Shown piece by piece: positions 1 to 64,000 of a stretch of 64,000 bases of DNA. Where the stretch lies: the IMG/VR virus record IMGVR_UViG_3300033996_001333, positions 3,389 to 67,388 of that record; one strand, 5' to 3'. Positions within the stretch are counted from its first letter, which is position 1. The number at the start of each line of letters is the position of its first letter. The notes beneath the pieces were generated by a model. That model had not been told where the DNA came from, searched no databases, and saw only the letters and a program-made list of their open reading frames with translations. This DNA is from a virus. Position numbers and translations under genes: made by a program.

Positions 1-348
1 TGTGACTCGAAGGGGTACTGCTGGTGGGGTAATGAAGCCATAGCTGGAAGTTCGCACCCGGTGTTTTCCTGTAGTTGCTGGAAATACTCTGCCAGGGTTG
101 GGGACGGCAGCCACTGGTTGCCCTACTACGCACTTCCTGTGGTACCTGCTCGCCCCAAGCTCTAAACTGGCACGGGTCACAAATCAGACGGCAAGCAGAC
201 CGACTCCACCTAAAAAGTATGCGAACTTTCTAAAAGTTTTCAGAAAAGTGGGTGGCTTGAGCGTCCCACTCCTCTTTTCACGAGCGTTTCCCCCAAGCTT
301 ACGACACAAATTTTCCAGTACTTAGTCTCTCAGACCCACTCACAAACG

Positions 349-807
349 ATGACCATTCAAACAAGACAAGCAGTTTTTGAAACCAACAGTTCAAGCACTC
401 ACTCACTCAGTATCTCTTCAAGTTCCACAGATCTCCTTGATACTTTGCCCTTGAACGAACAGGGGGAAGTGGTCCTCAATGGGGGCCAGTTTGGCTGGGA
501 AGTGGAAGACTACTCCGATGCGGGCACTAAGGCGAGTTACGCGGCCATTTACGTTTCCGAGTGGTCCGGGGAAAAGAGTGCGGAGTTCAAGGAAGTTCTT
601 GACACAGTGATCAAGCAGCAAACGGGTTGCTCAAACGTTGTATACGATTTATCTACAGACTGGTCTCACCCACGGGAAACATCGTACATCGACCACCAGT
701 CTGTTGAAGGGGGTCAGCTAGACTACTTGTTCGAAGACCCAGAACTTTTGCGACAGTTTATCTTTAACCCTCGCAGTGTCCTTCATACCGACAATGACAA
801 CTACTGA
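349..807 (+). CDS. hypothetical protein
   Basis: 152 aa ORF on + strand. No recognisable motif. Confidence 0.4.
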   Translation: MTIQTRQAVFETNSSSTHSLSISSSSTDLLDTLPLNEQGEVVLNGGQFGWEVEDYSDAGTKASYAAIYVSEWSGEKSAEFKEVLDTVIKQQTGCSNVVYDLSTDWSHPRETSYIDHQSVEGGQLDYLFEDPELLRQFIFNPRSVLHTDNDNY

Positions 808-1690
808 GACAGTCCTTCACGCGTACAAAAACGGTAACTGCAACGTTACTTTGTGGTCTGGCGGCACCAAGACTCGAGAGACTCTGGACGCAGACCACCC
901 TTGGGCAGAACACCCGGAAAGCATTGACATCAAGGTTACAAATTTTTGCGACCTTGCGTGCCCTTACTGCCACGAAAACTCCACTCTCGAAGGAAAGCAC
1001 GGGGATCTGAACCGCTTACTTACAGTTTTGGAGCCTTTACCACCGGGCGTAGAGCTGGCGATTGGGGGCGGGAACCCGCTATCCCACCCTGACCTTATCC
1101 CCTTCCTTCGAGAAGTTCGCAATAAGGGTTTGGTAGCCAATTTGACTGTGAATGAACGGCACCTGGAACCTTACCAGTTTCTTTTAGGGTATCTGAGAAG
1201 GAAGGACTTGGTAAAAGGGGTCGGAGTTTCTGTGACCGGTGCAAACCTGCCCCTGGTAAGACAATTCCTGAAAAACAACCCGCACACCGTGTTTCATGTG
1301 ATTGCTGGTGTGCACTCGCCCAGAGTTCTATCAGACCTAAGCACCCTCCCGAACAGCAAAACTCTTGTGCTTGGGTACAAAACCTTTGGCCGTGGTATCC
1401 AGTTCTACGGTAACAAGACCAAGAAGCTTCTTTCCGAATGGTACCGGGCCATCCCAACTTTCCTTGGAAAGATTCACTTATCGTTCGACAACCTTGCTGT
1501 GGAACAACTAAACATCAGAAGATTGCTCACGAACGAGGGTTGGTCAAAGTTTTACATGGGAGACGACGGTAGCTTCACAATGTACATCGACGCTGTCGAA
1601 GGCACGTACGCAAAAACAAGCAGGAGCAGCGAACGCACTCCGTTCGATAGCACGGACCTACTCACTTACTTCCAAAGTTTGTCCAAGTGA
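776..1690 (+). CDS. radical SAM domain protein
   Basis: CxxxCxxC motif (FCDLACPYCHEN) about 60 aa from the N-terminus, followed by a glycine-rich GGGNP stretch. 304 aa. Confidence 0.6.
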   Translation: MSFIPTMTTTETVLHAYKNGNCNVTLWSGGTKTRETLDADHPWAEHPESIDIKVTNFCDLACPYCHENSTLEGKHGDLNRLLTVLEPLPPGVELAIGGGNPLSHPDLIPFLREVRNKGLVANLTVNERHLEPYQFLLGYLRRKDLVKGVGVSVTGANLPLVRQFLKNNPHTVFHVIAGVHSPRVLSDLSTLPNSKTLVLGYKTFGRGIQFYGNKTKKLLSEWYRAIPTFLGKIHLSFDNLAVEQLNIRRLLTNEGWSKFYMGDDGSFTMYIDAVEGTYAKTSRSSERTPFDSTDLLTYFQSLSK

Positions 1691-1691
1691 A

Positions 1692-1739
1692 GGGACGGTT
1701 TTCCGCCCTTGTTTCTGCGCTGCGGATACGCTAAAGTTA
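1692..1739 (+). promoter_or_regulatory. intergenic hairpin-TATAGT element copy 1 (degenerate)
   Basis: GGGACGGTTTTCCGCCCTTGTTTCTGCGCTGCGGATACGCTAAAGT. GC hairpin plus T-tract plus second inverted repeat plus -10-like box. Confidence 0.5.
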
Positions 1740-1745
1740 TCCTGA

Positions 1746-2150
1746 ATGAAGCAGCAAAACACACAACCAACTCCAACCGACACAAAACAGATGAAAAAAG
1801 CTATTTACAAGTTCTTCTTCGATTGCGGACGAATGGGCGAGCTTGAGGGAATTTTCGTTGCCGAACCTCAAGAAGTCAAAAGGTTGATCGATAGCGGGAA
1901 AGAACTTTACTTCGGTGAAGTTCTCGGAAAGCACAGCGAAATTTCCGGAGTTGTCTCCGTGGAAAATTTCATCTTCGTAACAGATGAGGAAGAAATTGTA
2001 AACTTCTTCGAGATTCACGAGATGGCAACGGGCATTAACCCGCTTAGTTACTTCGAAGAAGAGGGTGCTGAGGATGACATTAATGAAGAGGACAGTGGTG
2101 GCGACGTTCTAAGCGAGGACCATTCTTTTGAGGGCTTCCCGTGGAACTAA
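1746..2150 (+). CDS. hypothetical acidic protein
   Basis: 134 aa with Glu/Asp-rich C-terminus. Follows element copy 1. Confidence 0.45.
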   Translation: MKQQNTQPTPTDTKQMKKAIYKFFFDCGRMGELEGIFVAEPQEVKRLIDSGKELYFGEVLGKHSEISGVVSVENFIFVTDEEEIVNFFEIHEMATGINPLSYFEEEGAEDDINEEDSGGDVLSEDHSFEGFPWN

Positions 2151-2365
2151 TCAACACTAAACTGATCGACAAGCTAAGGTCCGTAGCCTCGAAGCGCCAC
2201 CTTTTAGACCGAATGGACGAGCAGGGGGCATATGACTTTGACCTGAGCAACATAGACAGGGTGGACGACGCCTTTGACAGTGGATGCAAAGTCGGAGAGA
2301 TTTATTTTGCACGAGAACTTTGCACACTATTACGCATAGAGTACACAATTGAGTCCGACGACTGA
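2141..2365 (+). CDS. hypothetical protein
   Basis: 74 aa ORF. Start overlaps the upstream stop. Confidence 0.4.
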   Translation: MELINTKLIDKLRSVASKRHLLDRMDEQGAYDFDLSNIDRVDDAFDSGCKVGEIYFARELCTLLRIEYTIESDD

Positions 2366-2379
2366 CTTACTGACCCCCA

Positions 2380-2730
2380 ATGAGCAAACCCCAAACAACC
2401 TTCAGCAACCTCTTAAGCAAACTTCAAGGGCTTAGCCTCAAGCAAACTGGTTACTGGGTTGACGACCTTCCGGAAGACATCTACGAAAACTTCTTCTACG
2501 ACACCAACTACGAAGTTGTGGCTAGGGACTTAGACCTTGATAGGCACAGGTGGTACGAAATTTCCACAGAAGTGATCAAGATTCACGGGTCTTTCCTTGG
2601 AATACGCCAAGTTACCCATATGAAGAACGAAAACGACAGTGTCGGAGACGCTAGCTTCGTGTATCAATTCTTTGAAATGCAGGAGAAAACAGTGACTTCC
2701 TACGAAAAGGTGCCAGGCAAATGCCCTTAA
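2380..2730 (+). CDS. hypothetical protein
   Basis: 116 aa ORF. Confidence 0.45.
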   Translation: MSKPQTTFSNLLSKLQGLSLKQTGYWVDDLPEDIYENFFYDTNYEVVARDLDLDRHRWYEISTEVIKIHGSFLGIRQVTHMKNENDSVGDASFVYQFFEMQEKTVTSYEKVPGKCP

Positions 2731-3065
2731 TTTACGTCTCGGCACCTTACAACGACCGCGACCCTACTGTTGTAAAGTTTCGTATGAACGCGGTGACTTA
2801 CGAACTCGCACACCTTGCATCGAAAGGGTTAGTGGCATTCTCGCCGTTGCTTATGCACTTTGCCCTGAGTTCAGGTATCGACTTGCCTACCGACTACAAA
2901 TTCTGGGAAAACCAGTGCCTAACGCTGCTGAGTAAGTCCGACGAGCTCTACGTCTTAACCTTACCTGGTTGGTGTGAGTCCACTGGAGTTCAGTCCGAGA
3001 TCTCTTTCGCACAGCTAAAGGGATTACCTTTCTCTCTCCACATTCCTGCGCTTCTAGGCGGTTAA
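2721..3065 (+). CDS. hypothetical protein
   Basis: 114 aa ORF overlapping the upstream gene by 10 nt. Confidence 0.45.
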   Translation: MPLIYVSAPYNDRDPTVVKFRMNAVTYELAHLASKGLVAFSPLLMHFALSSGIDLPTDYKFWENQCLTLLSKSDELYVLTLPGWCESTGVQSEISFAQLKGLPFSLHIPALLGG

Positions 3066-3130
3066 CCGTTTGCTCGGGGACGGTTTCCCGGCTTGGTTTC
3101 TCGAAAAGAAAGGGCTATAATACCTATAGC
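3061..3130 (+). promoter_or_regulatory. intergenic hairpin-TATAAT element copy 2
   Basis: GTTAACCGTTTGCTCGGGGACGGTTTCCCGGCTTGG...GGGCTATAATACCTATAGCCC. Double motif plus -10-like box. Confidence 0.55.
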
Positions 3131-3138
3131 CCAAACAA

Positions 3139-3154
3139 CCCCCCCCCCCCCCCC
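3139..3154 (+). repeat. C16 homopolymer tract in the EF-Ts leader
   Basis: 16 consecutive C between the -10-like box and the ATG at 3162. No SD sequence. Confidence 0.9.
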
Positions 3155-3161
3155 AAGTAAC

Positions 3162-3770
3162 ATGTCTTCCACCCCTCCAACAATCCTACAAGTTAAGTCC
3201 CTGCGAGAAAAGACCGGTGCGGGCCTGATTCTCTGCAAAGAAGCACTCATTTTTTCTGACAGTGATGAGGCCGGTGCGATCACGTGGCTGCGGCAGAAAG
3301 GAGTCGCCCTGGCTGACGGCAAGATCGGTCGGAGCGCACGAGAAGGTACTGTGGGCAGCTACATTCACACTGGCGGTAAGGTTGGAGTCCTTATCGAGGT
3401 CAACTGCGAAACGGACTTTGTGGCCAAGTCCGAACCCTTTCAGGAACTTGTTCGAAATCTTTCGATGCAAATTGCAGCGTGCCCCTCTGTGTGCCACGTT
3501 TCAATCTTTGATATCCCTGAGGAGACTCTCCTTGAGGAGACTCGGATTGAGTCCGGAAAGGCAGACCTTGCGAAGAAGCCCGAGGCAATTCGAAACAAGA
3601 TCGTTGAGGGTCGTGTGGCAAAGCGATTCAGAGAGCTGTCTCTCATGGACCAGCCCTACATCAAAGACAACTCAATGAGTATCGAAACATACGTGAAGAA
3701 CTTCGCTGCAATAGTTGGCGAAAACATCGTTGTGAAGCGATTCGTACGTTTTGTCCTCGGCAGCTCTTGA
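3162..3770 (+). CDS. tsf: translation elongation factor Ts (EF-Ts) homolog
   Basis: LREKTGAGLILCKEAL matches the EF-Ts N-terminal UBA-like motif (LRERTGAGMMDCKKAL). GKVGVLIEVNCETDFVAKSEPFQ matches the EF-Ts core (ILEVNCQTDFVAK). The C-terminus matches KPExI..KIVEGR...LSLLxQPFI. The track ORF 3093 has an N-terminal extension through the poly-C tract that is probably not translated. Confidence 0.8.
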   Translation: MSSTPPTILQVKSLREKTGAGLILCKEALIFSDSDEAGAITWLRQKGVALADGKIGRSAREGTVGSYIHTGGKVGVLIEVNCETDFVAKSEPFQELVRNLSMQIAACPSVCHVSIFDIPEETLLEETRIESGKADLAKKPEAIRNKIVEGRVAKRFRELSLMDQPYIKDNSMSIETYVKNFAAIVGENIVVKRFVRFVLGSS

Positions 3771-3784
3771 GTCTCCTTAAACAA

Positions 3785-4051
3785 ATGTGGTGCCCAGCCC
3801 TTTTACCATTGTGGATGCGAATGCCCCTGCCTCCGAGGGGCAAAAGACTCGAAGAGCTTCGAGCTGAGACCCTAGCCCTGAAGGAGGAAGAACTTTCCCT
3901 GAAGGAGGAAGAACTTTCCTACCGAGAAGACACACTGAGGCTAAGAGCCGAAGAGCTGAGGCTAAGAGCCCAGACCCTGGCCCTTAAAGAGCTGGGGCTT
4001 GAAATTGAGTTAAACGAGTTAAACGAGTTGAAACAACCCCGAAAACAATGA
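3785..4051 (+). CDS. coiled-coil protein with internal tandem repeats
   Basis: Repeats EELSLKEEELS and LRLRAEELRLRAQ. The DNA has a 21-bp tandem duplication at 3878-3921 and 3x GAGTTAAAC at 4008-4035. Confidence 0.4.
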   Translation: MWCPALLPLWMRMPLPPRGKRLEELRAETLALKEEELSLKEEELSYREDTLRLRAEELRLRAQTLALKELGLEIELNELNELKQPRKQ

Positions 4052-4260
4052 ACATCGAACTTGCAACACCTGGAACACGAGTAGCCTACGTCCCACTTCA
4101 TGCCTCAGGATGCCTAGACCACTTTGACGTTGAGTACGGCACGGTATCCTCTCACAATGGTAAGAATGTTTTCGTAAAGTTCAACGAGGCAGTGTCCCGT
4201 TTTGGGTGGGACGGGGCTACATCTCAGGCTTGTGACCCTGCCGATTTAGTAAAGGTTTGA
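4048..4260 (+). CDS. hypothetical protein
   Basis: 70 aa. Start overlaps the upstream stop (ATGA). Confidence 0.4.
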   Translation: MNIELATPGTRVAYVPLHASGCLDHFDVEYGTVSSHNGKNVFVKFNEAVSRFGWDGATSQACDPADLVKV

Positions 4261-4354
4261 CCGATTAGCCCTTAGCGGGTTTCCCTGTCTTGTTCACGTT
4301 ACAAACACCCGCTACACTTAGTTATCATACTCCGAAAACAACCTGAGCTTAAGC

Positions 4355-4612
4355 ATGGACAAGCCTTTCCTCTTGATTGCCGGTGATCATTACTACCCTT
4401 CACAAGGGTCAGAAGATTGGATAGCTCGTTTTGAAACTGTGAGCGAGGCTAGAGAGCAAATCGAGTACGTTGATTGTCCACGATTCTTCAAGTCTGGCCC
4501 CATGAAAGGCCAACTAAAAAGCAACAACATAACCTACCGAATTAAGTGCAGCAAAGACCCAGACCAGGAGTACGACTGGTACGAGATTGTTGACGTAAGG
4601 GACTGGGATTGA
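4355..4612 (+). CDS. hypothetical protein
   Basis: 85 aa ORF. Confidence 0.45.
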   Translation: MDKPFLLIAGDHYYPSQGSEDWIARFETVSEAREQIEYVDCPRFFKSGPMKGQLKSNNITYRIKCSKDPDQEYDWYEIVDVRDWD

Positions 4613-4654
4613 AAACCGCTAGTAACACACGTAGACAAACCAGTAACTGGAAAA

Positions 4655-5797
4655 ATGACAATTACACGAAAAGAAATTGAAGACGGGATGATCCTGTTTT
4701 GCAAGTCAGGCAGCCACGCCTATGGCCTCAACACCGAGATGTCCGACTTGGACTTTAAGGGAATCTGTGTGGCGCCACAGCGGTTTTACACCACTCTCGA
4801 AACATTTGAGCAAAAGGATAAGGGGTGGGTAGGGGAGCAACAAGACGAGGGTGAGTTCAACTCTAGATTCCCTGAGTTAGATAACTCGGATTCAGTGGTG
4901 TACGGCATTCGCAGGTACCTGAGCTTGTTGCGGTCGCAAAACCCCAACATTTTGGAGATGCTCTGGCAGACTCCCGACAGCTACCTGTACCTTGACTTTC
5001 TGGGGCAGTCGCTAATTGACAACCGGAGGAAGCTAATTTCCAGGAGAATCTCTGGCACATTCGTTCAGTACGCAAGGTCCCAGATCAAGAAAATGGAGAC
5101 TCACCGCAAATGGCTCTTAAACCCTCCAACACGGCGACCGGAGTGGGAGGACTACGGTGTCTCTTCCCCGAGCTTAACCCCGTCTCAAATCGAGTCTTTC
5201 ATCGAGTACTTGTACTTGCTGATTAAAGACAGAATCGAGTACTACCAACCTTCAGTCGAGCTGTACGAGCTTCTCAACGACCGTGTTGATTGGAAAGGAA
5301 TTTTGAAGCAGAGTGTCTTACCGGAGGAGTGCTTCAATGAAACACAGAAAATCACGAGAGCAAGCGATGAGTACATGGCCCTTCTCCACTCAAGCCAACA
5401 GTACCGGTCAGATTTAAAACGGTGGAGTAATTACCAAGATTGGTTGACTAATCGGAATGTGAAGCGATCCGAAATTGAGCGGGCCTGTGGGTACGACGGG
5501 AAGAACGCCAGCCACTGTGTTCGACTTATGAAAATGGCCATTGAGGGAATGCGAACCGGAGAGCTTCTTGTGAATAGAAAGTTGGTTGGGGACGCAGATT
5601 TTCTTCTGGACATTAAGTACGGCAGGATTACGTATGACGAACTAAGCACAATTGTAACTCAGCTCTTTAAGGAGGCTGAGCACGTGGGGAAGAACGAGTG
5701 CGTCTTGCCGAACACGGTAGATGACCAACTCATCAACACTCTCTGTGCTGAGACTGTGGAAAAATTTCAAAGTCTCGGTTGTATTGAGAACCGGTGA
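4655..5797 (+). CDS. pol-beta-type nucleotidyltransferase (PF10127/RlaP-like)
   Basis: Near the N-terminus, GSHAYGLNTEMSDLDFKG matches the GS...DxD nucleotidyltransferase motif. 380 aa. Confidence 0.55.
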   Translation: MTITRKEIEDGMILFCKSGSHAYGLNTEMSDLDFKGICVAPQRFYTTLETFEQKDKGWVGEQQDEGEFNSRFPELDNSDSVVYGIRRYLSLLRSQNPNILEMLWQTPDSYLYLDFLGQSLIDNRRKLISRRISGTFVQYARSQIKKMETHRKWLLNPPTRRPEWEDYGVSSPSLTPSQIESFIEYLYLLIKDRIEYYQPSVELYELLNDRVDWKGILKQSVLPEECFNETQKITRASDEYMALLHSSQQYRSDLKRWSNYQDWLTNRNVKRSEIERACGYDGKNASHCVRLMKMAIEGMRTGELLVNRKLVGDADFLLDIKYGRITYDELSTIVTQLFKEAEHVGKNECVLPNTVDDQLINTLCAETVEKFQSLGCIENR

Positions 5798-6306
5798 GCG
5801 CAAGGGTAACATTTTCTGTGCGAATGCATACTACTCCCATGACAATTGAGACCGAAGCCGTCGAAAAAATTGAGTTGGTTTTCTCGCACATAAAAAACGT
5901 GCAAAGGAGCTGTTACAAGCTTGGCCTGAAGCTAATGAAACGCGGCGACATTGAGCTGGGGCGCAACTTAATCGCAAACGGGCAGATCCATGACAATTCA
6001 AAGTTTAAGGGAATTGAGTTTGCACACCTTTTTCATTCAGACCCCTTGCTGTCCGAAGTCGTAAAACACCATCAGTCAGTGAACCCGCACCACCCTGAAT
6101 ACTGGGGGAGCATTCACGACATGCCCAAAGTTTACGTCGCGGAGATGGTTTGCGATTGGTACGCAAGGTCCACCGAGTTCGGAACAGGAGTGAGAGAGTG
6201 GATTGACGACAAGGCAACCGAAAAGTTCGCCTTTACAGTTGAAGATCCCATCTACGCGACCATACAGGAAATGCTATCGTTACTCCTTGAGCCTTCCTTC
6301 GCCTGA
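5794..6306 (+). CDS. hypothetical protein, possibly HD-like
   Basis: GTG start overlapping the upstream stop. The His/Asp-rich region HSDP...HHQSVNPHHPEY is only a weak match. Confidence 0.35.
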   Translation: MSARVTFSVRMHTTPMTIETEAVEKIELVFSHIKNVQRSCYKLGLKLMKRGDIELGRNLIANGQIHDNSKFKGIEFAHLFHSDPLLSEVVKHHQSVNPHHPEYWGSIHDMPKVYVAEMVCDWYARSTEFGTGVREWIDDKATEKFAFTVEDPIYATIQEMLSLLLEPSFA

Positions 6307-6333
6307 CTCCTGCAATTTCTTGGCTAAACCAGA

Positions 6334-6398
6334 GGCGGTTAACCGCTTGCTCCGGGGCGGTTTCCCGGCTTGCTTCTGCTCGGCAGAAACGGTATAGT
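6334..6398 (+). promoter_or_regulatory. intergenic element copy 3 (double motif)
   Basis: GGCGGTTAACCGCTTGCTCCGGGGCGGTTTCCCGGCTTGCTTCTGCTCGGCAGAAACGGTATAGT. Confidence 0.6.
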
Positions 6399-6414
6399 AT
6401 TTACATGAGCAGCG

Positions 6415-6693
6415 GTGCTCAGACACTTAGCCCTCAACTCAGGAGATCCAATGGACTTTCAGGAATTTGTCGAATGGGCTTCTAACCAGCCTCAGACCCA
6501 GGGTATTCGGTGGGGTCAGCACCTTGTTAACCAGCTCATGAAGCTGAGCCCCACGGCTTATAGCCGAGTCCCAGAGGACCTAGACCCCTTCTACAGCGAC
6601 ACTCTTGTCCCAGGGTTCCTGGCCTTCCTGGGCGATAACTGGGGGAGTCTTACCACTCCGCTGTACCACCCTGAGATGGAGGAATGCGCTTAG
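6415..6693 (+). CDS. hypothetical protein
   Basis: 92 aa ORF downstream of element copy 3. Confidence 0.45.
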   Translation: MLRHLALNSGDPMDFQEFVEWASNQPQTQGIRWGQHLVNQLMKLSPTAYSRVPEDLDPFYSDTLVPGFLAFLGDNWGSLTTPLYHPEMEECA

Positions 6694-6869
6694 TCCCCCG
6701 GTCAAACAAAGCCAGGGCAGCCCTGGAAAAGTCTATGGGCGGTGACAGCGCCGTTCGGCTGGAAAAACGCACTGGCAACAAAGTACTTGTCTCTTCCAAG
6801 AGTGGGTACTGCGTGTGGGTCGACCTTTCGGGAGACCCGAACTGGGATCTTGTCCTTTAATCCTGCCCC

Positions 6870-7169
6870 ATGAAGTTTATACTGAGTTTAACCCTCTGCG
6901 CTCTATGCTTGTTTTCTTCGGCACAACCTGCTTTCGCCTACCACCCGGAAGGGTGGAGACCTTTCTGGTCAAAGGACGCCCAGAGAGTCACAGAGGAAAA
7001 CTGCAAGTTAGTCGCTGGAGCACAAAGTGTTGGGACACAAACTTGGGAGTTTCTCTACAAGTGCCCCAACGGTGACTCCTTCTGGTCCGAGGTTCTCATT
7101 CCATTCAACCCCACACTGCTTACTCCGCCCTTCTCATCAAATGGAAAAGCGTCACCAGACTCAGACTGA
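6870..7169 (+). CDS. small secreted protein
   Basis: N-terminal signal peptide MKFILSLTLCALCLFSSAQPAFA. 99 aa. Confidence 0.45.
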   Translation: MKFILSLTLCALCLFSSAQPAFAYHPEGWRPFWSKDAQRVTEENCKLVAGAQSVGTQTWEFLYKCPNGDSFWSEVLIPFNPTLLTPPFSSNGKASPDSD

Positions 7170-7356
7170 AGTCCCCTCGCAGACCTTGGGAGACCCCATA
7201 GCCCTGAGTAGCACAGTTGTGGATGGCCTCTGGATCCTGATAATTTTGGCACTATCCCTCTCTGCTCTATTCAGGGTCTCCCGAAGCAGGGTCTTTCGCC
7301 AGAAGTCCCGGTTTTGACTACACTAAAAACACTCTCCGGTAACTCCCGCAAAGTCC

Positions 7357-7542
7357 ATGGAACTCTATCGTAGTCTCACAGCTGAAGAAGAGGACTCTTT
7401 TCGTAGCTGGGCCAGGGAAAACTACGTCCCGTTTTCTGAGATAAAAGGATTCTGGCACCCTTCTGTGCAAGCAGAGTGTGTGCTGATAAACTCTCAAGCT
7501 GGCCAAGATTTCTCCACATCGGCTCTACTGAAGGAGTTTTGA
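7357..7542 (+). CDS. hypothetical protein
   Basis: 61 aa ORF. Confidence 0.35.
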   Translation: MELYRSLTAEEEDSFRSWARENYVPFSEIKGFWHPSVQAECVLINSQAGQDFSTSALLKEF

Positions 7543-7589
7543 CGGCATGCTCCGGTTTACTTTCACTTAGCACTAACTACACTGTTAAA

Positions 7590-7847
7590 ATGAGGCAATC
7601 CAGCCAACCCGACCCCCAGCTCACTCTGATGATCGAAGTTGATGACCTGCTTATGAAGTACCGAAAAGAGATACTCGAAACGAAGCAGGTTATCCCTTGG
7701 GCGGGTACGAAGGTTGGACCCTGCTACGCTGTTCCCCAGGACCAAATTGTAGGTGGGTTTGAGGGGCTGAAGAAAGAGCTTTTGGCGCTTTTAGTACGAA
7801 AATACGACGTGAAACCGATACTTACGGGGCTTGCCGCTCATGATTGA
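7590..7847 (+). CDS. hypothetical protein
   Basis: Internal ATG of track ORF 7476..7847. Coding-like composition. Confidence 0.4.
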   Translation: MRQSSQPDPQLTLMIEVDDLLMKYRKEILETKQVIPWAGTKVGPCYAVPQDQIVGGFEGLKKELLALLVRKYDVKPILTGLAAHD

Positions 7848-8037
7848 AGGGGACCTTGAAAAGTTGGTAGAAAATAGAGACATTCTGAGCTACTCTTACT
7901 CGGAGGTTAAAGGCTGCCAGGGTTCACATGGCGGAGAATACCTGCAACTCATTTTACCGTCCGGAGCTTGCATAGGGATAGGCTCCTGGTCAACACCCAC
8001 CCCTGAAACGAGTGGGCTAAGCATAGAAGTTTATTAG
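7831..8037 (+). CDS. hypothetical protein
   Basis: 68 aa ORF ending just before the ncRNA region. Confidence 0.35.
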   Translation: MPLMIEGDLEKLVENRDILSYSYSEVKGCQGSHGGEYLQLILPSGACIGIGSWSTPTPETSGLSIEVY

Positions 8038-8039
8038 GC

Positions 8040-8400
8040 GGACAGTCCTACCACACGACATTAAACTGGGTGTAGCTCTGGAAGATAGTGCCCTATACAG
8101 GGGTTCGAATCCCCTCACCTCCATTTGAGAACGTGACCGTCCCTTCTTCAACCTTCCGACTTACTGAGAAGGCAGGGTCACTGTGGGTTAAACTCCCACC
8201 TCTAGTCAAGGGGGTGCCATGGTCTCGCTAGGGTAAAGATGTCGCCTGAGTGAAAGCCGCTTGCATAAGCACAAAATAGACGCTAACAACATCGTCAAAT
8301 TCGAGAGGATTGCCGTTGCCGTTTGAGCAACCGCACTCTGACTCATAACTCGGGGGTTTCGGCCCCCTTACACCGCCAACTTTCCTAGCCAAAACAGCAC
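8040..8400 (+). ncRNA. ssrA: tmRNA (ssrA), circularly permuted two-piece type
   Basis: ORF-free 390-nt region. Acceptor piece: T-arm AGGGGTTCGAATCCCCT plus 3' acceptor strand CACCTCC at 8099-8123. Coding piece: GGGGGTGCCATGGTCTCGCTAGGG at 8210 resembles the tmRNA 5' end GGGGCUG.AAUGGUUUCGACG, and pairs with the 3' strand including a G3-U wobble. The tag ORF at 8282-8326, GCT AAC AAC ATC GTC AAA TTC GAG AGG ATT GCC GTT GCC GTT TGA, encodes (A)ANNIVKFERIAVAV*. Compare the Synechocystis tag ANNIVPFARKAAPVAA. Confidence 0.65.
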
Positions 8401-8428
8401 CCTACACTCCAACCCACGCTGAAACACT

Positions 8429-8797
8429 GTGAACCTTGAACTAAAGGCCCTTAGTCCTTCAGGAAAGAAAAAGGCCAAGAAACTAATGTTGGACCCCGTA
8501 GAAATACGAAACTACGGTGTATTTAACTGGGCAGATTTCAAAAGTTCAGAAGACTTCTACCGGTTTAAGGTGGAGTGGGACACACACCAGGTCATGCGGG
8601 AGATCTTGTCTGGTTTGAACACCGAAGAGGTCACCCCGAATCCGACGAGCGACGCGGGAATTAACTGGACGAACTTGTCCGAGTCTCAAGAGAAAGTATT
8701 TAAGAACTTTGCCTGCATCGTCCTTGACCTAAGGCAGAAAGTGGAAAACGCTGAAGAAGCGGCGAGAGGAGTTTCACGGAGGTTGGACCGAGTATGA
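8429..8797 (+). CDS. hypothetical protein
   Basis: 122 aa ORF. Confidence 0.45.
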   Translation: MNLELKALSPSGKKKAKKLMLDPVEIRNYGVFNWADFKSSEDFYRFKVEWDTHQVMREILSGLNTEEVTPNPTSDAGINWTNLSESQEKVFKNFACIVLDLRQKVENAEEAARGVSRRLDRV

Positions 8798-9029
8798 AGT
8801 TGTTGTTGCTGAGGGGCCAGACGGAAGAAGGTATATAGCCGAACAAATAGAGCTTTCGAACTCAGTTTGGGACTACGACAGAGAAAGTTGGTTAGTAACT
8901 GAGTTTGGTCCTAGAATTGGTTCCGATGTGTTGCCTTCAGATTGGTGGGACAAGGACGCCATAAACCACTGGGGACGTTCTCAAACTTACGACAATCTTG
9001 ATGCGTTTGCCATACTAGCATCCCACTAA
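8733..9029 (+). CDS. coding-like ORF without a canonical start; possible +1-frame continuation of 8429..8797
   Basis: Open frame YEVVVAEGPDGRRYIAEQIELSNSVWDYDRESW...DNLDAFAILASH* with no ATG or GTG. It overlaps the previous ORF in another frame. Confidence 0.3.
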   Translation, partial: GRKWKTLKKRREEFHGGWTEYEVVVAEGPDGRRYIAEQIELSNSVWDYDRESWLVTEFGPRIGSDVLPSDWWDKDAINHWGRSQTYDNLDAFAILASH

Positions 9030-9083
9030 GACTCCGACACGTTAACCCATCAGAACCAGGCAGGGGCCTAAATCAGTAGGAAA

Positions 9084-9779
9084 ATGAAGATCCAATCAAA
9101 ATTCAAGGACTACTACGACTATGTGGAGTATTTGTACTCTCAAGAAGGTGGTGACCCCTCGAACACTTACGTTCGCAAAGAGCTGTCACAGCCTGACCAA
9201 CCGGACTCTTCGAATGTGTACGTAAACGTCAACGAAACCGAACGCATACCAGAAGTACCCACCAGAAGAGACTACTACGGGGAGATCCTTCCGTGGGCGT
9301 TTAAGTGGTGCTCAGTTTGCGGAGAGCTGTACCTTCTTGTCTCAAAGATAAGTTTTACTCCTGATTGGAGACTAATTACAGAAGACCACCCCTCTCTGCG
9401 CATGGTACACAGCAGCCACCGAAGATGGTTCGAAGAAATTAGGATGGACGAAATATGGGGAGTTCCGAACAAAAGTTGTGTCGATATCTCAAGACAACTT
9501 CAGGTTCCCGTATTCGTGATAGAGCCCACTCCGAGGTTCAGCGGACTCAAAAAGTCGCCTCAAGTGGCCGTAAGTCGCGAGATCCCAATCCTTGGGAAGT
9601 TGGGATTCGCCTCAGCAATTCCGGCTGAGCAAATGTACCAAAATATATCAATGTTTATGGCCTCGCTGAGGGATAGCCCAGACAGTGTTCCGCCTGTGAG
9701 TGTATCGGACAAGGATCGACTCGTGCAGAAGGGGTTTGACGCTAAGATATCTTTTCGAGGAAAGTTCCCCCGTGCATAG
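9084..9779 (+). CDS. hypothetical protein
   Basis: 231 aa ORF. Confidence 0.5.
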   Translation: MKIQSKFKDYYDYVEYLYSQEGGDPSNTYVRKELSQPDQPDSSNVYVNVNETERIPEVPTRRDYYGEILPWAFKWCSVCGELYLLVSKISFTPDWRLITEDHPSLRMVHSSHRRWFEEIRMDEIWGVPNKSCVDISRQLQVPVFVIEPTPRFSGLKKSPQVAVSREIPILGKLGFASAIPAEQMYQNISMFMASLRDSPDSVPPVSVSDKDRLVQKGFDAKISFRGKFPRA

Positions 9780-9868
9780 CCCTTGCCCATGGTGCGAGAC
9801 TCTAACCCTTACCTTGGGTCTTATATCCACCCAAGCAAGCCCGCTCAAACAAGAACCATACAAGGAAA

Positions 9869-10730
9869 AATGACAACTTTCGACAAATGCCTCGGAGCCT
9901 TTATTGGCCTTGCGATCGGTGACGCGATGGGTGCGCCAGTGGAGTTCTCTCCACCGGGGACCTTTGAGACCGTCACAGGTTACCGAGCAGGGGGGCCCTT
10001 TAATCTGCCGTCAGGCTACTGGACGGACGACACATCGCAGGCTGTTTGCCTTGCCGAGTCTTTTATTCATTGCAATGGGCAGATCAATCTTGGAGACCAA
10101 ATGCGTCGGTACTCCAACTGGTACGAGTACGGAAGGAACAGCTCAACAGGTGTCTGTTTTGACATCGGCAATGGAACACTTCGTGCAATTGAGACTTTTC
10201 TCGTTGAGGGGTCTTTGAGTCTCTATCCGGAGAATTCGAAAGGAAACGGGTCTTTGATGCGTTTATCCCCCGTTTCTATTGTGTACCACAAGTCAAGTGA
10301 GCAGGACGCTGTAGCAGCGTGTGACGCGTCATCATCAACAACCCATGGCCACTTGGCATCCGACCTATGCAAAGATCTCGGTCGTTTGCTGCACCAATAC
10401 TTAAATGGCACGGGGGGAAAACCTGAAGTCTCGCCGGAGGGAATTGAAAATTCCGGGTACGCACCGAAGTCCTTAAACGCCGCACTCTACCACTTTGGGT
10501 CAACTTCGTCCTTTGAAGAGGCCATCCTGCAGGCTGTGAACTACGGGGACGACTCAGACACGGTTGCTGCGATTACGGGGCAGCTAGCAGGTGCTTACTA
10601 CGGTTACAAGGCTATTCCTAAGCGATGGGTTTCGGGGTTGCACGACAGCGAAAGACTTTTGCTCATAGCGAGCACTTTGTACGACCTTTCGTTTGGGACG
10701 GTTTCCCCCCTTGTTTCTACTCTGAAATAA
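9869..10730 (+). CDS. ADP-ribosylglycohydrolase (ARH/DraG family)
   Basis: GAFIGLAIGDAMGAPVEF, YWTDDTSQ, GNGSLMRLSPV and YGDDSDTVAAITGQLAGAYYG are ARH family signatures. Start taken at MTTFDK. Confidence 0.75.
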
Positions 10731-10738
10731 CGTATAAT
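10695..10738 (+). promoter_or_regulatory. intergenic element copy 4
   Basis: GGGACGGTTTCCCCCCTTGTTTCTACTCTGAAATAACGTATAAT. Overlaps the 3' end of the ARH gene. Confidence 0.5.
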
Positions 10739-10766
10739 ACCCTTACTTAAGCTCTCGAAACCGCAA

Positions 10767-11138
10767 ATGCATTTCTACGCGATCACACGCCGCGACCTTG
10801 ACCCTGCTCAGCAAGCTATTCAGGCGGCTCACGCACAAGTCGAGTTTGCGAGAGTACACCCTGATTCTTTAGCCCAAGACCACCCACCTTTCGTATGGCT
10901 ATCGGCTGAGAACAAGTGGGAGCTTTTGCAACTCTCGTGTGTTCTTCGGAGTTACGGACTCTCGGTGGTAGAATTTCACGATCCGGACTACAAGGGGTTT
11001 GACCCCAGTGCCCTAGCGTGCCTGGTCGACGAAGACCACCGTTATTTGCTCTCTGAGTTCCCTTTATGGGTTCCGTTCAGGACGCAGTGGTATAACTTTT
11101 CGGTGCCCGACCGCTTGGTGAACCACGCGGAGGGGTAA
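10767..11138 (+). CDS. hypothetical protein
   Basis: 123 aa ORF between the ARH and ART-like genes. Confidence 0.45.
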   Translation: MHFYAITRRDLDPAQQAIQAAHAQVEFARVHPDSLAQDHPPFVWLSAENKWELLQLSCVLRSYGLSVVEFHDPDYKGFDPSALACLVDEDHRYLLSEFPLWVPFRTQWYNFSVPDRLVNHAEG

Positions 11139-11147
11139 AGTACCTTA

Positions 11148-12368
11148 GTGCTTAGTTCGGTTGTACGAATGTACGGAGAAATTTCCCCCGATACCCTAGC
11201 GTTAATACACGACTTCACACGTTGTGTGAAACCGGACGGCGGGGTGTATGGTACAGCAGGACAGTGCCGCAAGGGGGTGGAGTCCGCAAAGGAAACTCGC
11301 AGCATTCGAAGAGAATCTGTTCTCAAGAATGTCAAGATTTACGAAAAGAATGACCCTGACGCTCTAAACAAGAATCTAAGGACTCTTGAGAGGATGTTCT
11401 TATCAAAGCCAGGGTACCGCACACCTCTCACAGAGAGTGCCCTCACCGCAATGCGATACCTTCGCCTAAAGTCCCACTTGGAGAAGAAGGCAGAGCAAAC
11501 ACAACAAAAGGGAGCCCTTCAGGATCAATACGAAGAATTAGTGAGAAACTCACCGAAGTACACGCAAACACCAGGATCGAGCAAACCTTTACCGAAAGCC
11601 TCGGTTGAGAAAGAGGTTGAGCTTCTCGAAAAGGAACTTGAAGCACTGAAGAAAAGAGTCCGAGTAATAGGGGAGCCTACCGACGACGTGTCAAGAGAGA
11701 AGCTTTTACACCTGCAAAAGGAAGGTATGGAGCTCGGTCGAACACTTTCGAGTGCTCGCAAGGGCACCTTGTTACCGCCGATTCTCACTTCTGTGTACGA
11801 ACGGCAAGGGTTCAATGCTCGACCGGAGGTTGTTGCAACGCGATCGGGACTGGAATCAAGAAAGGATATAGCCAGGAACCCTGACGGAAGACCAATTGTA
11901 GCTTATCGCGGTATAAGTTCAAATGAGTTTTCATTGCAGTTCAAAGGTGGTGGTCCCGAAGGAGACAAGCATTTTCCTGGTGGCGGAATTTATGGGAATG
12001 GGAGCTATTCTGCTTCTGCCCCTTTGTCTGGCAAGGTTAAGCATGATAAGTGGGCTCAAGACACGGCGAAGGACTACACGGGTGAAAGTGGGGATAAGTC
12101 AATAAGGGTTTCAGCCTTTGCATTCCGGTCTGACGCTCTACTCGTACAGTTTGAGGGGGACGGGAAGCAGTTTAAGCAGTGGGAAGGAGAGACCCTGCAG
12201 AAAGCAAGAGAGATTACGGGGTACGACCATCACGATGTGGGGTCAGCCGCTGCATCTCTGGGAATACATGCGTATAGAGTTCCACAGACCGATGGCCAAG
12301 ACTTCTGGGTTGTACTTAATCGGGGAGCAATTATCGTCGCAAACGACCCCGAATTAACACCGGACTAA
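11148..12368 (+). CDS. putative ADP-ribosyltransferase (Alt/Mod-like R-S-ExE candidate)
   Basis: The C-terminal half has AYRG (Arg), GSYSAS (STS-like) and QWEGE (ExE-like). The N-terminal half is coiled-coil. Confidence 0.4.
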   Translation: MLSSVVRMYGEISPDTLALIHDFTRCVKPDGGVYGTAGQCRKGVESAKETRSIRRESVLKNVKIYEKNDPDALNKNLRTLERMFLSKPGYRTPLTESALTAMRYLRLKSHLEKKAEQTQQKGALQDQYEELVRNSPKYTQTPGSSKPLPKASVEKEVELLEKELEALKKRVRVIGEPTDDVSREKLLHLQKEGMELGRTLSSARKGTLLPPILTSVYERQGFNARPEVVATRSGLESRKDIARNPDGRPIVAYRGISSNEFSLQFKGGGPEGDKHFPGGGIYGNGSYSASAPLSGKVKHDKWAQDTAKDYTGESGDKSIRVSAFAFRSDALLVQFEGDGKQFKQWEGETLQKAREITGYDHHDVGSAAASLGIHAYRVPQTDGQDFWVVLNRGAIIVANDPELTPD

Positions 12369-12369
12369 A

Positions 12370-12525
12370 ATGAACATCAACAACCCCACCACCAGTCGCA
12401 CTCTCGCGGCACTCATCCAGAACATTGCAGCGGATTCCCGCGAGCAGTTTCGACAGGATGCCGCCAAGGCCCCAGACATGAAAACCTTTCTGAAAGGGTT
12501 GAACCGATACAAATCAACTCTGTGA
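12370..12525 (+). CDS. small hypothetical protein (51 aa)
   Basis: ATG immediately after the upstream stop. Below the track size cutoff. Confidence 0.35.
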   Translation: MNINNPTTSRTLAALIQNIAADSREQFRQDAAKAPDMKTFLKGLNRYKSTL

Positions 12526-12913
12526 GACTTTCTTGCGGTGAGACTGCTTATGGCGAAGCAATGGAAAAGCTTTTCACAGCCCAGTGGAACATTCCTCAAG
12601 CAGCCGCTGCACTCGGAAAGCCAGCGAGCGAGGAAAGCTGGGAAGAAACGAAAGAATTATTCCGTGAGTATTGCTTGGAACACCCACCTATCGCCTTCAA
12701 CGCCGGGTAGTTTACCAACTCGAGAAAGCGATATACTGTGAAAGTCCTGAGACGTAAATACGTCGCCCGTTATGAGTGGGTTCCCTGTCTTCGCAGACAA
12801 GGTAGGACTCGGAGCCTAACATTGCGCTCTTAAATCAACTGTGCCGTGGGAAAACGCACCTTGAAACAGGTGAGTGACCGTTTCCTATACGGATGCCGAA
12901 TTCTCTTCAATAA

Positions 12914-13552
12914 ATGCTCAACCTTGCTACACTTGTGGCCGTCTCCCTCGTTGGAACTGCTGCAACCCCCTTCAGCAACACCGTTGCCGCTAGGGACATT
13001 GCCCCAGAAACAACTTTCGAATCGCGCTTCATTTGCACAGGCTGCGGTCCAATCAATTCTCTGCCAACTCTCGCTTACAAGCTCACACCAGAGCGTAGAG
13101 CCCTGTTAAACACCATTCGCTTCGCTGAAGGAACCTGGAAAGAAGGCCATAGTGATGGCTACCGGGTTGTATTTGGGGGTGGAACGGTGTCCACGCTAGA
13201 CAGACATCCAAATCAAGTACGTTACTCGCTGCGTTATGCTAGCGCAGCGGCAGGTGCCTACCAGTTCATGCCCGCCACTTGGCGAGAGGCGTCCATCAAA
13301 CTAGGTCTCAACGACTTCGGGCCAGCCAGCCAGGACCAGGCTGCTCTTTATTTGATTGACAGGCGCAACGCTCTCGGTCTAGTTGACGCGGGACGAATCA
13401 CTCCGACACTAGTATCAAAGCTCGCACCAGAATGGGCTTCCCTTCCAACTTACAATGGAAGCAGTTACTACGATCAGCCGGTCAAAACCTACGACAACCT
13501 TCGCCTCTTCTACGAAAACAACTTGGCGATGCTGCGCCAGGAGGAAGGTTGA
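12914..13552 (+). CDS. lambda R-type lytic transglycosylase endolysin with N-terminal signal/SAR segment
   Basis: AEGT, GYRVVFGGG, DRHP, AAGAYQFMPATW, LGLNDFGPASQDQAALYLIDRRNAL and WASLP align to lambda R (SEGT, GYDVIVGGE, SDHP, GAGRYQLLSRWW, LGLKDFSPKSQDAVALQQIKERGAL, WASLP). N-terminal hydrophobic MLNLATLVAVSLVGTAA. Confidence 0.75.
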   Translation: MLNLATLVAVSLVGTAATPFSNTVAARDIAPETTFESRFICTGCGPINSLPTLAYKLTPERRALLNTIRFAEGTWKEGHSDGYRVVFGGGTVSTLDRHPNQVRYSLRYASAAAGAYQFMPATWREASIKLGLNDFGPASQDQAALYLIDRRNALGLVDAGRITPTLVSKLAPEWASLPTYNGSSYYDQPVKTYDNLRLFYENNLAMLRQEEG

Positions 13553-13671
13553 TGGGCGGTTTCCCGAACTTTACCTTAGGCTCTTTACGAGTTATACTGG
13601 GGTCCAGCCCGAAACGGCTTCAGCTAGGAACACCTTCGCTGGGCCAACGGGCACTGAGCCGTGGTTGCGCA

Positions 13672-14061
13672 ATGCAACAAACACGGATGTTCAACTCTAC
13701 TTTATCCATGCGTCTTACAAGACTCGCTTCATTCTTCCTCGCTGCCGGACTTCTTTCCGGAGCCCCCGCTCAAGCCAAGCAGTGCGGTCAAGCCAGCTGG
13801 TACGGTCCAGGACTGTACGGAAACAAAACTGCCAACGGCGAGACCTACCGTCCTGGGACAATGACTGCTGCTCACCCCTACCTCCCCCTCGGGTCTTGGG
13901 TGCGAGTTGTCAATCGCGACAACGGTCTTATTGCCGACGTTCGCATTAACGACCGGGGACCGTTCGTTGGTGGACGAATCATCGACTTGGGACACGGATC
14001 TGCTCAACGCCTTCGAGTAACTGAGAGTGGACTCGCTAACGTTTGCATCACTCGCATTTAG
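13672..14061 (+). CDS. RlpA-like double-psi beta-barrel protein (secreted)
   Basis: GQASWYGPGLYGNKTANGETY...GSWVRVVNRDNG...VRINDRGPFVGGRIIDL is an RlpA/DPBB signature. Signal peptide present. Internal start of track ORF 13432. Confidence 0.65.
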   Translation: MQQTRMFNSTLSMRLTRLASFFLAAGLLSGAPAQAKQCGQASWYGPGLYGNKTANGETYRPGTMTAAHPYLPLGSWVRVVNRDNGLIADVRINDRGPFVGGRIIDLGHGSAQRLRVTESGLANVCITRI

Positions 14062-14068
14062 CCCCTTC

Positions 14069-14100
14069 GGGTGATGACCCTGGTTATCACCCTTTTCCTT
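14069..14100 (+). terminator. rho-independent terminator
   Basis: GGGTGATGACCCTGGTTATCACCC hairpin followed by TTTTCCTT. Confidence 0.55.
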
Positions 14101-14102
14101 AG

Positions 14103-14381
14103 TTGTCTTTCCCAATGATCTTCTACGATTCAGCCACCGCTCAACGATTTGGGACTCAATTGTGCGAAGCACGGCTTTCTCAGGGATGGTCCAAGCAGGA
14201 CATTGCGTTTGCCGCACAAATACCCGTAGAACTTCTTCGAAAGATTGAGCGTGGCTCCGAGGTAGACGTGGGATTTGTGGCAGATGTTGCAAAAGTGCTT
14301 GGGATTGTATTCACAATACTGCCTTTCCGTTCAACACCGTTTTTTACCGTCGAATGTAATTCTCTTGAGGTTAATCCATGA
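14103..14381 (+). CDS. XRE-family HTH protein
   Basis: LSQGWSKQDIAFAAQIPVELLRKIERG is HTH-like. Confidence 0.5.
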   Translation: MSFPMIFYDSATAQRFGTQLCEARLSQGWSKQDIAFAAQIPVELLRKIERGSEVDVGFVADVAKVLGIVFTILPFRSTPFFTVECNSLEVNP

Positions 14382-14623
14382 AAATGTTACAGCTTAAGCA
14401 GAAAGAACCCAACGGCTTCACCCTCTTAGAACTCGTAATTTGCGTCTCCATCACTCTCATACTCCTTTCTATTTCATCGAGTTTACTCTTTGGTAAAAGT
14501 CCGTACAGAATGAGTGACTGTGTTCGATCCGGGGGAAACTGGACCGAAGGCACGGAGAACGGCAGCCCTCTCGCTCTTTGCACTTATGGCCCTGGCCATG
14601 GCTCCACAAGTCCTGAGAACTAA
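14378..14623 (+). CDS. small membrane protein with prepilin-type N-terminal motif (alternatively holin/spanin-like)
   Basis: KEPNGFTLLELVICVSITLILLSI resembles the G/FTLIE class III signal of type IV pilins. Start overlaps the upstream stop (ATGA). Confidence 0.45.
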   Translation: MKMLQLKQKEPNGFTLLELVICVSITLILLSISSSLLFGKSPYRMSDCVRSGGNWTEGTENGSPLALCTYGPGHGSTSPEN

Positions 14624-14745
14624 CGCAACCACCGTAGTTGTAACTCTAAGAGGGTTAGCAAAGTTTTGCAAAGGTTCGCACCCTTACAACTACTTTCCGG
14701 GAATTGTAACCCGGTTCTGTACAGAAAACACACACAAAAACAAAC

Positions 14746-15312
14746 ATGACTTTTAAACTTATTGCCGCATTGGCAGTTGTCTCCTTCCTGTCAACTCCTG
14801 TAATGGCGTCCGAGGTTGGAAATTACGTCGGAGTTGGAGTGAATCTTAACCGCCAAGGCGTTGACGGTACTGAGTACACTTCGAATCGCACGGTCGCTGG
14901 TGTCGCAGTTCAGTCTCGGTTCCGTCTGAGCGAGCCATCCAAGGTATCCGCTTCTGTTCGCCCGTACTTTAACTTTGCGGCTGGACCGAACAGCCAAACT
15001 GGTACTGCCGCTGGTGTCCTTGGCACCGTTGATTTCTCCCTTACCGGACGCGAAGTTGCTGATTCGTATATGAGTGACACGAACCTTTACGTTGGTGTGG
15101 GGGGTCAATGGGCGTTGACAAACAACGGACAAGCCAATTACCAGACGAGCGTAGGCCAAGGTTCCCAGTTCCTCTTCGTTGCTGGTGTTGAGCGTTCCTT
15201 CTCGCCGTCCCTCGTCGGGTTCGCTGACGTGAAGTTCCCCACTCAAACGAATGGTGTTTCGGGGACGGCCTACGCACCTGTCGGCACCGTTGGCCTGGGA
15301 TTCAAGTTCTGA
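14746..15312 (+). CDS. outer-membrane beta-barrel protein (OmpA/OmpW-like)
   Basis: Signal peptide MTFKLIAALAVVSFLSTPVMA, alternating beta-strand pattern, C-terminal GLGFKF aromatic terminus. Confidence 0.55.
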   Translation: MTFKLIAALAVVSFLSTPVMASEVGNYVGVGVNLNRQGVDGTEYTSNRTVAGVAVQSRFRLSEPSKVSASVRPYFNFAAGPNSQTGTAAGVLGTVDFSLTGREVADSYMSDTNLYVGVGGQWALTNNGQANYQTSVGQGSQFLFVAGVERSFSPSLVGFADVKFPTQTNGVSGTAYAPVGTVGLGFKF

Positions 15313-15327
15313 TCCCCGTCTAATAAA

Positions 15328-15353
15328 AGGGAGGGTAACCCTCCCTCTTTCCT
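15328..15353 (+). terminator. rho-independent terminator
   Basis: AGGGAGGGTAACCCTCCCT followed by CTTTCCTT. Confidence 0.5.
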
Positions 15354-15366
15354 TCAAAACCACAAA

Positions 15367-15708
15367 ATGATCAACTTTCGACAGGACATAAAAGAACGAC
15401 TTGAGCGGTCTAAGTTGACAGAACTAGACCTTGAAGAAGCTTGTTGCAACTACGTTTATTTGCGGCTGGGTGTAAACCCTTGCATGTCACTTAAGCAGTA
15501 CTACGAGATGAAGGGAGTGTATGTAAACGACTACAGCGAGGATAGCGATGTCAATAAACCTCTTTGGGTGGAACAGATTCACCATGTCATGTCGTTTATA
15601 GAAATGACGCTGGCTGTTTCTGGCATGGTAAGCACTAAGGCGGACAGGCAAATAGACGAGATTTTTAGGGCGGCAGCAGAGGAACCCTCACGGGTTGCCC
15701 CCGATTAA
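15367..15708 (+). CDS. hypothetical protein
   Basis: 113 aa ORF. Confidence 0.45.
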   Translation: MINFRQDIKERLERSKLTELDLEEACCNYVYLRLGVNPCMSLKQYYEMKGVYVNDYSEDSDVNKPLWVEQIHHVMSFIEMTLAVSGMVSTKADRQIDEIFRAAAEEPSRVAPD

Positions 15709-15724
15709 ACATACGGTGGGTCAA

Positions 15725-15771
15725 GGGGACGGTTTCCCGCCCTTGTTTCTGCATCGCAGAAACGCTATATT
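15725..15771 (+). promoter_or_regulatory. intergenic element copy 5 (canonical)
   Basis: GGGGACGGTTTCCCGCCCTTGTTTCTGCATCGCAGAAACGCTATAT. Confidence 0.6.
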
Positions 15772-15794
15772 AAATCAGTTGAAGGACACCCGCA

Positions 15795-16163
15795 ATGACA
15801 AACCCGCAGTGGGACGACAAAGAGTACCGGGAAGCTTATATGGAAGCATCCATTGAGCAAGCGATTTCCTGGCAAGTAAAAATAAACAGGCAAAAGCGAG
15901 GTTTAACAAAACAACAACTTGCAGATAAGGCTGGAGTTAAAGTGGGAGTTATAGAGAGGTTAGAAGACCCCGAGATAAACGACCACAGCATCGATCTCCT
16001 GGTGAAAGTGGCCAAAGCTTTTGACTGTGCTCTGTCAATTAAACTAATTCCCTACGAGCAACTCGCGCAAGAAAGTCTCGATTTGTCCGAAGAGGCTCAG
16101 TATGCCCCACCCTTTCACACTCGCACCTACCCGTTAACCCACTCGCCGGAACAAACCCAATGA
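15795..16163 (+). CDS. XRE-family HTH protein
   Basis: RQKRGLTKQQLADKAGVKVGVIERLE is HTH-like. Confidence 0.5.
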   Translation: MTNPQWDDKEYREAYMEASIEQAISWQVKINRQKRGLTKQQLADKAGVKVGVIERLEDPEINDHSIDLLVKVAKAFDCALSIKLIPYEQLAQESLDLSEEAQYAPPFHTRTYPLTHSPEQTQ

Positions 16164-16426
16164 CACCCCTTAGAGACAGAATCCAAGTACTTACCAAGCA
16201 AAACCTCCAACAACTAATCGAAGACTACGAGCAGTTCGAGAGAGACGGGGCGATTGGAGACTGCTACCTTCGTTCAACTGCGAAAGAATTTGCAGAGTCT
16301 CTCGGGATACAGGTATCCGACGTGTTGTGGATGGATAGGGTCGCCTTCGAGGCATACCGTGAGCTTTTCTATCGAGTACTGCAGGACTTACCGTACGAGT
16401 GCAGCGGAAGTGGGTACAAGGTCTAG
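16160..16426 (+). CDS. hypothetical protein
   Basis: 88 aa. Overlaps the upstream stop. Confidence 0.45.
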   Translation: MTPLRDRIQVLTKQNLQQLIEDYEQFERDGAIGDCYLRSTAKEFAESLGIQVSDVLWMDRVAFEAYRELFYRVLQDLPYECSGSGYKV

Positions 16427-16440
16427 TTTTACCCCGTGCG

Positions 16441-16488
16441 CGGCGGGAAACCGTCCTTTACCCTCGCCCCTAAACAAGCTATAGTAAG
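16441..16488 (+). promoter_or_regulatory. intergenic element copy 6 (GC hairpin in inverted orientation)
   Basis: CGGCGGGAAACCGTCC...CTAAACAAGCTATAGT. Confidence 0.45.
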
Positions 16489-16507
16489 CTCACACCGTAA
16501 AACAACA

Positions 16508-17449
16508 ATGCACGTGACCGAAACTAAAGAGTATCAGAAAACAGAGCCGATTGAGGTTTACTCGAATCGCGACGGACAAAACCTGTACAAGATTTCAAAG
16601 ACCTCCTTTACGTTCAGTGCCGGTGAAAGGCAGGTCCGGTTGCACGACACTCCAACAAATTCGACTGACATTATCGTAGACGCAGACATACACAGCGGAG
16701 AAAGTTTCGCAGAACTTCTTCTGACTCTGTCGGCCATCAAAGACCTTCCTGTGCTGCGAAGTCTACAATTGGACATCCCGTACTTACCTTATAGCCGCCA
16801 AGACCGCCAGTGCGCTGAAGGGGAAGCGTTTTCGCTAAGAACTTTTGTAAAAGCTCTCGCCCCTTATCTTAAGGGAGTGTGCGACCGGGTGTACACATGG
16901 GACGTGCACAGCCACGTTGCAAATGAGCTCTTTCGAACCGAAATCGGCTGCGAGTTCAACAACCTACAACCCCAACTGTTTCTCCAGAAGTTCAAAGACC
17001 GGGGGCAAGAGTTTAGTGCTGAGACAATTGTGATTGCTCCGGATAAAGGTGCAGTCGAAAGAGCAACCCTCGTACAACAAACACTGGGGCTCCACTCTGT
17101 AGTGTACGCTACGAAAGTTCGCAACCCTGAAGACGGGCAAATCCTAAGGACGGAAGTTCCAGAAGACGTCAGTTACAAGGGCAAAAACCTTCTGATTGTG
17201 GACGACATCTGCGATGGCGGTCGCACCTTTATCGAACTCGCCAAGGTGCTACGTCAGTTCGACCCGTCTCGAATTGACCTCTATGTAACTCACGGAATTT
17301 TCTCCAAGGGTTTTAAGGTGTTTGGGAGCTTAATCGACAACTTTTTCGTTGCGAACTTGCTCCCGTATAAAGCCTTTTACCAAGAGTTACCCTCGTACTT
17401 GACCTACCTTCGTACCGAAAACTACCCCACCCCACGCAACCAACCATGA
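16508..17449 (+). CDS. ribose-phosphate pyrophosphokinase homolog (Prs-like, or ADP-ribose pyrophosphokinase Adps-like)
   Basis: IPYLPYSRQDRQ matches MPYxGYARQDR. LIVDDICDGGRT is the PRPP-binding loop. Stop overlaps the next ATG. Confidence 0.75.
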   Translation: MHVTETKEYQKTEPIEVYSNRDGQNLYKISKTSFTFSAGERQVRLHDTPTNSTDIIVDADIHSGESFAELLLTLSAIKDLPVLRSLQLDIPYLPYSRQDRQCAEGEAFSLRTFVKALAPYLKGVCDRVYTWDVHSHVANELFRTEIGCEFNNLQPQLFLQKFKDRGQEFSAETIVIAPDKGAVERATLVQQTLGLHSVVYATKVRNPEDGQILRTEVPEDVSYKGKNLLIVDDICDGGRTFIELAKVLRQFDPSRIDLYVTHGIFSKGFKVFGSLIDNFFVANLLPYKAFYQELPSYLTYLRTENYPTPRNQP

Positions 17450-18960
17450 AAATTTTTGCGCCCCACGCAACCGACTTTTACAAGACAGGACACCCTTCGC
17501 AAAACCCTGAAGGCACCGAAGTAATCTACGCCAACATGACGGCAAGGTCCGACCGTCTGGCGAACATGCCCGCTGACTTCGACCACAAGATCGTCGTGGC
17601 CAACATCCAGGGGACAATGAAATGGATGCTGAGGGATCTTTGGAATGAGACCTTTTTTCAGCAACCCAAGGCCAAGGTGTTGGACAAATACAAGCGGCGA
17701 ATGGACTCCTCGCTCGGAGAAGGTGTTGTCGGCACTGACCACATTGCTGAGCTTCACGACCTGGGTTACATGCCGCTGCATGTGAAGGCACTACCCGAGG
17801 GCAGCCGTGTTAACATCGGAGTGCCGTTTCTGACGGCGCAAAACACACACAATGAGTTTAAGTGGCTGGCCCCGTGGTTAACCAACTATGTCGAAACCGC
17901 CAAGTCGTCTGAGCTGTGGAAGGCCATCAACGTGGCAACCATCGCCTACGAGTTTCGCCGTCTTCTCGACCACTACGCTGAAACCACAGGGAGTAATCCG
18001 CAGTTTGTTGACTTTCAGGGGCACGACTTCTCCGCTCGCGGAGTCGGAGGCATTCACGATGCCGCTGCGCACCAAATCGGCCACCTTTTTTCCTTCAAGG
18101 GCACGGACACAATCCTTTCCATTGATTATTTGGAGGATTACTACGATTGCGGTTCCAATTTCATTGGGGGTAGTATTCCCGCTACGGAACACAGTGTGAC
18201 CTGCCTTGGCGGTCAAAGAAACGAATTAGAGACAATTCGTCGAATTATTACAAAAGTATACCCAACTGGGCCGGTCAGTGTAGTTTTTGACACTTGGAAC
18301 TACTGGGATGCACTGACTGTTATTGCACCCGCACTTAAGGAAGACATCTTAAATCGTCGTCCGAATTCTCAGGGCATCGCTAAGGTCGTATTCCGTCCCG
18401 ACAGTGGTGACCCTGAGAAAATCATCTGCGGTGACGCTGACGCTGAGCCAGGTAGCCGAGAGTACAAAGGTTCGCTTGAGCTTTTATGGGAGGTCTTCGG
18501 AGGAACGGTAAACGAGAAGGGTTTCAAGGTACTGAACCCTCGAGTTGGCTTAATTTACGGCGACTCAATCACTCTTCCACGGGCCAGGGCCATCCTGGAG
18601 CACATGAGGCAGCTTGGGTGGGCGTCCGAAAACATCGTGTTCGGTATCGGTTCCTACACCTATCAATACCATACACGGGACACGTTCGGTATCGCATACA
18701 AAACGACCTGGGGGCAAATTAACGGTGTCGCCGTTGAAACTATGAAGGACCCCATTACGGATCGCGGCACGAAAAAGTCGGCGTTGGGTCTACTGCGAGT
18801 TGAAAAGGATGGGGAGAACTTTGTTCTTCATCAACAGCAGACTCGTGAGCAAGAGCAGCGAGGCGAGCTTCGCACCGTGTTCTTAAACAGCGTGGTTTAC
18901 GGGGAGGATGTAAACTCACTGCCTAACATTCGTACTCGACTTCTCAACCCCGCAGCTTAG
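17446..18960 (+). CDS. nicotinamide phosphoribosyltransferase homolog (Nampt/NadV-like, or Namat-like)
   Basis: 504 aa. N-terminal TDFYKTGH (compare the Nampt TDSYK motif), internal FKGTDT. ATGA overlap with the Prs-like gene. Confidence 0.7.
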   Translation: MKIFAPHATDFYKTGHPSQNPEGTEVIYANMTARSDRLANMPADFDHKIVVANIQGTMKWMLRDLWNETFFQQPKAKVLDKYKRRMDSSLGEGVVGTDHIAELHDLGYMPLHVKALPEGSRVNIGVPFLTAQNTHNEFKWLAPWLTNYVETAKSSELWKAINVATIAYEFRRLLDHYAETTGSNPQFVDFQGHDFSARGVGGIHDAAAHQIGHLFSFKGTDTILSIDYLEDYYDCGSNFIGGSIPATEHSVTCLGGQRNELETIRRIITKVYPTGPVSVVFDTWNYWDALTVIAPALKEDILNRRPNSQGIAKVVFRPDSGDPEKIICGDADAEPGSREYKGSLELLWEVFGGTVNEKGFKVLNPRVGLIYGDSITLPRARAILEHMRQLGWASENIVFGIGSYTYQYHTRDTFGIAYKTTWGQINGVAVETMKDPITDRGTKKSALGLLRVEKDGENFVLHQQQTREQEQRGELRTVFLNSVVYGEDVNSLPNIRTRLLNPAA

Positions 18961-19059
18961 GCTTGGTACAAGGGGGTTTACACCCCCTGTTCCGGGGTAT
19001 AATTCTGAAAGAACTGACGTTCCCTCGTGCGATGGGGAAACACTTAAATCACCAAGGTC

Positions 19060-19650
19060 ATGGACTACAAGACAATCGCATACAAGAAAACCATTCTGGT
19101 TTTAAATGCCACGTACGAACCCTTGAACCAGACCTCGTGGCGAAGGGCTAGAGTGCTTGTATTGAAGGACAAGGCCCATGTCGTGTCCAGCCGCACCATT
19201 CGCCTAAAGACATACGTTAAGGTTCCCCAAGCCAAGATGGCAGCGGCGAAGCCCTCTCGCACCTTGATTCTAAAACGGGACAATCACACCTGCCAGTATT
19301 GCGAGTACTCCGGTCCTAAACTAACACTGGATCACGTTTTACCAAAGTCAAGAGGTGGCCAAGACACGTGGCAAAACCTTGTCACCAGCTGCCTTGAGTG
19401 CAACAATTGCAAGGACAATCGCACCCCGGAAGAGTGGGCGGTTGCCCTGAAGAAGGTGTTTTCGAAGGAAACCACGAATGTTTCTTCACTGCCTTTTAGC
19501 TGGGATAGCTTTCAGATTGGGATGATGGAAACCCGCGTCACTCGACGTGGCACCACTCTCGCCTCAAAACCGAAGGCACCTTACAGCAAAATGTCCGTTA
19601 CAATCAGCACGGCGGAAGTTGAAGAGTGGCGTGAGTACGTCTATGTCTGA
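19060..19650 (+). CDS. HNH endonuclease
   Basis: CQYCEY...LTLDHVLPKSRGG...WQNLVTSCLECNNCK is an HNH motif. Confidence 0.75.
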   Translation: MDYKTIAYKKTILVLNATYEPLNQTSWRRARVLVLKDKAHVVSSRTIRLKTYVKVPQAKMAAAKPSRTLILKRDNHTCQYCEYSGPKLTLDHVLPKSRGGQDTWQNLVTSCLECNNCKDNRTPEEWAVALKKVFSKETTNVSSLPFSWDSFQIGMMETRVTRRGTTLASKPKAPYSKMSVTISTAEVEEWREYVYV

Positions 19651-20020
19651 CTCTGGGCAGTGTATACGACACTCCCATGAGGACCTAAAGGGGACATCCT
19701 GGTGCGGGAGAACCCTTTGTAGCTCCGACTGGGTGTTTCAGAGTTTAGACCATGCTGCGTGCGCTCAAATGGGCGAGAGTTGCCAAGTTCCTTGCAAAAG
19801 GTGCCTAGAGACGGCTACGGAAGCATTGAGGGGGAGCTATACGCTACCCGCCCAGCAAAACAGCAACCCTGAGCAAACCACCCCGGACGACTCCATTCAT
19901 GGGCATAAGATACTTGGAGAACTACAGAGAATTGTAGACCTTATTGGGGAAGGGCAGGTTAGACTGGATTCCACAACACAAGATATCACCTATAGTAATC
20001 TTTGGGACCTTTACGACTGA
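19643..20020 (+). CDS. hypothetical protein
   Basis: Internal ATG of track ORF 19547 overlapping the HNH stop. Confidence 0.4.
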   Translation: MSDSGQCIRHSHEDLKGTSWCGRTLCSSDWVFQSLDHAACAQMGESCQVPCKRCLETATEALRGSYTLPAQQNSNPEQTTPDDSIHGHKILGELQRIVDLIGEGQVRLDSTTQDITYSNLWDLYD

Positions 20021-20027
20021 GTTCACC

Positions 20028-20306
20028 ATGTTAAATAAACGCCTACAAGAAATCCTAAGCCAGCACCCTGACGACTTCGAAGTTATCCTGGCTACTCGCA
20101 GAAAACACGGCTATTGCTTTGAGAACGAGTTTACTATAGACAACATGGAAGTAAATCATTGTAGCTATACCACAAAGTGGCAGAGTAACATCGATCACTA
20201 TTCCTTCGTATACACTATATGTCAGTATCGAGACGAAGTTGACGGTGAACTTGTTGACCTTGAAATTCCCATGGTAACAAAGAGAGTCATAGTTTTAGAG
20301 GCTTAG
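20028..20306 (+). CDS. hypothetical protein
   Basis: Internal ATG (MLNKRLQEIL) of track ORF 19944. Confidence 0.45.
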   Translation: MLNKRLQEILSQHPDDFEVILATRRKHGYCFENEFTIDNMEVNHCSYTTKWQSNIDHYSFVYTICQYRDEVDGELVDLEIPMVTKRVIVLEA

Positions 20307-20309
20307 TCT

Positions 20310-20492
20310 GTGCGAAAGGTTAAAGGAATAGTAAAGGGAGCGAAGTTGCTGGCTGAACTCACCCTGTACTTTGCCGTGGCGTGCGGATCAGCTTATGGTG
20401 CCTTGAGACAGGGTTGGCCACCCGAGATTCTGGCGGTGTCAGTAATTGCCGGCGGGTGGACTTACTTATTCTTGGACTCAGATGGCTACTAG
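20310..20492 (+). CDS. small membrane protein
   Basis: GTG start, two hydrophobic segments, 60 aa. Confidence 0.35.
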   Translation: MRKVKGIVKGAKLLAELTLYFAVACGSAYGALRQGWPPEILAVSVIAGGWTYLFLDSDGY

Positions 20493-20504
20493 CCCACATA
20501 CTCG

Positions 20505-20565
20505 ATTAACCGTTTGCTTTAGGGCGGTTCTCCGCCTTGTTTATGCTCCGAAAAAGCGGTAAAAT
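20505..20565 (+). promoter_or_regulatory. intergenic element copy 7 (double motif)
   Basis: GATTAACCGTTTGCTTTAGGGCGGTTCTCCGCCTTGTTTATGCTCCGAAAAAGCGGTAAAAT. Confidence 0.5.
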
Positions 20566-20592
20566 AACCAAGTAGCCAAGACCCATACAAAA

Positions 20593-21072
20593 ATGACACC
20601 TTCCCCTCTGTATAAATCCAGTGGTAGCTACTTTATTGACTTTCCACCCCTACCTGGAGAGGAGGAGGGATGCAATCACGTAGAAATATACGAGTACGAC
20701 CACTGTGAGTGGTTCTGGTTGAACGAGGAAGAACACTCGGGTCCTTGGGGTAGCCTCAAAGAAGCTGAAGGGTCAGCACGTGGAATTTACGCAAGCAAGT
20801 GTTTGGAGAGAGTTCGCAACGATCTAAAAGACGCTTTTGAGCCCTTTAATGGCGAATGCTTAGATGCGTCTAACGTGGAAACCCTCAAGGACTCTCTACG
20901 AGACGTGATTGTAAAGTACATCCCACTACCGTCTGTGCCAGTACTAAACTGGAAAGTTTTTTGCGACGATTCAAACAACTCTCCGCAAGATATCGGCAAT
21001 GGCGTGATAAACGTTACAATCATCTGCTCAACCTCAAGAACCAGTAAACACGAGACCCCAAATGACCAGTAA
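20593..21072 (+). CDS. hypothetical protein
   Basis: 159 aa ORF. Confidence 0.5.
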   Translation: MTPSPLYKSSGSYFIDFPPLPGEEEGCNHVEIYEYDHCEWFWLNEEEHSGPWGSLKEAEGSARGIYASKCLERVRNDLKDAFEPFNGECLDASNVETLKDSLRDVIVKYIPLPSVPVLNWKVFCDDSNNSPQDIGNGVINVTIICSTSRTSKHETPNDQ

Positions 21073-21183
21073 CAACGGAAATCAATCACCGTACACTCCA
21101 CGAAAACCAGTTTTACCGACACCGCCAGTAGTGCGGTCAAATAAGTCTAGCCCTTACGACGCAAGCGGGAGACCTAAAGCAGA

Positions 21184-21447
21184 ATGACACCAAATTCTCT
21201 TCAACTCACAATAAAAACATTTAACTACTGGAAGAATTGGATTTCGGTACCACAGGAAACTACCCTTTGGGCCCTCAATTGTGACACTGAAGGTCTTTTC
21301 TGGCACGACGGCCACCACGCAACTTTCTGGTACCTGCTGAGTGTTTCGTGGTATGCCATGAACGATAAGCTTTACGCTTACACCGGCTGCAAAGAACCTT
21401 TTGACGGGTTGCTTCAGGACTTTGATCTTGACGAATACTACTCCTGA
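21184..21447 (+). CDS. hypothetical protein
   Basis: 87 aa ORF. Confidence 0.45.
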   Translation: MTPNSLQLTIKTFNYWKNWISVPQETTLWALNCDTEGLFWHDGHHATFWYLLSVSWYAMNDKLYAYTGCKEPFDGLLQDFDLDEYYS

Positions 21448-21454
21448 CTTCACC

Positions 21455-21781
21455 ATGAACTTTCGAACCGCATGGCTTCGCTTTTACTACTCGGTAAAAG
21501 ACTCTTTCGATGTGTTGGAGTGTCCTGACGACTACGATCACAGTGAGTCAGCCTTACCTCCACATGTTGACTGCCGGTTTATCCACGTCAACTCGAGATC
21601 AGGTGCGCTAGGGAACTTTCGGTGGGTAAACTCAAACCCTTCCTCAGAGGGCTGTGTCAATACCTGGGGACGAATCATCTGGGCTGGACGATGGTCCCTG
21701 TTTGTTGTACCAGGTCGAATTCCCCGGTCCACGAGAAGCAAAAGACTCGAAGAGCTTCGGGCTCCGCGTTGGGGCGGTTAA
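21455..21781 (+). CDS. hypothetical protein
   Basis: Internal ATG (MNFRTAW). The 3' end runs into the intergenic element and contains the 24-mer shared with 3838-3862. Confidence 0.4.
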   Translation: MNFRTAWLRFYYSVKDSFDVLECPDDYDHSESALPPHVDCRFIHVNSRSGALGNFRWVNSNPSSEGCVNTWGRIIWAGRWSLFVVPGRIPRSTRSKRLEELRAPRWGG

Positions 21782-21839
21782 CCGTTTGCTCCGGGGCGGT
21801 TTCCCCGCCTTGCCTTTCCGAGAGGAAAGCGGTATACTT
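21772..21839 (+). promoter_or_regulatory. intergenic element copy 8 (double motif)
   Basis: GGCGGTTAACCGTTTGCTCCGGGGCGGTTTCCCCGCCTTGCCTTTCCGAGAGGAAAGCGGTATACT. Confidence 0.6.
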
Positions 21840-21866
21840 AACTTGTGACCCCCAAAGACTCTTCAA

Positions 21867-22025
21867 ATGGCACAGAAACTTTTCAAAGTTGAGCGGTACG
21901 AATTTGACTTTGTGCTGGTCGAAGACGCAAAACAGGCCAGAGACTTTGAGATCGGGGACAGCGACCCGACAAAGACTGTGACTGAGATCACAGAGATGTC
22001 TCCCGAACAAGAGGGGTTTAAATAG
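21867..22025 (+). CDS. small hypothetical protein (52 aa)
   Basis: MAQKLFKVERYEFDF... directly downstream of element copy 8. Confidence 0.35.
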   Translation: MAQKLFKVERYEFDFVLVEDAKQARDFEIGDSDPTKTVTEITEMSPEQEGFK

Positions 22026-22240
22026 AACCCGTGCGATGCTAGATCCCGCACTTGGGCTGACGAAACCTGCGGCGAATGGCTCAAGCGTACCGAAAGGGAC
22101 CGTCTTCGTGAGAAAGAAGCAGAGCAACTTGTAGGACTTGCCTTGTCTAAGCTTTCCTCAGTGGAGAAAGCCGCAGTTTTGGAATGGGCGTCGAAACAAC
22201 CTAAGGTCTGACCTTTGCTCTGGTAACCTACTACAAGAAA

Positions 22241-22483
22241 ATGCCCAACCCAACTAGCGAAATCTTCGACAAGATCCTAAGTTTCGACCCCCTTGATGCC
22301 GCCGAACGTTTAACCGGATATTTCTACAAAGAGAGCTCAGGAACAGTGTCCCTCGGAATGGCAATGGCTCAGGAACACAATCGTCTAAAGTCCCGAGCTC
22401 TGTCTGATGCCAACGACCGATTGAAGTGCAGAAGGCGATCCAAGGGCGGTTACCTTAAACCCACACAAAATTGTTCAACATAG
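22241..22483 (+). CDS. hypothetical protein
   Basis: 80 aa ORF. Confidence 0.4.
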   Translation: MPNPTSEIFDKILSFDPLDAAERLTGYFYKESSGTVSLGMAMAQEHNRLKSRALSDANDRLKCRRRSKGGYLKPTQNCST

Positions 22484-22526
22484 CTAGAGAAACCTTCAAC
22501 GAGACTCCAAGGTACACAGCCACCGA

Positions 22527-22931
22527 ATGAAACTCCTAACCCACCAGAGAAGCCACGACTCGAACCCACTAAGAGACGACTTTCTCTTCGACGACGGAAA
22601 CTTTTACCGCAGAGTAAGTCCGAGAGAGATACCACCAGAATGGCTCGAGTCCACAGGCTATGATATCCACGGGTATTACCCTATAGCCAACCCAAACAAA
22701 GTCAAAGATCTAGAAACAGCGTACCAACAGTGGTCATCACCCACTAATCCAGAGAGACAAACTTGCAAGCCTATGGCAACCCCTACGATAGACCCTCAGC
22801 AGATTCAGCAACTTATTGAGGCAATTCAACAGCTTTCCGCAAAGCTCGACGCCCTTTCAGTCGTTGACCACACCGTGGACAAGATAACGGATAGCATTCT
22901 CACGTACAGTCTGCTTTTCCCGAAGATTTGA
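22527..22931 (+). CDS. hypothetical protein
   Basis: 134 aa ORF. Confidence 0.45.
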   Translation: MKLLTHQRSHDSNPLRDDFLFDDGNFYRRVSPREIPPEWLESTGYDIHGYYPIANPNKVKDLETAYQQWSSPTNPERQTCKPMATPTIDPQQIQQLIEAIQQLSAKLDALSVVDHTVDKITDSILTYSLLFPKI

Positions 22932-22946
22932 CACTATGGGCCGCCA

Positions 22947-22993
22947 AGGGCGGTTACCCCCCCTTGTTTCTGCGCCGCAGAAACGCTATAGTA
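22947..22993 (+). promoter_or_regulatory. intergenic element copy 9 (canonical)
   Basis: GGGCGGTTACCCCCCCTTGTTTCTGCGCCGCAGAAACGCTATAGT. Confidence 0.6.
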
Positions 22994-23015
22994 GTTAGGT
23001 TGGAACCGAAGCACC

Positions 23016-23333
23016 ATGGAAAACCCCCCTGAGTATATCACGATTAAACAGACCTGCTTTCTGGACCACGAAACCACCTTCAGTGGGAAGTTTAGCGACA
23101 TAAAGAAAGCTCTTGACAAGCTCGAAAGAGATGGTTGGGAGGGTATTGAGCTTACTAGTGGGAAGTACGAGGGGTCTGATGTGTTCAATCTCTATAGGCA
23201 CCGCCTAGAAACAGACGAAGAGCGGGACAAAAGGGTGAAGGCTCTTGGTCAAAAGGCGAAAAAAGAAGCTATTGCAAAGGAAGTGCGGCGGCAAAGGTAC
23301 GAAACGTTAAGGAAGGAATTTGAAAAAGATTAG
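23016..23333 (+). CDS. hypothetical protein
   Basis: 105 aa with Lys/Glu-rich C-terminus. Confidence 0.45.
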   Translation: MENPPEYITIKQTCFLDHETTFSGKFSDIKKALDKLERDGWEGIELTSGKYEGSDVFNLYRHRLETDEERDKRVKALGQKAKKEAIAKEVRRQRYETLRKEFEKD

Positions 23334-23385
23334 TTGCCCCGCACCCCTTAACCCCTACCTAAGACACTCGACTATCTAATCTCGC

Positions 23386-23592
23386 ATGGACCCGAATCGC
23401 AACTCACTCGAAACCCTTCTCAAATTGCCAACTCACCGGCTGTTAACCTATTATCGTGCAAACTTTTCCAGCTTCGCCTACGACGAAGACGAAGAGGGTT
23501 CCGCAACTAAGCATTTTGAGCACCGAAAAGCCGCAATCAAGGAAGAGCTGGCACGTCGAGAGCATGTTTCTAGGGCTAAGACCCGCAACTGA
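23386..23592 (+). CDS. hypothetical protein
   Basis: 68 aa ORF. Confidence 0.4.
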   Translation: MDPNRNSLETLLKLPTHRLLTYYRANFSSFAYDEDEEGSATKHFEHRKAAIKEELARREHVSRAKTRN

Positions 23593-23633
23593 CCTGTTAC
23601 CCCTAAACTTCACATTCATCCCACTAGTGTAAA

Positions 23634-23867
23634 ATGGCAAGAATCACCGAAGAACAAGGTTTAAGCTTAGCTCAAGATGTTTGGATTGTTGACTTGCATG
23701 AGTCTGAGCGAGAATGGGGAAGCGAGTCCTGGTCCGAATTCTTCACGACTTTTGTGGAGGCCAACGAGCGGTATACTACAGTGAACGCCGTAAACCCTGC
23801 GGATCATGTTCCCGACTACTACATCGTTGCATCGAAGCCTCGCAAGGCCATCCCGCGTCTTACTTGA
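23634..23867 (+). CDS. hypothetical protein
   Basis: 77 aa ORF. Confidence 0.45.
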   Translation: MARITEEQGLSLAQDVWIVDLHESEREWGSESWSEFFTTFVEANERYTTVNAVNPADHVPDYYIVASKPRKAIPRLT

Positions 23868-23876
23868 CTACCTTGA

Positions 23877-23946
23877 GGGGCGGTTAACCCCCTTGCCCTA
23901 GGGCGGTTTACACCCTTGTTTCTGCTCTGCAGAAACGGTATAATTG
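23877..23946 (+). promoter_or_regulatory. intergenic element copy 10 (double motif)
   Basis: GGGGCGGTTAACCCCCTTGCCCTAGGGCGGTTTACACCCTTGTTTCTGCTCTGCAGAAACGGTATAAT. Confidence 0.6.
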
Positions 23947-23950
23947 GTTC

Positions 23951-24601
23951 GTGACCAAAGCACCCCAACCCATGAAGTCTCCCCCTGAATCAGTTACAGG
24001 AAAACTTTTGCTGAAGCCAGGGGACAGTGTGTTTGTTCCTGGAAAAATACTTAAAAATTCACCCGACGGTCGAACCTGGGGCACTGAAGTTCCTTACCTT
24101 CACTTTCGGAAGAGTCCAGTAAAAGACGGTCTCTACGTTGTGTCCGACATCTGGATGCACCCGAAAGCAACAGACCCGAACGTTCCATCCTCGTACTGCT
24201 ACACTCTGGTAAGAGTCCGTGAGGATCGAACCTGGACAAATGAACGGCGTAATCACAGAACACTAAGAAGCTGCTTCTCCCCGGAAGACATGTCAGAGAC
24301 AAAACTCCCGTACAACTGCCTCGACTGGGACCAGCTCCTTCGAGACCAAGTAGTTACGTCCTACGCGTACACCCCTGGTGAAAAGTTCGACATGGACGAG
24401 TTTAGAAAAGATCTGGGCCAAGTTCTTTACAAGCACAAGGTTACTCTGTCAGTAGACACGAAGTTCTCCGACGACTGGGACGAGCACGGCACAAACCACC
24501 TTGTTGTCCTCGCTAACGGGGAAATAAGGGGTGACCTTGGGTCTGACTTTCCAAAGCGGAGATCAGCGCCAGCCTGGGACAGTGGGAAACGAAATCGCTA
24601 G
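23951..24601 (+). CDS. hypothetical protein
   Basis: 216 aa ORF upstream of the RNA ligase. Confidence 0.5.
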   Translation: MTKAPQPMKSPPESVTGKLLLKPGDSVFVPGKILKNSPDGRTWGTEVPYLHFRKSPVKDGLYVVSDIWMHPKATDPNVPSSYCYTLVRVREDRTWTNERRNHRTLRSCFSPEDMSETKLPYNCLDWDQLLRDQVVTSYAYTPGEKFDMDEFRKDLGQVLYKHKVTLSVDTKFSDDWDEHGTNHLVVLANGEIRGDLGSDFPKRRSAPAWDSGKRNR

Positions 24602-24656
24602 TCCCAACCTTGCCCAGATAAACAAAACTCAACGGTCCCACCCACCTAAAGCTGTC

Positions 24657-25769
24657 ATGGAACCTTTAAACCTGCGCCACTTTCTAATCGACTGGTTAAA
24701 CTACCGGGTCGAGACTGCTTTTGAAGCACTTGCCGAGCACGACATTCGTGTTGCTCGCGACGAACGTTACCCTGCTCTTTTTAACTTGAAGTATGGCAGT
24801 GTAATGGCGGACAAGTCACTACCGATTGTTCGTGCCTGCCGTGGTGCCGTAGTCGAACTTGTTGACGATGGCACGGGCTCCCCGTACTTTCGGCTGGTTG
24901 CGTACGCCTTCGACCGCTTTTTCAACGTTGGCGAGGGGTATGCCGCTGAGATTGATTGGTCCACTGCCCGTGTAGCTGAGAAGTATGACGGGTCTCTGAT
25001 CAAGTTGTTCAACTATAAAGGAGAGTGGTTGGTATCAACATCGGGTTCAGTCGCTGGTTCTTCGGAAGTCGGGACCACGGGTCGCTCCTTCTCCGAGTTG
25101 TTTTGGCACGTTTTTAACGAAGTTGGATATGACCGGGCTGACCTCGACCCTTATTTTGTCTACGTCTACGAGTTGTGCCACAAAGACAACAAAATTGTTG
25201 TAGACTACGAGACTCCCTTACTACCTCTTCTGGCTGTTCGAAGCCGCTTTGACGATCTAAACGAAGTGGATCTCAAGCATTTTGAAAACCGCTTCAACAT
25301 CGCTCAGACCTACGACCTGCGCTCACATGAAGCTGTAACGCAGTTTGTAAACGACTCCTCTCGTGGTACCGCTGAAGGCGTAATTATTGTCGACGGAAAC
25401 GGAAACCGCCAGAAAGACAAGTCCAACGTCTATTGTCAGTTGCACAGGGTTAAAGGAAACGGCGAACCGGATTTCTCCGAGCTTTTCCTGAACGACGACT
25501 TGGAAGAGTTTCTGCTTCACTTTCCCGAGTATCGTGGGGGTTTTGACGTTCACCTGCGTTCCATCGAAGTGATGGAGAGTGCGGTGAGCGAGAACATGAG
25601 GGCTCACAACCATCTTAACCAGAAGGATTTCGCTCAAGCCGTACTTGCCGAGTCAAAAGAACTTTCTGGAGCATGCTTTGCGATTCGATCCGGCAAAGTC
25701 GGATCCTTTGCAGAGTGGCTCGAAGGTTTAACCCCGAAAAAGCTCGACGTTTTGCTCGGAATTTCCTGA
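24657..25769 (+). CDS. RNA ligase, T4 Rnl1-like
   Basis: AEKYDGSLIKLF is nucleotidyltransferase motif I (KxDG), like T4 Rnl1 KEDGSL. 370 aa taken from the internal ATG (MEPLNL). Confidence 0.65.
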   Translation: MEPLNLRHFLIDWLNYRVETAFEALAEHDIRVARDERYPALFNLKYGSVMADKSLPIVRACRGAVVELVDDGTGSPYFRLVAYAFDRFFNVGEGYAAEIDWSTARVAEKYDGSLIKLFNYKGEWLVSTSGSVAGSSEVGTTGRSFSELFWHVFNEVGYDRADLDPYFVYVYELCHKDNKIVVDYETPLLPLLAVRSRFDDLNEVDLKHFENRFNIAQTYDLRSHEAVTQFVNDSSRGTAEGVIIVDGNGNRQKDKSNVYCQLHRVKGNGEPDFSELFLNDDLEEFLLHFPEYRGGFDVHLRSIEVMESAVSENMRAHNHLNQKDFAQAVLAESKELSGACFAIRSGKVGSFAEWLEGLTPKKLDVLLGIS

Positions 25770-25805
25770 CTAGTCCCTTTCTCCTTGCGCACCTACCCGA
25801 GACAA

Positions 25806-26039
25806 ATGTACAAAGTCACATTCACAAACGCCCACCTCGAAAACAGCACCATCGAGTGCGATTATCTCATAGAACTAAGCGGTATTCCGGCAAAGGGAAG
25901 CACGTTGACACTAGAGCAAGTAACCTACCGTGTAGGCGATGCCCACTGGGTTATTAACTATGATGACAGCCCCATGAATAGAGGGAGGCACGCCGACGTT
26001 TCCGTACAGATTGAGTTGTTTCCCGTTCCCTTCAACTAA
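25806..26039 (+). CDS. hypothetical protein
   Basis: Internal ATG (MYKVTF) of track ORF 25785. Confidence 0.4.
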   Translation: MYKVTFTNAHLENSTIECDYLIELSGIPAKGSTLTLEQVTYRVGDAHWVINYDDSPMNRGRHADVSVQIELFPVPFN

Positions 26040-26050
26040 CCTGAGCCAAA

Positions 26051-26533
26051 ATGGCAAAGTCCCCTCACTACATCAACTCCAAAGGTGAAGAAATCGACTT
26101 CACAGTTCAAGTAGCCACTCGTCCGAATCTCCGAGACGGAATTTCGTATATGTTCCAATACCGTGGAAAGTCCATTCTTGAGCAGATGTTTGACAAGTGC
26201 GAAGTTGACTCTTCCGTAGAAGAATTTGACCTTGAGTACCCCGAACGATGGGCGAACTTGCTGGAGCTGAGGGCCATTCCTGATCGAATGCTGGTGTGCT
26301 TCCCCAACCTTAGAAAGGTATTCGTTCAAACCCACTCTGTTTACCTTATTCAGAGCGTGCATAGTGGCCACGTTTTTGTCGAACAACTAATAGATGCTGA
26401 CGGTAATAAAATAACTTACTACGACGAGGGAAACGCCACAGACTTGACAAAGCGATATTGCCCACCTAATCGAGAGTGTAAGGGACTCATGGTTGTGTCT
26501 CCCACTTCAGCTCAGTACATTCCAGGGGGTTGA
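26051..26533 (+). CDS. hypothetical protein
   Basis: 160 aa ORF. Confidence 0.5.
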   Translation: MAKSPHYINSKGEEIDFTVQVATRPNLRDGISYMFQYRGKSILEQMFDKCEVDSSVEEFDLEYPERWANLLELRAIPDRMLVCFPNLRKVFVQTHSVYLIQSVHSGHVFVEQLIDADGNKITYYDEGNATDLTKRYCPPNRECKGLMVVSPTSAQYIPGG

Positions 26534-26598
26534 GGGGGAAACCGCCCCGGAAAACGGCGGTTTCCACCCTTGTTTTCTTCGGAAAACAACGCTATAAT
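26534..26598 (+). promoter_or_regulatory. intergenic element copy 11 (double motif, first unit inverted)
   Basis: GGGGGAAACCGCCCCGGAAAACGGCGGTTTCCACCCTTGTTTTCTTCGGAAAACAACGCTATAAT. Confidence 0.55.
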
Positions 26599-26644
26599 AG
26601 GTTCGTGCAGGGGCAAACCCTCTCCAAACATTTCTCGATCCAAA

Positions 26645-26941
26645 ATGTCAATGCGAACCATCGTTAAAGGCTACCGGAGTCCCGAAGACCCTGAGCACCA
26701 AAAGCACCTTAAAGTCTTGAGGGTCTGTCGCGAGGTAGGAGTTTCTCTACCAGAAGAAACCTCTGAGTACTTTGGATCCTACGAGCCAGAGTGTATTGAC
26801 CCCGACAGCACCTTGGAGGTTGAAGTACCGTTTGTACCGTTTCGACAAGTTCATCCGATTGAGGGCGTACACGGATACGAGGTTGTAGTGAGCGAAATTC
26901 CAAAGGGGGTGCACAAAATCCGCTTCGAAAACAGCTACTAG
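26645..26941 (+). CDS. hypothetical protein
   Basis: Internal ATG (MSMRTIV) of track ORF 26570. Confidence 0.45.
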   Translation: MSMRTIVKGYRSPEDPEHQKHLKVLRVCREVGVSLPEETSEYFGSYEPECIDPDSTLEVEVPFVPFRQVHPIEGVHGYEVVVSEIPKGVHKIRFENSY

Positions 26942-27387
26942 GGTCCCCCTTTCCTTTTCCACCCCTACCCACCCCAGCTCAATGTTCTTTCTCTTTACCG
27001 CAGCATACGCCAGCACCTGCTGTGGAGCCTACTGTGCTCTTCTTGAAAGGAAGTACCTATCCGGCAGTTCAGCTTTGTTAGCATGGGTGTGGCCGATAAC
27101 CGCATTGGTCTTCGTTTCACGCAAGGTTTTCTTAGCAATTGTTGACTAGTGCAACCCACTCCAAAAATGACGACTCTAACAATCTGTCTGAGAAGCGGCA
27201 ACCAACTGCGCCTTCCCCACATCCAAGACTGGAAGATTCGCACTGTAAGTAAGAAAGTTGCGTATTTGGAAAAAGAGGGGTCGGTTTGCAAACTTGCTCC
27301 CTTACCCGAAACTTATTATTGATAGCATAGATCTTTCGCAGATTGAAGCGATCACCTCCACCTAGCCATCCGAAAGCCCAAAGCGAG

Positions 27388-28026
27388 ATGAACCCGCAAC
27401 TTTCAAACAAAGTCAACAGCTTGTGGGGTCTTGGCCTCTTTGCGGCTGCAAGAGAGTATACGACTACTCTGAAAAGCCGCTGCGACAGAAAAGTCAGCGA
27501 GGTTCCATACTTTCTCTGGAAAAGCTGGGCGCTGACGGAGGCGTTCGAGGCTGGCGCTGTTTTTGCTCTTTCACGTGGAAGGCTCTTGTCTCTATCCCAG
27601 CTGGAACTGTACCTTGGGCTTAAGAACCAGTTCGACGAGTTTCCTCGCAGCGACTACAACGACCTGGACTTGTACGGCATTAAGACAGACTTAGGGAGAC
27701 TCGATGTGAAAACCGCAACGAAAGAACTGCTAAGAAACCTAAAGCCACGCTGTGATTACTGGCGTCCTTTTCCTTTCTCCAACCTGTGGCACGGTTGGGC
27801 GTTAATGGAAGCCTACAAAGATGGGGCAGTGTTTGCAGTTAGCGACGGGAGTTTCACTTCCTTAGGAAACTTCCATGAGCATCACAATAAGTACACGAGG
27901 TACCTGCGACTCAGAGAAAAAGTCTCTGGAGTGCCTTGTGCGGAGCAAACCTTTTTCTACATAAACCCTCTTAAAACGGGAGGGCTTGAAGCTCAATCCA
28001 CGTGCGAGTGGTCCCTCCCTTTGTAG
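27388..28026 (+). CDS. hypothetical protein with internal duplication
   Basis: Two homologous halves: FLWKSWALTEAFEAGAVFALSRG and NLWHGWALMEAYKDGAVFAVSDG. Confidence 0.45.
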   Translation: MNPQLSNKVNSLWGLGLFAAAREYTTTLKSRCDRKVSEVPYFLWKSWALTEAFEAGAVFALSRGRLLSLSQLELYLGLKNQFDEFPRSDYNDLDLYGIKTDLGRLDVKTATKELLRNLKPRCDYWRPFPFSNLWHGWALMEAYKDGAVFAVSDGSFTSLGNFHEHHNKYTRYLRLREKVSGVPCAEQTFFYINPLKTGGLEAQSTCEWSLPL

Positions 28027-28035
28027 TAAACTCCA

Positions 28036-28404
28036 TTGAAAATGTCAGAGATCAAAGTTGTAAACAAGTACCACTTGGGGCGAGAGACGAAGCCCCCCGA
28101 GGGTGTTGTACGCCGAGCAATTCACCGTGGAACTGCCCTTGGTAATCCGCTGCCGATGAAGGACTCTAGCCAGGTCGAGAGAGACCGCGTCTGCGATGGT
28201 TACGAAGAGTGGTTGCCTCCAAGGCTACTTCAGAAAGGTGCCGAACTTGCGCAGTTTCAAGAGTTGCTCGCGATTGTTCAAGATCCGAGCGTGAAGTCCC
28301 TGGAGCTAATTTGCTTTTGTGCGCCAAAGCGTTGTCACGGAGACACTGTGAAGAGACTACTTGAGCTTTCCTCTGCCCCTCTGCATGGTCCTGAGGACCC
28401 ATAG
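28036..28404 (+). CDS. DUF4326-like protein
   Basis: LICFCAPKRCHGDTV resembles the DUF4326 C.CAP..CHGD motif. Confidence 0.45.
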   Translation: MKMSEIKVVNKYHLGRETKPPEGVVRRAIHRGTALGNPLPMKDSSQVERDRVCDGYEEWLPPRLLQKGAELAQFQELLAIVQDPSVKSLELICFCAPKRCHGDTVKRLLELSSAPLHGPEDP

Positions 28405-28447
28405 GGCGGTTTCCCCCTTGCCCTTTTTCGTAATAAAAGGTATAGTA
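28404..28447 (+). promoter_or_regulatory. intergenic element copy 12 (short)
   Basis: GGGCGGTTTCCCCCTTGCCCTTTTTCGTAATAAAAGGTATAGT. Confidence 0.5.
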
Positions 28448-28469
28448 TTAATGTGACTCCCCCGAAGCA

Positions 28470-28697
28470 ATGACAATTGATGAAACGAACCTTCTTTATG
28501 CAAAGGCAAAACTACGAAAAGACGGTGTTTACTCTTTTCATGGGAATTACTGGGCAGTCAAAGACAGACAGTTTGTCGCCTTTATGGACCTCGCAGGAGT
28601 GTGCTATCAAAGGTTTAGTTCATTTAACGTTTTAATTGCACATTTTGAGTCTTACGGTCGAAGAAAGAAATTAAGGGAGTGGTTGCTCTCCCAATAG
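28470..28697 (+). CDS. hypothetical protein
   Basis: 75 aa ORF. Confidence 0.4.
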   Translation: MTIDETNLLYAKAKLRKDGVYSFHGNYWAVKDRQFVAFMDLAGVCYQRFSSFNVLIAHFESYGRRKKLREWLLSQ

Positions 28698-28726
28698 CCC
28701 ATTCAGTCTCACCTTTACCACAAAAC

Positions 28727-29749
28727 ATGACCACTTCAACATCGGCTCCTAACATTCGCACTGCTCTAGTTAGGCTAATCGAGGTGGCTGAAGCCACAGC
28801 TGACTCCTTCAACATCGGCTTAATGAATGACGCCATTGATGCAGCTACCGCTGCACTAAATGCCGAGCCGAGTGAGAATGTGCCAATTCCAGACCATGCG
28901 AGCATGCTCGCTTTCGCATGTGGCCGTGAGCCCTGGGCAACATGGCTGAAATCTGGAGGCTCCCTGGAATCGGCTCACCTTGAGCTGTCTGATCTGATGC
29001 TGGCTGTTCTTGCCCGATGGGGCCAATCCACCCCGCCAGCGCCGGAGCCGGGGGAGGTGGCGGGGGTTGCGGAATGGATGAACAAGCGTGGACAGACGGC
29101 AGACCTAGGAGTAAAGGATTGGTATTTCCGCTCTGCCACCCTGCTCCAGCAGCAGGCTGCCGAGCTGGCTGCCCTGCGGATTGCGCATGAGGCGGATCAA
29201 GGGAAAGTGGAAGAGACTGTCGATGCCTTGGTAAAAGCTGAGGCCACCTTGACAGATGTAGTTGAGGGAGAGTCCCCCGTTGATTGCGGTCCCAGCAATG
29301 ATCATAATTATTTTGCCGAACAATGTGGTCACCTTGAAGCAGGTCTTGAAAAATGTGAAGAACTCCTGGAAAGTATACGGTCAGTGATCAAGAGACATGA
29401 AATCGGAAAGCATAGCCCATCAAACGGCTTAGAGTCAGTATCAGTATCCGAGCGGCTGCCAGGAAGAGAGGATTGTGATAATGAGGGACGCTGCTGGTGG
29501 TTGATGCAACCCCTTGCGGCTACGGCTTCACCGTCCTGGGTGTTTGGTTTATCTTCCATTAAAGATGATCAGGGTGGAGTATTTTTCCAAACCCACTGGC
29601 TCCCCCACGATGCCATTCCTCTACCTCAGAATGTGGGAGTGCTATCTTCAGATGGCGGATATGAAGCGGGAAATATGTGGGTGGGCCACACTCGCCCCAA
29701 CAGTGACGCCAGTGGGGTTGAGCAAGCAGCTACCAGGGGAGAAGGATGA
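28727..29749 (+). CDS. hypothetical protein
   Basis: Internal ATG (MTTSTSAPNIRTAL). About 340 aa. Confidence 0.5.
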   Translation: MTTSTSAPNIRTALVRLIEVAEATADSFNIGLMNDAIDAATAALNAEPSENVPIPDHASMLAFACGREPWATWLKSGGSLESAHLELSDLMLAVLARWGQSTPPAPEPGEVAGVAEWMNKRGQTADLGVKDWYFRSATLLQQQAAELAALRIAHEADQGKVEETVDALVKAEATLTDVVEGESPVDCGPSNDHNYFAEQCGHLEAGLEKCEELLESIRSVIKRHEIGKHSPSNGLESVSVSERLPGREDCDNEGRCWWLMQPLAATASPSWVFGLSSIKDDQGGVFFQTHWLPHDAIPLPQNVGVLSSDGGYEAGNMWVGHTRPNSDASGVEQAATRGEG

Positions 29750-30396
29750 GGGAGTCTAATTTCCACCGGAAACACCTTGTTTCTAAGGACTTTTCGGGGT
29801 CCGATATGCCTTACAGCACTTTCTTCGGGTCCAAACTCTGGCGTGTTGATTTCAGCTTCACTGACTTAACTGGTGCTGACTTTAGGCACTCCCTCATTCG
29901 CCGTTGCAACTTTAATGGTGCTATACTCAAAGGTGCTTTGTTTGATGGGTGTAGATTCGGGGCACTCAAATCTTCTTTTGTGGGTACCACCCTACCCCAC
30001 CTTGGGGGTATTCCAGTCCAGGGGGCATTTCATGCTTATACGATAGCCGACTCTGGCTTGATTAGACTTGTTGTCCCTGCAGACGCCAGACGAGGGGTTA
30101 GTCTTCAGGGGTGTAAGTGGGTGTCTCATGCAAGAGTTTGCGAAGGCTCCGGAAGGTGCTGGGGTGTCGTTCACAGAGGGGTGTACAAAAGAGCAAAGTA
30201 TATTAAGGGGGAAGTTTCATCCCCTGGGTGGAATATAGTCGTCTTCCTAACCAGGGGTGAAGCACTTGACGCTTTGGAGGAAGCCGCACGATTCAGTGTG
30301 CTGAAGCCTTACCCGTTGGATTTTGAAGGGAGCTACGGGGACTGGGAGAGCAGAAGGCGGCTTCCCCTACTTGCCTCCGTGGATCAAACGAGCTAA
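29746..30396 (+). CDS. hypothetical protein with pentapeptide-repeat-like segment
   Basis: FSFTDLTGADFRHSLIRRCNFNGAILKGALFDGCRFG. ATGA overlap with the upstream gene. Confidence 0.45.
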   Translation: MRESNFHRKHLVSKDFSGSDMPYSTFFGSKLWRVDFSFTDLTGADFRHSLIRRCNFNGAILKGALFDGCRFGALKSSFVGTTLPHLGGIPVQGAFHAYTIADSGLIRLVVPADARRGVSLQGCKWVSHARVCEGSGRCWGVVHRGVYKRAKYIKGEVSSPGWNIVVFLTRGEALDALEEAARFSVLKPYPLDFEGSYGDWESRRRLPLLASVDQTS

Positions 30397-30405
30397 ACTT
30401 ACCTC

Positions 30406-30735
30406 ATGAATAAGAAAGTTAAAAAGCGACTCCAATCGCGCGTCCAACGTGAAGTTTTCGACTTCTCGCACCCTCTGGACCTGGGCAAAGTGGTACGCAA
30501 AATTAAGAAGAATAGGAGAGCCATTCAGGCGCTCCGGGCTTTTCACTTTGCTTACGACCCAGACAGAAGGAGCGGCGAGGAAACCTATGGCTACACGAGT
30601 CTAGAAAGCATCGAGTCAAGCCTTGAGTATATTTGTGATCGCTGGGGCTGCGCCTTTCGCTTAACTTGGCTCCTCGGAGTCCCGAACGCGGTAGCCAACC
30701 TAAAGAGTCCCCCAAGTTATCGAAATGACGTCTAA
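30406..30735 (+). CDS. hypothetical protein
   Basis: 109 aa ORF. Confidence 0.45.
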   Translation: MNKKVKKRLQSRVQREVFDFSHPLDLGKVVRKIKKNRRAIQALRAFHFAYDPDRRSGEETYGYTSLESIESSLEYICDRWGCAFRLTWLLGVPNAVANLKSPPSYRNDV

Positions 30736-31036
30736 TCCCACAAAAGTTCTTCAGACTGAAATTGAGTCCCTCTTAAAATCTCTGAAAAAAGACATTCAAA
30801 ACGACTATCGTGCTTACGAAGAAGACACCCTTCCAGGGATTTTGGTGACGATTGGTGCCGATTTGAACGATGACGGTTCCTTCTCTTGGGGTTTCCAAAC
30901 CGGAGACAACAGCTATACTGGAGGAGCTTACGGCTTCCCCCACTGGGCAGTAGTCGGTCTCTATCGCCGAAGCAACTGCCGTGCTCTTGCGCAAGACGTC
31001 GTAGAGCAGATAACTGCGGAGTCAAACTTCAAGTAG
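30725..31036 (+). CDS. hypothetical protein
   Basis: 103 aa ORF. Confidence 0.45.
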   Translation: MTSNPTKVLQTEIESLLKSLKKDIQNDYRAYEEDTLPGILVTIGADLNDDGSFSWGFQTGDNSYTGGAYGFPHWAVVGLYRRSNCRALAQDVVEQITAESNFK

Positions 31037-31073
31037 CCCAACCTCTTACAACCCTAACCACACCCCGAGTAAA

Positions 31074-31433
31074 ATGCCCTGCCGTGACCCTTTTTATGAT
31101 GTGCCTCACCACGACTTCCGCTCTCCTAAGAGCGAGAGTGCCGGAGAACAAGCAAAGGACAACTTGCGCCTGTACGGTGTGTCCGTAAGCGACGCGGAAC
31201 TTCCTGGAGCGCTCATGGAAATTTCATGCTATGCGTTCACTGAGCTTGAAAAAACAAGGGATGTTTTTGATGTGCACGTCCTAGATTTGGAGCTAGACCC
31301 GGTTCCCCCTGTTTACCAGGAATGGTGGGCCAATCACAAGTTACGAGATGCTGAGCGAATGAAGGTAGTTAAGGAAATTGCCTTGGCCAAGTTGACTGAG
31401 GAGGAGAAAAGAGCCTTAGGACTTTGCACGTAA
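31074..31433 (+). CDS. hypothetical protein
   Basis: 119 aa ORF. Confidence 0.45.
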   Translation: MPCRDPFYDVPHHDFRSPKSESAGEQAKDNLRLYGVSVSDAELPGALMEISCYAFTELEKTRDVFDVHVLDLELDPVPPVYQEWWANHKLRDAERMKVVKEIALAKLTEEEKRALGLCT

Positions 31434-31485
31434 CTACGTGGTTGTTCCCTGGCCCCTTACCCCCTGATCCCCCAGCACGCTAATC

Positions 31486-31896
31486 ATGCAAACCGAGACC
31501 CAATTCCGTGAAAATATAGGTAAGCTTAGAGTGCTAGAAGACGGCTGGCTTGACGGCGAGTGCAAAGCCCCTTCGAAAGAGCTTTTGGATTGGTTCGAAA
31601 GCTGGGTGTTTGATTTTTTCTACAAGAACTTCCCTCCAAACTCGTACCCAACGGTCTTTTCAGGCTGTGATGGTGGTCTCGAACTTGAGTGGTTGACTTC
31701 CGGTTTATGCCCCTCACTCGATATCGATCCCTGTTATGTAACCAACAAGCAACCCGCATGGTTTCACATGATTGACCCGTATTCCCCTGAAGGTTACTTT
31801 GAACTTTACGTTAGTCTAGATGACCCTGCGGACCGGGAATGGGTCGGGAAGCTACGAGAAGTTCTAGCACAACCTACTCAAAAAACAATCAAATGA
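31486..31896 (+). CDS. hypothetical protein
   Basis: 136 aa ORF. Confidence 0.45.
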   Translation: MQTETQFRENIGKLRVLEDGWLDGECKAPSKELLDWFESWVFDFFYKNFPPNSYPTVFSGCDGGLELEWLTSGLCPSLDIDPCYVTNKQPAWFHMIDPYSPEGYFELYVSLDDPADREWVGKLREVLAQPTQKTIK

Positions 31897-32270
31897 CAAT
31901 CATTTACGCTGTTATAGACTTCTACGGGACAGAAGAAGCCGAGGTAGTGGGCTTATTCTCGACCATGAAACTCGCTGAGGACCTAAAAAAGGAACTTCCC
32001 TACTCGGAAATCAAAGAGTACTTCTTGGATCCTCTTACGGAAAACCCCCCTGGGCAAGAGTTCTGGTTTGTGAAAGTAGTGTCTGGTGAGGTTAAAGAGT
32101 GTTACTCTGTGGGCGCTTGTTGCGGCGCTATTCCACCCCCGAGAGAACTCCGTATCAGTTCTAAAGGGGAACTCATAAGCACGACGCACTGTTGGGCGAA
32201 CGACGAAAAACAAGCCAAGTCAATTTCCCTAAACGATTATTTTGTGCAGACTTGCACAATAACGGATTAG
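31893..32270 (+). CDS. hypothetical protein
   Basis: Internal ATG (MTIIYAV). ATGA overlap with the upstream gene. Confidence 0.45.
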   Translation: MTIIYAVIDFYGTEEAEVVGLFSTMKLAEDLKKELPYSEIKEYFLDPLTENPPGQEFWFVKVVSGEVKECYSVGACCGAIPPPRELRISSKGELISTTHCWANDEKQAKSISLNDYFVQTCTITD

Positions 32271-32291
32271 ACGACTACTTTACTGGAACAA

Positions 32292-32858
32292 ATGAACAAA
32301 CTAAGATCAATTACTGATAAGGTATTAAGAGTTGGCTGGGAGGACAGTGCCCGTGGCGGAAGGCGACCCTTTCGCTTATCCGTGTGGATTGAAGACACAC
32401 TACATTGGTGGAAAACGGGAGAGTCAACGATTCACTGTGTGAATGGGCTTAAACATCACCGGGTTTTTCTGAGTGCCACGGGAGCCCCGCACACGGCACC
32501 GCTTGATGCACCTTTCACTAGACGGGGAGAGGAAAGGCCACCCCTTAATACAAGTCTGATCACGGTGATGGAAGATAGCATTTCGAGACTAGAGCAAATG
32601 ACGAGAGACACGAGAGAGAAAACGGCTCGAATTCGTGAGGAAACAGCGATAATTGAAGAGGAGACCGCCCAGTTTCGGGAGCACACAGAACGGCTTAAGG
32701 AAGAAAATTCAAGACTGCGGGAGGAGGTTCGCCTTAAGCAGATTCAGCGCCGTGAGCGGAGGATAAAAAGGGAAAGGGAAGCGGAGGACAGGTTGCAAAG
32801 CATTGAGCTAAGACTGCAAAAATTGGAGGATGCCCTCGAAAAGCCATTCGCAGGGTAA
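32292..32858 (+). CDS. coiled-coil protein
   Basis: C-terminal heptad-rich REKTARIREETAIIEEETAQFREHTERLKEENSRLREE. Confidence 0.45.
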   Translation: MNKLRSITDKVLRVGWEDSARGGRRPFRLSVWIEDTLHWWKTGESTIHCVNGLKHHRVFLSATGAPHTAPLDAPFTRRGEERPPLNTSLITVMEDSISRLEQMTRDTREKTARIREETAIIEEETAQFREHTERLKEENSRLREEVRLKQIQRRERRIKREREAEDRLQSIELRLQKLEDALEKPFAG

Positions 32859-32895
32859 GCGACCTTTCGAGTTGTTAGGGTCGTGCAAAGTTTTA

Positions 32896-32960
32896 GGGGG
32901 CAAACCGCCCTAAACGTTCTGTTTTCCGTCTTGTTTCTGCGGGGCAGAAACGGTATACTA
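32896..32960 (+). promoter_or_regulatory. intergenic element copy 13
   Basis: GGGGGCAAACCGCCCTAAACG...CTTGTTTCTGCGGGGCAGAAACGGTATACT. Confidence 0.55.
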
Positions 32961-32985
32961 AATGAGTTGAGTTCCCCCAAAAACA

Positions 32986-33225
32986 ATGGATTCCACTAAC
33001 GCATCCGATTTGCTTACAACGCTTGAAAACCGTGTCTTGCACGAGAACGAGAAGCGAGGGGAAGCAGAGGCGAAAGCCGAACGTTTCGCTCACGCACTCG
33101 TAACCGTTTTGGATGGAGTGCAAGACCACGAACTGCAGATCATGACGGGTCTGTGTGAAGCCGACTGCAACGAGATAGCTCGCACTCGCTCTGAGGCTGC
33201 CACTCTTGTTCGTGTGCGTCTCTGA
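32986..33225 (+). CDS. hypothetical protein
   Basis: 79 aa ORF. Confidence 0.4.
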   Translation: MDSTNASDLLTTLENRVLHENEKRGEAEAKAERFAHALVTVLDGVQDHELQIMTGLCEADCNEIARTRSEAATLVRVRL

Positions 33226-33316
33226 GGGGGTAACCGGTTGCCCTGGGGCGGTTTACCCCCTTGCCCTTCCGAAGGGAAAACGGTATAGTTACTTCAGTCC
33301 ACTTGAGCAACCATGT
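33226..33316 (+). promoter_or_regulatory. intergenic element copy 14 plus conserved leader
   Basis: GGGGGTAACCGGTTGCCCTGGGGCGGTTTACCCCCTTGCCCTTCCGAAGGGAAAACGGTATAGTTACTTCAGTCCAC...GCAACCATG. Leader shared with 36876, 37186 and 51340. Confidence 0.55.
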
Positions 33317-33417
33317 TTCCCCTGAACGACCTTTCCGCACTTCACAGCATCTTCTTCACGTTGCTTGGTCTGGTTTCATTGATTCTTGTCCTCAATCGGC
33401 CCCAAACCCGAGCTTGA
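33313..33417 (+). CDS. small hydrophobic peptide (34 aa)
   Basis: MFPLNDLSALHSIFFTLLGLVSLILVLNRPQTRA. ATG at the conserved ...GCAACCATG leader. Confidence 0.3.
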   Translation: MFPLNDLSALHSIFFTLLGLVSLILVLNRPQTRA

Positions 33418-33455
33418 CTCCCTCCACAAATTCCCCCGTCTCATTACCAAACAAA

Positions 33456-33917
33456 ATGACTCTTACGGCACAAGCGGTCCGGCATGCCCAGGCAATCGCG
33501 TTAGACACCAACCCTGGCCTTCCCGCCTTACCTTTCATTCCTGCTACTTGGCTCCCGTCCGACGGCCTTTCTCCTGATCAGCAGGAGGCTAACCTGCTAC
33601 ATGTGGCCTTGTGGGTGGTCGAACGCGATTTGCACAACTTTGATATGGATCAGTGGCACGCCGCCTGGGTTCACTTGTTTGGTGTAGCTCGCAGGGGCTC
33701 CCTGCACATGCTCAACGCATGTGGAACTATCCACTGCATCGCCGGTTTCAGCCAGTTGATGGCGGGTCAGATGGGGTTTGAGCTCACCCCCTGTCTCGCT
33801 GGGACTCGATTGCTTGGTGCAGAAGCCGCATGCCACTTTCGGGACAGCAACGAAGATGGCCTTGCATTCCTTAAAGAGGTGATTGCTCGTAACTCCGCCA
33901 CGTCATTTTCACTATGA
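33456..33917 (+). CDS. paralog A of the LPxLPHIP/CGTVHC family (unknown function)
   Basis: LPALPFIPATW...EANLLHVALWVVERD...CGTIHCIAGFSQLMAG...FLKEVIARNS. One of four paralogs. Confidence 0.55.
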   Translation: MTLTAQAVRHAQAIALDTNPGLPALPFIPATWLPSDGLSPDQQEANLLHVALWVVERDLHNFDMDQWHAAWVHLFGVARRGSLHMLNACGTIHCIAGFSQLMAGQMGFELTPCLAGTRLLGAEAACHFRDSNEDGLAFLKEVIARNSATSFSL

Positions 33918-34363
33918 ACACGATTCTCACCAGGCTTGCCGTTGATTCTATTCGTCACGCCCTGGCCTTGAACACCGGCCCCGGCATTCCACGGCTACCA
34001 CACATTCCAAACAACCTGCTGACGGACATTCTGTTCCCGAAACAGCGGGAGGAAAATCTTTTATTCCTTTCCCTGTGGGTGATTGAGAGAGACTCACATA
34101 ATCTTGAAATGAGTACTTGGCATGCGGATGCCAAGACAGGCTACACAGGAGTCGTAACCCTTCAAAACTGTGGCGAGGTCCATTGCATTTCGGGATTCGC
34201 ACAAGTTATGTGTGGTGAAAAGGGCTTCTTCATGTACCCTGGATTTGTTGGTCGCTTGCTACTTGGGGACGAAGCAGGCACGCACTTCACTGACAGCAAC
34301 GCCGACGCACTTTGCTTCCTTCGCCGAGTTATTTCACGTAATTCCCCTGGTGCTAGTGCTTGA
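33914..34363 (+). CDS. paralog B of the LPxLPHIP/CGTVHC family
   Basis: IPRLPHIPNNL...ENLLFLSLWVIERD...CGEVHCISGFAQVMCG...FLRRVISRNS. ATGA overlap with paralog A. Confidence 0.55.
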   Translation: MNTILTRLAVDSIRHALALNTGPGIPRLPHIPNNLLTDILFPKQREENLLFLSLWVIERDSHNLEMSTWHADAKTGYTGVVTLQNCGEVHCISGFAQVMCGEKGFFMYPGFVGRLLLGDEAGTHFTDSNADALCFLRRVISRNSPGASA

Positions 34364-34370
34364 AACAAGA

Positions 34371-34673
34371 ATGGAAACCGAAAACCTAAACCTGCGGTCT
34401 TTGTGCCGCAAGCAACAAATTGCACTTGCAGTGTTGCGGTCAATGTGCAATTCACAGACGGGCCACCTAGTACTTGAGAATTGGGAGCCAACACTCGACG
34501 ATCTCGACCGCCGTGTGGATGCAGCACTGGCTGAGGTCCCTGCCCCAGGAGACAACTTTCCTGAGAAAACCGGCTTCTTTCGCAAGGCGAAGAATGCAGT
34601 TTTCGACTTTCTGTGCGGCTTCAATCTCCATGACAATGGTGATTGCTACAGGGCAACAACCCACCCACGTTAA
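34371..34673 (+). CDS. hypothetical protein
   Basis: Internal ATG (METENLNLRSL) of track ORF 34170. Confidence 0.4.
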   Translation: METENLNLRSLCRKQQIALAVLRSMCNSQTGHLVLENWEPTLDDLDRRVDAALAEVPAPGDNFPEKTGFFRKAKNAVFDFLCGFNLHDNGDCYRATTHPR

Positions 34674-34737
34674 ACTACGGGTGTAAACTACGACCCGTGA
34701 GACCCTGCTCACTTAAAAACAACGAACCTTAAACAAA

Positions 34738-35148
34738 ATGACTACCTCTACCGAAACACGTCCGAGCACTCAGGCAAGTTCACTAACCATCCCTAGTCTC
34801 CCGCACATTCCAGAAAGTTGGGACATTGTGCTTTCCCCTGAACAACAAGGAGAGAACTTACGGCACGTTGCACTCTGGATTGTGGAGCGTGACTTGGATA
34901 ACTTCAATATGTTTGCGTACCACCTGAATGGGGACTACACCAATTACTGGGAGGGAATAAACACCAGTAACTGCGGTACGGTTCACTGCATCGGAGGTTT
35001 CTCACAAGTTATGTGTGGAGAACTGGGCTTCACTGTCCACCCTCGGATTGCAGGAAACAGGCTGTTAGGAGAAGAGGCCGAAAGCCACTTCTCGGACACC
35101 ACTGAAGACGGTCTTGCTTTCCTTCGGGAAGTGATCGCTCGCGGTTAG
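34738..35148 (+). CDS. paralog C of the LPxLPHIP/CGTVHC family
   Basis: IPSLPHIPESW...ENLRHVALWIVERD...CGTVHCIGGFSQVMCG...FLREVIARG. Confidence 0.55.
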   Translation: MTTSTETRPSTQASSLTIPSLPHIPESWDIVLSPEQQGENLRHVALWIVERDLDNFNMFAYHLNGDYTNYWEGINTSNCGTVHCIGGFSQVMCGELGFTVHPRIAGNRLLGEEAESHFSDTTEDGLAFLREVIARG

Positions 35149-35149
35149 T

Positions 35150-35368
35150 ATGCAACGAAACTACCCCTTCAGTCGAAAACACCGTCACCCGAAGGGGTCT
35201 CGGTGGGTCGAGGTGAAAGATGGGCTGAGGCTAACCCCAAATGAGAAGCTCATTCGTAAGCTGGACAAAGAGCGGGGTTCCCCCGAAGAGGTTACGCCAG
35301 TTGAAATACAAGTCTCATTAGGGCTTGTCCTCGTGGTGCTACTTTCGGTGCTTTATCTATTCGGTTGA
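35150..35368 (+). CDS. small protein with C-terminal transmembrane segment
   Basis: ...VSLGLVLVVLLSVLYLFG at the C-terminus. 72 aa. Confidence 0.4.
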   Translation: MQRNYPFSRKHRHPKGSRWVEVKDGLRLTPNEKLIRKLDKERGSPEEVTPVEIQVSLGLVLVVLLSVLYLFG

Positions 35369-35517
35369 TTCCCCCAGTTTGTCACATTAAATTCGACACA
35401 GTTTACCTCCCCATCGAAGACGCAATTTCTGCCGCCGCAGACTGGTGAGAACTATCAACCTGAAATCGACGGGCACTCTCTCATTAGGGTTTTATCGGTC
35501 GTTTCTCCGTAGCATAA

Positions 35518-35567
35518 GGGCAGGGCGGTTTCCCCCCTGCCTTTCCGGAAGGAAAGCGGTAAACTAA
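35518..35567 (+). promoter_or_regulatory. intergenic element copy 15
   Basis: GGGCAGGGCGGTTTCCCCCCTGCCTTTCCGGAAGGAAAGCGGTAAACT. Confidence 0.55.
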
Positions 35568-35586
35568 ACTAGTTCAAAGCACTCAG

Positions 35587-35916
35587 ATGAATCTCGCTCA
35601 GCTCGAAAAGAGCATCCCCAACAGTTACACTCTAACAATTTCAAAGTCCCTAAAGAGGGACCAGGGCGACTGGTGGGACCGCTGGACCTGGGCCTTAAAC
35701 AGCAGCGACAAACTCTACGAATCCCCCTGGTTCGGCTTCTCAACGTTACACGAAGTTCTCGAGGATCTTTCCACTCACCTTGAGCTTTACTCCGAGCTTT
35801 TTCAGAGCGACACGGCACACAAGGAAGAAACGGAAGAGGTGCTCACAGATGGCGAGCTCGATGAGCTTGTTAGGTGTTTGTCCTATCAGGACCCCGAACC
35901 CCGAATATCTAACTAG
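35587..35916 (+). CDS. hypothetical protein
   Basis: 109 aa ORF. Confidence 0.45.
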   Translation: MNLAQLEKSIPNSYTLTISKSLKRDQGDWWDRWTWALNSSDKLYESPWFGFSTLHEVLEDLSTHLELYSELFQSDTAHKEETEEVLTDGELDELVRCLSYQDPEPRISN

Positions 35917-35947
35917 CTTACCTTAAACCGCACCCCTAAACCTGAAA

Positions 35948-36838
35948 ATGACAGTCACACTGAAAGCCACTCATCTTGTAAACGAGGGAAGCTACCTTGT
36001 TCAGAGGAGCCGTCACAATGGCCTTGAGGTAGATGGAATCCCTATAACAACAAACACTTTCGTTGTGTCGGATCTATCGACCATCCTCAATGTTAACGTA
36101 ATTCCCGCCACAATTACGCATTACACGGGAGAGAATGGCGACACGATGCCAGTTGAATCTTTTAGGAGGGAGAAAGAATACCTTAGCTCCAAAGGTTTTC
36201 CGGAAGAGGGGTACTCAAGCTGCTACATCTTTGAGAATCTCGACGACGAATTTACCTATAAGCGTTTTATCCAAAGGTGGAAGCCGGTGTACGGCGTGTC
36301 ACGAACGGTAAAGGAGCCTGTCACAGTTGAATTGACGGAAGTTCGGACCGACTCCGGCGACCCAGACATTCAGTCTATGTGGAACTCTCCGCAATGCGCA
36401 ACCAAGGCACACCTATACACCTTAGACCGCAATGCGATTTCTCTCCGAGACTTCAAAGCTTGTTGCGAAGCTCATGGCTTAGACTACAATATCCCGTCCC
36501 ACAGCGGTATTCGATTTGCAAAGATCGACGGGAAGTACGCCGGGTTTGACGACATGGACTTTTCCAAGTCTCCCCCTTTCATTGGTACTCTCGACCAGTG
36601 CAAAGCAGAAAAGTTGTCTCTTTACAAGAGGGTGACGAATACTATCAAACTATACATTGCGAAGTATAGGACGAAACCCGCACTGAAAAACGCTGCAGAG
36701 GTTCTATCCGATCTAGACACCATTTGGGTCTTGGTACAGAAAGCCACACCCATGAAAGCCTCTCGCGACAATCACACTGCCGCACTCGCCGCAATCAGTA
36801 AGCTGCAGACCTCGGTTCGTGAGGAGTTGTTGGACTAA
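35948..36838 (+). CDS. hypothetical protein
   Basis: 296 aa ORF. Confidence 0.5.
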   Translation: MTVTLKATHLVNEGSYLVQRSRHNGLEVDGIPITTNTFVVSDLSTILNVNVIPATITHYTGENGDTMPVESFRREKEYLSSKGFPEEGYSSCYIFENLDDEFTYKRFIQRWKPVYGVSRTVKEPVTVELTEVRTDSGDPDIQSMWNSPQCATKAHLYTLDRNAISLRDFKACCEAHGLDYNIPSHSGIRFAKIDGKYAGFDDMDFSKSPPFIGTLDQCKAEKLSLYKRVTNTIKLYIAKYRTKPALKNAAEVLSDLDTIWVLVQKATPMKASRDNHTAALAAISKLQTSVREELLD

Positions 36839-36907
36839 GGCGGTTCACCCCCTTGCCTTCCCGGCAGGAAAGCGATATAGTTACTTCAGTCCACGCACGC
36901 AACCATG
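36838..36907 (+). promoter_or_regulatory. intergenic element copy 16 plus conserved leader
   Basis: GGCGGTTCACCCCCTTGCCTTCCCGGCAGGAAAGCGATATAGTTACTTCAGTCCACGCACGCAACCATG. Confidence 0.55.
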
Positions 36908-37123
36908 ACCTTCGACCCTCAAGCAGAAGCACGCTCAATGCTGCTTTGTTGGGAAAAGTACTACGTTATTCCACCTAACACTAAAACACTTCGAGATTGC
37001 GCTGAGCATGGCGCTACACACTGCGCCTACGGCTGGCCAAAGTTTCCGGACCCCAGATGGAACAGTGAGCAGATCGAAGCGTATCTTGCTGCCTACTGCT
37101 CTGCCCCGCATAGTCCGTGCTGA
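36905..37123 (+). CDS. hypothetical protein (duplicated N-terminus M-T/A-F-x-PQAEA)
   Basis: The first ~25 codons are near-identical in DNA to the gene at 37217. Confidence 0.45.
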   Translation: MTFDPQAEARSMLLCWEKYYVIPPNTKTLRDCAEHGATHCAYGWPKFPDPRWNSEQIEAYLAAYCSAPHSPC

Positions 37124-37148
37124 GGCACACCCACCGATCCCTTTCTTT

Positions 37149-37219
37149 GGGGCGGTTTACCCCCTTTCTTTCTCGAAGAGAAAGCGGTATAGTTACTTCA
37201 GTCCACGCACGCAACCATG
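37149..37219 (+). promoter_or_regulatory. intergenic element copy 17 plus conserved leader
   Basis: GGGGCGGTTTACCCCCTTTCTTTCTCGAAGAGAAAGCGGTATAGTTACTTCAGTCCACGCACGCAACCATG. Confidence 0.55.
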
Positions 37220-37492
37220 GCCTTCCACCCTCAAGCAGAAGCCGATCTCGAAGCACTTTGGCTGGGGCTTCCCGAAGAAACCCGAAGCAAGGTTGAGAAG
37301 ATGCCCGCAGGTTTGCGAGATTCTTTTCTGAAGTTGGCCCACTCCTATGCACTTTCCGCCTACGAACTTGGATCTCGGCGATCCAGGCAAGACTGCCACC
37401 GGGCTATTTTACTTGTGGCTGAGAAGGTGCATCCCGACAGCAACTTGGAAAGTTTTCTGGAGCCTGACTACGGAATGGTGCCCCGTGCGTAG
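37217..37492 (+). CDS. hypothetical protein (duplicated N-terminus)
   Basis: MAFHPQAEADLEAL. Shares promoter, leader and start with the gene at 36905. Confidence 0.45.
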   Translation: MAFHPQAEADLEALWLGLPEETRSKVEKMPAGLRDSFLKLAHSYALSAYELGSRRSRQDCHRAILLVAEKVHPDSNLESFLEPDYGMVPRA

Positions 37493-37528
37493 ATCTACCA
37501 ACGAACCAATGAATCTTAGCAAAGTTTT

Positions 37529-37783
37529 TTGAATTTCCGCTACCCCCTGAACCGAAGCAAAGCCGTGATCAACCCTAAGCCACCGATAACAGATGCGCAA
37601 AGTAACATGTTAAGGCTTATTGAACGCAGCACGGACTCAGGGGACGGATGGCGCTCAGTGTCTAGCCTCCTTTGGAATCTAGTGGTGGAGCAAAGCCATC
37701 CAGAACTAACTGAGTTGGATCAAGAAAACAAGCGGGTCCGGTTTACACCGGAAGGACTCATTGTGATGAAGTATTTGCCATGA
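37529..37783 (+). CDS. hypothetical protein
   Basis: 84 aa ORF. Confidence 0.35.
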   Translation: MNFRYPLNRSKAVINPKPPITDAQSNMLRLIERSTDSGDGWRSVSSLLWNLVVEQSHPELTELDQENKRVRFTPEGLIVMKYLP

Positions 37784-38034
37784 CTCTTGAGTCACCAATT
37801 CTTAATCTTGCAGAGTTTCTCGGCAAAGAAGTTATCATTCTGCTACGCAACGGTCCTACACAAGCCGGAGTTATTATACCTTCTTCGATTGAGTTGCTGC
37901 CATGGGGCTGGATGACCGGGTTGTACCCCTACTCCATAGACTCAGCTCCAGCTCTTACTTGGACCGGCACAGGTCGGTGGGATATTATTGATGAACACGA
38001 GTACGACATTATGAAAATTGATCTAAAAAACTGA
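37780..38034 (+). CDS. hypothetical protein
   Basis: 84 aa. ATGA overlap with the upstream gene. Confidence 0.4.
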   Translation: MTLESPILNLAEFLGKEVIILLRNGPTQAGVIIPSSIELLPWGWMTGLYPYSIDSAPALTWTGTGRWDIIDEHEYDIMKIDLKN

Positions 38035-38044
38035 ATGAGAAACA

Positions 38045-38600
38045 ATGATTGAGGCTAAAGGGGCAATGAAAGTGTACACAGGAATTGGGGGGCGAGAGAC
38101 ACCTGGTCCGATTCTGGCACTTATGGGCCGAATTTCGGCAAGGATGGACCGTCTAGGATTCACACTGCGCTCGGGTGGTGCAGACGGGGCTGACTCAGCT
38201 TTTGAGGAACACTCTACGAGAAAAGAGATATTTCTCCCGTACAACGGCTTTAATGGAAGGCACCACGATGGCGTATCCTACTTTGACTACCTTTTGTGTC
38301 CAGGACGAGAGCTAGCTCAAGAAAGCGTGGAGCGGTTCCACCCCGCACCCTCTCGGCTCTACGGTAAGGGGCGAAAGTTAATGGCTAGGAACGCGATGCA
38401 AGTCCTAGGGAGAGACTGCAAGAGCCCAACAGACGTGGTAATTTGCTGGACAAAAACGGTAAGGATGTCGGTGGAACTTCGCAGGGGATTCGCATCGCTA
38501 GGTTTCACAACATTCCTATCCTTAACCTTGGCAACTCGGCCACAGAGACCTATCTCACTGCTTTCACAGACGATTCCGACTCGCCTTTTGTACTTCCTTA
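38045..38600 (+). CDS. SLOG-family protein (DUF2493/DprA-like), apparently frame-shifted
   Basis: YTGIGGRETP...LRSGGADGADSAFEE is a DUF2493/SLOG motif. Near 38452-38456 (CAAAAAC) the coding signal moves to the -1 frame, which reads ...GKDVGGTSQGIRIARFHNIPILNLGNSATETYLTAFTDDSDSPFVLP*. The track ORF tail beyond about 38470 reads as non-coding. Confidence 0.45.
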
Positions 38601-38666
38601 GGGCGGTTTCCCGGTTATCCTGGGGCGGTTTCCCCGTTTGTTTTCCAGACGGAAAACGCTATAGTA
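38601..38666 (+). promoter_or_regulatory. intergenic element copy 18 (double motif)
   Basis: GGGCGGTTTCCCGGTTATCCTGGGGCGGTTTCCCCGTTTGTTTTCCAGACGGAAAACGCTATAGT. Confidence 0.55.
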
Positions 38667-38708
38667 TGTTTATACGGGACAAAACCCGCAATCCATCCCT
38701 CAGACAAA

Positions 38709-38987
38709 ATGGCATTCACATCCGAAGGAACAATCGAGATCGACCTTCCCGAGTTATGGGAATGGGTTCACGACAACTATCTCCCTGTCCCCAGGGGGTC
38801 TGAGGTACGTTATGGGGTGCCCCGCATCAACCGTGGGAACTCCGTCATGGAAATTGACTTTGCGGCTGCTACCGAGTGCGATCCGGCGGATTGGGCGGTG
38901 AAGCCGAAGGCGGTGACCCAGTGGGATTCTACTGGCGCTGCACCAACTGAGGGTCCTACCGAGGGGGGGAGCTCAACATACCATTGA
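38709..38987 (+). CDS. hypothetical protein
   Basis: 92 aa. The 3' end contains a G7 tract at 38963-38969. Confidence 0.45.
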   Translation: MAFTSEGTIEIDLPELWEWVHDNYLPVPRGSEVRYGVPRINRGNSVMEIDFAAATECDPADWAVKPKAVTQWDSTGAAPTEGPTEGGSSTYH

Positions 38988-38988
38988 G

Positions 38989-39138
38989 CTGCGTGTATCG
39001 CAAAACTTTTATGACGTGGTGACCCTTCTTGCAAAGACTGACGGTATAAGTAAAGCCGACGTCATAAGAAGGGCTGTGGAGCTATTCGCCAGAGAGGCAG
39101 CCGAAGAGCTCCAGAGAACTCACCCACTTAACAACTAA
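38989..39138 (+). CDS. ribbon-helix-helix (CopG/Arc-like) domain, no canonical start
   Basis: ELRVSQNFYDVVTLLAKTDGISKADVIRRAVELFAREAAEEL is a classic RHH pattern. It lies in the +1 frame relative to 38709..38987, immediately after the G7 tract. Confidence 0.4.
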   Translation: MRVSQNFYDVVTLLAKTDGISKADVIRRAVELFAREAAEELQRTHPLNN

Positions 39139-39159
39139 AAACAAACACCCTAAGGAAAA

Positions 39160-40281
39160 ATGGCAAACATCGAACGCAAACTCGCCTCCGTCCGACAAGT
39201 AACGGAGATTCGCCCAATCCCGGACGCCGACGCAATTGAGTGCGCCATCGTGGGAGGTGGCTGGCCCGTTGTCGTGAAGAAGGGGGAGTTCCAAGCTGGC
39301 GATCTTGCAATCTACTTCGAGATTGACTCGTGGATCCCCCACGGGCTTGCCCCGTTCTTGTCAAAGGGGAAGGAACCAAGGGAGTACAATGGAGTGAAGG
39401 GGGAAAGGTTGAAAACCGTCCGGCTCCGTGGCCAAGTCTCTCAGGGTCTCCTACTTCGCTTCTCGGACATCTCTCCAAGCTTCTACGTTGTTTCGCTAGC
39501 TGAACCTTATGGGGGGAGGGGATCTCTCCGAGTTGATGAGTGTGTGTGGGAAGAAGGCGAAGATTTCACTCTAGAGTTTGGCATTCAGAAATGGGAGGCC
39601 ACGGTCCCCGCTTGCCTTGCCGGACAAGTGCGTGGAAACTTCCCGAGTTTTTTGGTTAAGAGTGACCAAGAGAGATGTCAAAATATCGTGAGAAAAATCT
39701 TCGAGGAGCACAAGGAGGAAACCTACGAAGTATCCTTGAAGCTGGACGGGTCTTCCTGCACCATTTATGCCCGAGACGGGGACAGTGGCGTGTGTAGCCG
39801 CAACCTAGACCTTAAGGAAACAGAAGGAAACAGCTTCTGGAAGGCTGCTCGAGAACAAGGTGTAATCGACGCCTTGCTGTCCTATAATAAGGAAACCGGT
39901 CGCAACATTGCTCTTCAGATGGAGCTGTGCGGTGAAGGAATTCAAGGAAACCAAGAAGGAATCAAAGGACAACGGCTTTTTCTTTTTGACGTCTTCGACA
40001 TCGACACTCAGACCTACATGAAGCCGGGGCAGCGACTTGTTTTCCTTGACGAGGTTTTGACTGAGCTTGGGGCCAAGTTGGAACACACTCCCATTATTGA
40101 CCTTCGAACTTACGTTGCCGGACGATTCGCCAACCTTGACGAGCTACTTGCTTATGCAGATGGTCCGTCTATGAACCCAAAAGTCAAGCGTGAAGGTGTG
40201 GTGTTCAAATCGTACGACTCCGCGTTCTCCTTCAAGGCCATTAGCAACGAGTGGTTGCTGTGGAAAGGGAAGAAAGGGTGA
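39160..40281 (+). CDS. RNA ligase, DraRnl/DRB0094-like (Rnl5 family)
   Basis: N-terminal KLASVRQVTEIRPIPDADAIECAIVGGGWPVVVKKGEFQAGDLAIYFEIDSWIP resembles the DRB0094-family N-domain. Motif I candidate VSLKLDGSS (KxDG). Confidence 0.55.
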   Translation: MANIERKLASVRQVTEIRPIPDADAIECAIVGGGWPVVVKKGEFQAGDLAIYFEIDSWIPHGLAPFLSKGKEPREYNGVKGERLKTVRLRGQVSQGLLLRFSDISPSFYVVSLAEPYGGRGSLRVDECVWEEGEDFTLEFGIQKWEATVPACLAGQVRGNFPSFLVKSDQERCQNIVRKIFEEHKEETYEVSLKLDGSSCTIYARDGDSGVCSRNLDLKETEGNSFWKAAREQGVIDALLSYNKETGRNIALQMELCGEGIQGNQEGIKGQRLFLFDVFDIDTQTYMKPGQRLVFLDEVLTELGAKLEHTPIIDLRTYVAGRFANLDELLAYADGPSMNPKVKREGVVFKSYDSAFSFKAISNEWLLWKGKKG

Positions 40282-40299
40282 GGGTGAATTGCCCCTTAA

Positions 40300-40343
40300 G
40301 GGCGGTTTCCCGCCCTTGTTTCTCCGGGGGCAAAACGCTATAA
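40300..40343 (+). promoter_or_regulatory. intergenic element copy 19 (canonical)
   Basis: GGGCGGTTTCCCGCCCTTGTTTCTCCGGGGGCAAAACGCTATAAT. Confidence 0.6.
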
Positions 40344-40376
40344 TAAATGAGTCAGTTCACCCCGCACTAAACCTAA

Positions 40377-40649
40377 ATGTCCGCCCCAACCTCGTATGAG
40401 TACCCTCAGGGCACTACTCCCGAAGCGATTGAAGCCTTTCGCACCATCTGGTGTCAAACACCCGAAGACGACATCCGCTTAGGTCCCGTCTTTGAAATAT
40501 TCCTGAAGGGGTTTGTTGCCGGTCGGATTTCCATATTTGAGCAACTTTCCTACGGCATCTCGGACTTGGACGAGAGGGTTGAGGACCTGGAGCGATTCCG
40601 AAACGCAACCGCAAATTACGACTCGTTCGGCGACTACACACGACAATAA
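40377..40649 (+). CDS. hypothetical protein
   Basis: 90 aa ORF. Confidence 0.45.
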   Translation: MSAPTSYEYPQGTTPEAIEAFRTIWCQTPEDDIRLGPVFEIFLKGFVAGRISIFEQLSYGISDLDERVEDLERFRNATANYDSFGDYTRQ

Positions 40650-40762
40650 AGCCACTATTCCAAACTCTCCTGACCTAACCTTAGTTGTAGCTGTACGTTA
40701 TTCACATACGGCTCAGTACGCCCTACGGTTACACTCTCCGGTCCAAACCGCAAATCTCAAAA

Positions 40763-40975
40763 ATGGAACTACTTGCCATAGCCCTGTTCAGTGTAGCCAT
40801 CGGTGCCATAGGCTACACCTGCGATCGACGAGACTGGAACGGGGGCTTCTGCAGGGAGTCCGGTAAACCGTGGGTTCAGTTTGACACCGCAAGCGATGGC
40901 TCCCGAGGATATAGGGACGGGTCTGATAACTACATTTGGATTTCTTATCCCGTCGACCACTCGAAAGTTTCCTAG
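40763..40975 (+). CDS. hypothetical protein
   Basis: 70 aa with N-terminal hydrophobic segment. Confidence 0.4.
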   Translation: MELLAIALFSVAIGAIGYTCDRRDWNGGFCRESGKPWVQFDTASDGSRGYRDGSDNYIWISYPVDHSKVS

Positions 40976-41023
40976 TGCCCTCAACCGTGCCATTTCAACT
41001 CCCCATATACACAACCACCCCAA

Positions 41024-41326
41024 ATGATAAATCCAGAAGACCGAATCTTGTTCGACCCTCTCACTGAAACTTTCACGTATCCTGACGGGATTCAAGAAAC
41101 CCTGGCCCAATACAAACGACGAACTTACCAGTTCGAGTACATTCGCAATCTCCAGAGTGCACTCGAAGAACTTAAGGTTCTTTACCAAAACCCTGGCTGC
41201 ATGACCAAATCCGAGTACGAAAAGGCCAAAGAGAAAATCCAGGACGAGTTCGACTACTGGGAACTCAACCTTTTCATCGAGTACGACGATGACGACTTTG
41301 GTAGTTCACCTAAGTATCCGCATTAA
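41024..41326 (+). CDS. hypothetical protein
   Basis: 100 aa ORF. Confidence 0.45.
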   Translation: MINPEDRILFDPLTETFTYPDGIQETLAQYKRRTYQFEYIRNLQSALEELKVLYQNPGCMTKSEYEKAKEKIQDEFDYWELNLFIEYDDDDFGSSPKYPH

Positions 41327-41359
41327 CACAAAACTCTGGCTAACTCATCACTCGTCAAA

Positions 41360-41527
41360 ATGTCTCCACTACTCTCCGCGCTCATCTGGATGTTTATAAT
41401 GTGGGTGTCCATATTTTTGGGTCTCGTACGTTACAGGGAAAATAAACTAGGGTGGGCTTCCTTTAATTTTTTGACCACCGTATTAGCACTTTGCAACCTT
41501 ATAGGTTTGCTTCTGAAACCCAATTAA
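41360..41527 (+). CDS. small membrane protein (55 aa)
   Basis: MSPLLSALIWMFIMWVSIFLGLV... has two hydrophobic segments. Below the track cutoff. Confidence 0.35.
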   Translation: MSPLLSALIWMFIMWVSIFLGLVRYRENKLGWASFNFLTTVLALCNLIGLLLKPN

Positions 41528-41531
41528 CCGT

Positions 41532-42041
41532 ATGAGTACACTTTATAGGGCCAACGGAGACCTGTTAGTGCTGGCTCGCAAGGGTCAGTTTGACATAATT
41601 GTCCACGGCGCCAATTGTTTTAATAAGATGGCTTCAGGCATCGCGGGGCAAATAAGCCGTGAGCACCCTGAAGCAGCGAACGTTGACCTTTCCACTCGGG
41701 CAGGGGACCGGGGCAAACTCGGTCGTTTTACCATGGCACAGGTTCAAGGGAGCGGTAACCATACTTTCTACATTGTCAACGCATATACTCAGTACTCGTA
41801 CGGAAGGGGCAAAGACATTTTCGAGTATGACTTTTTCCGAGACTTTCTCAAAAGTTTTCAAACTTTTTTAAGGAGCGGCGCCATGGCTGCGCCACTGGAC
41901 GGGAAGTTTGCGGTAGGATTCCCATACATTGGGTGCGGTCTCGCTGGCGGAGACGAAGAAAAGATAGTGAATATGCTCGAAAGTTTTTCCGGATCGTGCC
42001 ACGATATTGCGGAAGTCACTCTCGTACGGTACGTGCGATGA
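41532..42041 (+). CDS. macro domain protein (ADP-ribose binding/hydrolase)
   Basis: IVHGANCFNKMASGIAGQI and GFPYIGCGLAGGD match the macro-domain patterns VNAAN...GGGVA.AI and FP.I.tGi.G. Confidence 0.65.
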   Translation: MSTLYRANGDLLVLARKGQFDIIVHGANCFNKMASGIAGQISREHPEAANVDLSTRAGDRGKLGRFTMAQVQGSGNHTFYIVNAYTQYSYGRGKDIFEYDFFRDFLKSFQTFLRSGAMAAPLDGKFAVGFPYIGCGLAGGDEEKIVNMLESFSGSCHDIAEVTLVRYVR

Positions 42042-42216
42042 CCTCTCTGCAGTGGTTAAACATCGCCTCGTGTGCTGCTCGTCGCCTCTTTGGCCTACGA
42101 CTTCAAGGGTCGTCCACTGCCGAGTCTCAGACCGGAGAGAAAGCAACTATAGACATGGCGCTGTCCAAGGCGAATTTAAGATCGTATTTCCAGCCGAACA
42201 GCACAAGATGACAGTT

Positions 42217-42262
42217 GGGGGCGGTTTCCACCCTTTGCTTTTCGGGGTAAATGGGCTATACT
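42217..42262 (+). promoter_or_regulatory. intergenic element copy 20
   Basis: GGGGGCGGTTTCCACCCTTTGCTTTTCGGGGTAAATGGGCTATACT. Confidence 0.5.
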
Positions 42263-42317
42263 AGCTTTAGGGAGTTCACCCTCTACAACGAACTCCTAGA
42301 AACCTTTCTCAAAGAAA

Positions 42318-42638
42318 ATGAAAACCTTTCTTGAACCCTTGCGCAGAGTCAACTACGTGGTTGTTGGTAACAGAGCCGTGGACGCGGCACTGACTACGAT
42401 TGCGTGGTCCGTTCTCCTTTTTGGCCTTGCGGGCAAGGCTGCTAAGGCTCTAAGACCCCACCTTGTCGTTGCCCTGAAGGCACTGCTTAATGCCCTGGAG
42501 GAGCCACCGTCACCGGTCCAACCCCTTGCTCTTGCAGAGTCTCCTGCGCCATCCCCGGTTGTCTCAGCACCTGCTGTCGCCAGAAAAAGGCCCACCCGTC
42601 GCGAGCCTGCACAACACAAAGGATTTCTACGTGGCTAA
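42318..42638 (+). CDS. hypothetical protein
   Basis: 106 aa, Ala/Pro-rich. Confidence 0.4.
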   Translation: MKTFLEPLRRVNYVVVGNRAVDAALTTIAWSVLLFGLAGKAAKALRPHLVVALKALLNALEEPPSPVQPLALAESPAPSPVVSAPAVARKRPTRREPAQHKGFLRG

Positions 42639-42682
42639 GGGCGGTTTCCCGCCCTTGCCTTTCAGACGGAAAAACGCTATAG
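42639..42682 (+). promoter_or_regulatory. intergenic element copy 21 (canonical)
   Basis: GGGCGGTTTCCCGCCCTTGCCTTTCAGACGGAAAAACGCTATAGT. Confidence 0.6.
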
Positions 42683-42689
42683 TTATATC

Positions 42690-43427
42690 ATGAATAACGT
42701 TACTTCCAATTTTGCCTTCATCGGCGACCTACACTCTCAGAGAAAGCCCCTGCTCAAAGCACTCGATTATTGCCGAGGAGCAAATTGCACACCAATTTTC
42801 CTCGGCGACCTTTTTGACTCTCGCATGGAAACAAGCGACAGTGTGGGTGTGTACAAAGCCGTTCGGCAAGCCGTGGAAGAAGGGGCGATTGTGCTTCGAA
42901 GCAACCACCAAAACAAGCTGGAGCGTTACGCTCGCGGGAACAACGTGGTTCTTAAAGAGGGCTTTGAGCGTACTGTGCAAGACTTCTCAGACGCAGGTAT
43001 CCCTATTGAGGAAGTCTCTGCCTGGCTGGAAACTTTTCCCTACGGGGTTGCCTTGCGAGATTCCAGAGGGACAGAGTACCGTTGTGCTCACGCGATGTTT
43101 CCGAAGTGGGTTCTTGTTCCGCCGTCTTACACAGGAGTATACCGTGTGAATGAGGTTACGAGAAAAGCCAAGGACTACATGCTATTTGGTCCTCGCCGTC
43201 CCGGTGCGGTGTACCCTCAAGATGAGACTCGTGTCTTTTGGTGGGAAGAGGAATGCGATCGGACCTGGGTTCGTGTCGCAGGGCACTACCACCACGTTCA
43301 CACGAGCGAGAAGAGCCTGGTTCTCGACGGTCAGATGGGTGGCAGCACTCAGAAAAGTTTTGACCCGGCGCACGCTCGCCTCTGTGTGTGGAACCTGGAA
43401 GAACAGACCCTTGTTCAGTTTGCTTAG
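42690..43427 (+). CDS. calcineurin-like metallophosphoesterase
   Basis: FIGDLHSQ...IFLGDLFDSR...SNHQN matches the GDxHG / GDxxDRG / GNH(E/D) pattern. Confidence 0.6.
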   Translation: MNNVTSNFAFIGDLHSQRKPLLKALDYCRGANCTPIFLGDLFDSRMETSDSVGVYKAVRQAVEEGAIVLRSNHQNKLERYARGNNVVLKEGFERTVQDFSDAGIPIEEVSAWLETFPYGVALRDSRGTEYRCAHAMFPKWVLVPPSYTGVYRVNEVTRKAKDYMLFGPRRPGAVYPQDETRVFWWEEECDRTWVRVAGHYHHVHTSEKSLVLDGQMGGSTQKSFDPAHARLCVWNLEEQTLVQFA

Positions 43428-43445
43428 TCTCCCAACCCTTAACTT

Positions 43446-43670
43446 ATGAACCCCAACCCCTACGACACTGCCTTACATGGTAAGGCGTTTTCCCTTGGCG
43501 ATGCGATTCAGACTCGACTATGGGACCTTTCCGTGCAATGTCATCTCCTCCTTGATCGCGGACAGTTTGACCTCGTAAGGTTACTCCAAGCTGAGGGCGA
43601 AGCTCTCGCTCAGGCATACGAAAACCAAGAACCCTTCCTTGTAACACACTTTAACCGGAATGAAAGCTGA
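43446..43670 (+). CDS. hypothetical protein
   Basis: 74 aa ORF. Confidence 0.4.
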   Translation: MNPNPYDTALHGKAFSLGDAIQTRLWDLSVQCHLLLDRGQFDLVRLLQAEGEALAQAYENQEPFLVTHFNRNES

Positions 43671-44004
43671 CAGAGTAGTTCGAGGCGGCAAAGTCGCCGT
43701 TTTATATAGCCCAGGCTTTGGCGCTGGTTGGAGCACATGGAACTCCAGTGATGGTGAGGGTACCGACGGTCTCGAAAACTTTCTGTTGTTCGACCCCACC
43801 CTGGTGCACATGGTTGAAGACGACCGCCGAGACTCCATTCCAGAGTACGTTGAGTCCGTTTATCCTGACTCCCACTTTTATGGCGGCGGCGCGAGACAAC
43901 TTTCAATTTACTGGGTACCTGAAGGGGTTATGTTTAAGGTTACGGAATACGACGGGTCTGAGTCCCTTGAGTTTCGTGACGCTGAAGACTGGAAAATTGC
44001 TTAG
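43660..44004 (+). CDS. hypothetical protein
   Basis: 114 aa ORF. Confidence 0.45.
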   Translation: MKADRVVRGGKVAVLYSPGFGAGWSTWNSSDGEGTDGLENFLLFDPTLVHMVEDDRRDSIPEYVESVYPDSHFYGGGARQLSIYWVPEGVMFKVTEYDGSESLEFRDAEDWKIA

Positions 44005-44025
44005 TTGCCTACCCTGTAACCCCAC

Positions 44026-44187
44026 ATGCTAATACGAGTTCTTGGTGTCGCTGCTGGCATGTCCCTACTTCTGCTCATTCTTCTTTTGAGGGGACTTCCA
44101 GTGGTGTTCTTCCTTAAAATTGTACCGCTAGCACTCCTCCTTGGTGTCGCAGTTGCGTTTATTTACGCCGGCATTTCTCCGGATTAA
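44026..44187 (+). CDS. small membrane protein (53 aa)
   Basis: MLIRVLGVAAGMSLLLLILLLRGLPVVFFLKIVPLALLLGVAVAFIYAG. Confidence 0.35.
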   Translation: MLIRVLGVAAGMSLLLLILLLRGLPVVFFLKIVPLALLLGVAVAFIYAGISPD

Positions 44188-44204
44188 CACTCGCTCTTTT
44201 AATT

Positions 44205-44360
44205 ATGGAAACCGTCACGATTTCAAAAACCGAATACGAAAGATTAGTTGAAGGGCAACTTGAACTCAACGCTCTTCATCAATTTGGGGTTGATAACTGG
44301 TGTTGGTACGATGACGCCGTTAGTTCAATTCAAGAAGAAGAAGAAAATGATGAGCCCTAG
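44205..44360 (+). CDS. small acidic protein (51 aa)
   Basis: METVTISKTEYERLVEGQLELNALHQFGVDNWCWYDD... Confidence 0.3.
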   Translation: METVTISKTEYERLVEGQLELNALHQFGVDNWCWYDDAVSSIQEEEENDEP

Positions 44361-44401
44361 ACTCATCTTTTAACCACAACACCCACTCTCAAACTTCTAT
44401 T

Positions 44402-45220
44402 ATGTCACTCGCAAAAATTGGTATCGGCGTTGGTGCCGGTGCTCTCCTTCTCGCCCTCACCGCTGGTCAGTTCACTACGATCAACACCGGTGAAAACGGG
44501 CTCTATGTCGGTTTCGACGGCCAAGTGAAAAACGAGGTTCTGACACCAGGCATTAAGTACGACGGGTTCGGATCCATTAAGGTGTTCAACACCCGAAAGA
44601 TCACGGTAACTGCAAACGACCTTCGCCCGAAGACCAAGGACAACACCATCATGAAAGAGATGGATGTTACTGTAACATACAGCATCAACCCTAACTCCCT
44701 TTACGAGTTCTTCACCAACTACGATCTGACTAATCACGGGATTGCCGAAAATGGTCAGCTTCAATTAATGTCCAGCTACATTTCCAGGTTGATTACATCC
44801 GCCGTAAATCAGTCTGTCGATGAGTTCCCCGCACTAGCTGTAAACAGCAGCCTGGAACAGATTCAAGACACAATCAAAACCAACCTGTCCGAAGCTCTTC
44901 GAAAGAACGGCCTTGACGGTAAAATAACCGTCGACTCCATCATCGTAGGCAAAGCTGACTTACCAGACGAATTGGTGGCGTCGGTGAATCGTGTAGTTGC
45001 CGCCCAATCTGGTTTAAAAGAGCAGCAAGTTAAGACTGAAACGGCTCAACTTAAGGCCGAGGAAAACAAGGCACTGGCGTCCACAGTGACTTCGCAGTCT
45101 CTTGAGTACCAACGTCTTGAGGTTCTCCGTGAAGCCATGAAAAACGGCAGTATTCAAAAGATTCTGATTAACGGTGCCAACGTGCTCTCCCTATCCGAGG
45201 GTGTTTTTAACTCGAAGTGA
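44402..45220 (+). CDS. SPFH/Band 7 (prohibitin/HflC-like) domain protein
   Basis: N-terminal transmembrane segment followed by INTGENGLYVGFDGQVKNEVLTPGIKY...ITVTANDLRPKTKDNTIMKEMDVTVTYSI. Confidence 0.6.
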   Translation: MSLAKIGIGVGAGALLLALTAGQFTTINTGENGLYVGFDGQVKNEVLTPGIKYDGFGSIKVFNTRKITVTANDLRPKTKDNTIMKEMDVTVTYSINPNSLYEFFTNYDLTNHGIAENGQLQLMSSYISRLITSAVNQSVDEFPALAVNSSLEQIQDTIKTNLSEALRKNGLDGKITVDSIIVGKADLPDELVASVNRVVAAQSGLKEQQVKTETAQLKAEENKALASTVTSQSLEYQRLEVLREAMKNGSIQKILINGANVLSLSEGVFNSK

Positions 45221-45231
45221 GTGTGGTCCGG

Positions 45232-45283
45232 GGGTAAGGACGGGAAACCGCCCCTTGCTTCCCCGTAGCAAACACGCTAGTAT
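45232..45283 (+). promoter_or_regulatory. intergenic element copy 22 (GC hairpin inverted)
   Basis: GGGGGTAAGGACGGGAAACCGCCCCTTGCTTCCCCGTAGCAAACACGCTAGTATT. Confidence 0.5.
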
Positions 45284-45340
45284 TACCTTACATTGACCCG
45301 CGCATTGGCGCCATAGCCCACAGGAAACCGCAAAGAAAAC

Positions 45341-45730
45341 ATGGGAATGTACACAGAGATTTACGTCAACGTTGACCTCAAAGCATCGACACCTGACGAC
45401 GTCATTACCGTTCTCAAGGCAATGTGCGGAAAGCTTGACAAGGAGGCGGAAAGAGATGCCCTGAAGGACCTTCCAGACCGCTGGGGTCAGCTTTTCAGTG
45501 ACGGCAGCTATTACACTCCACGAACACACTGCAAGTTCCTAGAACAAGACACGATCTCAAAGCAGTGGGCACTCCTAGGAAAAGGCGACATTAAGAACTA
45601 CCGGGGAGAAATTCAGGAGTTCTTTGAATGGATTTCGCCGTGGGTAGACGGCAATAAGGGTGACTTTATTGGCTACTCACGGTACGAGGAAGACCAACAA
45701 CCGCAACTCTACTTCTTGACAAAACAATGA
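45341..45730 (+). CDS. hypothetical protein
   Basis: 129 aa ORF. Confidence 0.5.
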   Translation: MGMYTEIYVNVDLKASTPDDVITVLKAMCGKLDKEAERDALKDLPDRWGQLFSDGSYYTPRTHCKFLEQDTISKQWALLGKGDIKNYRGEIQEFFEWISPWVDGNKGDFIGYSRYEEDQQPQLYFLTKQ

Positions 45731-45936
45731 ACTTCGACAACTTTGGCCAAATTTGGAACGAGTCCCTTGGCCGATTCACAAAGTCCGGGCGCGACGCCAT
45801 TCACGAAACGAAAATTGAGGAATGGGTAGATAGGGGCATTGACCTTGCCTTTGACCCTTCCTTCTGGGAAGGTATGGTTCGTGAAGCCGTAGAACGTCTT
45901 CAAGAAGAGATCGCAGGTACGGACAACCTGCGCTGA
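45727..45936 (+). CDS. hypothetical protein
   Basis: 69 aa. ATGA overlap with the upstream gene. Confidence 0.4.
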   Translation: MNFDNFGQIWNESLGRFTKSGRDAIHETKIEEWVDRGIDLAFDPSFWEGMVREAVERLQEEIAGTDNLR

Positions 45937-45985
45937 TTGCACCGCCGTCCGACCCAAACTCCTGATCAACCAACCCCGCAAAACC

Positions 45986-46489
45986 ATGGGACTTGACTCC
46001 TACCTTTACGCTGAGAAATACCTTGGCAACTACGACCATTCGTCCGACGAAGAAAAAGAAACGTATAACAAGATTGTAACAGCTTTGGGTCTGACCGACT
46101 TTGCAGCCGTTGGGCGCAACAGTCTTTACACGCGAGTCGAAGTTGCTTACTGGCGTAAAGCCAACCACATTCACAAGTTTTTTGTGGATCTATCTGAGGG
46201 AGAAGACAACTGCGAAGACATTGATGTTGGCCGAGACGACTTGGTAGAACTTCTCTCTCGGTGCAAAAAACTCCTCGAAAGTAGGGACACCCCTGCGGAA
46301 ACAAACACAGTAAACCCTGCGGAGATCCTACCCACCGAAGGGGGATTCTTCTTCGGCTCGACAGACTACGGTGAGAATTACTACGCCGACCTTGAACACA
46401 CAGTCAAAGTCCTGGAGAAAGTCCTCAACCACCCTGCGATTCCTGAAGGGGACTACAGTTGGAGATTCGTGTACCGGGCCTCCTGGTAG
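45986..46489 (+). CDS. hypothetical protein
   Basis: 167 aa ORF. Confidence 0.5.
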   Translation: MGLDSYLYAEKYLGNYDHSSDEEKETYNKIVTALGLTDFAAVGRNSLYTRVEVAYWRKANHIHKFFVDLSEGEDNCEDIDVGRDDLVELLSRCKKLLESRDTPAETNTVNPAEILPTEGGFFFGSTDYGENYYADLEHTVKVLEKVLNHPAIPEGDYSWRFVYRASW

Positions 46490-46648
46490 TTCCCAGGATT
46501 TACTGCGTTAGGTTTTAACTATGCTTGGGTGTCGATGGCTCAGCAACCTTTGAGGATTTCCTCCACCATTTGACCATCGAGTCCTTACCCATAGCGCAAA
46601 GTTGATACAGCTTTAATTTGTATCCAAACAAACAATCAACTTGAGAAA

Positions 46649-48133
46649 ATGACAACGCCATCCTTTTTAAACGCACTCGAAAACGAGTTTAACCAAACCA
46701 TCACCGCTAACGGTGCAAAGGCATACAAGTCCACCGAGTCTAAGTGCCTGGACCTCTTTGGAAAGATTGCAGCTTGCCGTGACAACATCAGCGAAGCAAC
46801 TCGCCTATTCAATCTTGCTTATGCCGAAAACCCTGAGACCGCAACTCGAATCCTGTTTTGGGCACGCGACATTCGTGGGGGCCAGGGAGAGCGAAAGATC
46901 TTTCGAGAAGTTTTTAAGGAACTCGTCCTCAATGACGCTGCAATTGGTGCCAGGCTAGTTAGCCTGATTCCACAGTACGGTCGCTGGGATGATGTGGTAG
47001 CCCTCGACGGTACCTTAGTTTGGGGCATCGCACTCGAAGCAATTAAGGCACAACTGAACGCCGACCTAAATACGGAAGTTGGAAAGTCAGTGTCACTTCT
47101 GGCAAAGTGGCTGCCTTCCATTAACGCTTCCAGCCAGGACTCTAAGAGGATTGGCCGAAAAATTGCCGAAGCAATGGGTTGGACCGAGAGACAGTACCGC
47201 AAGGCACTGACTGCCCTCAGGACCCAAGTCAAAATTGTTGAGCAGCCAATGTGTGCTCGTGAGTGGGAAAGCATTGACTATAGCAAGTTGCCTTCTCGGG
47301 CCGGCTTTATGTACCGTAAAGCTTTCGTCAAGCGCGACGGCAACCGCTACCAATCCTACCTTGACTCGGTAGAAAAAGGTGAGGCAAAAATCAATGCCGG
47401 TACGATCTACCCTTACGAGATCGTGCACAAGTACCTTTACGGGGGCGATAGGAGTGATCAAACCTTAAACTTAATGTGGGAAGCTCTACCCAACTACATG
47501 GAAGGAGAGCAGCTGAACGGCCTGGTAATTGCCGACGTCTCAGGATCAATGGGAAACAACGGCGGCATGCCCATGGCGGTTTCAATCTCGCTGGCGATGT
47601 ACATCGCTGAGCGTAACACCGGGGCATGGAAGGATAAGTTCCTAACCTTCTCCGGAAGTCCGCAGTTGCAGTCGGTTACAGGGAGAAACGTTGCTGAGCG
47701 TGTTAGTAACCTTAGTCGGGCCGACTGGGGTGCGAATACAGACCTGCAAGCAGTCTTCAATCTTGTGTTGGCTACCGCAACGAGGAACCATATTCCTGAG
47801 GGGGAAATGCCGCGCAAGCTCATCATTGTCTCAGACATGCAGTTTGATTCCTGCTGCAGAAACAACTCAGTGACAAACTTTGAGGCGGTGCGAATCAAGT
47901 ATGCTCAAGCAGGGTATTCCTTGCCGGAACTTGTCTTCTGGAATGTTAGCTCTAGCGGCAACGTACCTATGAAAATGCATGATACGGGGACTTGCCTGGT
48001 CTCCGGATGCAGCCCTTCAATCCTGAAAGCTGTGCTTACTGGCGGGGTAATTACGCCTGTAGGGGTTATGCGTGACGCTGTTTACACTGAAAGGTACGAC
48101 GCTGTCGGTGCCGTATTTGCTGAAGGAGCATGA
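46649..48133 (+). CDS. vWA/MIDAS protein with N-terminal helical TROVE/DUF2828-like region (Ro60-like architecture)
   Basis: C-terminal LVIADVSGSMGNNGGMPMAVSISLAMYIAE carries the vWA MIDAS motif DxSGS. The helical N-terminal 300 aa and the 494-aa size fit DUF2828/Ro60-like proteins. Confidence 0.5.
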   Translation: MTTPSFLNALENEFNQTITANGAKAYKSTESKCLDLFGKIAACRDNISEATRLFNLAYAENPETATRILFWARDIRGGQGERKIFREVFKELVLNDAAIGARLVSLIPQYGRWDDVVALDGTLVWGIALEAIKAQLNADLNTEVGKSVSLLAKWLPSINASSQDSKRIGRKIAEAMGWTERQYRKALTALRTQVKIVEQPMCAREWESIDYSKLPSRAGFMYRKAFVKRDGNRYQSYLDSVEKGEAKINAGTIYPYEIVHKYLYGGDRSDQTLNLMWEALPNYMEGEQLNGLVIADVSGSMGNNGGMPMAVSISLAMYIAERNTGAWKDKFLTFSGSPQLQSVTGRNVAERVSNLSRADWGANTDLQAVFNLVLATATRNHIPEGEMPRKLIIVSDMQFDSCCRNNSVTNFEAVRIKYAQAGYSLPELVFWNVSSSGNVPMKMHDTGTCLVSGCSPSILKAVLTGGVITPVGVMRDAVYTERYDAVGAVFAEGA

Positions 48134-48315
48134 TCTGGATCAAATTGCCGGGTGCCCTCTGCATCGTTCTGCAAACCGTTTTCATAACTTTGAAGGTAGC
48201 GGGTCAGGTTTCCTGGCCCTGGCTCACAGTGCTTTCACCGACCCTTGTGCCAATTTTTCTACTTGGGTCGGGAGCCCTTTGGATGATTCTTCAACTACTT
48301 TCGCATGAGAAATAA
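48130..48315 (+). CDS. small membrane protein
   Basis: Two hydrophobic helices. ATGA overlap with the upstream gene. Confidence 0.4.
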   Translation: MIWIKLPGALCIVLQTVFITLKVAGQVSWPWLTVLSPTLVPIFLLGSGALWMILQLLSHEK

Positions 48316-48318
48316 CTA

Positions 48319-48507
48319 ATGTTTGAGAATCTCGCAGTTTCGTTAATGACAGCCCAGGGTCTCCTCCTCGGGTTGAAATTAACGGGGCAAATAACCTGGC
48401 CATGGCTCTCAGTGTTTAGCCCAATCGTAATCTTAGGCTCTGTGTCCATTTTGTCACTCATTCTGCTTCTGCTACTGTCGAATTTGTATGCAAGGTCAAC
48501 CAAGTGA
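48319..48507 (+). CDS. small membrane protein (paralog of the previous)
   Basis: VSLMTAQGLLLGLKLTGQITWPWLSVFSPIVILGS resembles ITLKVAGQVSWPWLTVLSPTLVPIFLLGS in the preceding ORF. Confidence 0.4.
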   Translation: MFENLAVSLMTAQGLLLGLKLTGQITWPWLSVFSPIVILGSVSILSLILLLLLSNLYARSTK

Positions 48508-48760
48508 ATCGCATAGCGAGTGGGCTCCCTTTTCCTCTTCTTTGCGGGAGGAGTACGACAGTCTTGTAGAAAACTTACGAAGTCGTGGCCTAGACAATGT
48601 TATTTCTTGGGAGAACTTTCTAAGAGACTTCACACCCTTAGTTGGACACGAAATACCAACCGAGTACCGCCATTACGACGTAAGAGTGTCGGAAGATGGT
48701 GAAGTTATCGAGTTGTACAAGGGGACTCGACGAGTAACAAATTTGAGCCAGGGCGGTTAA
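48488..48760 (+). CDS. hypothetical protein
   Basis: 90 aa ORF. Confidence 0.4.
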   Translation: MQGQPSESHSEWAPFSSSLREEYDSLVENLRSRGLDNVISWENFLRDFTPLVGHEIPTEYRHYDVRVSEDGEVIELYKGTRRVTNLSQGG

Positions 48761-48808
48761 CCGCCCCTAGCGGTTCGGTTTTCACCCTTTCCTTCGCTCA
48801 GCAAAACC
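48751..48808 (+). promoter_or_regulatory. intergenic element copy 23 (double motif)
   Basis: GGGCGGTTAACCGCCCCTAGCGGTTCGGTTTTCACCCTTTCCTTCGCTCAGCAAAACCGCTATAGT. Confidence 0.55.
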
Positions 48809-48822
48809 GCTATAGTTCACGT

Positions 48823-49272
48823 ATGGAAAACACCCCAGTATACAGCATCTTCTCGGGGATACCTCCTTTCTCAGTTAGCCCTAAAGCAATGTGGAAGTTT
48901 AACAAACCCCTGAGTCAATTGCGCTCCTTTCGTGACAGTTTACTGAGGGACGACCAACACACCTACGCCGCAAGGCTTGGAGAAATTGTGGAGTCCCTCG
49001 AAGAGTGGTATGAAGGTTCCATGGAGTCGAGCGAAGAGGTAGAGGGGGCTGAGGGAGTAGGTGGCTTTGAGGAGTTAAGCAAAGTGTACAGAGAGGCAAA
49101 CTCAATCTACGAGTCTAAGCTCTCCGATGAAGCCAAGTATGACCTTATTTTCTCCAAGAAGATATCGCAAAAAGTCCCCTTCTCGTGGTACGACCCTGAC
49201 ACATCTTACGAGGAGGACGTAAGGTACTTTATGAACGCCTTTCGAGAGTACATGGGTGATTCTCCGCGATAG
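48823..49272 (+). CDS. hypothetical protein
   Basis: 149 aa ORF. Confidence 0.5.
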   Translation: MENTPVYSIFSGIPPFSVSPKAMWKFNKPLSQLRSFRDSLLRDDQHTYAARLGEIVESLEEWYEGSMESSEEVEGAEGVGGFEELSKVYREANSIYESKLSDEAKYDLIFSKKISQKVPFSWYDPDTSYEEDVRYFMNAFREYMGDSPR

Positions 49273-49399
49273 GTGCCGTGCGGGATCTCTGCTTGAGTCC
49301 GTTTACCCCTAGCACTTCCAACCTATGATACGGATGTGGAGCTCAAGGTTCCACTCCTCGCCCCCTTAACCTCCACCCAGCAAAGCGGTGCGAAAAAAC

Positions 49400-49521
49400 C
49401 GAAGAGTAGCCAAGTGGTTAGGCAGCGGTAATGCAAAAAGATTACCTAGCTTAGGTAATTCAGCAACTACCCAATACGCAAAAGGAACCGCCATACGCAA
49501 GTTCGAATCTTGCCTCTTCGA
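49400..49521 (+). tRNA. tRNA-like gene with about 50-nt insertion in the anticodon region
   Basis: Acceptor CGAAGAG/CTCTTCG, D-arm GCC-AAGTGGTTA-GGC, T-arm GCAAG-TTCGAAT-CTTGC, variable CATAC. The anticodon-stem-like helix GCGGT/ACCGC encloses 57 nt. Anticodon undetermined. Confidence 0.4.
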
Positions 49522-49683
49522 CTTTGCCTTCGGCAAACATAGATAGTTCAGCGATTTACCCTAACTCTCTTGGGAAAAACAACTATCTAGCTAAACCCAA
49601 ACTTTATCCCCATAATGATAGTAAAAGACCTTTATTCTCGATCCAAGTAATTTGCCAAGCAAACTTAGATAGAACAAAAAGAT

Positions 49684-49929
49684 ATGACACCCACTGAAGC
49701 AGGTTTTGACGGTGACAAGGGCATACGACTAGGAATGACAAACATGCAGGGCGGTGGATTGTACCGGCTTCCACGGAGTAAAACTGCACCCACAAACTCC
49801 CAAAACAAATCGTTAAAGAACATGCTGGTCTGGCATTACCCTGACGACAGCGACTCTAAGCTCTTGTTCTGTAACTCTGACGGAGAGTGGTTTAACTTAA
49901 CCTTTGAACCCATTAACATTGGAGAGTAG
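49684..49929 (+). CDS. hypothetical protein
   Basis: 81 aa ORF between the tRNA-like genes. Confidence 0.4.
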   Translation: MTPTEAGFDGDKGIRLGMTNMQGGGLYRLPRSKTAPTNSQNKSLKNMLVWHYPDDSDSKLLFCNSDGEWFNLTFEPINIGE

Positions 49930-49985
49930 CTCAAGGGCTAAGAAAAACTTTCAGTATCGCTCCAGGTAGTTTTCGGAGCAAATAC

Positions 49986-50097
49986 GGGACCGTAGCTCAA
50001 CTGGTAGAGCACGAAAAGTTATCTTGACAAAGATACATCAGCAATTAAATTACCTCTTTTAAAGGCGCGGTTGCAGGTTCGAGTCCTGCCGGTCCCA
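49986..50097 (+). tRNA. tRNA-like gene with about 40-nt insertion in the anticodon region
   Basis: Acceptor GGGACCG/CGGTCCC, TA, D-arm GCTC-AACTGGTA-GAGC, T-arm GCAGG-TTCGAGT-CCTGC. 61 nt lie between the D-arm and the T-arm where 21-22 are expected. Confidence 0.4.
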
Positions 50098-50111
50098 TTC
50101 CCATTTTTGCT

Positions 50112-50654
50112 ATGACTAACAGCAAGACCTCATTTCTCCTAACTCAAAACCACCTGAAACTGCTGAGAAGAATGCACGTTGGGTGGAGCAACTGTGAATT
50201 CGGTGCTCCGGAAATAGACCCGAAAAGACCGTATGGCAACAGTTGGGTTATCGGAGACATACACGAAATTCTGACTGGAGAAGACCTAGAAGAATTGACC
50301 GAGTCACAGGAAGAGGAGTACAGGCAACTTCACGAACAAACTCAAACAGCCCTCCAAATCATTCTCTCTACGGGGAAGTTTGAGGAAGGTTTGTACATGC
50401 TTACTGAACCGTATTCTTCTACATGGGTGCGGAAAGCCATGATCAATTCCATGGCCTACAAAGACTACACAGCCAGTATGGTCTTCGATACTGAAGACAA
50501 GATTATTGTTGGTCGTGTCCTAGACATCGACGACATTATCTCGTTTCACGGCGAAACGATAGCTGAATTTGAATCCAACTTTCATGCAGCCATCGAAGAC
50601 TATCTAGCCGCATCCCAGGAACTTGGCTCTTCGCCGGAAAAGCCCGCAAGTTAA
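50112..50654 (+). CDS. hypothetical protein flanked by tRNA 3'-end repeats
   Basis: 180 aa. Begins 15 nt after the tRNA-like gene and is followed by a 28-nt copy of the tRNA 3' end. Confidence 0.5.
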   Translation: MTNSKTSFLLTQNHLKLLRRMHVGWSNCEFGAPEIDPKRPYGNSWVIGDIHEILTGEDLEELTESQEEEYRQLHEQTQTALQIILSTGKFEEGLYMLTEPYSSTWVRKAMINSMAYKDYTASMVFDTEDKIIVGRVLDIDDIISFHGETIAEFESNFHAAIEDYLAASQELGSSPEKPAS

Positions 50655-50662
50655 GGTACTTC

Positions 50663-50690
50663 GAGTGTCTAAGGTTCGGTTTCAGGTTCG
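50663..50690 (+). repeat. partial duplicate of the tRNA 3' end (direct repeat of 50069-50097)
   Basis: TCAGGTTCGAGTCCCGCCGGTTCCA resembles GCAGGTTCGAGTCCTGCCGGTCCCA. No matching 5' acceptor strand upstream. Confidence 0.5.
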
Positions 50691-50720
50691 AGTCCCGCCG
50701 GTTCCATTTTCACACGAACA

Positions 50721-50918
50721 ATGAACAGAGTTTCAATTGCGATCTTGGCGCTTTGCACCGCTTTATCTGGCAACGAGGCATTGTGCAAGACTCAAGTGGT
50801 AGTAACAGGCAGGAACGCAGAAGAAGTACAAAGAAATGCGTTCAGGGCCAAAATGAGCTACCCGCTCAGACCGGTGAAATGTAGTCAACGGTGCTCTCAA
50901 TTGCGGGAAAGAGACTGA
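50721..50918 (+). CDS. small secreted protein
   Basis: Signal peptide MNRVSIAILALCTALSGNEA. 65 aa. Confidence 0.4.
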   Translation: MNRVSIAILALCTALSGNEALCKTQVVVTGRNAEEVQRNAFRAKMSYPLRPVKCSQRCSQLRERD

Positions 50919-50942
50919 GGTTCGGGTCTTAGCTCCAGAGGA

Positions 50943-50987
50943 AGGGCGGTTTACCCCCTTGCCTGTCTGAAAGAAAGGCGGTATGAT
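50943..50987 (+). promoter_or_regulatory. intergenic element copy 24
   Basis: GGGCGGTTTACCCCCTTGCCTGTCTGAAAGAAAGGCGGTATGAT. Confidence 0.5.
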
Positions 50988-51010
50988 TATAGGGTAGCCG
51001 AGCAAGTCCA

Positions 51011-51289
51011 ATGGAGCAGCCCACAAATCTCTCTCCCGAAGCACAAGCAATTCGTGCTCAAGCCATCAATGCGTATTGGAGCAGGGCTAGAACCGAAGTT
51101 GATCTGATTGTAGCAGCCGCTCTTCGCGCTGCCGCTGACCAGGTTGTTCCCGAGGATTACGCTTCTTTCACTGGGAATACAGAGTGGGACAATGGTCTAG
51201 AAGCAAGGAACGACTCTGTCCGTGAGTCCCTCCTTGGTATTGCCGCTGAGCTAGAGAGTCGATTCACTAGCTCGATCCAAGAGCGGTAA
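51011..51289 (+). CDS. hypothetical protein
   Basis: 92 aa ORF. Confidence 0.45.
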   Translation: MEQPTNLSPEAQAIRAQAINAYWSRARTEVDLIVAAALRAAADQVVPEDYASFTGNTEWDNGLEARNDSVRESLLGIAAELESRFTSSIQER

Positions 51290-51379
51290 ACCGTTTTCCT
51301 CGGGCGGTTTACCCCCCTTTCCTTTCCGACAGGAAAGCGGTATAGTTATTTCAGTCCAAGCAACCCCTCACAAACCATG
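51285..51379 (+). promoter_or_regulatory. intergenic element copy 25 plus conserved leader
   Basis: GGTAAACCGTTTTCCTCGGGCGGTTTACCCCCCTTTCCTTTCCGACAGGAAAGCGGTATAGTTATTTCAGTCCAAGCAACCCCTCACAAACCATG. Confidence 0.55.
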
Positions 51380-52204
51380 CCCGCTTTCGCCATCACCAAC
51401 GACCTTAACTGGTCCGTCTCCCCAAGGCCCACGGCATCGCTTAACTCCCAGGGAGTCTGGGTTGCGGATCCAGACCGCAAAGCGATACACCGGGACGACA
51501 CCGACGAACGCCTCGGATATGTTTCCACCGGGTACGAGGTGGTGCAAAATGCCCAGCTTCTCCAGATGATCAACCCTATGGTTGAAGAGGGGCTTCTGGT
51601 AGTGGAAAACATGGGATACTTGGCTCACGGGGCCAAGGTGTTTGCCCAGGCGAAAATCAACCAGGAGTTTCGTGTAGTTGGCGAGGACTACAACGCCTAC
51701 ATTACTCTTCTGAATGGGCACACGGGAAACGCCTCCGTGGCCATCGGTCCGGTTGCCACTCGCGTAATTTGCGGCAACACTTTTTCGATGGCTTACTCTA
51801 ACATCGGAGAAAAATTCCGCCACTCTTCCGGAGTGAACGAGCGGGTTTTGGCGAGCACCGCAGTTCTTGACTACGTTAACGGGGCGATGAAGAAGTACTC
51901 CGAGAGCGTTGAAACCATCGCAAGTGCAACTTGCACTTCAACCCAATTCCGTGCCTTCCTTGAGGCAACTTACAAGAAAGAAGCGGACAAAATGCGCAAT
52001 GTCAACGTTCTCAACGACCTGTTTTACAATGGGGCGGGAAACGAAGGGCGTACCTTTTACGATGCCATGAATGCGGTTACGGACTTTAGTTCCAATCGTA
52101 GTCGAAAGAGCGAGACCGGACGCTTCGGTTACGCAAACTTCGGTCAAGGCGCAACCATCAACCAGCGGGCCATGGAAGTAGCCCTTGAAATGGCTACTGT
52201 CTAA
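51377..52204 (+). CDS. DUF932-like phage/plasmid protein
   Basis: 275 aa. Overall pattern (...YVSTGYEVVQN...GAKVFAQAKINQEF...) recalls the DUF932/TIGR03299 family. Low certainty. Confidence 0.4.
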   Translation: MPAFAITNDLNWSVSPRPTASLNSQGVWVADPDRKAIHRDDTDERLGYVSTGYEVVQNAQLLQMINPMVEEGLLVVENMGYLAHGAKVFAQAKINQEFRVVGEDYNAYITLLNGHTGNASVAIGPVATRVICGNTFSMAYSNIGEKFRHSSGVNERVLASTAVLDYVNGAMKKYSESVETIASATCTSTQFRAFLEATYKKEADKMRNVNVLNDLFYNGAGNEGRTFYDAMNAVTDFSSNRSRKSETGRFGYANFGQGATINQRAMEVALEMATV

Positions 52205-52228
52205 CTAGCGAGTGTCGGGCCCAGGGGT

Positions 52229-52277
52229 GGGGGCGGTCTCCCGCCTTGCCCCCCTGCCGTGCACATGCTAAAGTTAG
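52229..52277 (+). promoter_or_regulatory. intergenic element copy 26 (degenerate)
   Basis: GGGGGCGGTCTCCCGCCTTGCCCCCCTGCCGTGCACATGCTAAAGT. Confidence 0.4.
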
Positions 52278-52304
52278 TCAGCTAACCCTAAACCTCAACC
52301 CTCA

Positions 52305-52550
52305 ATGAAGTACCGCATTCGAGAAGAAATCCGTACCGAAAACGGTGAAAGGATTAGCCGGTTCTACTGCGAACACAGGTTCCTGTGGTTATGGTGGGAC
52401 ACTTTTATCCACTATGGAAGTGTAGATGATGAAGACGAAATAGGTAAAAGGACAACGATTTATTTTAATACAAAACAAGAAGCGCTAAAGGCTTTGCGCG
52501 ATCATCTTCAGCCCCCAAAGTTAACAGAAGTGAGATTTCACGAAGTATGA
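52305..52550 (+). CDS. hypothetical protein
   Basis: 81 aa ORF. Confidence 0.45.
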   Translation: MKYRIREEIRTENGERISRFYCEHRFLWLWWDTFIHYGSVDDEDEIGKRTTIYFNTKQEALKALRDHLQPPKLTEVRFHEV

Positions 52551-52837
52551 GACCCGCAAACCTTTGCTTTAACGCTGTCGTAGGCCTTATGTCCATTACT
52601 GCGGCACTCGGACTAGTAATTCTAGTGGTGGCGGCAATTGACGTGGCCATCCGTAGAGCCGATGAGAATACCTCCAAGACTGAGAGAGAAGAAGCGAAGG
52701 TCTTAGCCGAAAAGTGCAAGCTGGTGAGTAACTCAGTTCGTGCAGACCCGTACATAACCGAGAGGCCCCTAAGCCTCCACATTTGCAACGACCAGGGGGT
52801 CTCAACTTATTTTGTAACGCGTAAGCCGTTCCCCTAA
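52547..52837 (+). CDS. membrane protein
   Basis: N-terminal transmembrane helix. ATGA overlap with the upstream gene. Confidence 0.45.
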   Translation: MRPANLCFNAVVGLMSITAALGLVILVVAAIDVAIRRADENTSKTEREEAKVLAEKCKLVSNSVRADPYITERPLSLHICNDQGVSTYFVTRKPFP

Positions 52838-52909
52838 AGTTGCTTAGCGAGGGAAACCCCTCACCGTTCCCCTTTTTCCAAACAAACTACTGTATTTTCG
52901 AACGAAACA

Positions 52910-53461
52910 ATGACCTCAGCAACTTGCACCGAAGCACTGACGCCAGCTGAAGCCACTCGGGTTGCTCACCGGATGTGCACATCACAAGGGCTCCCTCCGC
53001 TCCCGCATATCCCGGCGAATTTCCTACTCGCCCTTGACGCCTTAGAGGAGTGCACGTACAGAAACGTAGAAGACTTGGGAGGGTTGACACCCGAACAACA
53101 GGAAGCCAATCTCCTCCATGTCGCACTATGGATTGTTGAGCGCGACCGGAAAAACCTCCACATGGAGAGGTGGCACAAGCTCTGGTTTGACATTTCCCCA
53201 ACAACTTACGAAGACTGGTGCTTCTACGAGGAACCTTCGAACGAAGCCGGTTTTCACACGTGCGGGACCGTCCACTGTCTGGCGGGCTTCGCGCAGGTTA
53301 TGGGGGGGATTGGTGCTTTTGCTCTCACACCTGACGAAGCGGGAGAGGTGCTTCTCGGATCGAATGCAGCAGGCCACTTCTTCGACACTGACGAACAAGC
53401 ACTTGTTTTCCTGGAACAAGTTATTGAACGTAATTCCCATTCAGTACCCCCCACTGAGTAG
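52910..53461 (+). CDS. paralog D of the LPxLPHIP/CGTVHC family
   Basis: LPPLPHIPANF...EANLLHVALWIVERD...CGTVHCLAGFAQVMGG...FLEQVIERNS. A fourth copy 18 kb from the A-C cluster. Confidence 0.55.
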   Translation: MTSATCTEALTPAEATRVAHRMCTSQGLPPLPHIPANFLLALDALEECTYRNVEDLGGLTPEQQEANLLHVALWIVERDRKNLHMERWHKLWFDISPTTYEDWCFYEEPSNEAGFHTCGTVHCLAGFAQVMGGIGAFALTPDEAGEVLLGSNAAGHFFDTDEQALVFLEQVIERNSHSVPPTE

Positions 53462-53462
53462 T

Positions 53463-53756
53463 ATGAAAATCACGTATAACGCACCGTCGAAAGTTGAACG
53501 CACCGTCAAACTTAACGAGTCCGATTTCCCGCCCCTTTATGGCGCGATCCGAGACTGTTTCCTGCAGAGACTTAAATCTTTCGGCTTGTCCAACCCGTTC
53601 TTCCCCTTTGAGTACGAAGCGATCGAGTTCTGTCGCACGGCGGGAGTTGATACGACTAATCGCATAGACGTGGTCGAATTCTTTGAGACGCTTCTTTTGA
53701 GGGGAACCCCGGAAGTTTCAAACATTTCGGAGGAAGATGAAAACGGCAATCACTAG
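53463..53756 (+). CDS. hypothetical protein
   Basis: Internal ATG (MKITYNAPSK). Confidence 0.4.
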   Translation: MKITYNAPSKVERTVKLNESDFPPLYGAIRDCFLQRLKSFGLSNPFFPFEYEAIEFCRTAGVDTTNRIDVVEFFETLLLRGTPEVSNISEEDENGNH

Positions 53757-54180
53757 CTTAAGGGTGGCCGAGAAGGTTTCGGTGCAGTCGGGAGACTTCC
53801 CCGACATCCCCTATCTTATTGTCAACCTAACATGGAAAGTATCCCCCAACAGCACGCACTTTCAGTGGTTTCTCGACGATACGAAAGATATCGTGCAGCA
53901 GTTAAGCGTCGTAAATCCTGAAAAATGGGACGACCCGTTCTCACTATTCGAAATAGAATTTGAAAAAGTTTGGATTCCGCACGGAGATAGGTGGAAGTAC
54001 ATTCCAAAGTTCAACACTTTCTGGTACAAGGATTACGTTTCAGACTGCCCGGTCGTTAGGGCCACCTTAAAAGAGCTCGAACACTTTCAGCAGAGGGAAG
54101 AGTTTTCGTCGGAGTACCGGTTTTTTGATGAGAGTATTTTGTACAAGCATCTCTCGGTCTTGTGCACCTTTACGGACTGA
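53737..54180 (+). CDS. hypothetical protein
   Basis: 147 aa ORF. Confidence 0.45.
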   Translation: MKTAITSLRVAEKVSVQSGDFPDIPYLIVNLTWKVSPNSTHFQWFLDDTKDIVQQLSVVNPEKWDDPFSLFEIEFEKVWIPHGDRWKYIPKFNTFWYKDYVSDCPVVRATLKELEHFQQREEFSSEYRFFDESILYKHLSVLCTFTD

Positions 54181-54518
54181 TCCGGGTAAATTACACTATA
54201 CAGACCTTTCGCAGAGCAACGTTGGAACAAACGAATAAAGAGCCAGAATGTTGCCGCAGAAGTTTCGGCGCATCCTTGATTGACACAGCTAAACGAATGC
54301 TGGAAGATCCGTCGTTCGCCCCTCGCCAAGTGGCAAAGGACCGACTCGCACTTTGTGAGAGCAACGTGTGCGGATCCTTTGAAGAAAAAAGTTCAACCTG
54401 TGACGAGTGCGGATGCTTTCTTCCCGCTAAGACAACCATGGCAAACATGCGGTGCCCGCGAGACTACTGGGTTGAGTGGGTGAGAGGGGAGTCCAATGAC
54501 GCGGGAGAGGGGGCTTAA
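54162..54518 (+). CDS. Cys-rich hypothetical protein (possible zinc ribbon)
   Basis: CESNVCGSFEEKSSTCDECGC...MRCPRDYW. Confidence 0.35.
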   Translation: MHLYGLIRVNYTIQTFRRATLEQTNKEPECCRRSFGASLIDTAKRMLEDPSFAPRQVAKDRLALCESNVCGSFEEKSSTCDECGCFLPAKTTMANMRCPRDYWVEWVRGESNDAGEGA

Positions 54519-54580
54519 GTCAGGGGTGCCTTGCAGATAAGGTTTACTCCCCCTTGTGGAACGCTATTCTAAACGTGAAA

Positions 54581-54652
54581 GCCCTGGTAGCTCAGTGGAA
54601 GAGCACTGTCCTTCTAAGACACCGGTCGTGGGTTCGAATCCCCCTCAGGGCG
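54581..54652 (+). tRNA. tRNA-Arg (anticodon UCU)
   Basis: GCCCTGG-TA-GCTC-AGTGGAA-GAGC-A-CTGTC-CTTCTAA-GACAC-CGGTC-GTGGG-TTCGAAT-CCCCC-TCAGGGC-G. 72 nt, one mismatch each in the anticodon and T stems. Confidence 0.6.
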
Positions 54653-54696
54653 TCGGTTGCCTTTGCAGCCACACTAAACAACAACAACAATACAAA

Positions 54697-54861
54697 ATGG
54701 CAAATCTTTCTCTAGTTGATCGTGCCGCACGAATTAGCAACAAAAGCCCCAGGGGAGCAAAGCTCCTTCTGAAGCTCAGCGAGGCAATCACCGGCACTGA
54801 AGTTCAAAGGGCCCTTGACGAATTTGACTTGGCGTTCGGAGTTCAAACTCCCTCTGTCTGA
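54697..54861 (+). CDS. small hypothetical protein (54 aa)
   Basis: MANLSLVDRAARISNK... with an A-rich start context. Within track ORF 54556. Confidence 0.35.
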   Translation: MANLSLVDRAARISNKSPRGAKLLLKLSEAITGTEVQRALDEFDLAFGVQTPSV

Positions 54862-54903
54862 GCTTTACCTTGGGTTCCATCCCACACGGTGGTTCCCTTT
54901 CCT

Positions 54904-54992
54904 GGGCGTGTGGTGTACGGTGCACAGGGACCCTTATACAGTCCTCTCCGGCAGATTACCGGCTAGTTAGGGTTCGACTCCCTACACGCCTA
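54904..54992 (+). tRNA. class II-like tRNA (long variable arm), anticodon uncertain (possibly UAU)
   Basis: Acceptor GGGCGTG/CACGCCT, T-arm AGGG-TTCGACT-CCCT, variable hairpin CCGG-CAGATTA-CCGG. The anticodon stem GGACC/AGTCC has a 31-39 mismatch. 89 nt. Confidence 0.45.
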
Positions 54993-55082
54993 CTTAGTTT
55001 CAAGTCCTCGAAAACTCGTTAAAGAACACACCCACAGGTCATATCCGGTGAACGACACAGGAGTGGCCCACCACGGTGACAA

Positions 55083-55167
55083 GGAAGAGTGGCTGAGCGG
55101 CCGAAAGCAGCAGCTTCGAACACTGTAGAGGGTTAAACCTCCGGGGGTTCAAATCCCCCCTCTTCCG
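55083..55167 (+). tRNA. tRNA-Ser (anticodon CGA)
   Basis: GGAAGAG-TG-GCTGAGCGGCCGAAAGC, a class II D-arm aligning to E. coli tRNA-Ser. Anticodon loop TTCGAAC, variable arm GAGGGTTAAACCTC, T-arm GGGGG-TTCAAAT-CCCCC, acceptor CTCTTCC. Confidence 0.6.
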
Positions 55168-55234
55168 TTTACGGTTTCCCCTTTGAACACATAGAGGTTC
55201 AACGGCGCTAAAGAAACCGTTATACACATGCAAA

Positions 55235-55576
55235 ATGACAATTAAAGACAAACCGGAATTCGTGAATGAAGTAATTTCACGGGTGATTAACAACGCACCA
55301 ATAAGCGAAGTTCTCCGCGTATACTCTCTCTCCGTGAAAGCGGCAATTGACGAACTTGACGACGACGGCTTCTTTCAGGCCGTGCTTAACGCGGGGTACA
55401 CAGACCTGATTGAAAAGTACGCTGACTTAGACGACCTTGACGAATTTGTTGAGGGTTTCTCGGGTAGTGAGGGAAGTGTGGTCTACGAGAACACAGGAAG
55501 GTCGGAAGTTCAAAGTGCTCTTGACGAGCTTAACCTTGACGTTGGTCTGTGCCTGGACGAATGTTCCCCTTCCTAG
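55235..55576 (+). CDS. hypothetical acidic protein
   Basis: 113 aa ORF. Confidence 0.45.
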   Translation: MTIKDKPEFVNEVISRVINNAPISEVLRVYSLSVKAAIDELDDDGFFQAVLNAGYTDLIEKYADLDDLDEFVEGFSGSEGSVVYENTGRSEVQSALDELNLDVGLCLDECSPS

Positions 55577-55755
55577 ACGAGACTGACTGGCTTTTGCCTC
55601 TGAGGCAAGCGTCCTTTTTAGCAGAGAAGCGCGCACTATCCTTGGAAAGTCGCGTAAGAGAACTGAGGCGAACTAAGCGGAAACTGAGGCAGAGGAGAGT
55701 AGAGCTACAGAAAGAAGAGTCTCAGATTCTGCGGGCTATACTTAAAACCCGGTGA
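55549..55755 (+). CDS. hypothetical basic protein
   Basis: 68 aa, Arg/Lys-rich C-terminus. Confidence 0.35.
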   Translation: MPGRMFPFLDETDWLLPLRQASFLAEKRALSLESRVRELRRTKRKLRQRRVELQKEESQILRAILKTR

Positions 55756-55756
55756 A

Positions 55757-55803
55757 AGGGGACGGTTTCCACCCTTGCCTTTCTGGATCAAAGGGGCTAT
55801 AAT
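55757..55803 (+). promoter_or_regulatory. intergenic element copy 27
   Basis: GGGGACGGTTTCCACCCTTGCCTTTCTGGATCAAAGGGGCTATAAT. Confidence 0.55.
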
Positions 55804-55833
55804 GGGTGTGTAAGCGAGCTTAGTTCTTCAAGT

Positions 55834-56358
55834 ATGAAGCGTGCCATCAAAATTGACGGCAAGGTTACCGTCCCCAATTTCACTATTGAAAAACTCCTGC
55901 GGTCGGTGTCAGAAGACGCAGCGGGCACCAGTAGGTCCGACCCACGGTTGTGGACTCTCGGCGATGTCGGGTCCAAGCCAGTGCCGGACTGGCTTCGCTC
56001 CACTTTGCAAGAGGCACTTTTGCTTCTAAATCGTGCAGAACAGCAATACAGGTTTCCATCCCCGACTGAAAATATGCGTCGCGAGGGCGCCACGGTTGTG
56101 TACGGGAAAGGGTCCGTAGGTTCGCACGAAGACTACGAAATGACTGGTTTGTCTCTCTTGGTTTTTCTCGGGGGGCACACCCCTGACGACGAAGCACCCT
56201 ACGGCAGCCAGCTCATATCTGAAGGCGAATTTTACGCTGGCGGAAAAATGACATTGATGAGGCCAGGGGACGCGCTAGTTTTTGACGATAGGAAAACGCA
56301 CTCTTGGATGGCCAACGGCTGCTGGTTCTTTATCGTTAGCCCCCTCAACAAAGTTTAG
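55834..56358 (+). CDS. hypothetical protein
   Basis: 174 aa ORF. Confidence 0.5.
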   Translation: MKRAIKIDGKVTVPNFTIEKLLRSVSEDAAGTSRSDPRLWTLGDVGSKPVPDWLRSTLQEALLLLNRAEQQYRFPSPTENMRREGATVVYGKGSVGSHEDYEMTGLSLLVFLGGHTPDDEAPYGSQLISEGEFYAGGKMTLMRPGDALVFDDRKTHSWMANGCWFFIVSPLNKV

Positions 56359-56359
56359 T

Positions 56360-56569
56360 ATGCCAAAACTTCTCCCACTTAATTCTTTCGTCGAACAAGT
56401 TGCACAACATTCCTTTAACAACTGGGATGGTGGCGGAGACGGCAGAATTGCGGACTTATTTTGGCCTGCGATTATCTACGGTGTGCCTGAAGTTGATTTA
56501 GAAAGGAAGGTTAGGGCAAAGTTTCAGGACATAAAAGCTGAGTATAACGAAAGATTCATCTTCAACTAA
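56360..56569 (+). CDS. hypothetical protein
   Basis: Internal ATG (MPKLLPLNSF). Confidence 0.4.
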   Translation: MPKLLPLNSFVEQVAQHSFNNWDGGGDGRIADLFWPAIIYGVPEVDLERKVRAKFQDIKAEYNERFIFN

Positions 56570-56587
56570 CCAACCGACAAGTGAAAG

Positions 56588-57193
56588 GTGCCGAAAAGTA
56601 TTCTCTGCCAAATTAACCCCCGAGGGCGCCTACAAAAACCTGAAACACTTCAGGAGTACGGAAAGCTTCGGGACTACATGATTCAAAGGCCCTGGGAGTC
56701 GCTCAGTGACGGGGACTTCATTGAGCTAGTTACCGAGAAAGGTTGCACCTTTTACGGTTGCCTGTTCAAAGGACTCGACCTCATGGAACTTCAGTATCAG
56801 CGTTTGTGCTGGCATACGCAAACTCTCATTGGAGTGGACTTTGACAAGTGCGAAGTTCACCCCGAGAAAATGGTCAAGCTTTACACTGAGCTAGGCTACA
56901 AGCCTTGGCTCGCTTACCGAACGTTTTCTGACGGCCAACACCTTGGAAAAAGCTCCTACCGGCTCCTGTGGAAAGTTGACGTGAATCTAAATGTTTCCTA
57001 CGAAGAAACTCATGGCTTTATCAAAGCACTTGCCGCGTTAGCTGGGAAAGGGGTGGCGGACAAGCATAGCATGGACCCTAGCCGAATGTGGCAAGGTTCT
57101 CGAAAGGGATACGTGCACTACGACCCTGACGCCCCTTTGCTCGACCTGACGGGGCATCCGGTCCCGAAAACACCTAAAACACCTGACACTTAG
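56588..57193 (+). CDS. hypothetical protein
   Basis: 201 aa with a GTG start. Confidence 0.45.
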   Translation: MPKSILCQINPRGRLQKPETLQEYGKLRDYMIQRPWESLSDGDFIELVTEKGCTFYGCLFKGLDLMELQYQRLCWHTQTLIGVDFDKCEVHPEKMVKLYTELGYKPWLAYRTFSDGQHLGKSSYRLLWKVDVNLNVSYEETHGFIKALAALAGKGVADKHSMDPSRMWQGSRKGYVHYDPDAPLLDLTGHPVPKTPKTPDT

Positions 57194-57202
57194 AAAACAT
57201 CT

Positions 57203-57706
57203 GTGAAAACCGCTGTAACGTTTGGTCGGTTTAACATTGGTCATCCTGGCCACGTTGAGCTAGTTAAAAAGTTACTCACCCTCGGTTCGACCGCTAAAGT
57301 ATATGTGTCCGTGGGGAGAAAGAACAACGATTGGGACCTTCGAGTTTTACTTCTGCGAACGCTATGCCGCCAAGCAAGCATTGACCTGAGTAGGGTATCA
57401 TTTCTAAAGGCCATCGATCCCTATGCGGGGTTGTCAGATGTGCTAAAAAGCAGGAAGCCAAGCGAGGTGGTTCTCGTTCTGGGGTCTGACCAAGCTTCAC
57501 TCGGACTGCAACTTTCGCACTGCTTTGGTGTTTCTTTTCACGAGAACGAACGAAGTGGTTCGAGCACGGCACTAAGAAAGGTTTTAGACCAAGGCAAAAC
57601 TCCTGCGCCTTTCCAGGGAAACAGGTACGCTTTTAAACTTGCAACACTCTTGAGGCACAATGAAAAGTTCCGAAAAGCTCAAAGAAAAGTTAAGGCGTCT
57701 GCTTAA
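57203..57706 (+). CDS. cytidylyltransferase-fold nucleotidyltransferase, NMN adenylyltransferase (NadM)-like
   Basis: TFGRFNIGHPGHVELVKK resembles the (H/T)xGH motif GRFQPFHxGH of NadM-type NMNAT. GTG start. Confidence 0.5.
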   Translation: MKTAVTFGRFNIGHPGHVELVKKLLTLGSTAKVYVSVGRKNNDWDLRVLLLRTLCRQASIDLSRVSFLKAIDPYAGLSDVLKSRKPSEVVLVLGSDQASLGLQLSHCFGVSFHENERSGSSTALRKVLDQGKTPAPFQGNRYAFKLATLLRHNEKFRKAQRKVKASA

Positions 57707-57881
57707 GGGCTGCCCTGGCGTCAAAGTGGGTGCGTCATGGCCCTGGAACGACCTGGAGTTTAGAGAGATTGCCTGGGTGGTTCAAGACTATGTGAACAAC
57801 AGTGGGGACGTTGTGAATGAGGACCCTCTTCATGAGTGGGTTGAAGAGTATAACTTTTTCCGGTCTGAGACCAAAAGCTAA
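57660..57881 (+). CDS. hypothetical protein
   Basis: 73 aa ORF. Confidence 0.35.
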   Translation: MKSSEKLKEKLRRLLKGCPGVKVGASWPWNDLEFREIAWVVQDYVNNSGDVVNEDPLHEWVEEYNFFRSETKS

Positions 57882-57887
57882 AGTTGG

Positions 57888-57950
57888 CCGGTAAACCGCT
57901 TGTCCTTGGGCGGTTTCCCGCCTTGCCCTGACGAGGAATAACGGTATAAT
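57888..57950 (+). promoter_or_regulatory. intergenic element copy 28 (double motif)
   Basis: CCGGTAAACCGCTTGTCCTTGGGCGGTTTCCCGCCTTGCCCTGACGAGGAATAACGGTATAAT. Confidence 0.55.
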
Positions 57951-57956
57951 ATAAAT

Positions 57957-58421
57957 ATGGAAAACAACCTCGAAGCATATGTGATGGTCGGTGCCCCTGG
58001 CTCCGGTAAGTCAACCCATGTGGCTAAGCTACTAGAGCTTCACCCAGATGCCGTTGTACTTTCCGGCGATGAAATCCGCGCCGAGCTCTACGGGAACGCG
58101 GACATTCAGGGAAATTACGTAGAAATCCACGACCGCATGCTTGAGATTCTGGAGGAGAGTGTCGGTCGCACCGTGATTATGGACGGAACACATTACAGGG
58201 CAGCTTACCGCAAGGAAGCAGTTGCCATGCTAAACTCGTACGGTTACTGCAAAATCACCGCTGTTGTCCTTGACAAGCCTCTCGCCGTTTGCTTGCGGCA
58301 AAATGCCTCTCGCGACCGCAAGGTTCCGGAAGAAGTAATTGAGCGCATGCACGCCTCCTTACAAGCTTCCCTCAAGAATATCACCAACGAACCCTTCCAC
58401 CGTACTGACTTTGTATACTGA
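57957..58421 (+). CDS. P-loop polynucleotide kinase-like protein (T4 Pnk kinase-domain-like)
   Basis: VMVGAPGSGKST Walker A motif. 154 aa, about the size of the Pnk kinase module. Confidence 0.55.
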   Translation: MENNLEAYVMVGAPGSGKSTHVAKLLELHPDAVVLSGDEIRAELYGNADIQGNYVEIHDRMLEILEESVGRTVIMDGTHYRAAYRKEAVAMLNSYGYCKITAVVLDKPLAVCLRQNASRDRKVPEEVIERMHASLQASLKNITNEPFHRTDFVY

Positions 58422-58425
58422 CGAA

Positions 58426-59133
58426 ATGATAACTTACGACGAAAAGTTACACCCAGGTGACGTAGTTGCCCTTGGTGACATTCACGCGACCTGGACTCTT
58501 TTCGAACAATTTCTAAATTGGGTGAAAGGGTCTCAAGCCACCGTCATACTTTTAGGTGACATGATTGATCGTGGTAGGGGCGACCTGAAAGTTTTGGAGT
58601 ATACGAAAAAGCTCCTCGACGATCCGGAAAGTTGGGGGCTTCAAGCCTTTTATGCCCTGATGGGGAACCACGAGAGGATGTTTCTTGACGCCCTTGACGA
58701 CCCAAGTAGTTACGCTCTGTGGATTCAAAACGGCGGAAACTATGACCAGGTGGGTGAGATGGAAAGAAAGCATAAGGAGTGGATTCGGGAGCTGCCCTTA
58801 TACATGACAATTGCGGACACTCTCTTCATTCACGCGGGGATCTACCCCGGTCACGACCCTGCAAAGCTCATTGTCGATGGAAGGGGGGAGGCACTGCTAT
58901 GGATTCGTCAACCTTTCTTGACCTATGGGCCGGAATTCGAAGGGTGGAACCCGAGACTGAAGAAAGTTGTTCACGGGCATACTCCCACCAACTTCGAAGA
59001 GCCCCCACAGGACTATATCCCGATTGTGATGGGGCAACGCGTAAATATTGACACATGCGCATACTCCAAGCCAAAGGGTCGCCTAACCGCTTACAACGTT
59101 ACTCGAAATACTTTTCACCAGTTCTCACGGTAA
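58426..59133 (+). CDS. calcineurin-like metallophosphoesterase (lambda phosphatase/Pnkp phosphoesterase-like)
   Basis: VVALGDIHATW...ILLGDMIDRGRG...MGNHE matches GDxHG / GDxxDRG / GNHE. Confidence 0.65.
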   Translation: MITYDEKLHPGDVVALGDIHATWTLFEQFLNWVKGSQATVILLGDMIDRGRGDLKVLEYTKKLLDDPESWGLQAFYALMGNHERMFLDALDDPSSYALWIQNGGNYDQVGEMERKHKEWIRELPLYMTIADTLFIHAGIYPGHDPAKLIVDGRGEALLWIRQPFLTYGPEFEGWNPRLKKVVHGHTPTNFEEPPQDYIPIVMGQRVNIDTCAYSKPKGRLTAYNVTRNTFHQFSR

Positions 59134-59176
59134 CCTTACAAGGACTAGTATAGAGCCAAGTTCCGACACCAAAACA

Positions 59177-60061
59177 ATGAAACTGCTTCTCGTAGACACA
59201 TCTGCACTATTTTATCGCTCTCGATCAGCTCTCTGTCGAGCTATGGGTGAAATGGTTACGAGCTATGGAGCTCCAGTAACTGGGACTTATGGGTTTTGCA
59301 ACGCCTTACTTGCCGTGATGGCTCAGTACGAGTACGATTGCGTAGTTCCTTGTACAGATAAAGGTGGAAACTTTCGCAAGAAAGAATCCGGTACTTATAA
59401 GGCGAACCGAGAAAAAGCCAGCGTTGAGCACTACTCCGACCTTTCCCTCCTGGTTGAAGACGTCCTTCCAGCTCTTGGCTTTTCGCCAGTGGGTGCCCAG
59501 GGTTTTGAGGCGGACGATGTTGTAGCCCATATTTCTCGTAACTCTCCTGGATATAGTGAAGTTCACATTTTGACTTGCGACAAGGACTTGCTTCAGCTTG
59601 TCAACGACAGAGTAAAGGTACTGCTTTTCAACTCAGCTAAGAAAATGGAGCTGGTTGACATTGAGGGGGTTAAAGGGCACTTCGGTGTTCCCCCCTCAGA
59701 CGTCAAGTTCTTCAAGGCTTTGTCTGGGGACTCCTCAGATAACATATCAGGTGTCTCCGGCGTTGGCCCGAAAACCGCTGTGAAGATAATCCAAGAGTGC
59801 CACACCAGCGGTACAAACTCAGAGCTGTCGCTCACCGATCGAATCGCGTTCCATCCTAAGGTGGTTTCAACTGCGTCCACATTCTTTAGTAACCTTCGCT
59901 TGGTCACTCTTGAGAACGACGTCCCCGACATGTCGTGGTACGCCTCTTCACCGCCGTCTGAACAGAGTGTAAAAGCAGTCTTTGAGGGCTTAGAGTTCAA
60001 GTCATACTTAAAGCCAGCACGGTTGAGCAAGATTCTGGAAACACTCAAGGTTGTTTCGTAG
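59177..60061 (+). CDS. 5'-3' exonuclease / flap endonuclease (T4 RNase H-like)
   Basis: MKLLLVDTSALFYRS, FEADDVVAHI and ILTCDKDLLQLV align to T4 RNase H. H3TH motif GVSGVGPKTAVKII. Confidence 0.7.
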   Translation: MKLLLVDTSALFYRSRSALCRAMGEMVTSYGAPVTGTYGFCNALLAVMAQYEYDCVVPCTDKGGNFRKKESGTYKANREKASVEHYSDLSLLVEDVLPALGFSPVGAQGFEADDVVAHISRNSPGYSEVHILTCDKDLLQLVNDRVKVLLFNSAKKMELVDIEGVKGHFGVPPSDVKFFKALSGDSSDNISGVSGVGPKTAVKIIQECHTSGTNSELSLTDRIAFHPKVVSTASTFFSNLRLVTLENDVPDMSWYASSPPSEQSVKAVFEGLEFKSYLKPARLSKILETLKVVS

Positions 60062-60338
60062 GACGAATAACTACCGATCACACCTTCGGACCATGAAATA
60101 CCCACGTGTCCGCCCCAGACTCACTTACCTCCGCATCCTTGGAAATATTGCGTTGGTAGTTGGACAATTTGTTTTGCTTTTCTTGGACCGCAAGGTGGGC
60201 CTATTAATTCTGATTACAGGGAGCACTCTGAGCCTTCCATTCTTTGTAAAGAAAAAGCAGTGGGATGTGGTAGCTGTCATCGTAGTAGGAATTACCCTGA
60301 ACGTCTTTGGGCTAATACACAATCCAGTCCCTAACTAG
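60051..60338 (+). CDS. membrane protein
   Basis: Three hydrophobic segments. 95 aa. Confidence 0.4.
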   Translation: MFRRTNNYRSHLRTMKYPRVRPRLTYLRILGNIALVVGQFVLLFLDRKVGLLILITGSTLSLPFFVKKKQWDVVAVIVVGITLNVFGLIHNPVPN

Positions 60339-60353
60339 TCCTTGTGGGAGAGT

Positions 60354-60420
60354 GGGCGGTTAGCCCTCCTTCATGGGGCGGTTTTCGCCCTTTGTTTCTG
60401 CCTCGCAGAAACGGTATAGT
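60354..60420 (+). promoter_or_regulatory. intergenic element copy 29 (double motif)
   Basis: GGGCGGTTAGCCCTCCTTCATGGGGCGGTTTTCGCCCTTTGTTTCTGCCTCGCAGAAACGGTATAGT. Confidence 0.6.
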
Positions 60421-60422
60421 AA

Positions 60423-60860
60423 ATGTATGGAAAACGACTCAGTCCGCTCCAAACTTGGACCCCGCCAAAAGGGCCGAAAACGAAAAGGCAGGGCCAAGCC
60501 CCAAGCTCTTCGCCAAGCGAGAGCTCGCCGCGCCAGCCTCCTTCAAAAGTTGACCCCTCAGTCCCACCCGCAAGCAAAGCAATGACCTGCACCCCTGCCA
60601 CTGAGAAGAGTGAAACTAATGCTTCTGCCCTTGCGTCTGAGTACAACGGGGTTTGGGCGTCTGTTCACGATGCCCGAAAGAAGCTTATCCAAGCGAACTG
60701 CCCCTCTCGCGGTACTAGGGATGAGGAAGCATGGGAGTTATTCTGCGAGGAACGGGAAGCGGCTCTTGAAAAGCTCAGGCAAGTAGAGGACTACCTCATG
60801 GACTTGGCTTTCCAGTACTCCTGCGAAGCTTCTCGCAACCTTTCTGTGGAGCATGTGTAG
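60423..60860 (+). CDS. hypothetical protein (the first 50 codons overlap an alternative basic 52-aa ORF 60428..60586 in another frame)
   Basis: The C-terminal half is coding-like. The N-terminal part is low-complexity. The alternative frame encodes MENDSVRSKLGPRQKGRKRKGRAKPQALRQARARR... Confidence 0.35.
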   Translation: MYGKRLSPLQTWTPPKGPKTKRQGQAPSSSPSESSPRQPPSKVDPSVPPASKAMTCTPATEKSETNASALASEYNGVWASVHDARKKLIQANCPSRGTRDEEAWELFCEEREAALEKLRQVEDYLMDLAFQYSCEASRNLSVEHV

Positions 60861-60863
60861 GAC

Positions 60864-61193
60864 ATGGAAAACAGCAACTTAAGCAAAATTAAGCCGAAAC
60901 TGCGAACGAACGGCAGAGTCTCGGGGAACTTCGGAAGGAACAAAATCCAAGGTAAACTAGGAACCCTGGACATCAGCTCTGAGGTACTGAACAAGGAAAA
61001 CCTGCAGATCCCAAACCGGGCCGCAGTTTACGAGCGACTCGAACAAGCCTATAATACCACCACGGACCCTAAACTTAGGGCCACCCTGGCTGAAATGCTT
61101 AGAAAGCGAAAAGCTACGGTCCGAGTCAGAGATGTGACGAAAACCAGCAAACCACGATCAGACTACTGGGATGAGGTCAACCGTGTTCGATAA
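60864..61193 (+). CDS. hypothetical protein
   Basis: 109 aa ORF. Confidence 0.45.
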   Translation: MENSNLSKIKPKLRTNGRVSGNFGRNKIQGKLGTLDISSEVLNKENLQIPNRAAVYERLEQAYNTTTDPKLRATLAEMLRKRKATVRVRDVTKTSKPRSDYWDEVNRVR

Positions 61194-61422
61194 ACCTGCC
61201 CCGTACAAGTCACCCCTTCGAGTTGGGTTTAACTTCCCATCGTTCGTAACCTACAAGTGCCCCACTACGGATGTACTCGTGGGAAAAGTTTACAAAAATG
61301 CCGAAGGAAAGTGGTATCTTACCTCTTCGTACCTAAGGTGGCAACCAATCGAGGTTTTCACTAAGATAGGGGGCTTTCTCTTCCTAAACCAACTTCACAA
61401 GAGGCGACACCATACCCAATGA
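61171..61422 (+). CDS. hypothetical protein
   Basis: 83 aa ORF. Confidence 0.4.
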   Translation: MRSTVFDKPAPYKSPLRVGFNFPSFVTYKCPTTDVLVGKVYKNAEGKWYLTSSYLRWQPIEVFTKIGGFLFLNQLHKRRHHTQ

Positions 61423-61541
61423 AACCAACAAACCCCACTCGAACACTCAACCATCTGAACCTTGTTAAGAAGGGTACCCAGAAGAGGGTGGCACTCTACA
61501 AGGCTCAGCTTGAAATGGCCAAAAAACCACAATCCTAACCC

Positions 61542-61805
61542 ATGAGCCATACTTCCGCGATTACACAGGTCTTTACACAAGGTGAAGGTGAAGAAATTCA
61601 CCGTTCGGTGAGTCTCCCCAACTCAGACTGGCTCGTTTTAGCTCAGTGTGCCGAAGCCTTTTCCTCCACCTTTAGGGCACAAGCGAGTCAGGTAGTTGCC
61701 ACTTATGTGACACGTGGACAGCTTGATTTGGCTGTGAGCGAGGCAGCGAAAATGAACATATTGCTTCAACAGCTAGACAGCATTCACATTGCCCTTATGT
61801 CGTGA
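61542..61805 (+). CDS. hypothetical protein
   Basis: 87 aa ORF. Confidence 0.4.
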   Translation: MSHTSAITQVFTQGEGEEIHRSVSLPNSDWLVLAQCAEAFSSTFRAQASQVVATYVTRGQLDLAVSEAAKMNILLQQLDSIHIALMS

Positions 61806-62203
61806 CGCCTAAAAATAACCCCTTAGTGGTGTTTGATATTGACATGACACTCACGAGTGAGTGGTATTACGAAGACAATGTTGCAACGCTTCGAGCCAAT
61901 TTGCCACTCGTTCAACTTGCAGTATCTCTAGCTGTATCCGGTGTTACAATCCTTATATCCACTGCTCGCCCAAATCGTCTTCGAGCCGACTCAGAAAACT
62001 GGCTACAAAGTGTGGGTGTTAAGTTCGACGCCTTATACATGAGAGAGGACGGGGACGATCGCCCCGACCACTACGTTAAGACCGAGCAAGCTCTCGCAAT
62101 TATTGAAGATTTCGGACGTCCTTCACTTTGGTACGACGACAACCAAGACAACTGTAAAGTTGTGAGAGAACTTGGGATTCCTTGTGTTCAGGTTATGCAA
62201 TGA
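61802..62203 (+). CDS. HAD-superfamily phosphatase (Pnk 3'-phosphatase-like)
   Basis: VVFDIDMTLTS is the DxDxT HAD motif I. GTG start overlapping the upstream stop. Confidence 0.55.
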   Translation: MTPKNNPLVVFDIDMTLTSEWYYEDNVATLRANLPLVQLAVSLAVSGVTILISTARPNRLRADSENWLQSVGVKFDALYMREDGDDRPDHYVKTEQALAIIEDFGRPSLWYDDNQDNCKVVRELGIPCVQVMQ

Positions 62204-62246
62204 TTCATACACACTCGCACCACCCCCTAGGAAAAGAAGAGACATA

Positions 62247-62612
62247 ATGGCTACCATGGCCGAAATGAGCTTCCACCTACCTAATGTCGTGCCAGAGAGA
62301 CAGGAGCTTGTTGCAAACCTTATGGTAGAGCAACTTCGTGGTGCTTCCCACCTGCCAAAACAACACCCTCAACGCCAAACAACAACCATGAAAATTGATT
62401 CCGTTATTTCTGTTTCACTTCCTCGCGAGACATGGTCGCTCATAAACGACCTTCTCAAGGAGAAGCAAGCGTCTTTCGAACGTGACATTGACCGAGTGGA
62501 CGACATCGGTAGGGCTGACTACGCTCAAGTTCTAATTGATTGCGCCGAGCAATGCAAGCAAGCATCAGACGAAATCTGTTTAGCACATTCCCTGGCGTCT
62601 TTCGACCTTTGA
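62247..62612 (+). CDS. hypothetical protein
   Basis: Internal ATG (MATMAEMSF). Confidence 0.4.
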   Translation: MATMAEMSFHLPNVVPERQELVANLMVEQLRGASHLPKQHPQRQTTTMKIDSVISVSLPRETWSLINDLLKEKQASFERDIDRVDDIGRADYAQVLIDCAEQCKQASDEICLAHSLASFDL

Positions 62613-62668
62613 GCACAGACGCTGAGCGGAGCTCAACTTCCAGGTTAGTACCCCAACCCTTCAGTCAA

Positions 62669-62977
62669 ATGTTGTCCACTGACACACGACTCCAGCTACA
62701 AGATATTGCCGACCGTATCTCAAGACACGAGGAGATTTCCCTTAAGGAGATTTCCCTTATTCAGAAATGGTCAGACCACAATCGCCACGCCTACGAGATC
62801 CTTCAGAAAGCACGTCGGAGGGCAATCTCGGGGGAGCCTGAGCCGGGGTCTCTCGACGAACTTATCGACGGGATGAACCTCGGCTTTGCGGATCCTTCCT
62901 CTCATTTAGTTGGACCCCAATCCCCAGACGATCTTGCAAACTTTTTCAGGGCGCCTCCGTGGCTGAGACATGACTAA
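62669..62977 (+). CDS. hypothetical protein with 15-bp tandem repeat
   Basis: Internal ATG. GAGATTTCCCTTAAG GAGATTTCCCTTATT at 62731-62762 encodes EISLKEISLI. Confidence 0.35.
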   Translation: MLSTDTRLQLQDIADRISRHEEISLKEISLIQKWSDHNRHAYEILQKARRRAISGEPEPGSLDELIDGMNLGFADPSSHLVGPQSPDDLANFFRAPPWLRHD

Positions 62978-63145
62978 GGGCCATGGTACTTCTGAGACAT
63001 GGGCAGAGGCCAAGCTCGAGACTTTAGATCCCACGACCCCATGGTACGAGTTTCTCTCCTACTGTGAAGCTTGTCGAAGCTTAAACGTGAAAGCGTCTGT
63101 AGGTCGCTTCACCCGTTACCAAAACTATATTCAAACAATTTCGCT

Positions 63146-63949
63146 ATGAGTTACACAGGACAGTTAATAACCTTTGAAGGTCTTGACGGCTGCGGAAAAA
63201 CAACTCAGCTTAAGGCTGTTTCTGAGTGGCTTTCGAGCAGTGGTCAATTACCTGGGGGGGTGAAAGTTGTCACAACTCGAGAGCCAGGATGTTTACCAGG
63301 TGTGCGAGACTTGCTTAAGGACCCTAAGGCTGCGATCACACCGAAAGCCGAACTTTTACTGCTCATGGCCGACCGGGCTCAGCACGTTGCAACAGTAATA
63401 ATGCCGGAGCTAGAAAAGGGCAACTGGGTGTTATGCGACCGATTTTACGCAAGCACCTTAGCCTATCAAGGGTGGGGACGAGGTTTGGGATCTGAAGCGG
63501 TAGAGAAAGCCCACGAACTTGCCTGCGGAGTCTTGTACCCTGACTTAGAACTGTTTTTCGACGTTCCCGTTGATGAGTCTATGAGACGGCTCTCAAGGCG
63601 AGAAAACGACGGGCTGACTGTCCGAGACAGATTTGAGCGGTCAGAACGACCTTTTTTCGACCGTTTGCTTACAGGGTTTCAAACCCCTAACGAACAACTG
63701 GGACTGAAATGTTACCCCGTGGTTACAATCGACGGGTGTCAAACGGTTGACGAGGTTACTCAGGAATGCATACGACAAGTGTCCAAGCTTTTACCACGTG
63801 AGGAGAACTTCACGAATGTGCCACCGTGCCGAGCAAAAGATCCTGAGTTTTGGTACGACACTTCTAAAGAAACTTACAAAGTTCGGCTTGAGCGGGAGAC
63901 CTCATGGAGTCAGCCACGATCTTGCAAGACTGACGAAAAACTTTGTTAA
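63146..63949 (+). CDS. tmk: thymidylate kinase with C-terminal extension
   Basis: ITFEGLDGCGKTTQ is the Tmk P-loop. Start at the internal ATG (MSYTGQ). 267 aa, about 60 aa longer than a typical Tmk. Confidence 0.65.
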   Translation: MSYTGQLITFEGLDGCGKTTQLKAVSEWLSSSGQLPGGVKVVTTREPGCLPGVRDLLKDPKAAITPKAELLLLMADRAQHVATVIMPELEKGNWVLCDRFYASTLAYQGWGRGLGSEAVEKAHELACGVLYPDLELFFDVPVDESMRRLSRRENDGLTVRDRFERSERPFFDRLLTGFQTPNEQLGLKCYPVVTIDGCQTVDEVTQECIRQVSKLLPREENFTNVPPCRAKDPEFWYDTSKETYKVRLERETSWSQPRSCKTDEKLC

Positions 63950-64000
63950 AACTTCCACATTTGATATGAAACCTTTTCTACACGGGAGGATACATGCCAG

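Follow-up and report, generated by a model that had tools for sequence, protein, structure and literature searches.

Within a 64-kb stretch of viral DNA, hereafter the window, positions 12914-16163 encode a GH104 enzyme, a DPBB protein, an 81-aa prepilin-like protein, a 188-aa predicted outer-membrane barrel and two XRE regulators, and also contain two hairpin terminators (Table 1). Our best reading, to which we assign a probability of about one half, is that these genes supply an exported wall-degrading pair and two surface-remodelling proteins, set in a conserved envelope-gene block of a probable picocyanobacterial phage. Each of the four exported proteins is a member of a known family, and every component of the block has a phage-encoded precedent. 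All features that a sequence-only reading of this region had described were recovered at or near the positions proposed for them, and its family assignments for the four exported proteins and both XRE regulators were borne out by tool searches. The four genes it regarded as consecutive do carry export signals, but they are not strictly consecutive, since XRE1 lies between the DPBB and pilin genes.

Table 1. Features of the envelope-gene block (window coordinates)
Position	Strand	Feature	Basis
12914..13552	+	GH104 (lambda-R-type) lytic transglycosylase, 212 aa	PDB 1AM7/3D3D, PHROG 90, alignment A5
13552..13686	+	Conserved non-coding spacer between lysozyme and DPBB genes	Promoter scan, nucleotide conservation, folding
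13687..14061 (alternative start 13708)	+	DPBB-only RlpA-family protein, 124 aa	Pfam DPBB_1, TIGR00413
14069..14100	+	Terminator-like hairpin, 10-bp stem and T-tract, just 3' of DPBB gene	Scan; stem kept in L003-L006 with base changes
14115..14381	+	XRE1, XRE-family HTH protein, 88 aa	HTH_3 28.8 bits (cut-off 23)
14378..14623	+	Type IV prepilin-like mini-pilin, 81 aa	N_methyl, TIGR02532
14624..14745	+	Highly conserved non-coding spacer 5' of barrel gene	Alignment
14746..15312	+	Predicted 8-stranded outer-membrane beta-barrel, 188 aa	AF2 model, Foldseek
15328..15353	+	Terminator-like hairpin, 8-bp stem, 6 GC pairs, T-rich tail, just 3' of barrel gene	Scan; relatives' hairpin
15367..15708	+	113-aa protein	Only in nearest relatives
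15724..15769	+	Full copy of repeated intergenic module: GC hairpin, TTGTTT, spacer hairpin, TATA	Repeat families D2, D8
15795..16163	+	XRE2, XRE-family HTH regulator, 122 aa	HTH_3 28.5 bits (cut-off 23); PHROG 1373, 7e-13

The window represents the accessory, non-structural arm of a phage that is large (~190-277 kb) and uncultured; RNA-repair and NAD-salvage genes, tRNAs and a permuted tmRNA are among the contents of this arm. As host, a picocyanobacterium (Synechococcus, Cyanobium or Prochlorococcus) is probable: the best cellular GH104 homologues come from these three genera, the DPBB protein and a DUF2828 protein have Synechococcus phages as their best matches, and the barrel family was found only in Synechococcus phages and viral contigs. 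The phage itself is probably virulent. The block is syntenic in at least ten related contigs, including L003-L006 and L019-L023, and purifying selection acts on each of the four envelope genes, with dN/dS between 0.03 and 0.27 (DPBB gene 0.03-0.08, barrel 0.08-0.11, lysozyme 0.12-0.18, mini-pilin 0.14-0.27); together, these observations argue that the block is more than a chance assembly.

The lysozyme matches the lambda lysozyme structures 1AM7 and 3D3D over residues 57-180 (E 1.5e-15) and the PHROG 90 endolysins (5e-33). Its catalytic glutamate motif, RFAEGT, aligns with AWSEGT of lambda, as do GAYQF, LGLxDF and WASLP, and Glu72 (nt 13127-13129) is invariant in alignment A5. The enzyme has the same catalytic domain as lambda R and, like lambda R and the SAR endolysins, is a small stand-alone phage protein. 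While this upholds the earlier assignment to the lambda-R type and its motifs, the closest relatives are not lambda R but chromosomal GH104 proteins of Synechococcus, Prochlorococcus and Cyanobium at ~65% identity, whereas R proteins of enterobacterial phages are only ~35-43% identical. Some cellular homologues sit amid housekeeping genes on 2.5-3.1-Mb chromosomes.

At the N-terminus, where a signal or SAR segment had been suggested, the lysozyme is indeed hydrophobic (LATLVAVSLVGTAAT; mean Kyte-Doolittle 1.86). Residues 1-27 form an uncharged segment with 56% Gly/Ala/Ser/Thr, and a CxxC motif (C41-C44, nt 13034-13045) lies between this anchor and the catalytic domain. SAR domains are Gly/Ala/Ser/Thr-rich, and in this respect the segment resembles those of P1 Lyz and phage 21 R21. 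The N-terminal features are common to 36 of 36 phage-clade clusters, none of which has a basic residue there; both this and the conserved CxxC distinguish the clade from lambda R and SAR endolysins, and in the window neither a small membrane protein nor a holin or pinholin gene adjoins the lysozyme. Lacking a basic residue sets the segment apart from typical Sec signals as well as from the SAR domains that have been described, and the structure model is uninformative in this part of the protein. Compared with the host enzymes, the phage clade has exchanged a basic signal peptide for the uncharged, small-residue-rich N-terminus with its CxxC and has dropped the Cys-containing C-terminal tail. 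The consistency of these changes suggests an altered mode of export or regulation rather than simple substitution of the host enzyme.

The DPBB protein exceeds the cut-offs of both Pfam DPBB_1 (71.8 bits versus 28.8; 5.7e-20) and TIGR00413 rlpA (104.4 versus 82.15 bits), shares the NDRGP motif with RlpA, the septal lytic transglycosylase, and has a Sec signal, MRLTRLASFFLAAGLLSGAPAQA/KQC (...LLSGAPAQA/KQC), in agreement with its initial description as an RlpA-like protein with a signal peptide. Both lipobox and SPOR domain are absent, so that, unlike RlpA, the protein is not a lipoprotein, and its mature length is only ~95 aa. Identity to cyanophage rlpA-like genes is 52-59%. Such "rare lipoprotein A" genes, known from S-CBS4, S-CRM01, S-CBWM1, B3/B23 and S-PM2, are already described in the literature as host-like and are widespread among cyanophages, but the gene in the window differs from them in lying directly 3' of a GH104 gene behind a conserved structured leader. 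Within this leader are a degenerate version of the hairpin/promoter module that recurs in the window (GGGCGGTTTCCCGAAC followed by TTTACC-17-TATACT at 13570-13598) and a conserved hairpin (13659-13686; fold z-score -2.8) abutting the ATG at 13687. Its nucleotide conservation reaches L006 despite a flanking dS >1.2, and a 30-nt indel is tolerated. The true start of the gene is most likely 13687 or 13708, and in L029 the homologue begins right at the signal peptide, overlapping the lysozyme stop. The starts at 13432 and 13552 given by ORF finders and gene callers are probably wrong.

A functional link between muramidase and DPBB protein is supported by three observations: L029 and L030 have the two genes overlapping, Nostoc phages A-1 and N-1 (PMC4916379) carry them as a fusion within a single ORF, and in T4-like cyanophage contigs a stretch of ~3 kb encodes a non-homologous GH24 lysozyme, a DPBB protein, an SLH-barrel and a 142-aa membrane protein; the repeated lysozyme-DPBB-barrel linkage comes from two independent phage lineages only. 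As judged from these sequences, GH104 and DPBB would constitute the phage's exported wall-cutting pair and probably its endolysin function, with DPBB clearing glycan strands left by GH104. Both may reach the periplasm without a holin, via a signal or SAR-like anchor, as suggested by the small-residue-rich lysozyme N-terminus and the missing membrane-protein neighbour. Alternatively, the genes might have no lysis role and make up a set of host-like envelope genes for early host takeover, akin to auxiliary metabolic genes, in which GH104 and the RlpA-like protein sustain wall turnover or remodelling after host shut-off while barrel and pilin modify the surface. The resemblance of the lysozyme to a picocyanobacterial housekeeping gene would fit, as would the spread of rlpA-like genes among cyanophages, the stress-responsiveness of the host rlpA-like gene and the fact that cells, too, pair a lytic transglycosylase with rlpA (rodA-mltB-rlpA). 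The block is also surrounded by accessory, early-looking genes for NAD salvage, ADP-ribosylation and RNA repair with sigma-70-like promoter modules, structural and late genes not adjoining, and the S-PM2 barrel gene is early. However, in the phage clade the host signal peptide is consistently exchanged and the host tail missing, GH104 is the classic endolysin fold, and an early, freely exported muramidase would endanger the infected cell; we consider this alternative unlikely.

The barrel protein has a Sec signal, MTFKLIAALAVVSFLSTPVMA/SE (...TPVMA/SE), and ends in the beta-signal GLGFKF, and AlphaFold2 models it with eight strands (pLDDT 77, pTM 0.73). Foldseek returned the OmpA transmembrane domain, Ail, OmpX, OmpW and NspA as best PDB matches and S-PM2 Q5GQG9 as best viral match (TMq 0.79). 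The signal, the terminus and the model are all consistent with the earlier prediction of an outer-membrane barrel, and the structural check of this gene, with its OmpA, Ail and OmpX matches, did not reject it. With the OmpA N-domain, OmpX, Ail, the lambda Lom family, OmpW and NspA it shares predicted fold, size, signal peptide and terminal aromatic beta-signal, but membership in the small 8-stranded barrels is not demonstrable by sequence (Pfam OMP_b-brl 18.6 bits versus a cut-off of 28.7), and TM-scores are only 0.45-0.59. Lambda Lom is a phage-encoded small outer-membrane barrel, and many uncultured phages encode such proteins.

By sequence, the C-terminal barrel is homologous to that of S-PM2 p170 ("putative S-layer protein") and S-CREM1_199 ("iron uptake porin"), with 46-48% identity over ~155 aa and shared invariant motifs including the terminal GLGFKF. 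Most homologues have an N-terminal SLH domain and linker, the ancestral layout of the phage family being signal peptide, SLH domain, alanine- and arginine-rich linker and barrel. The window protein is an SLH-less derivative of the S-PM2 p170 family: as in P0001-P0005, P0017, P0039 and P0055, SLH domain and linker are missing while signal peptide and barrel remain, and loss of the SLH domain has occurred on several occasions. With 20 representative clusters among 1.84 billion proteins, the family hardly occurs outside cyanophages. The "iron uptake porin" label is unsupported, NCBIfam models giving no match, and "S-layer protein" is inapplicable to a barrel without SLH. The ancestral layout is that of SLH tethers (OmpM of Negativicutes, Slp/SlpA of Deinococcus-Thermus, cyanobacterial SLH porins), and the ancestral phage family resembles the OmpM type, although the phage barrel has 8 strands and the SLH-anchored outer-membrane proteins have 16 or more. 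Since it has no SLH domain, the window barrel cannot tether the outer membrane to the wall, and any function that its family has through wall anchoring cannot apply here. Just 5' of the barrel ATG, relatives differ by 0, 1 or 2 nt in the length of an A-run/(AC)n tract, and RNA structure in the spacer was not significant (z -0.68). Extended gene calls of 242-258 aa in relatives were ruled out because spacer indels shift the reading frame.

The SLH-bearing relatives bring in another, rather improbable explanation, namely that the whole core is a lysis cassette for the cyanobacterial envelope. In such a cassette, the endolysin would be GH104, of the SAR type, DPBB would assist by cutting glycan, and the barrel, ancestrally wall-tied via SLH and linker, would disrupt the outer membrane in place of a spanin, with a small membrane protein as trigger (tm70 in relatives and, in the window, perhaps the pilin-like protein). 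L029 and L030 do show the succession GH104, DPBB, SLH-barrel, tm70, the last being a ~70-aa protein that has a single hydrophobic segment as well as a charged C-terminus and that also lies 3' of the barrel in L006; the clustering in T4-like contigs is in keeping with this, and canonical spanin or holin families were not detected in these loci. Yet tm70 is absent from the window and has no holin-family match, and transcripts of the S-PM2 barrel homologue rank with the earliest and most abundant, contrary to what a late lysis gene would show. Moreover, the block is split by two terminators and a promoter-like element, the barrel gene of S-PM2 and S-CREM1 is far from any lysozyme, and several SLH losses fit poorly with a wall-linked mechanical role.

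Comparison of relatives also bears on the idea that the block is one unit bracketed by regulators, which we do not retain: the ancestral core is GH104-DPBB-barrel, which L029 and L030, despite a lysozyme identity of just 53-58%, still have with an SLH-barrel, and pilin, XRE1, the 113-aa gene and XRE2 are later insertions specific to particular lineages. Both XRE proteins pass the Pfam HTH_3 gathering score, but only part of the "flanking" description holds, XRE1 being internal and coupled through an ATGA stop-start overlap with the pilin gene. XRE1 (dN/dS 0.3-0.5) occurs only in the closest relatives and is absent from L006, L029 and L030; XRE2 is absent from L005, L006 and L029, and the 113-aa protein matches no family in Pfam, PHROG or NCBIfam. 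In the preferred reading, the XRE proteins may be local regulators brought in with the insertions. Both predicted hairpin-plus-T terminators were found, and the view that they are the only clear ones outside the repeat is roughly right, the scan also giving 43469-43487. Relatives keep both hairpins through differing sequences, which indicates covariation; at the place of the second they have a GC hairpin of different sequence. The module 5' of XRE2 reads as a putative terminator plus sigma-70-like promoter. That unrelated accessory genes met by chance in a hypervariable island, with an envelope theme and no joint function, is the least probable reading: gene content does shift among relatives (pilin, XRE1, 113-aa gene, XRE2, a 323-aa ORF, tm70, ART gene), terminators and promoter-like sites separate genes, and barrel and DPBB genes are apart in S-PM2, S-CREM1 and B23, but the core order persists at 53-58% lysozyme identity, its first two genes overlap in L029 and L030, Nostoc phages fuse a lysozyme domain with a DPBB domain, and an unrelated T4-like lineage, whose lysozyme belongs to another family, groups lysozyme, DPBB and barrel as well.

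The mini-pilin scores above cut-off for Pfam N_methyl (25.6 versus 21.2) and TIGR02532 (23.8 versus 16.3), which supports a true type IV prepilin signal in the motif previously noted in the sequence. Its leader, MKMLQLKQKEPNG/FTLLELVI..., predicts a mature protein of 68 aa with one hydrophobic helix and a short tail bearing the conserved motif GKSPYRMSDCVRSGGNWTEG...ALCTY and two invariant cysteines. Only 10 homologue clusters exist, in which G13, F14, E18, C48 and C68 are invariant or nearly so. The alternative that the protein is a holin or spanin is unlikely, because the prepilin positions G-1, F+1 and E+5 and the Cys pair are invariant across these clusters. Truncated PilA-like proteins of 60 residues occur in virulent Pseudomonas phages (PMC12952977), and prophage P-FimU is a phage-encoded pilin and a precedent for superinfection exclusion. 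Like P-FimU, P-PilA and the truncated proteins, the mini-pilin is phage-borne and shows a class III prepilin signal; its very small size and lack of a globular head recall the truncated P-PilA group, and its phage, too, is probably virulent. In contrast to them, it has its own conserved ~40-residue tail with the Cys pair, and its sequence relation to host or phage pilins ends at the N-terminal helix, PDB profile matches being pilin N-termini only. Its host would be a cyanobacterium.

Counted against our best reading are the position of the block amid accessory, early-looking rather than structural or late genes, the lysozyme N-terminus without a basic residue, the barrel without SLH and the linkage seen in two lineages only; moreover, the window shows 64 kb of the ~190-277 kb genome, so that a canonical lysis cassette could be elsewhere. 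In the best reading, the barrel would be inserted by the host BAM machinery, and the mini-pilin would be cleaved by the host prepilin peptidase (PilD) and enter the pilus assembly pathway. Together they may alter the infected-cell surface, for instance by blocking or decorating type IV pili and changing the outer membrane. Such a surface-remodelling role is suggested by the P-FimU and truncated PilA precedents, the early and abundant S-PM2 homologue, the invariant prepilin signal and Cys pair and the many small outer-membrane barrels encoded by phages. Its most plausible purpose would be the exclusion of competing phages, and the earlier suggestion of superinfection exclusion by pilin-like and outer-membrane proteins finds direct precedents in P-FimU and the truncated PilA-like proteins.

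The block at 12914-16163 comprises seven genes, all on the + strand, as determined by ORF listing and family scans (table). Sequence comparison assigns every gene discussed below to a family and predicts export signals on four of the products. Both XRE-family helix-turn-helix (HTH) proteins pass the gathering score of Pfam HTH_3 (28.8 bits for XRE1 and 28.5 bits for XRE2 vs 23). The sequence-only reading had described an envelope-targeting cluster with two XRE regulators at its flanks and two hairpin-plus-T-tract terminators. The ORF listing, the family scans and a terminator scan, in which these two terminators were the two best matches, therefore confirm the observation. One part did not hold: all the features are present, but XRE1 does not flank the cluster and instead sits inside the run of exported proteins, with its stop codon overlapping the pilin start (ATGA).

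Genes of the block at 12914-16163 and their pairwise dN/dS values
Gene product	Length (aa)	Coordinates	Strand	dN/dS (pairwise)
Lambda-type lysozyme (GH104)	212	12914-13552	+	0.12-0.18
DPBB protein	124	13687-14061	+	0.03-0.08
XRE1, XRE-family HTH protein	88	14115-14381	+	0.3-0.5
Prepilin-like protein	81	14378-14623	+	0.14-0.27
Barrel protein	188	14746-15312	+	0.08-0.11
113-aa gene, no assigned identity	113	15367-15708	+	
XRE2, second XRE-family HTH protein	122	15795-16163	+	

The block was compared across related contig loci by tblastn searches with the window proteins and from gene tables. We found the order GH104-DPBB-barrel, followed by prs-nampt, in all clade members, including the deeper relatives L029 and L030, in which the lysozyme is 53-58% identical. 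The pilin gene lies between the DPBB and barrel genes only in the subclade formed by the window and L006, and XRE1, the 113-aa gene and XRE2 are confined to the closest relatives. The history of the block is nested, with a conserved core and later insertions, and the pairwise dN/dS values show purifying selection. In L006, L029 and L030, the barrel gene is followed by a gene for a roughly 70-aa protein (tm70; 8552-8782, 5376-5585 and 8187-8402, respectively) that the window lacks; this protein has a single membrane segment, which is long and hydrophobic, and a charged C-terminus, matches no PHROG family and is possibly a holin-like partner. A second envelope island is present within a few kb in an unrelated T4-like lineage (cyanophage contig L008, 5054-9007), where successive genes encode a 169-aa protein, a GH24 lysozyme, a DPBB protein, a 142-aa membrane protein (tm142; PHROG 3316), a 295-aa SLH-barrel protein and a Dps-like protein.

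Residues 57-180 of the lysozyme match lambda lysozyme (PDB 1AM7/3D3D) in phmmer with an E-value of 1.5e-15, and the protein matches PHROG 90 at 5e-33. E72 in the motif RFAEGT aligns with the AWSEGT motif of lambda and does not vary among 16 homologues from phages and cells. By fold homology and the catalytic Glu, we classify the protein as a GH104 lambda-type lytic transglycosylase, for which a 1,6-anhydro-MurNAc product is predicted. Identity to the R proteins of enterobacterial phages is 34-43%, whereas the nearest non-phage relatives are far closer, with about 65% identity over the catalytic domain. One of these cellular relatives, on a Synechococcus chromosome of 2.48 Mb, is flanked by nadA, a DHQ synthase gene and purK, and these neighbours mark it as a housekeeping rather than a prophage gene.

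The termini set the phage clade apart from the cellular clade. Lysine and arginine are absent from the first 12 residues in 36/36 phage-clade clusters vs 24% of cellular-clade clusters, the weakly hydrophobic N-terminal segment (LATLVAVSLVGTAAT in the window) is followed by a CxxC motif that is a fixed difference from the cellular clade, and the C-terminal tail with two Cys found in the host proteins is missing. SAR endolysins carry a hydrophobic segment rich in Gly, Ala, Ser and Thr, usually preceded by basic residues, which tethers them to the membrane until they are released on depolarisation. The window lysozyme resembles them in its weakly hydrophobic segment rich in small residues (Gly/Ala/Ser/Thr average 56% across the phage clade), but its clade is atypical in having no basic residues ahead of the anchor. 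Since residues 1-51 have a pLDDT <50 in the AF2 model, the position of the N-terminus and CxxC relative to the active site is not readable from it. No ORF with a membrane segment, as expected of a pinholin or holin partner, adjoins 12914-13552. The fixed uncharged N-terminus and CxxC of the phage GH104 clade are new in detail.

The DPBB protein passes both RlpA thresholds (Pfam DPBB_1, 71.8 bits vs 28.8; TIGR00413, 104.4 vs 82.15). Its sequence contains no lipobox, with an AxA signal-peptidase I site (SGAPAQA/KQCG) and no L-x-x-C. It ends directly after the DPBB domain and has no SPOR match, in contrast to RlpA of E. coli and P. aeruginosa, which has a C-terminal SPOR domain. From these features, the product is predicted to be soluble and periplasmic and to consist of the DPBB domain only. 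We found rlpA-like genes in 26 Synechococcus phage records as well as in Nostoc and Anabaena phages; such genes of cyanophages have already been described as host-like, and in Nostoc phages A-1 and N-1 lysozyme-like and DPBB domains are fused in one ORF (PMC4916379). In L029 and L030, the GH104 and DPBB genes directly overlap. In cells, too, a lytic transglycosylase gene adjoins rlpA, as seen in rodA-mltB-rlpA of L031 (CAKLQF020000002.1, 305,545 bp). This record, named 'Acinetobacter phage MD-2021a', was considered as an annotated jumbo relative and rejected, as it is a fragment of a bacterial chromosome that also carries tsf and rpsB.

Between the lysozyme stop codon and the ATG at 13687 lie 135 nt whose DNA-level conservation reaches as far as L006, a relative with saturated synonymous sites on either side. 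The same stretch tolerates a 30-nt indel and ends in a hairpin abutting the start codon. It is a leader and not coding sequence. The conserved hairpin (13659-13686; CCGTGGTTGC-GCAAT-GCAACAAACACGG) is kept in the relative whose coding regions are synonymously saturated and may serve in translation control or as an RNA processing site. Longer DPBB calls of 169-209 aa, starting at 13552 or 13432, would put about 50 residues ahead of the signal peptide; they were rejected in view of the DNA-level conservation, the tolerated indel and the hairpin within the added stretch, and of the L029 homologue, which begins at the signal peptide.

For the 188-aa protein, AF2 returned a model with 8 strands (pLDDT 77, pTM 0.73), and the top Foldseek matches were OmpA-TM, Ail, OmpX, OmpW, NspA and OprF-N, each with a probability of 1.00. 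The model supports a closed antiparallel 8-stranded small outer-membrane barrel of the OmpA-TM/OmpX/Ail/Lom type. The protein has a predicted Sec signal (TPVMA/SE) and ends in G-L-G-F-K-F, where G183 and K187 never vary and F188 is conserved to at least 90%; this ending fits a barrel-assembly signal. Against Pfam OMP_b-brl (PF13505) it remains sub-threshold (18.6 bits vs a gathering score of 28.7); among its homologues, only the weak remote relative P0069 passes, which connects the family remotely to the general barrel clan. With tblastn, residues 36-188 match a cyanophage family of SLH-barrel proteins at 46-48% identity (E 2e-32 to 6e-27), namely S-PM2 p170 (279 aa, "putative S-layer protein") and S-CREM1_199 (292 aa, "iron uptake porin"). 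S-PM2 p170 is also the best viral structural match (Foldseek TMq 0.79), ahead of numerous small outer-membrane barrels from phages. For the S-PM2 homologue, a role in protection from infection or grazing has been suggested (PMC2984593).

In most of the 43 homologues, which are 270-300 aa in length, a signal peptide is followed by an SLH domain, a linker rich in alanine and arginine, and the barrel. The window barrel has no SLH match, and the SLH and linker columns are deleted in the alignment. SLH and linker are likewise partly or wholly missing from the homologues P0001-P0003, P0004, P0005, P0017, P0039 and P0055, and the occurrence of this state in several separate sets of relatives indicates that the SLH domain was lost repeatedly. 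Of the two annotations, "S-layer protein" is not supported for the window protein given that it lacks an SLH match, and neither is "iron uptake porin", as a search of NCBIfam to E 0.1 returned no family for the window barrel. An A-run/(AC)n tract beside the barrel ATG varies by 0-2 nt and misleads gene callers: calls of 242-258 aa in relatives were discarded, as indels of 0, +1 or +2 nt in this tract break their frame. In P0003 (L005 8001-8633), the most variable loop of the family is extended by 23 inserted residues that include a collagen-like run of Gly-X-Y (GATGATGPTGPVGEAG).

A full HMM search among 1.84 billion proteins recovered 20 representative clusters of the barrel family. In 185,579 species genomes, there were two matches only, both on small contigs that carry an SLH-barrel gene: L024 (CAYVOK010000080.1), binned as an Acidimicrobiaceae MAG, and L025 (RFQS01000146.1, 5.9 kb), binned as a Proteobacteria MAG. 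The gene order of L024 is that of the T4-like cyanophage S-CREM1, so that L024 is probably a mis-binned phage fragment. No cellular origin of the barrel was found in either search, and the family looks tiny and phage-restricted. The conserved part of the p170 family is, on the structural model, an 8-stranded outer-membrane barrel with recurrent SLH loss, a result that is new in detail.

The 81-aa protein carries a class III prepilin signal (Gly-1, Phe+1, Glu+5; PF07963, 25.6 vs 21.2; TIGR02532, 23.8 vs 16.3); across 11 sequences, G13 and E18 of this signal do not vary, and F14 is conserved to at least 90%. Its hydrophobic alpha1-N helix (FTLLELVICVSITLILLSI; mean Kyte-Doolittle 2.5-2.8) aligns with the N-termini of Geobacter PilA-N and PilA, and naturally truncated Geobacter PilA-N proteins are its best structural-profile matches. 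The profile matches solved pilins over positions 4-34 only, which is the leader and first helix, and the globular alpha-beta head is absent from the 68-aa mature protein. We therefore regard the product as a truncated pilin, or mini-pilin. Once mature, it would be a 68-residue stem without a head; cleavage of the 13-residue leader by prepilin peptidase, N-methylation and incorporation into a pilus are predicted. The sequence-only reading had allowed for a holin or spanin here; the protein has one membrane segment and matched no PHROG holin family, only pilin-type or unknown families.

Homologues of the mini-pilin form only 10 clusters among 5.8 billion proteins, all of 72-81 aa, in which G-1, F+1, E+5, the motif GKSPYRMSDCVRSGG and two Cys are invariant or nearly so, and tblastn against 50,697 phage records returned no match at all. 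The family is restricted to the window's phage subclade and is new in detail. In cyanobacteria, type IV pili are used for buoyancy and DNA uptake as well. As for phage-encoded pilins, the prophage product P-FimU becomes part of the pilus tip and blocks phages that bind there, and virulent Pseudomonas phages encode a group of PilA-like proteins of 60 residues (PMC12952977).

Both hairpin terminators of the block persist among relatives, yet their stem sequences differ. The window also contains about 25-30 intergenic copies (e.g. 10692-10737, 15724-15769, 33246-33291 and 40297-40342) of a 46-70-nt module composed of a GC hairpin (GGGCGGTTTCCCGCCC), a TTGnnn hexamer (TTGyyT), a spacer hairpin and TATAGT, whose sequence suggests a terminator and a sigma-70-like promoter joined at cassette boundaries. 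The copy at 15724-15769 is a full module ahead of XRE2, and degenerate copies lie between the lysozyme and DPBB genes (13552-13598) and at 16443-16485. A promoter scan found no sigma-70-type promoter directly upstream of the barrel gene or XRE1. The 122-nt spacer before the barrel gene (14624-14745) is nearly invariant among relatives at dS 0.1-0.5, far above neighbouring synonymous sites; its fold is not significant (z -0.68), and Rfam has no match there or anywhere in the block. Taken together, the terminators, the promoter-like modules and the spacers show that the block is not one simple operon.

Every long ORF of the window lies on one strand. Among 50,697 phage records there was no near DNA match and no isolate phage close at the DNA level, but the same region occurs in IMG/VR contigs of 88, 190 and 277 kb with 81-97% protein identity. 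Of these, IMGVR_UViG_3300044970_001522 (190 kb) and IMGVR_UViG_3300044625_001067 (277 kb) are complete. Among cellular proteins, those most similar to the lysozyme are encoded by chromosomal GH104 genes in Prochlorococcus, Synechococcus and Cyanobium; members of the barrel family turned up solely in Synechococcus phages and viral contigs; and Synechococcus phages provide the best phage matches of the DPBB protein and of a DUF2828-type RNA-binding protein. From these host clues, we infer that the window is an accessory arm of a large picocyanobacterial phage. A permuted two-piece tmRNA gene is located at 8034-8417 (Rfam RF04321, 67.9 bits vs a gathering score of 47, over 8068-8326); its tag peptide predicted by ARAGORN (ANNIVKFERIAVAV) resembles cyanobacterial tags. 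The window further encodes an RNA-repair/translation set (4655-5797, 24531-25769, 39160-40281, 46649-48133, 49986-50097 and 54581-55167) of a nucleotidyltransferase, two RNA ligases, the DUF2828-type protein and three tRNAs. A 112-nt tRNA-like match called by Rfam and not by ARAGORN is possibly an interrupted tRNA, and tRNA 3' halves are repeated at 50062 and 50671. NAD/ADP-ribose genes surround the block (window 9783-12368 and 16436-18960; related locus L019, 330-4014) and include an ADP-ribosylglycohydrolase (9783-10730), a 406-aa protein with a C-terminal match to PHROG 16619, PRPP synthase and NAMPT. An ADP-ribosyltransferase toxin-like gene is added in some relatives and lies upstream of the block in L019-L022.

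Considering the block as a whole, we propose that the GH104 and DPBB proteins act as an exported wall-degrading pair, probably providing the phage's endolysin function with holin-free export, and that the barrel, inserted via BAM, and the mini-pilin, processed by prepilin peptidase, would remodel the surface of the infected cell, for which the most plausible purpose is the exclusion of competing phages. We give this combined proposal a probability of roughly 0.5. Alternatively, the genes could form a host-like wall-maintenance and remodelling set that acts purely early, which we consider unlikely given that the lysozyme termini have been systematically re-engineered. The block could also represent a full lysis cassette in which the barrel substitutes for a spanin, a doubtful reading in view of the early expression of the S-PM2 barrel. 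In proteobacterial phages, spanins perform the outer-membrane disruption step. We found no spanin in 12914-16163, as judged by lipobox proteins, embedded or overlapping gene pairs and PHROG spanin families, and no holin family matched tm70, tm142 or any small membrane ORF in the window. Elsewhere in the window, at 48130-48507 and 60051-60338, small membrane proteins of 61 aa (two segments), 62 aa (one) and 95 aa (three) match PHROG families of unknown function only and are holin candidates unlinked to the lysozyme. A more far-reaching and improbable version holds that exported muramidase, RlpA-like DPBB protein and phage barrel constitute an unrecognised lysis/egress module for cyanobacterial envelopes, in which the barrel, ancestrally tied to the wall via SLH domain and linker, would take over outer-membrane disruption from spanins, and the uncharged GH104 N-terminus with its CxxC would be a new device holding the enzyme inactive until release. 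Chance co-location within a hypervariable island is also improbable, given the GH104/DPBB gene overlap, the lysozyme-DPBB domain fusion and the recurrence in two lineages.

None of these findings overturns current understanding. Every part comes from a known family with a phage-encoded precedent: lambda R and SAR endolysins for the lysozyme, cyanophage rlpA-like genes for the DPBB protein, P-FimU and P-PilA for the pilin, and Lom-type barrels together with S-PM2 p170 for the barrel. The barrel and its SLH loss correct the database entries labelled "S-layer protein" and "iron uptake porin", the first of these labels having been attached to the S-PM2 member of this almost cyanophage-only family ever since its genome description. 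Phage-encoded pilins have recently been found for Pseudomonas and Xylella, and the mini-pilin extends this finding to probable cyanophages. Our literature search retrieved no characterised cyanophage spanin, no paper describing this block and little about the way in which cyanophages get through the three envelope layers of their hosts. For this step, the block supplies testable candidates: a GH104 enzyme that is exported and has an unusual N-terminus, an RlpA-like protein tightly linked to it, and a barrel family that is found nearly only in cyanophages.

Follow-up and report, generated by a model that had tools for sequence, protein, structure and literature searches.

A divergent Adps and Namat gene pair of an uncultivated jumbo phage as a probable NARP1 operon

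An overlapping gene pair of the Prs and Nampt families

The window, a 64,000-nucleotide stretch of viral DNA, carries two overlapping genes that we annotate as adps and namat. The first (16508..17449, + strand, 313 aa) is predicted to encode an ADP-ribose diphosphokinase of a Prs-family subfamily, gene 1 of NAD+ reconstitution pathway 1 (NARP1), and the second (17446..18960, + strand, 504 aa) a nicotinamide ADP-ribose transferase of a Nampt-family subfamily, gene 2 of that pathway. Read off the sequence, the junction is ccATGAaaa, where the ATG (17446-17448) and the TGA (17447-17449) form a 4-nt ATGA overlap (17446..17449, + strand). This arrangement, which suggests that adps and namat are co-translated, also occurs in the closest relatives (L012-L014). 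The coordinates, the Prs-like and Nampt-like reading frames and the stop/start overlap all agree with an earlier note on this DNA, and the motifs it named (IPYLPYSRQDRQ, LIVDDICDGGRT, TDFYKTGH and FKGTDT) were all found. A GTG at 16436 offers an alternative adps start that would give 337 aa; the ATG at 16508 was preferred because the alignments of close relatives begin there.

The immediate neighbours of the pair are an HTH gene, an 88-aa ORF and an HNH endonuclease. The 88-aa ORF, which lies upstream of the pair, has no Pfam or PHROG match, and a RyR-domain (RyDEP) neighbour as in DyoEdafos is unsupported. No phage genome matched the locus by megablast. The gene order itself is strongly conserved, with a Namat homolog directly downstream of the Adps homolog in 79 of 80 related viral loci. 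In a published survey, a Namat was found within ten genes for 97% of Adps-clade genes (Osterman et al. 2024); in the window it is the very next gene, overlapping adps by 4 nt.

Subfamily membership of the two proteins

Similarity to Prs- and Nampt-family HMMs, whose absence the earlier note would have counted against its proposal, is clear for both proteins (TIGR01251, 1.5e-37; NF006629, 2.6e-148). However, Namat and Nampt are not told apart by Pfam, NCBIfam PRK09198 and PHROG 448/619, nor are Adps and Prs, and a KVP40-like Nampt and E. coli Prs match these generic models as well. Since such libraries cannot discriminate the subfamilies, the assignment was based on sequence motifs, relatives in the PDB, patterns of model scores and trees.

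The product of 16508-17449 belongs to the Prs superfamily, with profile matches to PF13793, PF00156 and PF14572, a phrog_619 score of 220 bits (8e-65) and matches to Prs structures in the PDB at 1e-17. TIGR01251, a broad model, is the sole NCBIfam Prs model that it passes (129 bits, cut-off 113), while the equivalog and subfamily Prs models give 48-122 bits against cut-offs of 296-536, none of which is reached. The validated Adps of Bas63 behaves in the same way (TIGR01251 138 bits, equivalogs at most 114); E. coli Prs, by contrast, reaches 423-533 bits on these models. The Prs versus Adps comparison proposed in the earlier note yields the Bas63 Adps pattern, far below E. coli Prs. The loop DDICDGGRTF is identical in the window and Bas63 proteins, which also have YVTHGIFSKG and K-V-R-N in common, and the K-x-R-[ND] motif (K203, R205) is conserved with the Bas63, ICP1, phage K and Acinetobacter homologs. 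K203 may be the counterpart of the flexible-loop catalytic K162 of SpβL1 Adps. Neighbour-joining (NJ) trees place the window protein within the clade of Namat-adjacent homologs, alongside the Adps of Bas63, ICP1 and phage K, and the split between Adps-type proteins and E. coli plus archaeal Prs has 100/100 bootstrap support in an NJ, not ML, analysis with few outgroups (one bacterial and two partial archaeal Prs). For both proteins the bootstrap was run on about 20 taxa out of a 73-taxon set. Clade, score pattern, shared loops and synteny strongly support membership in the Adps subfamily and not identity as a housekeeping Prs.

For the product of 17446-18960, the family matches are PF04095 (5e-34), NF006629 (2.6e-148) and phrog_448 (4e-177). 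Its best PDB relative is the Namat of SpβL1 (9W5X/9W5W) with 441 bits, against 192 bits for human Nampt. [quoted passage not shown] Its Φ3 is an atypical His, a position usually occupied by Asn or Val. The equivalent stretch is GGGLLQQSDRD in KVP40-type Nampt and GSGGGLLQKLTRD in human Nampt, both lacking the aromatics, while a Namat-type SCH motif is present in all 77 full-length Namat homologs from the related loci, one of which (L033) lacks the position-7 aromatic. In the second clamp element, the SCL, which in Namat contributes an Arg, Lys or Tyr for stacking, R37 aligns to R40 of SpβL1 with both phmmer and MAFFT. A clamp-loop stacking role for R37 is plausible from this alignment, and we infer it with caution as the SCL loop is variable and is 4-5 residues longer in the window protein than in SpβL1. 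The catalytic core is conserved (D10, Y12, F195, R198, D221, R317, D319 and G372-D373; in SpβL1 D13', Y15', F189, R192, D215, R306, D308 and G360-D361), as are all the NAM/NMN-site residues, so that the loss of catalytic residues named in the earlier note as a ground for rejection is not seen in this protein.

The trees and searches give the same division. Namat-type proteins separate from KVP40-type plus human Nampt with 100/100 bootstrap support, again by NJ and not ML and with few outgroups (one phage Nampt and a human Nampt fragment). In tblastn searches against phages the scores are bimodal, at 280-570 bits for operon-type homologs and at most 177 bits for KVP40/RB43-type genes, and the window protein has 33% identity to a KVP40-like Nampt of the other clade. 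With SpβL1 Namat as nearest relative and the clamp motif intact, the Nampt versus Namat comparison suggested earlier strongly supports a Namat subfamily enzyme and not a housekeeping Nampt.

Proposed pathway, distal genes and alternative readings

The earlier note had left two readings side by side, NARP1 and classical NAD+ salvage. The clamp motif, the best PDB relative, the trees, the HMM score pattern and the synteny strongly support the former, and we estimate at roughly 85% the probability that these two genes make up a NARP1 operon in an uncultivated jumbo phage. By published work on its homologs, the pathway would begin when a host NADase effector (TIR, SIR2, SEFIR and similar) cleaves NAD+ into ADP-ribose (ADPR) and nicotinamide. 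Adps would use ATP to pyrophosphorylate ADPR at 1'', giving ADPR-PP, the adenine of which would be gripped by the aromatic clamp of Namat (Y404, Y408, R37'), and the conserved Nampt catalytic core would then couple nicotinamide and ADPR-PP directly into NAD+. The sequence data establish that the proteins are homologous to these enzymes, fall in their subfamilies, carry the signature residues and are encoded as a conserved pair; the enzymology and the anti-defence role would follow from what has been published on the homologs.

A function apart from defence, in which the pair boosts PRPP or NAD+ so that a large genome can be replicated in nutrient-poor hosts, appears extremely improbable. Genes of this kind are called auxiliary metabolic genes in jumbophage papers, and chromosomal copies exist in bacteria outside mobile elements. 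However, ADPR, the substrate of NARP1, is in short supply unless an NADase is active. The NARP1 phages described so far give no NAD+ rise in defence-free cells, and for Bas63 the rise is reported only in hosts with an NAD+-depleting system. The placement in the Adps and Namat clades also counts against this view.

In the classical salvage reading, which resembles NARP2, Prs supplies PRPP, Nampt makes NMN and a distal nucleotidyltransferase (NTase) adenylates NMN to NAD+. The generic family models do name the two proteins Prs and Nampt/NAPRTase, the nearest bacterial relative adjoins a Nudix-annotated gene, and Namat enzymes keep PRPP-dependent NMN synthesis in vitro, at about half the PRPP activity of human Nampt, so some classical flux is possible on sequence grounds. 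As the main function, however, this reading is very unlikely: both proteins cluster with validated ADPR-using enzymes and fall outside canonical Prs (E. coli) and KVP40-type Nampt, the aromatic adenine clamp of Namat is intact, and no phage in the survey of Osterman et al. (2024) has NARP1 and NARP2 together.

The distal gene on which classical salvage would depend also argues against it. The earlier note had placed an NMNAT-like gene at 57203..57706 (+ strand), and the ORF is indeed present, encoding a HIGH-motif NTase (GRFNIGHPGH ... SSTALR); the NMNAT role attached to it is putative. The 167-aa protein is a single domain, without Nudix, whose match to PF01467 (CTP_transf_like) is weak (23.5 bits) and which has no significant sequence match to NMNATs. 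Its family profile finds glycerol-3-P cytidylyltransferase in the PDB at 1e-4 and NMNATs at about 0.1, while the AF2 model (pLDDT 94) has NadM as its nearest fold. The gene lies 38 kb from the pair, and its conserved neighbours in relatives are genes for a Pnkp-type polynucleotide kinase, a metallophosphatase and FEN, an RNA-repair neighbourhood and not one of NAD genes; no NAPRTase-family gene was found within 10 kb of it in those relatives. A split NadR, with the NTase as NMNAT and the neighbouring kinase as ribosylnicotinamide kinase, was considered and discarded, since the matches of that kinase are to Pnkp, PSTK and T4 PNK. An hhalign comparison of the NTase family with a 255-aa Acinetobacter 'NadM/Nudix' ORF was uninformative, with no NTase similarity, and no PnuC-like ORF was seen in the ORF survey of the window. 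We regard the protein as a HIGH-motif NTase of unproven specificity that is dispensable for NARP1.

The earlier note had further suggested that ADPR-releasing enzymes, an ADP-ribosylglycohydrolase (ARH) and a macrodomain, feed the pathway. For the macrodomain (41532..42041, + strand) this holds in part, as it is Poa1p-like in the manner of the published Adpp, the ADPR-1''-phosphate phosphatase (function described in bioRxiv 10.64898/2026.01.28.702374), but it lies outside the operon. Together with its NARP1-adjacent homologs it matches, as a profile, Poa1p (6LFU/6LFQ, ADP-ribose 1''-phosphate phosphatase) at 1.6e-12, and also the macrodomain 5E3B and OARD1; it scores 136 bits against phrog_335 'phosphatase'. 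Homologs with about 40% identity occur in Pakpunaviruses, and in one of these, Pseudomonas phage LPS-5, the homolog sits two genes downstream of Namat. Others are within or beside the pair in several related loci (L015, L034, L045/46, L061 and L075/76). Among the immediate neighbours of the window operon no such gene is present within two genes, and the only macrodomain found in the window is 22.6 kb downstream of namat. Given its homology to the macrodomain phosphatase gene adjoining NARP1 in LPS-5, we consider it probably an unlinked Adpp, in an accessory role where it would probably turn ADPR-1''-phosphate, a product of RES-type NADases, into ADPR and widen the substrate range. The ARH gene (9783..10730, + strand; PF03747 208 bits, phrog_6572 206 bits) lies about 5.8 kb upstream of adps, a position kept in L012 and L013. 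No connection of ARH with NARP1 was found in the literature searched, and a part for it as a source of free ADPR is still speculation.

These distal genes could be joined to the pair in a system that is mainly NARP1, with residual PRPP-to-NMN flux through a new divergent NMNAT (57203-57706) and with ARH and the macrodomain completing a dispersed NAD+/ADPR network. Every component is present in one genome segment, the macrodomain is Adpp-like, and the NTase model is confident and nearest to NadM. We nevertheless hold this dual operation to be highly improbable: neither the NTase nor the ARH is linked to NAD genes among the relatives examined, the substrate specificity of the former is unproven, and the latter is not tied to NARP1 in the literature searched. 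The broader proposal that the lineage has a dispersed multi-entry NAD+ recovery network, composed of NARP1, an unlinked Adpp, ARH and a new 167-aa NMNAT family, is likewise unlikely, though conceivable. There, ARH would free ADPR from ADP-ribosylated targets and the NMNAT would turn NMN, a side-product of Namat, into NAD+; if true, the network would be a NARP1/NARP2 hybrid, a type absent from the phages of the original survey.

Comparison with known NAD+ reconstitution systems

In NARP2 of Vibrio phage KVP40, the Nampt NadV acts with the bifunctional Nmnat NatV, and the window genome likewise combines a Nampt-family enzyme with an NTase of NMNAT-like fold. However, the window enzyme is Namat-type, outside the KVP40 clade and with the clamp present, and the NTase is a single domain. 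NARP3, a fused NadR-like NMNAT/ribosylnicotinamide kinase with PnuC, is not matched by a single-domain NTase and a Pnkp-like kinase.

Bacterial prs2-nadV clusters, exemplified by an Acinetobacter contig filed as 'phage MD-2021a', have the same gene order. They hold the closest relatives of the pair in annotated collections (NadV 60%, Prs2 34.5% identity), and Acinetobacter NadV carries the Namat-type GSFTYNYLTRD, but their context is chromosomal, with a Nudix-annotated neighbour. Classically read, nadV with a prs paralog and Nudix context would mean PRPP-based salvage; the clusters may be bacterial NARP1, as Lan et al. propose, or housekeeping salvage.

In NARP1-AP of Vibrio phage Gary the order is Adps, the Adpp macrodomain phosphatase, then Namat. 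The window genome also has a Poa1p-like macrodomain, homologous to the macro 'phosphatase' beside NARP1 in LPS-5, and several metagenomic phages have such a homolog beside NARP1; the window gene differs in its distance from namat, and its likeness to Gary Adpp is by description (Poa1p-like). This unlinked gene suggests that scans limited to operon neighbours may miss some NARP1-AP capacity.

The closest correspondence is with NARP1 of Bas63, SpβL1, Fado, ICP1 and DyoEdafos (Osterman et al. 2024; Lan et al. NAR 2026), which have the same adps-then-namat operon, Adps-type loops, Namat catalytic core, SCH aromatic motif and SCL Arg, and fall in the same clades. Identity is low, at 31% to Bas63 for Adps and 42-47% to Bas63 and SpβL1 for Namat. 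The window pair differs in its 4-nt translational overlap, its longer SCL loop, the His at Φ3 and its lineage, an uncultivated jumbo phage with relatives on contigs of 88-277 kb. The clamp signature is kept in nearly all 77 metagenomic operon-linked homologs and absent from KVP40-like and human Nampt, the two PRPP-type references compared, and can thus guide the practical annotation of genes to which pipelines still give the names 'Prs' and 'Nampt'. We take the locus as a further example of a pathway known from other phages, NARP1 (Adps plus Namat), which restores NAD+ from ADPR and nicotinamide and so overcomes bacterial immunity that depletes NAD+. With 31-47% identity to characterised enzymes, the pair enters the catalogue as a divergent one from an uncultivated lineage of jumbo phages, and the known picture of the pathway stays unchanged.

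The gene pair and its genomic setting

Both members of the overlapping Prs-like/Nampt-like pair claimed in the earlier note were recovered by the ORF survey on the plus strand, as a 313-aa ORF (adps, 16508-17449) and a 504-aa ORF (namat, 17446-18960). Their junction in the sequence reads ccATGAaaa, the stop of the first gene sharing 4 nt with the start of the second. Prs- and Nampt-family models gave strong matches far beyond chance: Pribosyltran_N, Pribosyltran, Pribosyl_synth, TIGR01251 (1.5e-37) and PHROG 619 (8e-65) for the Prs-like protein, and NAPRTase (5e-34), NF006629 (2.6e-148) and PHROG 448 (4e-177) for the Nampt-like protein.

The window resembles a phage genome in that nearly all genes lie on the same strand and small ORFs without annotated function are numerous; its GC content is 50%. 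Its nearest relatives, IMG/VR viral contigs with lengths of 88, 190 and 277 kb, encode Adps and Namat proteins that are each 94-100% identical to those of the window; no DNA-level match to the locus was found among isolate phage genomes. Across 15795-19650, identity to the related loci L012-L014 is mosaic (L014: Adps 100%, Namat 98%, upstream 88-aa ORF 76%; L013: Adps 94%, Namat 100%), implying that the operon or its surroundings have recombined. The 88-aa ORF, which has no family match, overlaps an HTH_3 (Cro/C1-type) gene directly upstream of adps (15795-16426); both are kept in the closest relatives and may be an accessory factor and a regulator of the operon. An HNH endonuclease gene 100 nt downstream of namat (19060-19650), whose position is kept in loci L012-L023 (76-100% identity), may be a homing-endonuclease passenger of the operon. 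The absence of a Shine-Dalgarno-like purine run ahead of either start codon (16490-16507, 17430-17445) hints at a host with weak Shine-Dalgarno usage; the adps leader is A-rich (aaaacaacaATG). Unusually for a phage, region 13432-14623 encodes a double-psi beta-barrel protein of the RlpA type and contains a short ORF whose N-terminus (GFTLLELV) resembles that of type IV prepilins.

Assignment to the Namat and Adps subfamilies

Two readings of the pair had been proposed: classical salvage, in which Prs makes PRPP and Nampt makes NMN, and NAD+ reconstitution pathway 1 (NARP1), in which Adps and Namat rebuild NAD+. Generic models are blind to this distinction, PRK09198 and PHROG 448 being passed by a KVP40-like Nampt, Bas63 Namat and the window protein. 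Four specific tests all point to a Namat. The top solved relatives are 9W5X and 9W5W (441 bits, versus 192 bits for human Nampt), which are SpβL1 Namat according to the depositors' paper. The Namat-specific "selectivity clamp" defined by Lan et al. (PMC12774641) comprises an SCH motif, GS-X-Φ-X-Φ-X-Φ-TRD with aromatics at positions 3 and 7, and SCL, a variable loop contributing Arg, Lys or Tyr. The window SCH is GSYTYQYHTRD (Y404, Y406, Y408), compared with GSYTYQYMTRD in Bas63, GSYTYQYVTRD in ICP1 and GSFTYQYNTRD in SpβL1, while the same positions in PRPP-type enzymes read GGGLLQQSDRD (KVP40-like Nampt) and GSGGGLLQKLTRD (human Nampt); in the SCL, R37 aligns with SpβL1 R40. All nicotinamide/NMN-site residues are kept. 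Across 50,697 phage records, tblastn scores are bimodal, with 280-570 bits for phages carrying the two-gene operon and at most 177 bits for KVP40/RB43-type T4-like phages. In the neighbor-joining (NJ) tree, the window protein lies among operon-linked homologs, split from human and KVP40-like Nampt with 100/100 bootstrap support.

The Prs-like protein likewise sides with Bas63 Adps, not with E. coli Prs. Of the NCBIfam models, the broad TIGR01251 is the only one passed (129 bits), while the equivalog and subfamily models for Prs, with cut-offs of 296-536, yield 48-122 bits; validated Bas63 Adps has the same pattern (138 bits, then at most 114), whereas E. coli Prs reaches 423-533 bits. The window and Bas63 proteins share the K-V-R-N flexible-loop motif, the loop DDICDGGRTF (DDMIDTGGTL in E. 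coli Prs) and YVTHGIFSKG (ATHPIFSG). NJ trees nest the protein in a Namat-adjacent clade containing Bas63, ICP1 and phage K, with E. coli and two archaeal Prs outside (100/100 bootstrap). Of 80 related viral loci, 79 have a Namat homolog directly downstream of the Adps homolog, the exception being truncated, and all 77 full-length partners carry a Namat-type SCH motif, one (L033) without the position-7 aromatic. Osterman et al. report a Namat gene no more than ten genes away for 97% of the Adps clade; in the window namat is as close as possible, adjoining and overlapping adps.

By homology to the systems characterised by Osterman et al. and Lan et al., Adps would pyrophosphorylate ADP-ribose with ATP to ADPR-PP and Namat would condense it with nicotinamide into NAD+, thereby refilling a pool depleted by TIR, SIR2 or SEFIR effectors.

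In locus L020 (6874-9390; also L021), the Namat gene forms one continuous reading frame of 838 codons, or about 815 aa counted from the start of Namat. An intein-like segment of about 305 aa interrupts it in frame, immediately behind the catalytic RPDSGDP motif (window residues ~319-327). Bas63 Namat (L006, 3674-5455) has an insertion of about 66 aa, also in frame, shortly downstream (window residues ~331-336), and in several further relatives the alignment breaks at query residues 329-340; the region after RPDSGDP seems to be a hot spot for insertions. The 112-kb record CAKLQF020000015.1, filed as "Acinetobacter phage MD-2021a", looks like a bacterial chromosome rather than a phage and carries iron ABC transport, AraC regulator and efflux genes. 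It also holds prs2, nadV and a Nudix-annotated ORF; since its NadV (60% identical to window Namat) has a Namat-type motif (GSFTYNYLTRD), the pair may be a bacterial NARP1. A solved "Nampt" (PDB 9KE8/9KEO; 360 bits against window Namat), which groups beside the Namat proteins of SpβL1 and phage K, has GAQTYQRNTRD as its SCH; with neither the position-3 nor the position-7 aromatic, it may represent an intermediate or a reversion.

The distal nucleotidyltransferase and RNA-repair genes

The earlier note's suggestion that the gene at 57203-57706 completes NAD+ synthesis found no support. Its product is one of a large family in which GRFNIxHxGH and SST..R are invariant motifs; the family profile ranks glycerol-3-phosphate cytidylyltransferase (1e-4) above NMNATs (only ~0.1). 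In relatives, the gene has as conserved neighbours a 74-aa ORF and genes for an AAA_33 kinase, a metallophosphatase and a 5'-3' exonuclease, and no gene of the NAPRTase family was found within 10 kb of the homologs there. Hits for the kinase are C. thermocellum Pnkp (kinase domain), PSTK, Pnkp1 and T4 PNK. The setting is one of RNA repair, which fits the presence of two RNA ligases and an RlaP gene in the window. As NMNAT is moreover dispensable for NARP1, and assignment as the fused NadR of NARP3 was rejected, an NMNAT role is possible but unsupported.

In L092-L099, related metagenomic contigs of up to 124-162 kb, the genes of 57203-60061 keep their order (HIGH-nucleotidyltransferase, 74-aa ORF, Pnkp-type kinase, metallophosphatase, 5'-3' exonuclease); no member of the nucleotidyltransferase family has been characterised. 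The large RNA-repair set (4655-5797, 24531-25769, 39160-40281, 42690-43427, 57957-59133) comprises an RlaP nucleotidyltransferase, a T4 Rnl1-like and a PHA02142-OB RNA ligase, the Pnkp-type AAA_33 kinase overlapping a metallophosphatase, and a second metallophosphatase, which suggests counter-defence against tRNA- or RNA-cleaving systems.

ADP-ribose enzymes and comparison with known NARP1

The proposal that ARH and macrodomain enzymes feed the pathway held in part for the macrodomain. The ARH (9783-10730) is a genuine family member, and nothing was found in the literature searched that links ARH to NARP1. According to a 2026 preprint of Osterman et al. (bioRxiv 10.64898/2026.01.28.702374), 15% of phage NARP1 operons come with a Poa1p-like macrodomain (Adpp), which converts ADPR-1''-P, the aRES NADase product, to ADPR for NARP1; the extended pathway is named NARP1-AP. 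The profile of the window macrodomain (41532-42041), built with homologs, matches the yeast Poa1p ADP-ribose-1''-phosphate phosphatase (1.6e-12) and OARD1. Homologs (~40% identity) occur in Pakpunaviruses, the copy of Pseudomonas phage LPS-5 lying two genes downstream of Namat, and beside or inside the Adps/Namat pair in several metagenomic relatives. The window gene is 22.6 kb from the pair, and its neighbours, a DprA-like gene and an RNA ligase, are also NARP1 neighbours in LPS-5. Together, these features make it a probable unlinked Adpp, outside the operon-based definition of NARP1-AP.

At 38045-42041, genes for a DprA-like protein (phrog_768), an RNA ligase and the macrodomain form a cluster, and genes of these three types border Adps and Namat in LPS-5; in the jumbo-phage lineage, either the NARP1 pair or the three-gene cluster has moved. 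In loci L045/L046, a macrodomain gene (7034-7471) sits between Adps and Namat, like the published Adps-Adpp-Namat order of Vibrio phage Gary.

Osterman et al. put the share of sequenced phages with NARP1 at 4.3%, and the pathway was previously reported in a jumbophage. The main value of the window locus is correct annotation, with a hint from its macrodomain that accessory NARP1 genes can be unlinked. Judged by its sequence, the locus is a divergent new NARP1 member: its Adps is 31% identical to that of Bas63 and its Namat 42-47% identical to those of Bas63 and SpβL1, with minor peculiarities in the 4-nt overlap, a longer SCL loop, a His at Φ3 (the third Φ position of the SCH signature) and the dispersed accessory macrodomain.

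Follow-up and report, generated by a model that had tools for sequence, protein, structure and literature searches.

The closest catalogued relatives of the proteins described here are three automatic clusters of phage proteins, phrog_889, phrog_30739 and phrog_31265, to which no function, description or structure is attached. In the T7-like Ralstonia phage RsoP1IDN, the same type of domain is fused to a pentapeptide repeat protein (PRP), the product of gene 4, upstream of primase, and the fusion is also found in Ralstonia phages RpY1 and RSK1 and their relatives. These proteins are annotated for their repeat part alone. Stand-alone forms occur in Synechococcus phage B23 (243 kb, Kyanoviridae), which carries at least five copies within 40 kb, interleaved with PRP genes (gp204; the adjacent gp222 and gp223, which overlap by 4 bp; and gp239 and gp240, all hypothetical proteins), and phage B3 also shows matches to the module. 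PRPs of the Qnr/MfpA type have dimerisation helices C-terminal to their repeats (PMC10886550), and no solved PRP carries the C-terminal domain represented by this module. No paper was found that deals with the module or with what phage PRPs do.

The window (the whole 64 kb stretch of DNA that was analysed) encodes four proteins of this kind. A preliminary description had listed four paralogous ORFs, and all of them were found on the + strand: copy 1 (33456..33917, 153 aa), copy 2 (33914..34363, 149 aa), copy 3 (34738..35148, 136 aa) and copy 4 (52910..53461, 183 aa, net charge about -18). Each is backed by ORF, alignment and HMM evidence, and copies 2 to 4 also by their positions in a tree, with copy 2 as the sister of copy 1 and copy 3 as a deep lineage. 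The ATG at 33456 sits within a longer ORF that begins with TTG; a start of copy 1 at 33456 is supported by both the HMM alignment and the gene calls from sibling contigs. The copy 1 stop codon overlaps the copy 2 start (ATGA), as is typical of translational coupling, whereas copy 3 is set apart from copy 2 by an unrelated 100-aa ORF (34371-34673), so the proposed tandem of three applies strictly to the first two genes. Promoter and terminator scans around copies 1-3 gave background levels of matches. Copy 4 is overlapped out of frame by a 212-aa ORF (53118-53756), within which a genuine small gene is likely only in the 3′ part (from ~53470, MKITYN...), and homologs of this part are kept beside the copy-4 slot in distant phages.

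The motifs shared by the four copies are (L/I)PxLP(H/F)IP, NLLHVALW(V/I)VERD, CG(T/E)(V/I)HC and LLG.(E/N)A..HF.D...L.FL..VI.R. The first of these, an N-terminal box, reads LPALPFIP in copy 1 (33519-33542), IPRLPHIP in copy 2 (33986-34009), IPSLPHIP in copy 3 (34789-34812) and LPPLPHIP in copy 4 (52991-53014). The core of copy 1 (33645..33737), a putative metal site, comprises MDQWH (with H68), a variable loop of 20 residues modelled at low confidence, and CGTIHC (C89, H93 and C94). Its counterparts are MSTWH (34109-34123) and CGEVHC (34169-34186) in copy 2, MFAYH (34909-34923) and CGTVHC (34972-34989) in copy 3, and MERWH and CGTVHC in copy 4 (core 53162..53278), where the variable loop extends to 28 residues. 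Copy 4 has additional insertions in the loop and 3′ of the PxLPxIP box. The architecture noticed earlier is present in all four proteins, but is less uniform than had been proposed, as copy 2 has CGEVHCISGF and copy 3 ends in ...VIARG, without the final NS.

Identity to copy 1 is 49–52%, and a MAFFT alignment of the four copies has 45 invariant columns over its whole length. When the family HMM was run against the six-frame translation of the 64 kb window, it detected exactly four copies, with E-values of 1e-55 to 1e-61, and the fifth-best match had an E-value of 0.5. This result, and the spread of invariant columns along the full length, show that the paralogy is genuine, as the preliminary description held, and is not a product of low complexity or chance.

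A profile of the four copies retrieved 126 unannotated proteins, and an exhaustive profile search of 1.84 billion representatives retrieved 386 proteins at E ≤1e-3. Most of the distant relatives match over the C-terminal ~100 residues alone, a segment that is often C-terminal in proteins of 170-340 aa, and an alignment of this module only (A4) recovered 380 proteins. Among 33 diverse modules, 30 matched phrog_889 (best E-value 2.3e-11), 19 matched phrog_30739 (1.5e-07) and 16 matched phrog_31265 (7e-13). The window subfamily matches the PHROG profiles weakly and in the core only; copy 4, for example, matches phrog_889 from W-H to CGTxHC with an E-value of 1.3e-5. The four copies are members of a superfamily of phage modules with a W-H/CGTxHC core (PHROGs 889, 30739 and 31265), previously catalogued just as clusters of unknown function or, in the fusion form, as "pentapeptide repeat protein", and they represent a stand-alone, box-bearing, four-copy variant of this known, uncharacterised module.

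The Ralstonia fusion proteins of RsoP1IDN, RpY1 and RSK1 share W-H...CGTxHC.AGW...LLG.EA..HF with the window copies, as well as a phage early/accessory setting. The window copies differ in being without pentapeptide repeats, in having the N-terminal PxLPxIP box instead, and in being multi-copy. The B23 proteins resemble those of the window in being stand-alone, multi-copy and partly tandem, and they have the same core (hhalign probability 97.5%, E 8e-12 against the window family). Their homology is detectable over ~56 core columns, their N-terminal regions are without the PxLPxIP box, and their C-terminal halves are too diverged to be aligned by profile (LS.Y..PFF compared with LLG.EA..HF in the window).

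The family had not been recognised in the preliminary description, and curated resources were equally empty. Pfam, NCBIfam and PADLOC gave nothing significant for the four copies, and the PADLOC-DB defence HMMs matched neither these nor five distant relatives, apart from one marginal case, the N-terminal region of protein P0203 (Cas3c, E 0.0024). When the 33 diverse modules were compared permissively with Pfam (E up to 10), no family recurred, profiles A2 and A4 had 0 matches among PDB sequences even at E 10, and a tblastn search of phages with protein P0135 found no match. The source names of eight clusters were all "hypothetical protein" or absent.

Architectures were tallied for 309 retrieved proteins. 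Stand-alone proteins with an N-terminal PxLPxxP box, i.e., the window type, account for 114, PRP and module fusions for 78, other N-terminal extensions for 49, bare modules for 39 and fragments for 26. Pfam pentapeptide repeats are found N-terminal to the module in 45 of 67 distant members, and further scaffolds include decapeptide repeats and, in sphingomonad prophage-like loci, a repeat of ~19 residues. The module stands alone in the window family and is fused to pentapeptide-repeat solenoids in many small phages, a connection that the preliminary description did not make. All of the module contexts inspected are phage or prophage, such as a 36 kb contig with Prim-Pol/VapE, SSB, PDDEXK and Dam, a MAG contig where the module adjoins DUF3799/PDDEXK, and a 32 kb contig with terminase and RusA. 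A conserved downstream partner gene was considered and rejected, as the translationally coupled ORFs that follow distant members are mutually unrelated.

The four copies are not themselves PRPs and so differ from DNA mimics of the Qnr, MfpA and AlbG type: they have no match to the Pfam pentapeptide families (PF00805, PF13599 and PF13576) at E up to 1, the model of copy 1 is all-alpha, and a periodicity scan found pentapeptide repeats solely in a separate window gene (29746-30396). The latter encodes a stand-alone, basic PRP (pI 9.5), the second gene of a two-gene cassette (28679-30396) in which it overlaps a preceding ORF of 340-356 aa by 4 bp. The cassette is present in siblings L001, L003, L006, L015 and L016, and absent from L002, L004, L005 and L014. 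A PRP was rejected as an obligatory partner of the module because near-identical siblings keep copies 1-3 without this cassette. The idea that the module is a DNA mimic in its own right was also unsupported, since its acidity is unremarkable against the window background, copy 4 excepted.

An AlphaFold2 model of copy 1, based on an alignment of 76 sequences, is confident and all-alpha (pLDDT 81.8, pTM 0.78). Its sole internal segment of low confidence, residues 76-88, lies directly ahead of CGTIHC, and C94 is directly N-terminal to a helix (residues 95-102). Foldseek comparison of the model with BFVD gave no match at E ≤1e-3. Taken with the empty PDB profile searches, this points to a fold without a solved relative, and no sequence or fold similarity was seen to any PDB entry, including the characterised phage anti-defence proteins in the PDB copy searched.

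In an alignment of 311 domains, conservation is highest at M64, W67, H68, C89, T91, H93, C94, A96, G97, G116 and F128 (copy 1 numbering), and the loop that links H68 to C89 is of hypervariable length across the superfamily. The tetrad H68/C89/H93/C94 is HCHC in 261 of the 272 domains that cover all four positions, and likewise in each of the four window copies. In a far larger superfamily, the Cys/His residues that were initially seen as invariant in four proteins are the best-conserved feature. H93 is substituted in four domains, and H68 is substituted in all four of these, with both cysteines kept. The replacement pairs at positions 68 and 93 are E/R, K/Y, K/F and F/A, in surroundings where the alignment is unambiguous, and they correspond to a salt bridge (E/R), cation-pi contacts and a large-small hydrophobic pair. 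Covariation of this kind suggests that positions 68 and 93 are in direct contact and that the site has a structural role, in the simplest case as a metal site. From the sequence alignments, tetrad conservation and H68-H93 covariation are consistent with a metal site of the zinc type. Other all-alpha proteins with Cys/His motifs include the ZAS anti-sigma factors (H-x3-C-x2-C) and proteins of the AhpD/CMD type (C-x-x-C with an AhpD fold); the window family has neither the ZAS motif nor the AhpD-type motif and fold. A contig from a Halieaceae MAG (L008, 1234-2375) carries a tandem pair of modules, one of them an E/R variant of the His pair and the other T/H, so that tandem duplication and site variation also occur outside jumbo phages.

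In the reading preferred here, the products of the four genes are small all-alpha proteins, soluble and acidic, that are based on a domain specific to phages, with a core composed of M-x-x-W-H, a loop of variable length, and C-G-T-x-H-C-x-A-G. The tetrad would hold a structural metal ion, most likely zinc, that staples the W-H helix to the beginning of the helix that follows and displays the variable loop between the two. The domain may then be a target-binding or inhibitor module within an accessory gene set for host takeover and counter-defence, in which paralogs differing in the loop and N-terminal segment, the parts that would tune specificity, cover different targets or target variants. 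The probability of this metal-stapled helical binding module is put at about 0.35. Since the small-phage fusions place the module behind a solenoid of the DNA-mimic type, a DNA-handling enzyme or a defence complex of the host is the probable target, and the position of the genes would suit early expression. Several observations weigh against parts of this picture. Neighbouring residues such as H93 and C94 rarely both ligate one ion, and the Cys pair is kept when the His pair is lost, so the cysteines may serve separately. No homology was found to any known anti-defence or defence protein, and the link to PRPs is weakened in the window itself, where the PRP is basic and is missing from near-identical siblings. 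A broader proposal, that the W-H/CGTxHC module is an undescribed metal-binding fold and a new, widespread class of phage host-takeover/anti-defence effectors, is offered as a speculative possibility. Large phages would use such effectors as stand-alone proteins, in multi-copy arrays with diversified loops, and small phages would use them as the active end of fusions with DNA-mimic solenoids; in both forms they would act on a host DNA-processing or immune complex.

The placement of C94 at the N-terminus of a helix could alternatively mark it as a nucleophile which, together with one or more of the histidines, forms a thiol-dependent hydrolase, transferase or redox centre. Such an enzyme would modify a host protein or nucleic acid, with targeting left to the solenoid or to the PxLPxIP segment. 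The domain is just ~100 aa long, all helical, without a further invariant acidic or polar residue and without a fold relative among known thiol enzymes. Replacement of the His pair by salt-bridge, cation-pi or hydrophobic pairs, in proteins that retain the other conserved positions of the family, both Cys among them, would be unexpected for catalytic histidines, and an enzymatic role is considered unlikely.

The fusions raise another explanation, in which the module caps or dimerises beta-solenoids and the stand-alone copies heterodimerise with, or regulate, phage or host solenoids. The module is always C-terminal to the repeats, where Qnr/MfpA-type PRPs have their dimerisation helices (PMC10886550), and it follows three different repeat types; in addition, a PRP lies 3.5 kb upstream of copies 1-3 in some siblings, and B23 interleaves PRPs with its module genes. 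Such a cap would leave the invariant His/Cys tetrad and the hypervariable loop unexplained, and it sits poorly with the 114 of 309 members that stand alone and with the near-identical phages that keep copies 1-3 in the absence of a PRP, all of which makes this role improbable.

A tree of copies from all phage loci places copy 4 in a separate clade, with orthologs of 91-93% identity in closely related phages. Copies 1 and 2 are sisters that have been differentially lost, one sibling having only type 1 and another only type 2, and both are 100% identical in one sibling phage. Copy 3 is likewise 100% identical in one sibling. As each type of copy has its own orthologs in other phages, the paralogy is old, in agreement with the preliminary description. 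In the 277 kb sibling L015 (IMG/VR 3300044625_001067), the copy 3 ortholog is split by a frameshift (10733-11273), and in the stretches of L032 and L033 that were examined, copy 3 is present just as a C-terminal fragment. Half-length products of 86-88 aa (P0119 and P0120) recur on many contigs, P0119 on 22 of them, and the split form may represent a pseudogene that has arisen repeatedly or a split gene that is tolerated.

Three more distant jumbo phages have a family member in the syntenic slot of copy 4, downstream of DUF932, and in one of them the slot holds a tandem pair. The slot occupants are 46-52% identical to copy 4, compared with backbone medians of 52-73%, and in identity they rank 5th of 23, 2nd of 14 and 3rd of 10 from the bottom in the three phages. 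Among diverged jumbo phages, the DUF932 protein retains 65-81% identity and lies 0.7-1.4 kb upstream of this slot (window 51377-52204; L041 4785-5612; L017 8474-9298; L021 8039-8866).

The suggestion that the family is fast-evolving found only partial support. Purifying selection acts on copies 1 and 2 (dN/dS 0.31 and 0.41, respectively), which as noted are 100% identical in one sibling, whereas copy 4 gave values of about 0.9-1.2 (0.91-1.19) over five orthologs, compared with 0.15 for its pooled neighbours. Individual neighbours ranged from 0.03 to 0.5, with three higher values of 0.66-1.73. The excess for copy 4 over the pooled neighbours was significant, with Fisher p-values of 8e-4 to 2e-5, from comparisons that are non-independent. 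The homologs in the copy-4 slot are among the more diverged genes of their phages but are never the most diverged. Substitutions among copy-4 orthologs cluster in residues 95-107 of the variable loop. As the synonymous changes are concentrated in the loop too, diversifying selection is no more plausible than relaxed constraint or a small mosaic (recombination) tract, and no claim of clean positive selection in the loop is made.

These data also bear on the binding-module reading, because the split or fragmentary copy 3 genes count against it, and the clustered synonymous and nonsynonymous changes in copy 4, at a dN/dS of ~1, fit relaxed constraint or a recombination tract equally well. Largely dispensable copies might be drifting neutrally, without a specific role at present, as remnants of duplication within a hyperplastic region, and the differential loss of copies 1 and 2 would fit this too. 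Against such drift are the low dN/dS values of copies 1 and 2, motif residues that are invariant in the four copies and across several hundred homologs, and retention of the copy-4 slot in phages whose backbone genes are just 52-73% identical, and it is judged to be very improbable. A small metal-dependent protein that binds nucleic acid or modulates transcription, reprogramming host or phage expression, is given equally little credence.

The window is part of a large uncultured phage, as first supposed from its sequence, with related IMG/VR contigs of 190-280 kb and a phage gene content. The four genes occur in identical or near-identical form on metagenomic and IMG/VR viral contigs of 47-277 kb. 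Essentially all of the long ORFs of the window, and every annotatable one, lie on a single strand. Annotations include RlaP, a PRPS-like and NAMPT/NAPRTase-like pair, an ADP-ribosylglycohydrolase, Rnl1- and Rnl2-type RNA ligases, DUF2828/DUF7788, DUF932, an endolysin-like protein, an HNH endonuclease, a DprA-like protein and an exonuclease. No close cultured relative was found by tblastn of copy 4 against cultured phages and plasmids or by megablast of window 30-38 kb against phages. The best match of the NAMPT-like protein (59%) is to an Acinetobacter phage record, and links to cyanobacterial hosts are limited to the distant copies in Synechococcus phages B23 and B3 and a Kyanoviridae domain in the neighbourhood of one relative.

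Two adjacent, overlapping genes (16436-17449 and 17446-18960) encode PRPP-synthetase-like and then NAPRTase/NAMPT-like domains, the same layout as in NARP1, the published phage NAD+ reconstitution pathway of Adps and Namat (PMC12774641; bioRxiv 10.1101/2024.02.11.579819). The ADP-ribosylglycohydrolase is encoded at 9783-10730. Genes of the RNA-repair type are found at 4655-5797, 24531-25769, 39160-40281 and 46649-48133 (RlaP nucleotidyltransferase, Rnl1-like ligase, Rnl2-like ligase and DUF2828/DUF7788), and their concentration suggests a counter-measure against host defences that cleave tRNA or RNA. A context with an Adps/Namat-like pair, an ADP-ribosylglycohydrolase and RNA-repair ligases fits a counter-defence role for the module, and the case for the host-range or anti-defence function first suggested is contextual. 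The Rnl2-type ligase at 39160-40281 (PHA02142 OB-fold and RNA_ligase) is 99% identical to that of sibling L016 and only 65% and 48% identical to those of two other siblings, with flanking genes at ~90%, and looks like an allele replacement in a mosaic region. ORF 37008-37331 (+) has pairwise dN/dS values above 1 (1.73 and 1.15) against two siblings; it is covered almost exactly by ORF 37014-37352 (-), so its frame or strand may be mis-assigned. In the near-identical sibling L001, a 51-aa gene (20292-20447, about window 44205-44360) has a precomputed Pfam match to Phage_T7_Gp5_9, a RecBCD-inhibitor family, and is possibly another counter-defence gene in this region.

Four anonymous ORFs can now be replaced by a defined domain that is open to testing. 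Hundreds of phage protein clusters contain it, in phages that range from T7-like podophages of 40 kb to jumbo phages of 280 kb and include a cultured cyanophage, and it has an invariant His/Cys site, yet no Pfam entry, solved structure or literature was found for it. This makes it a well-defined and widespread experimental target, although not in itself a surprising phenomenon, and if it were merely a structural cap, the result would be a modest one. Its repeated fusion to PRP solenoids provides a first functional handle on the module, and on the many phage PRPs that lack a known role. Should the module prove to be an inhibitor or effector fold of a new kind, the counter-defence and host-takeover repertoire of phages would gain a further class, and a recurrent multi-copy family in the hyperplastic regions of large phages would be accounted for.
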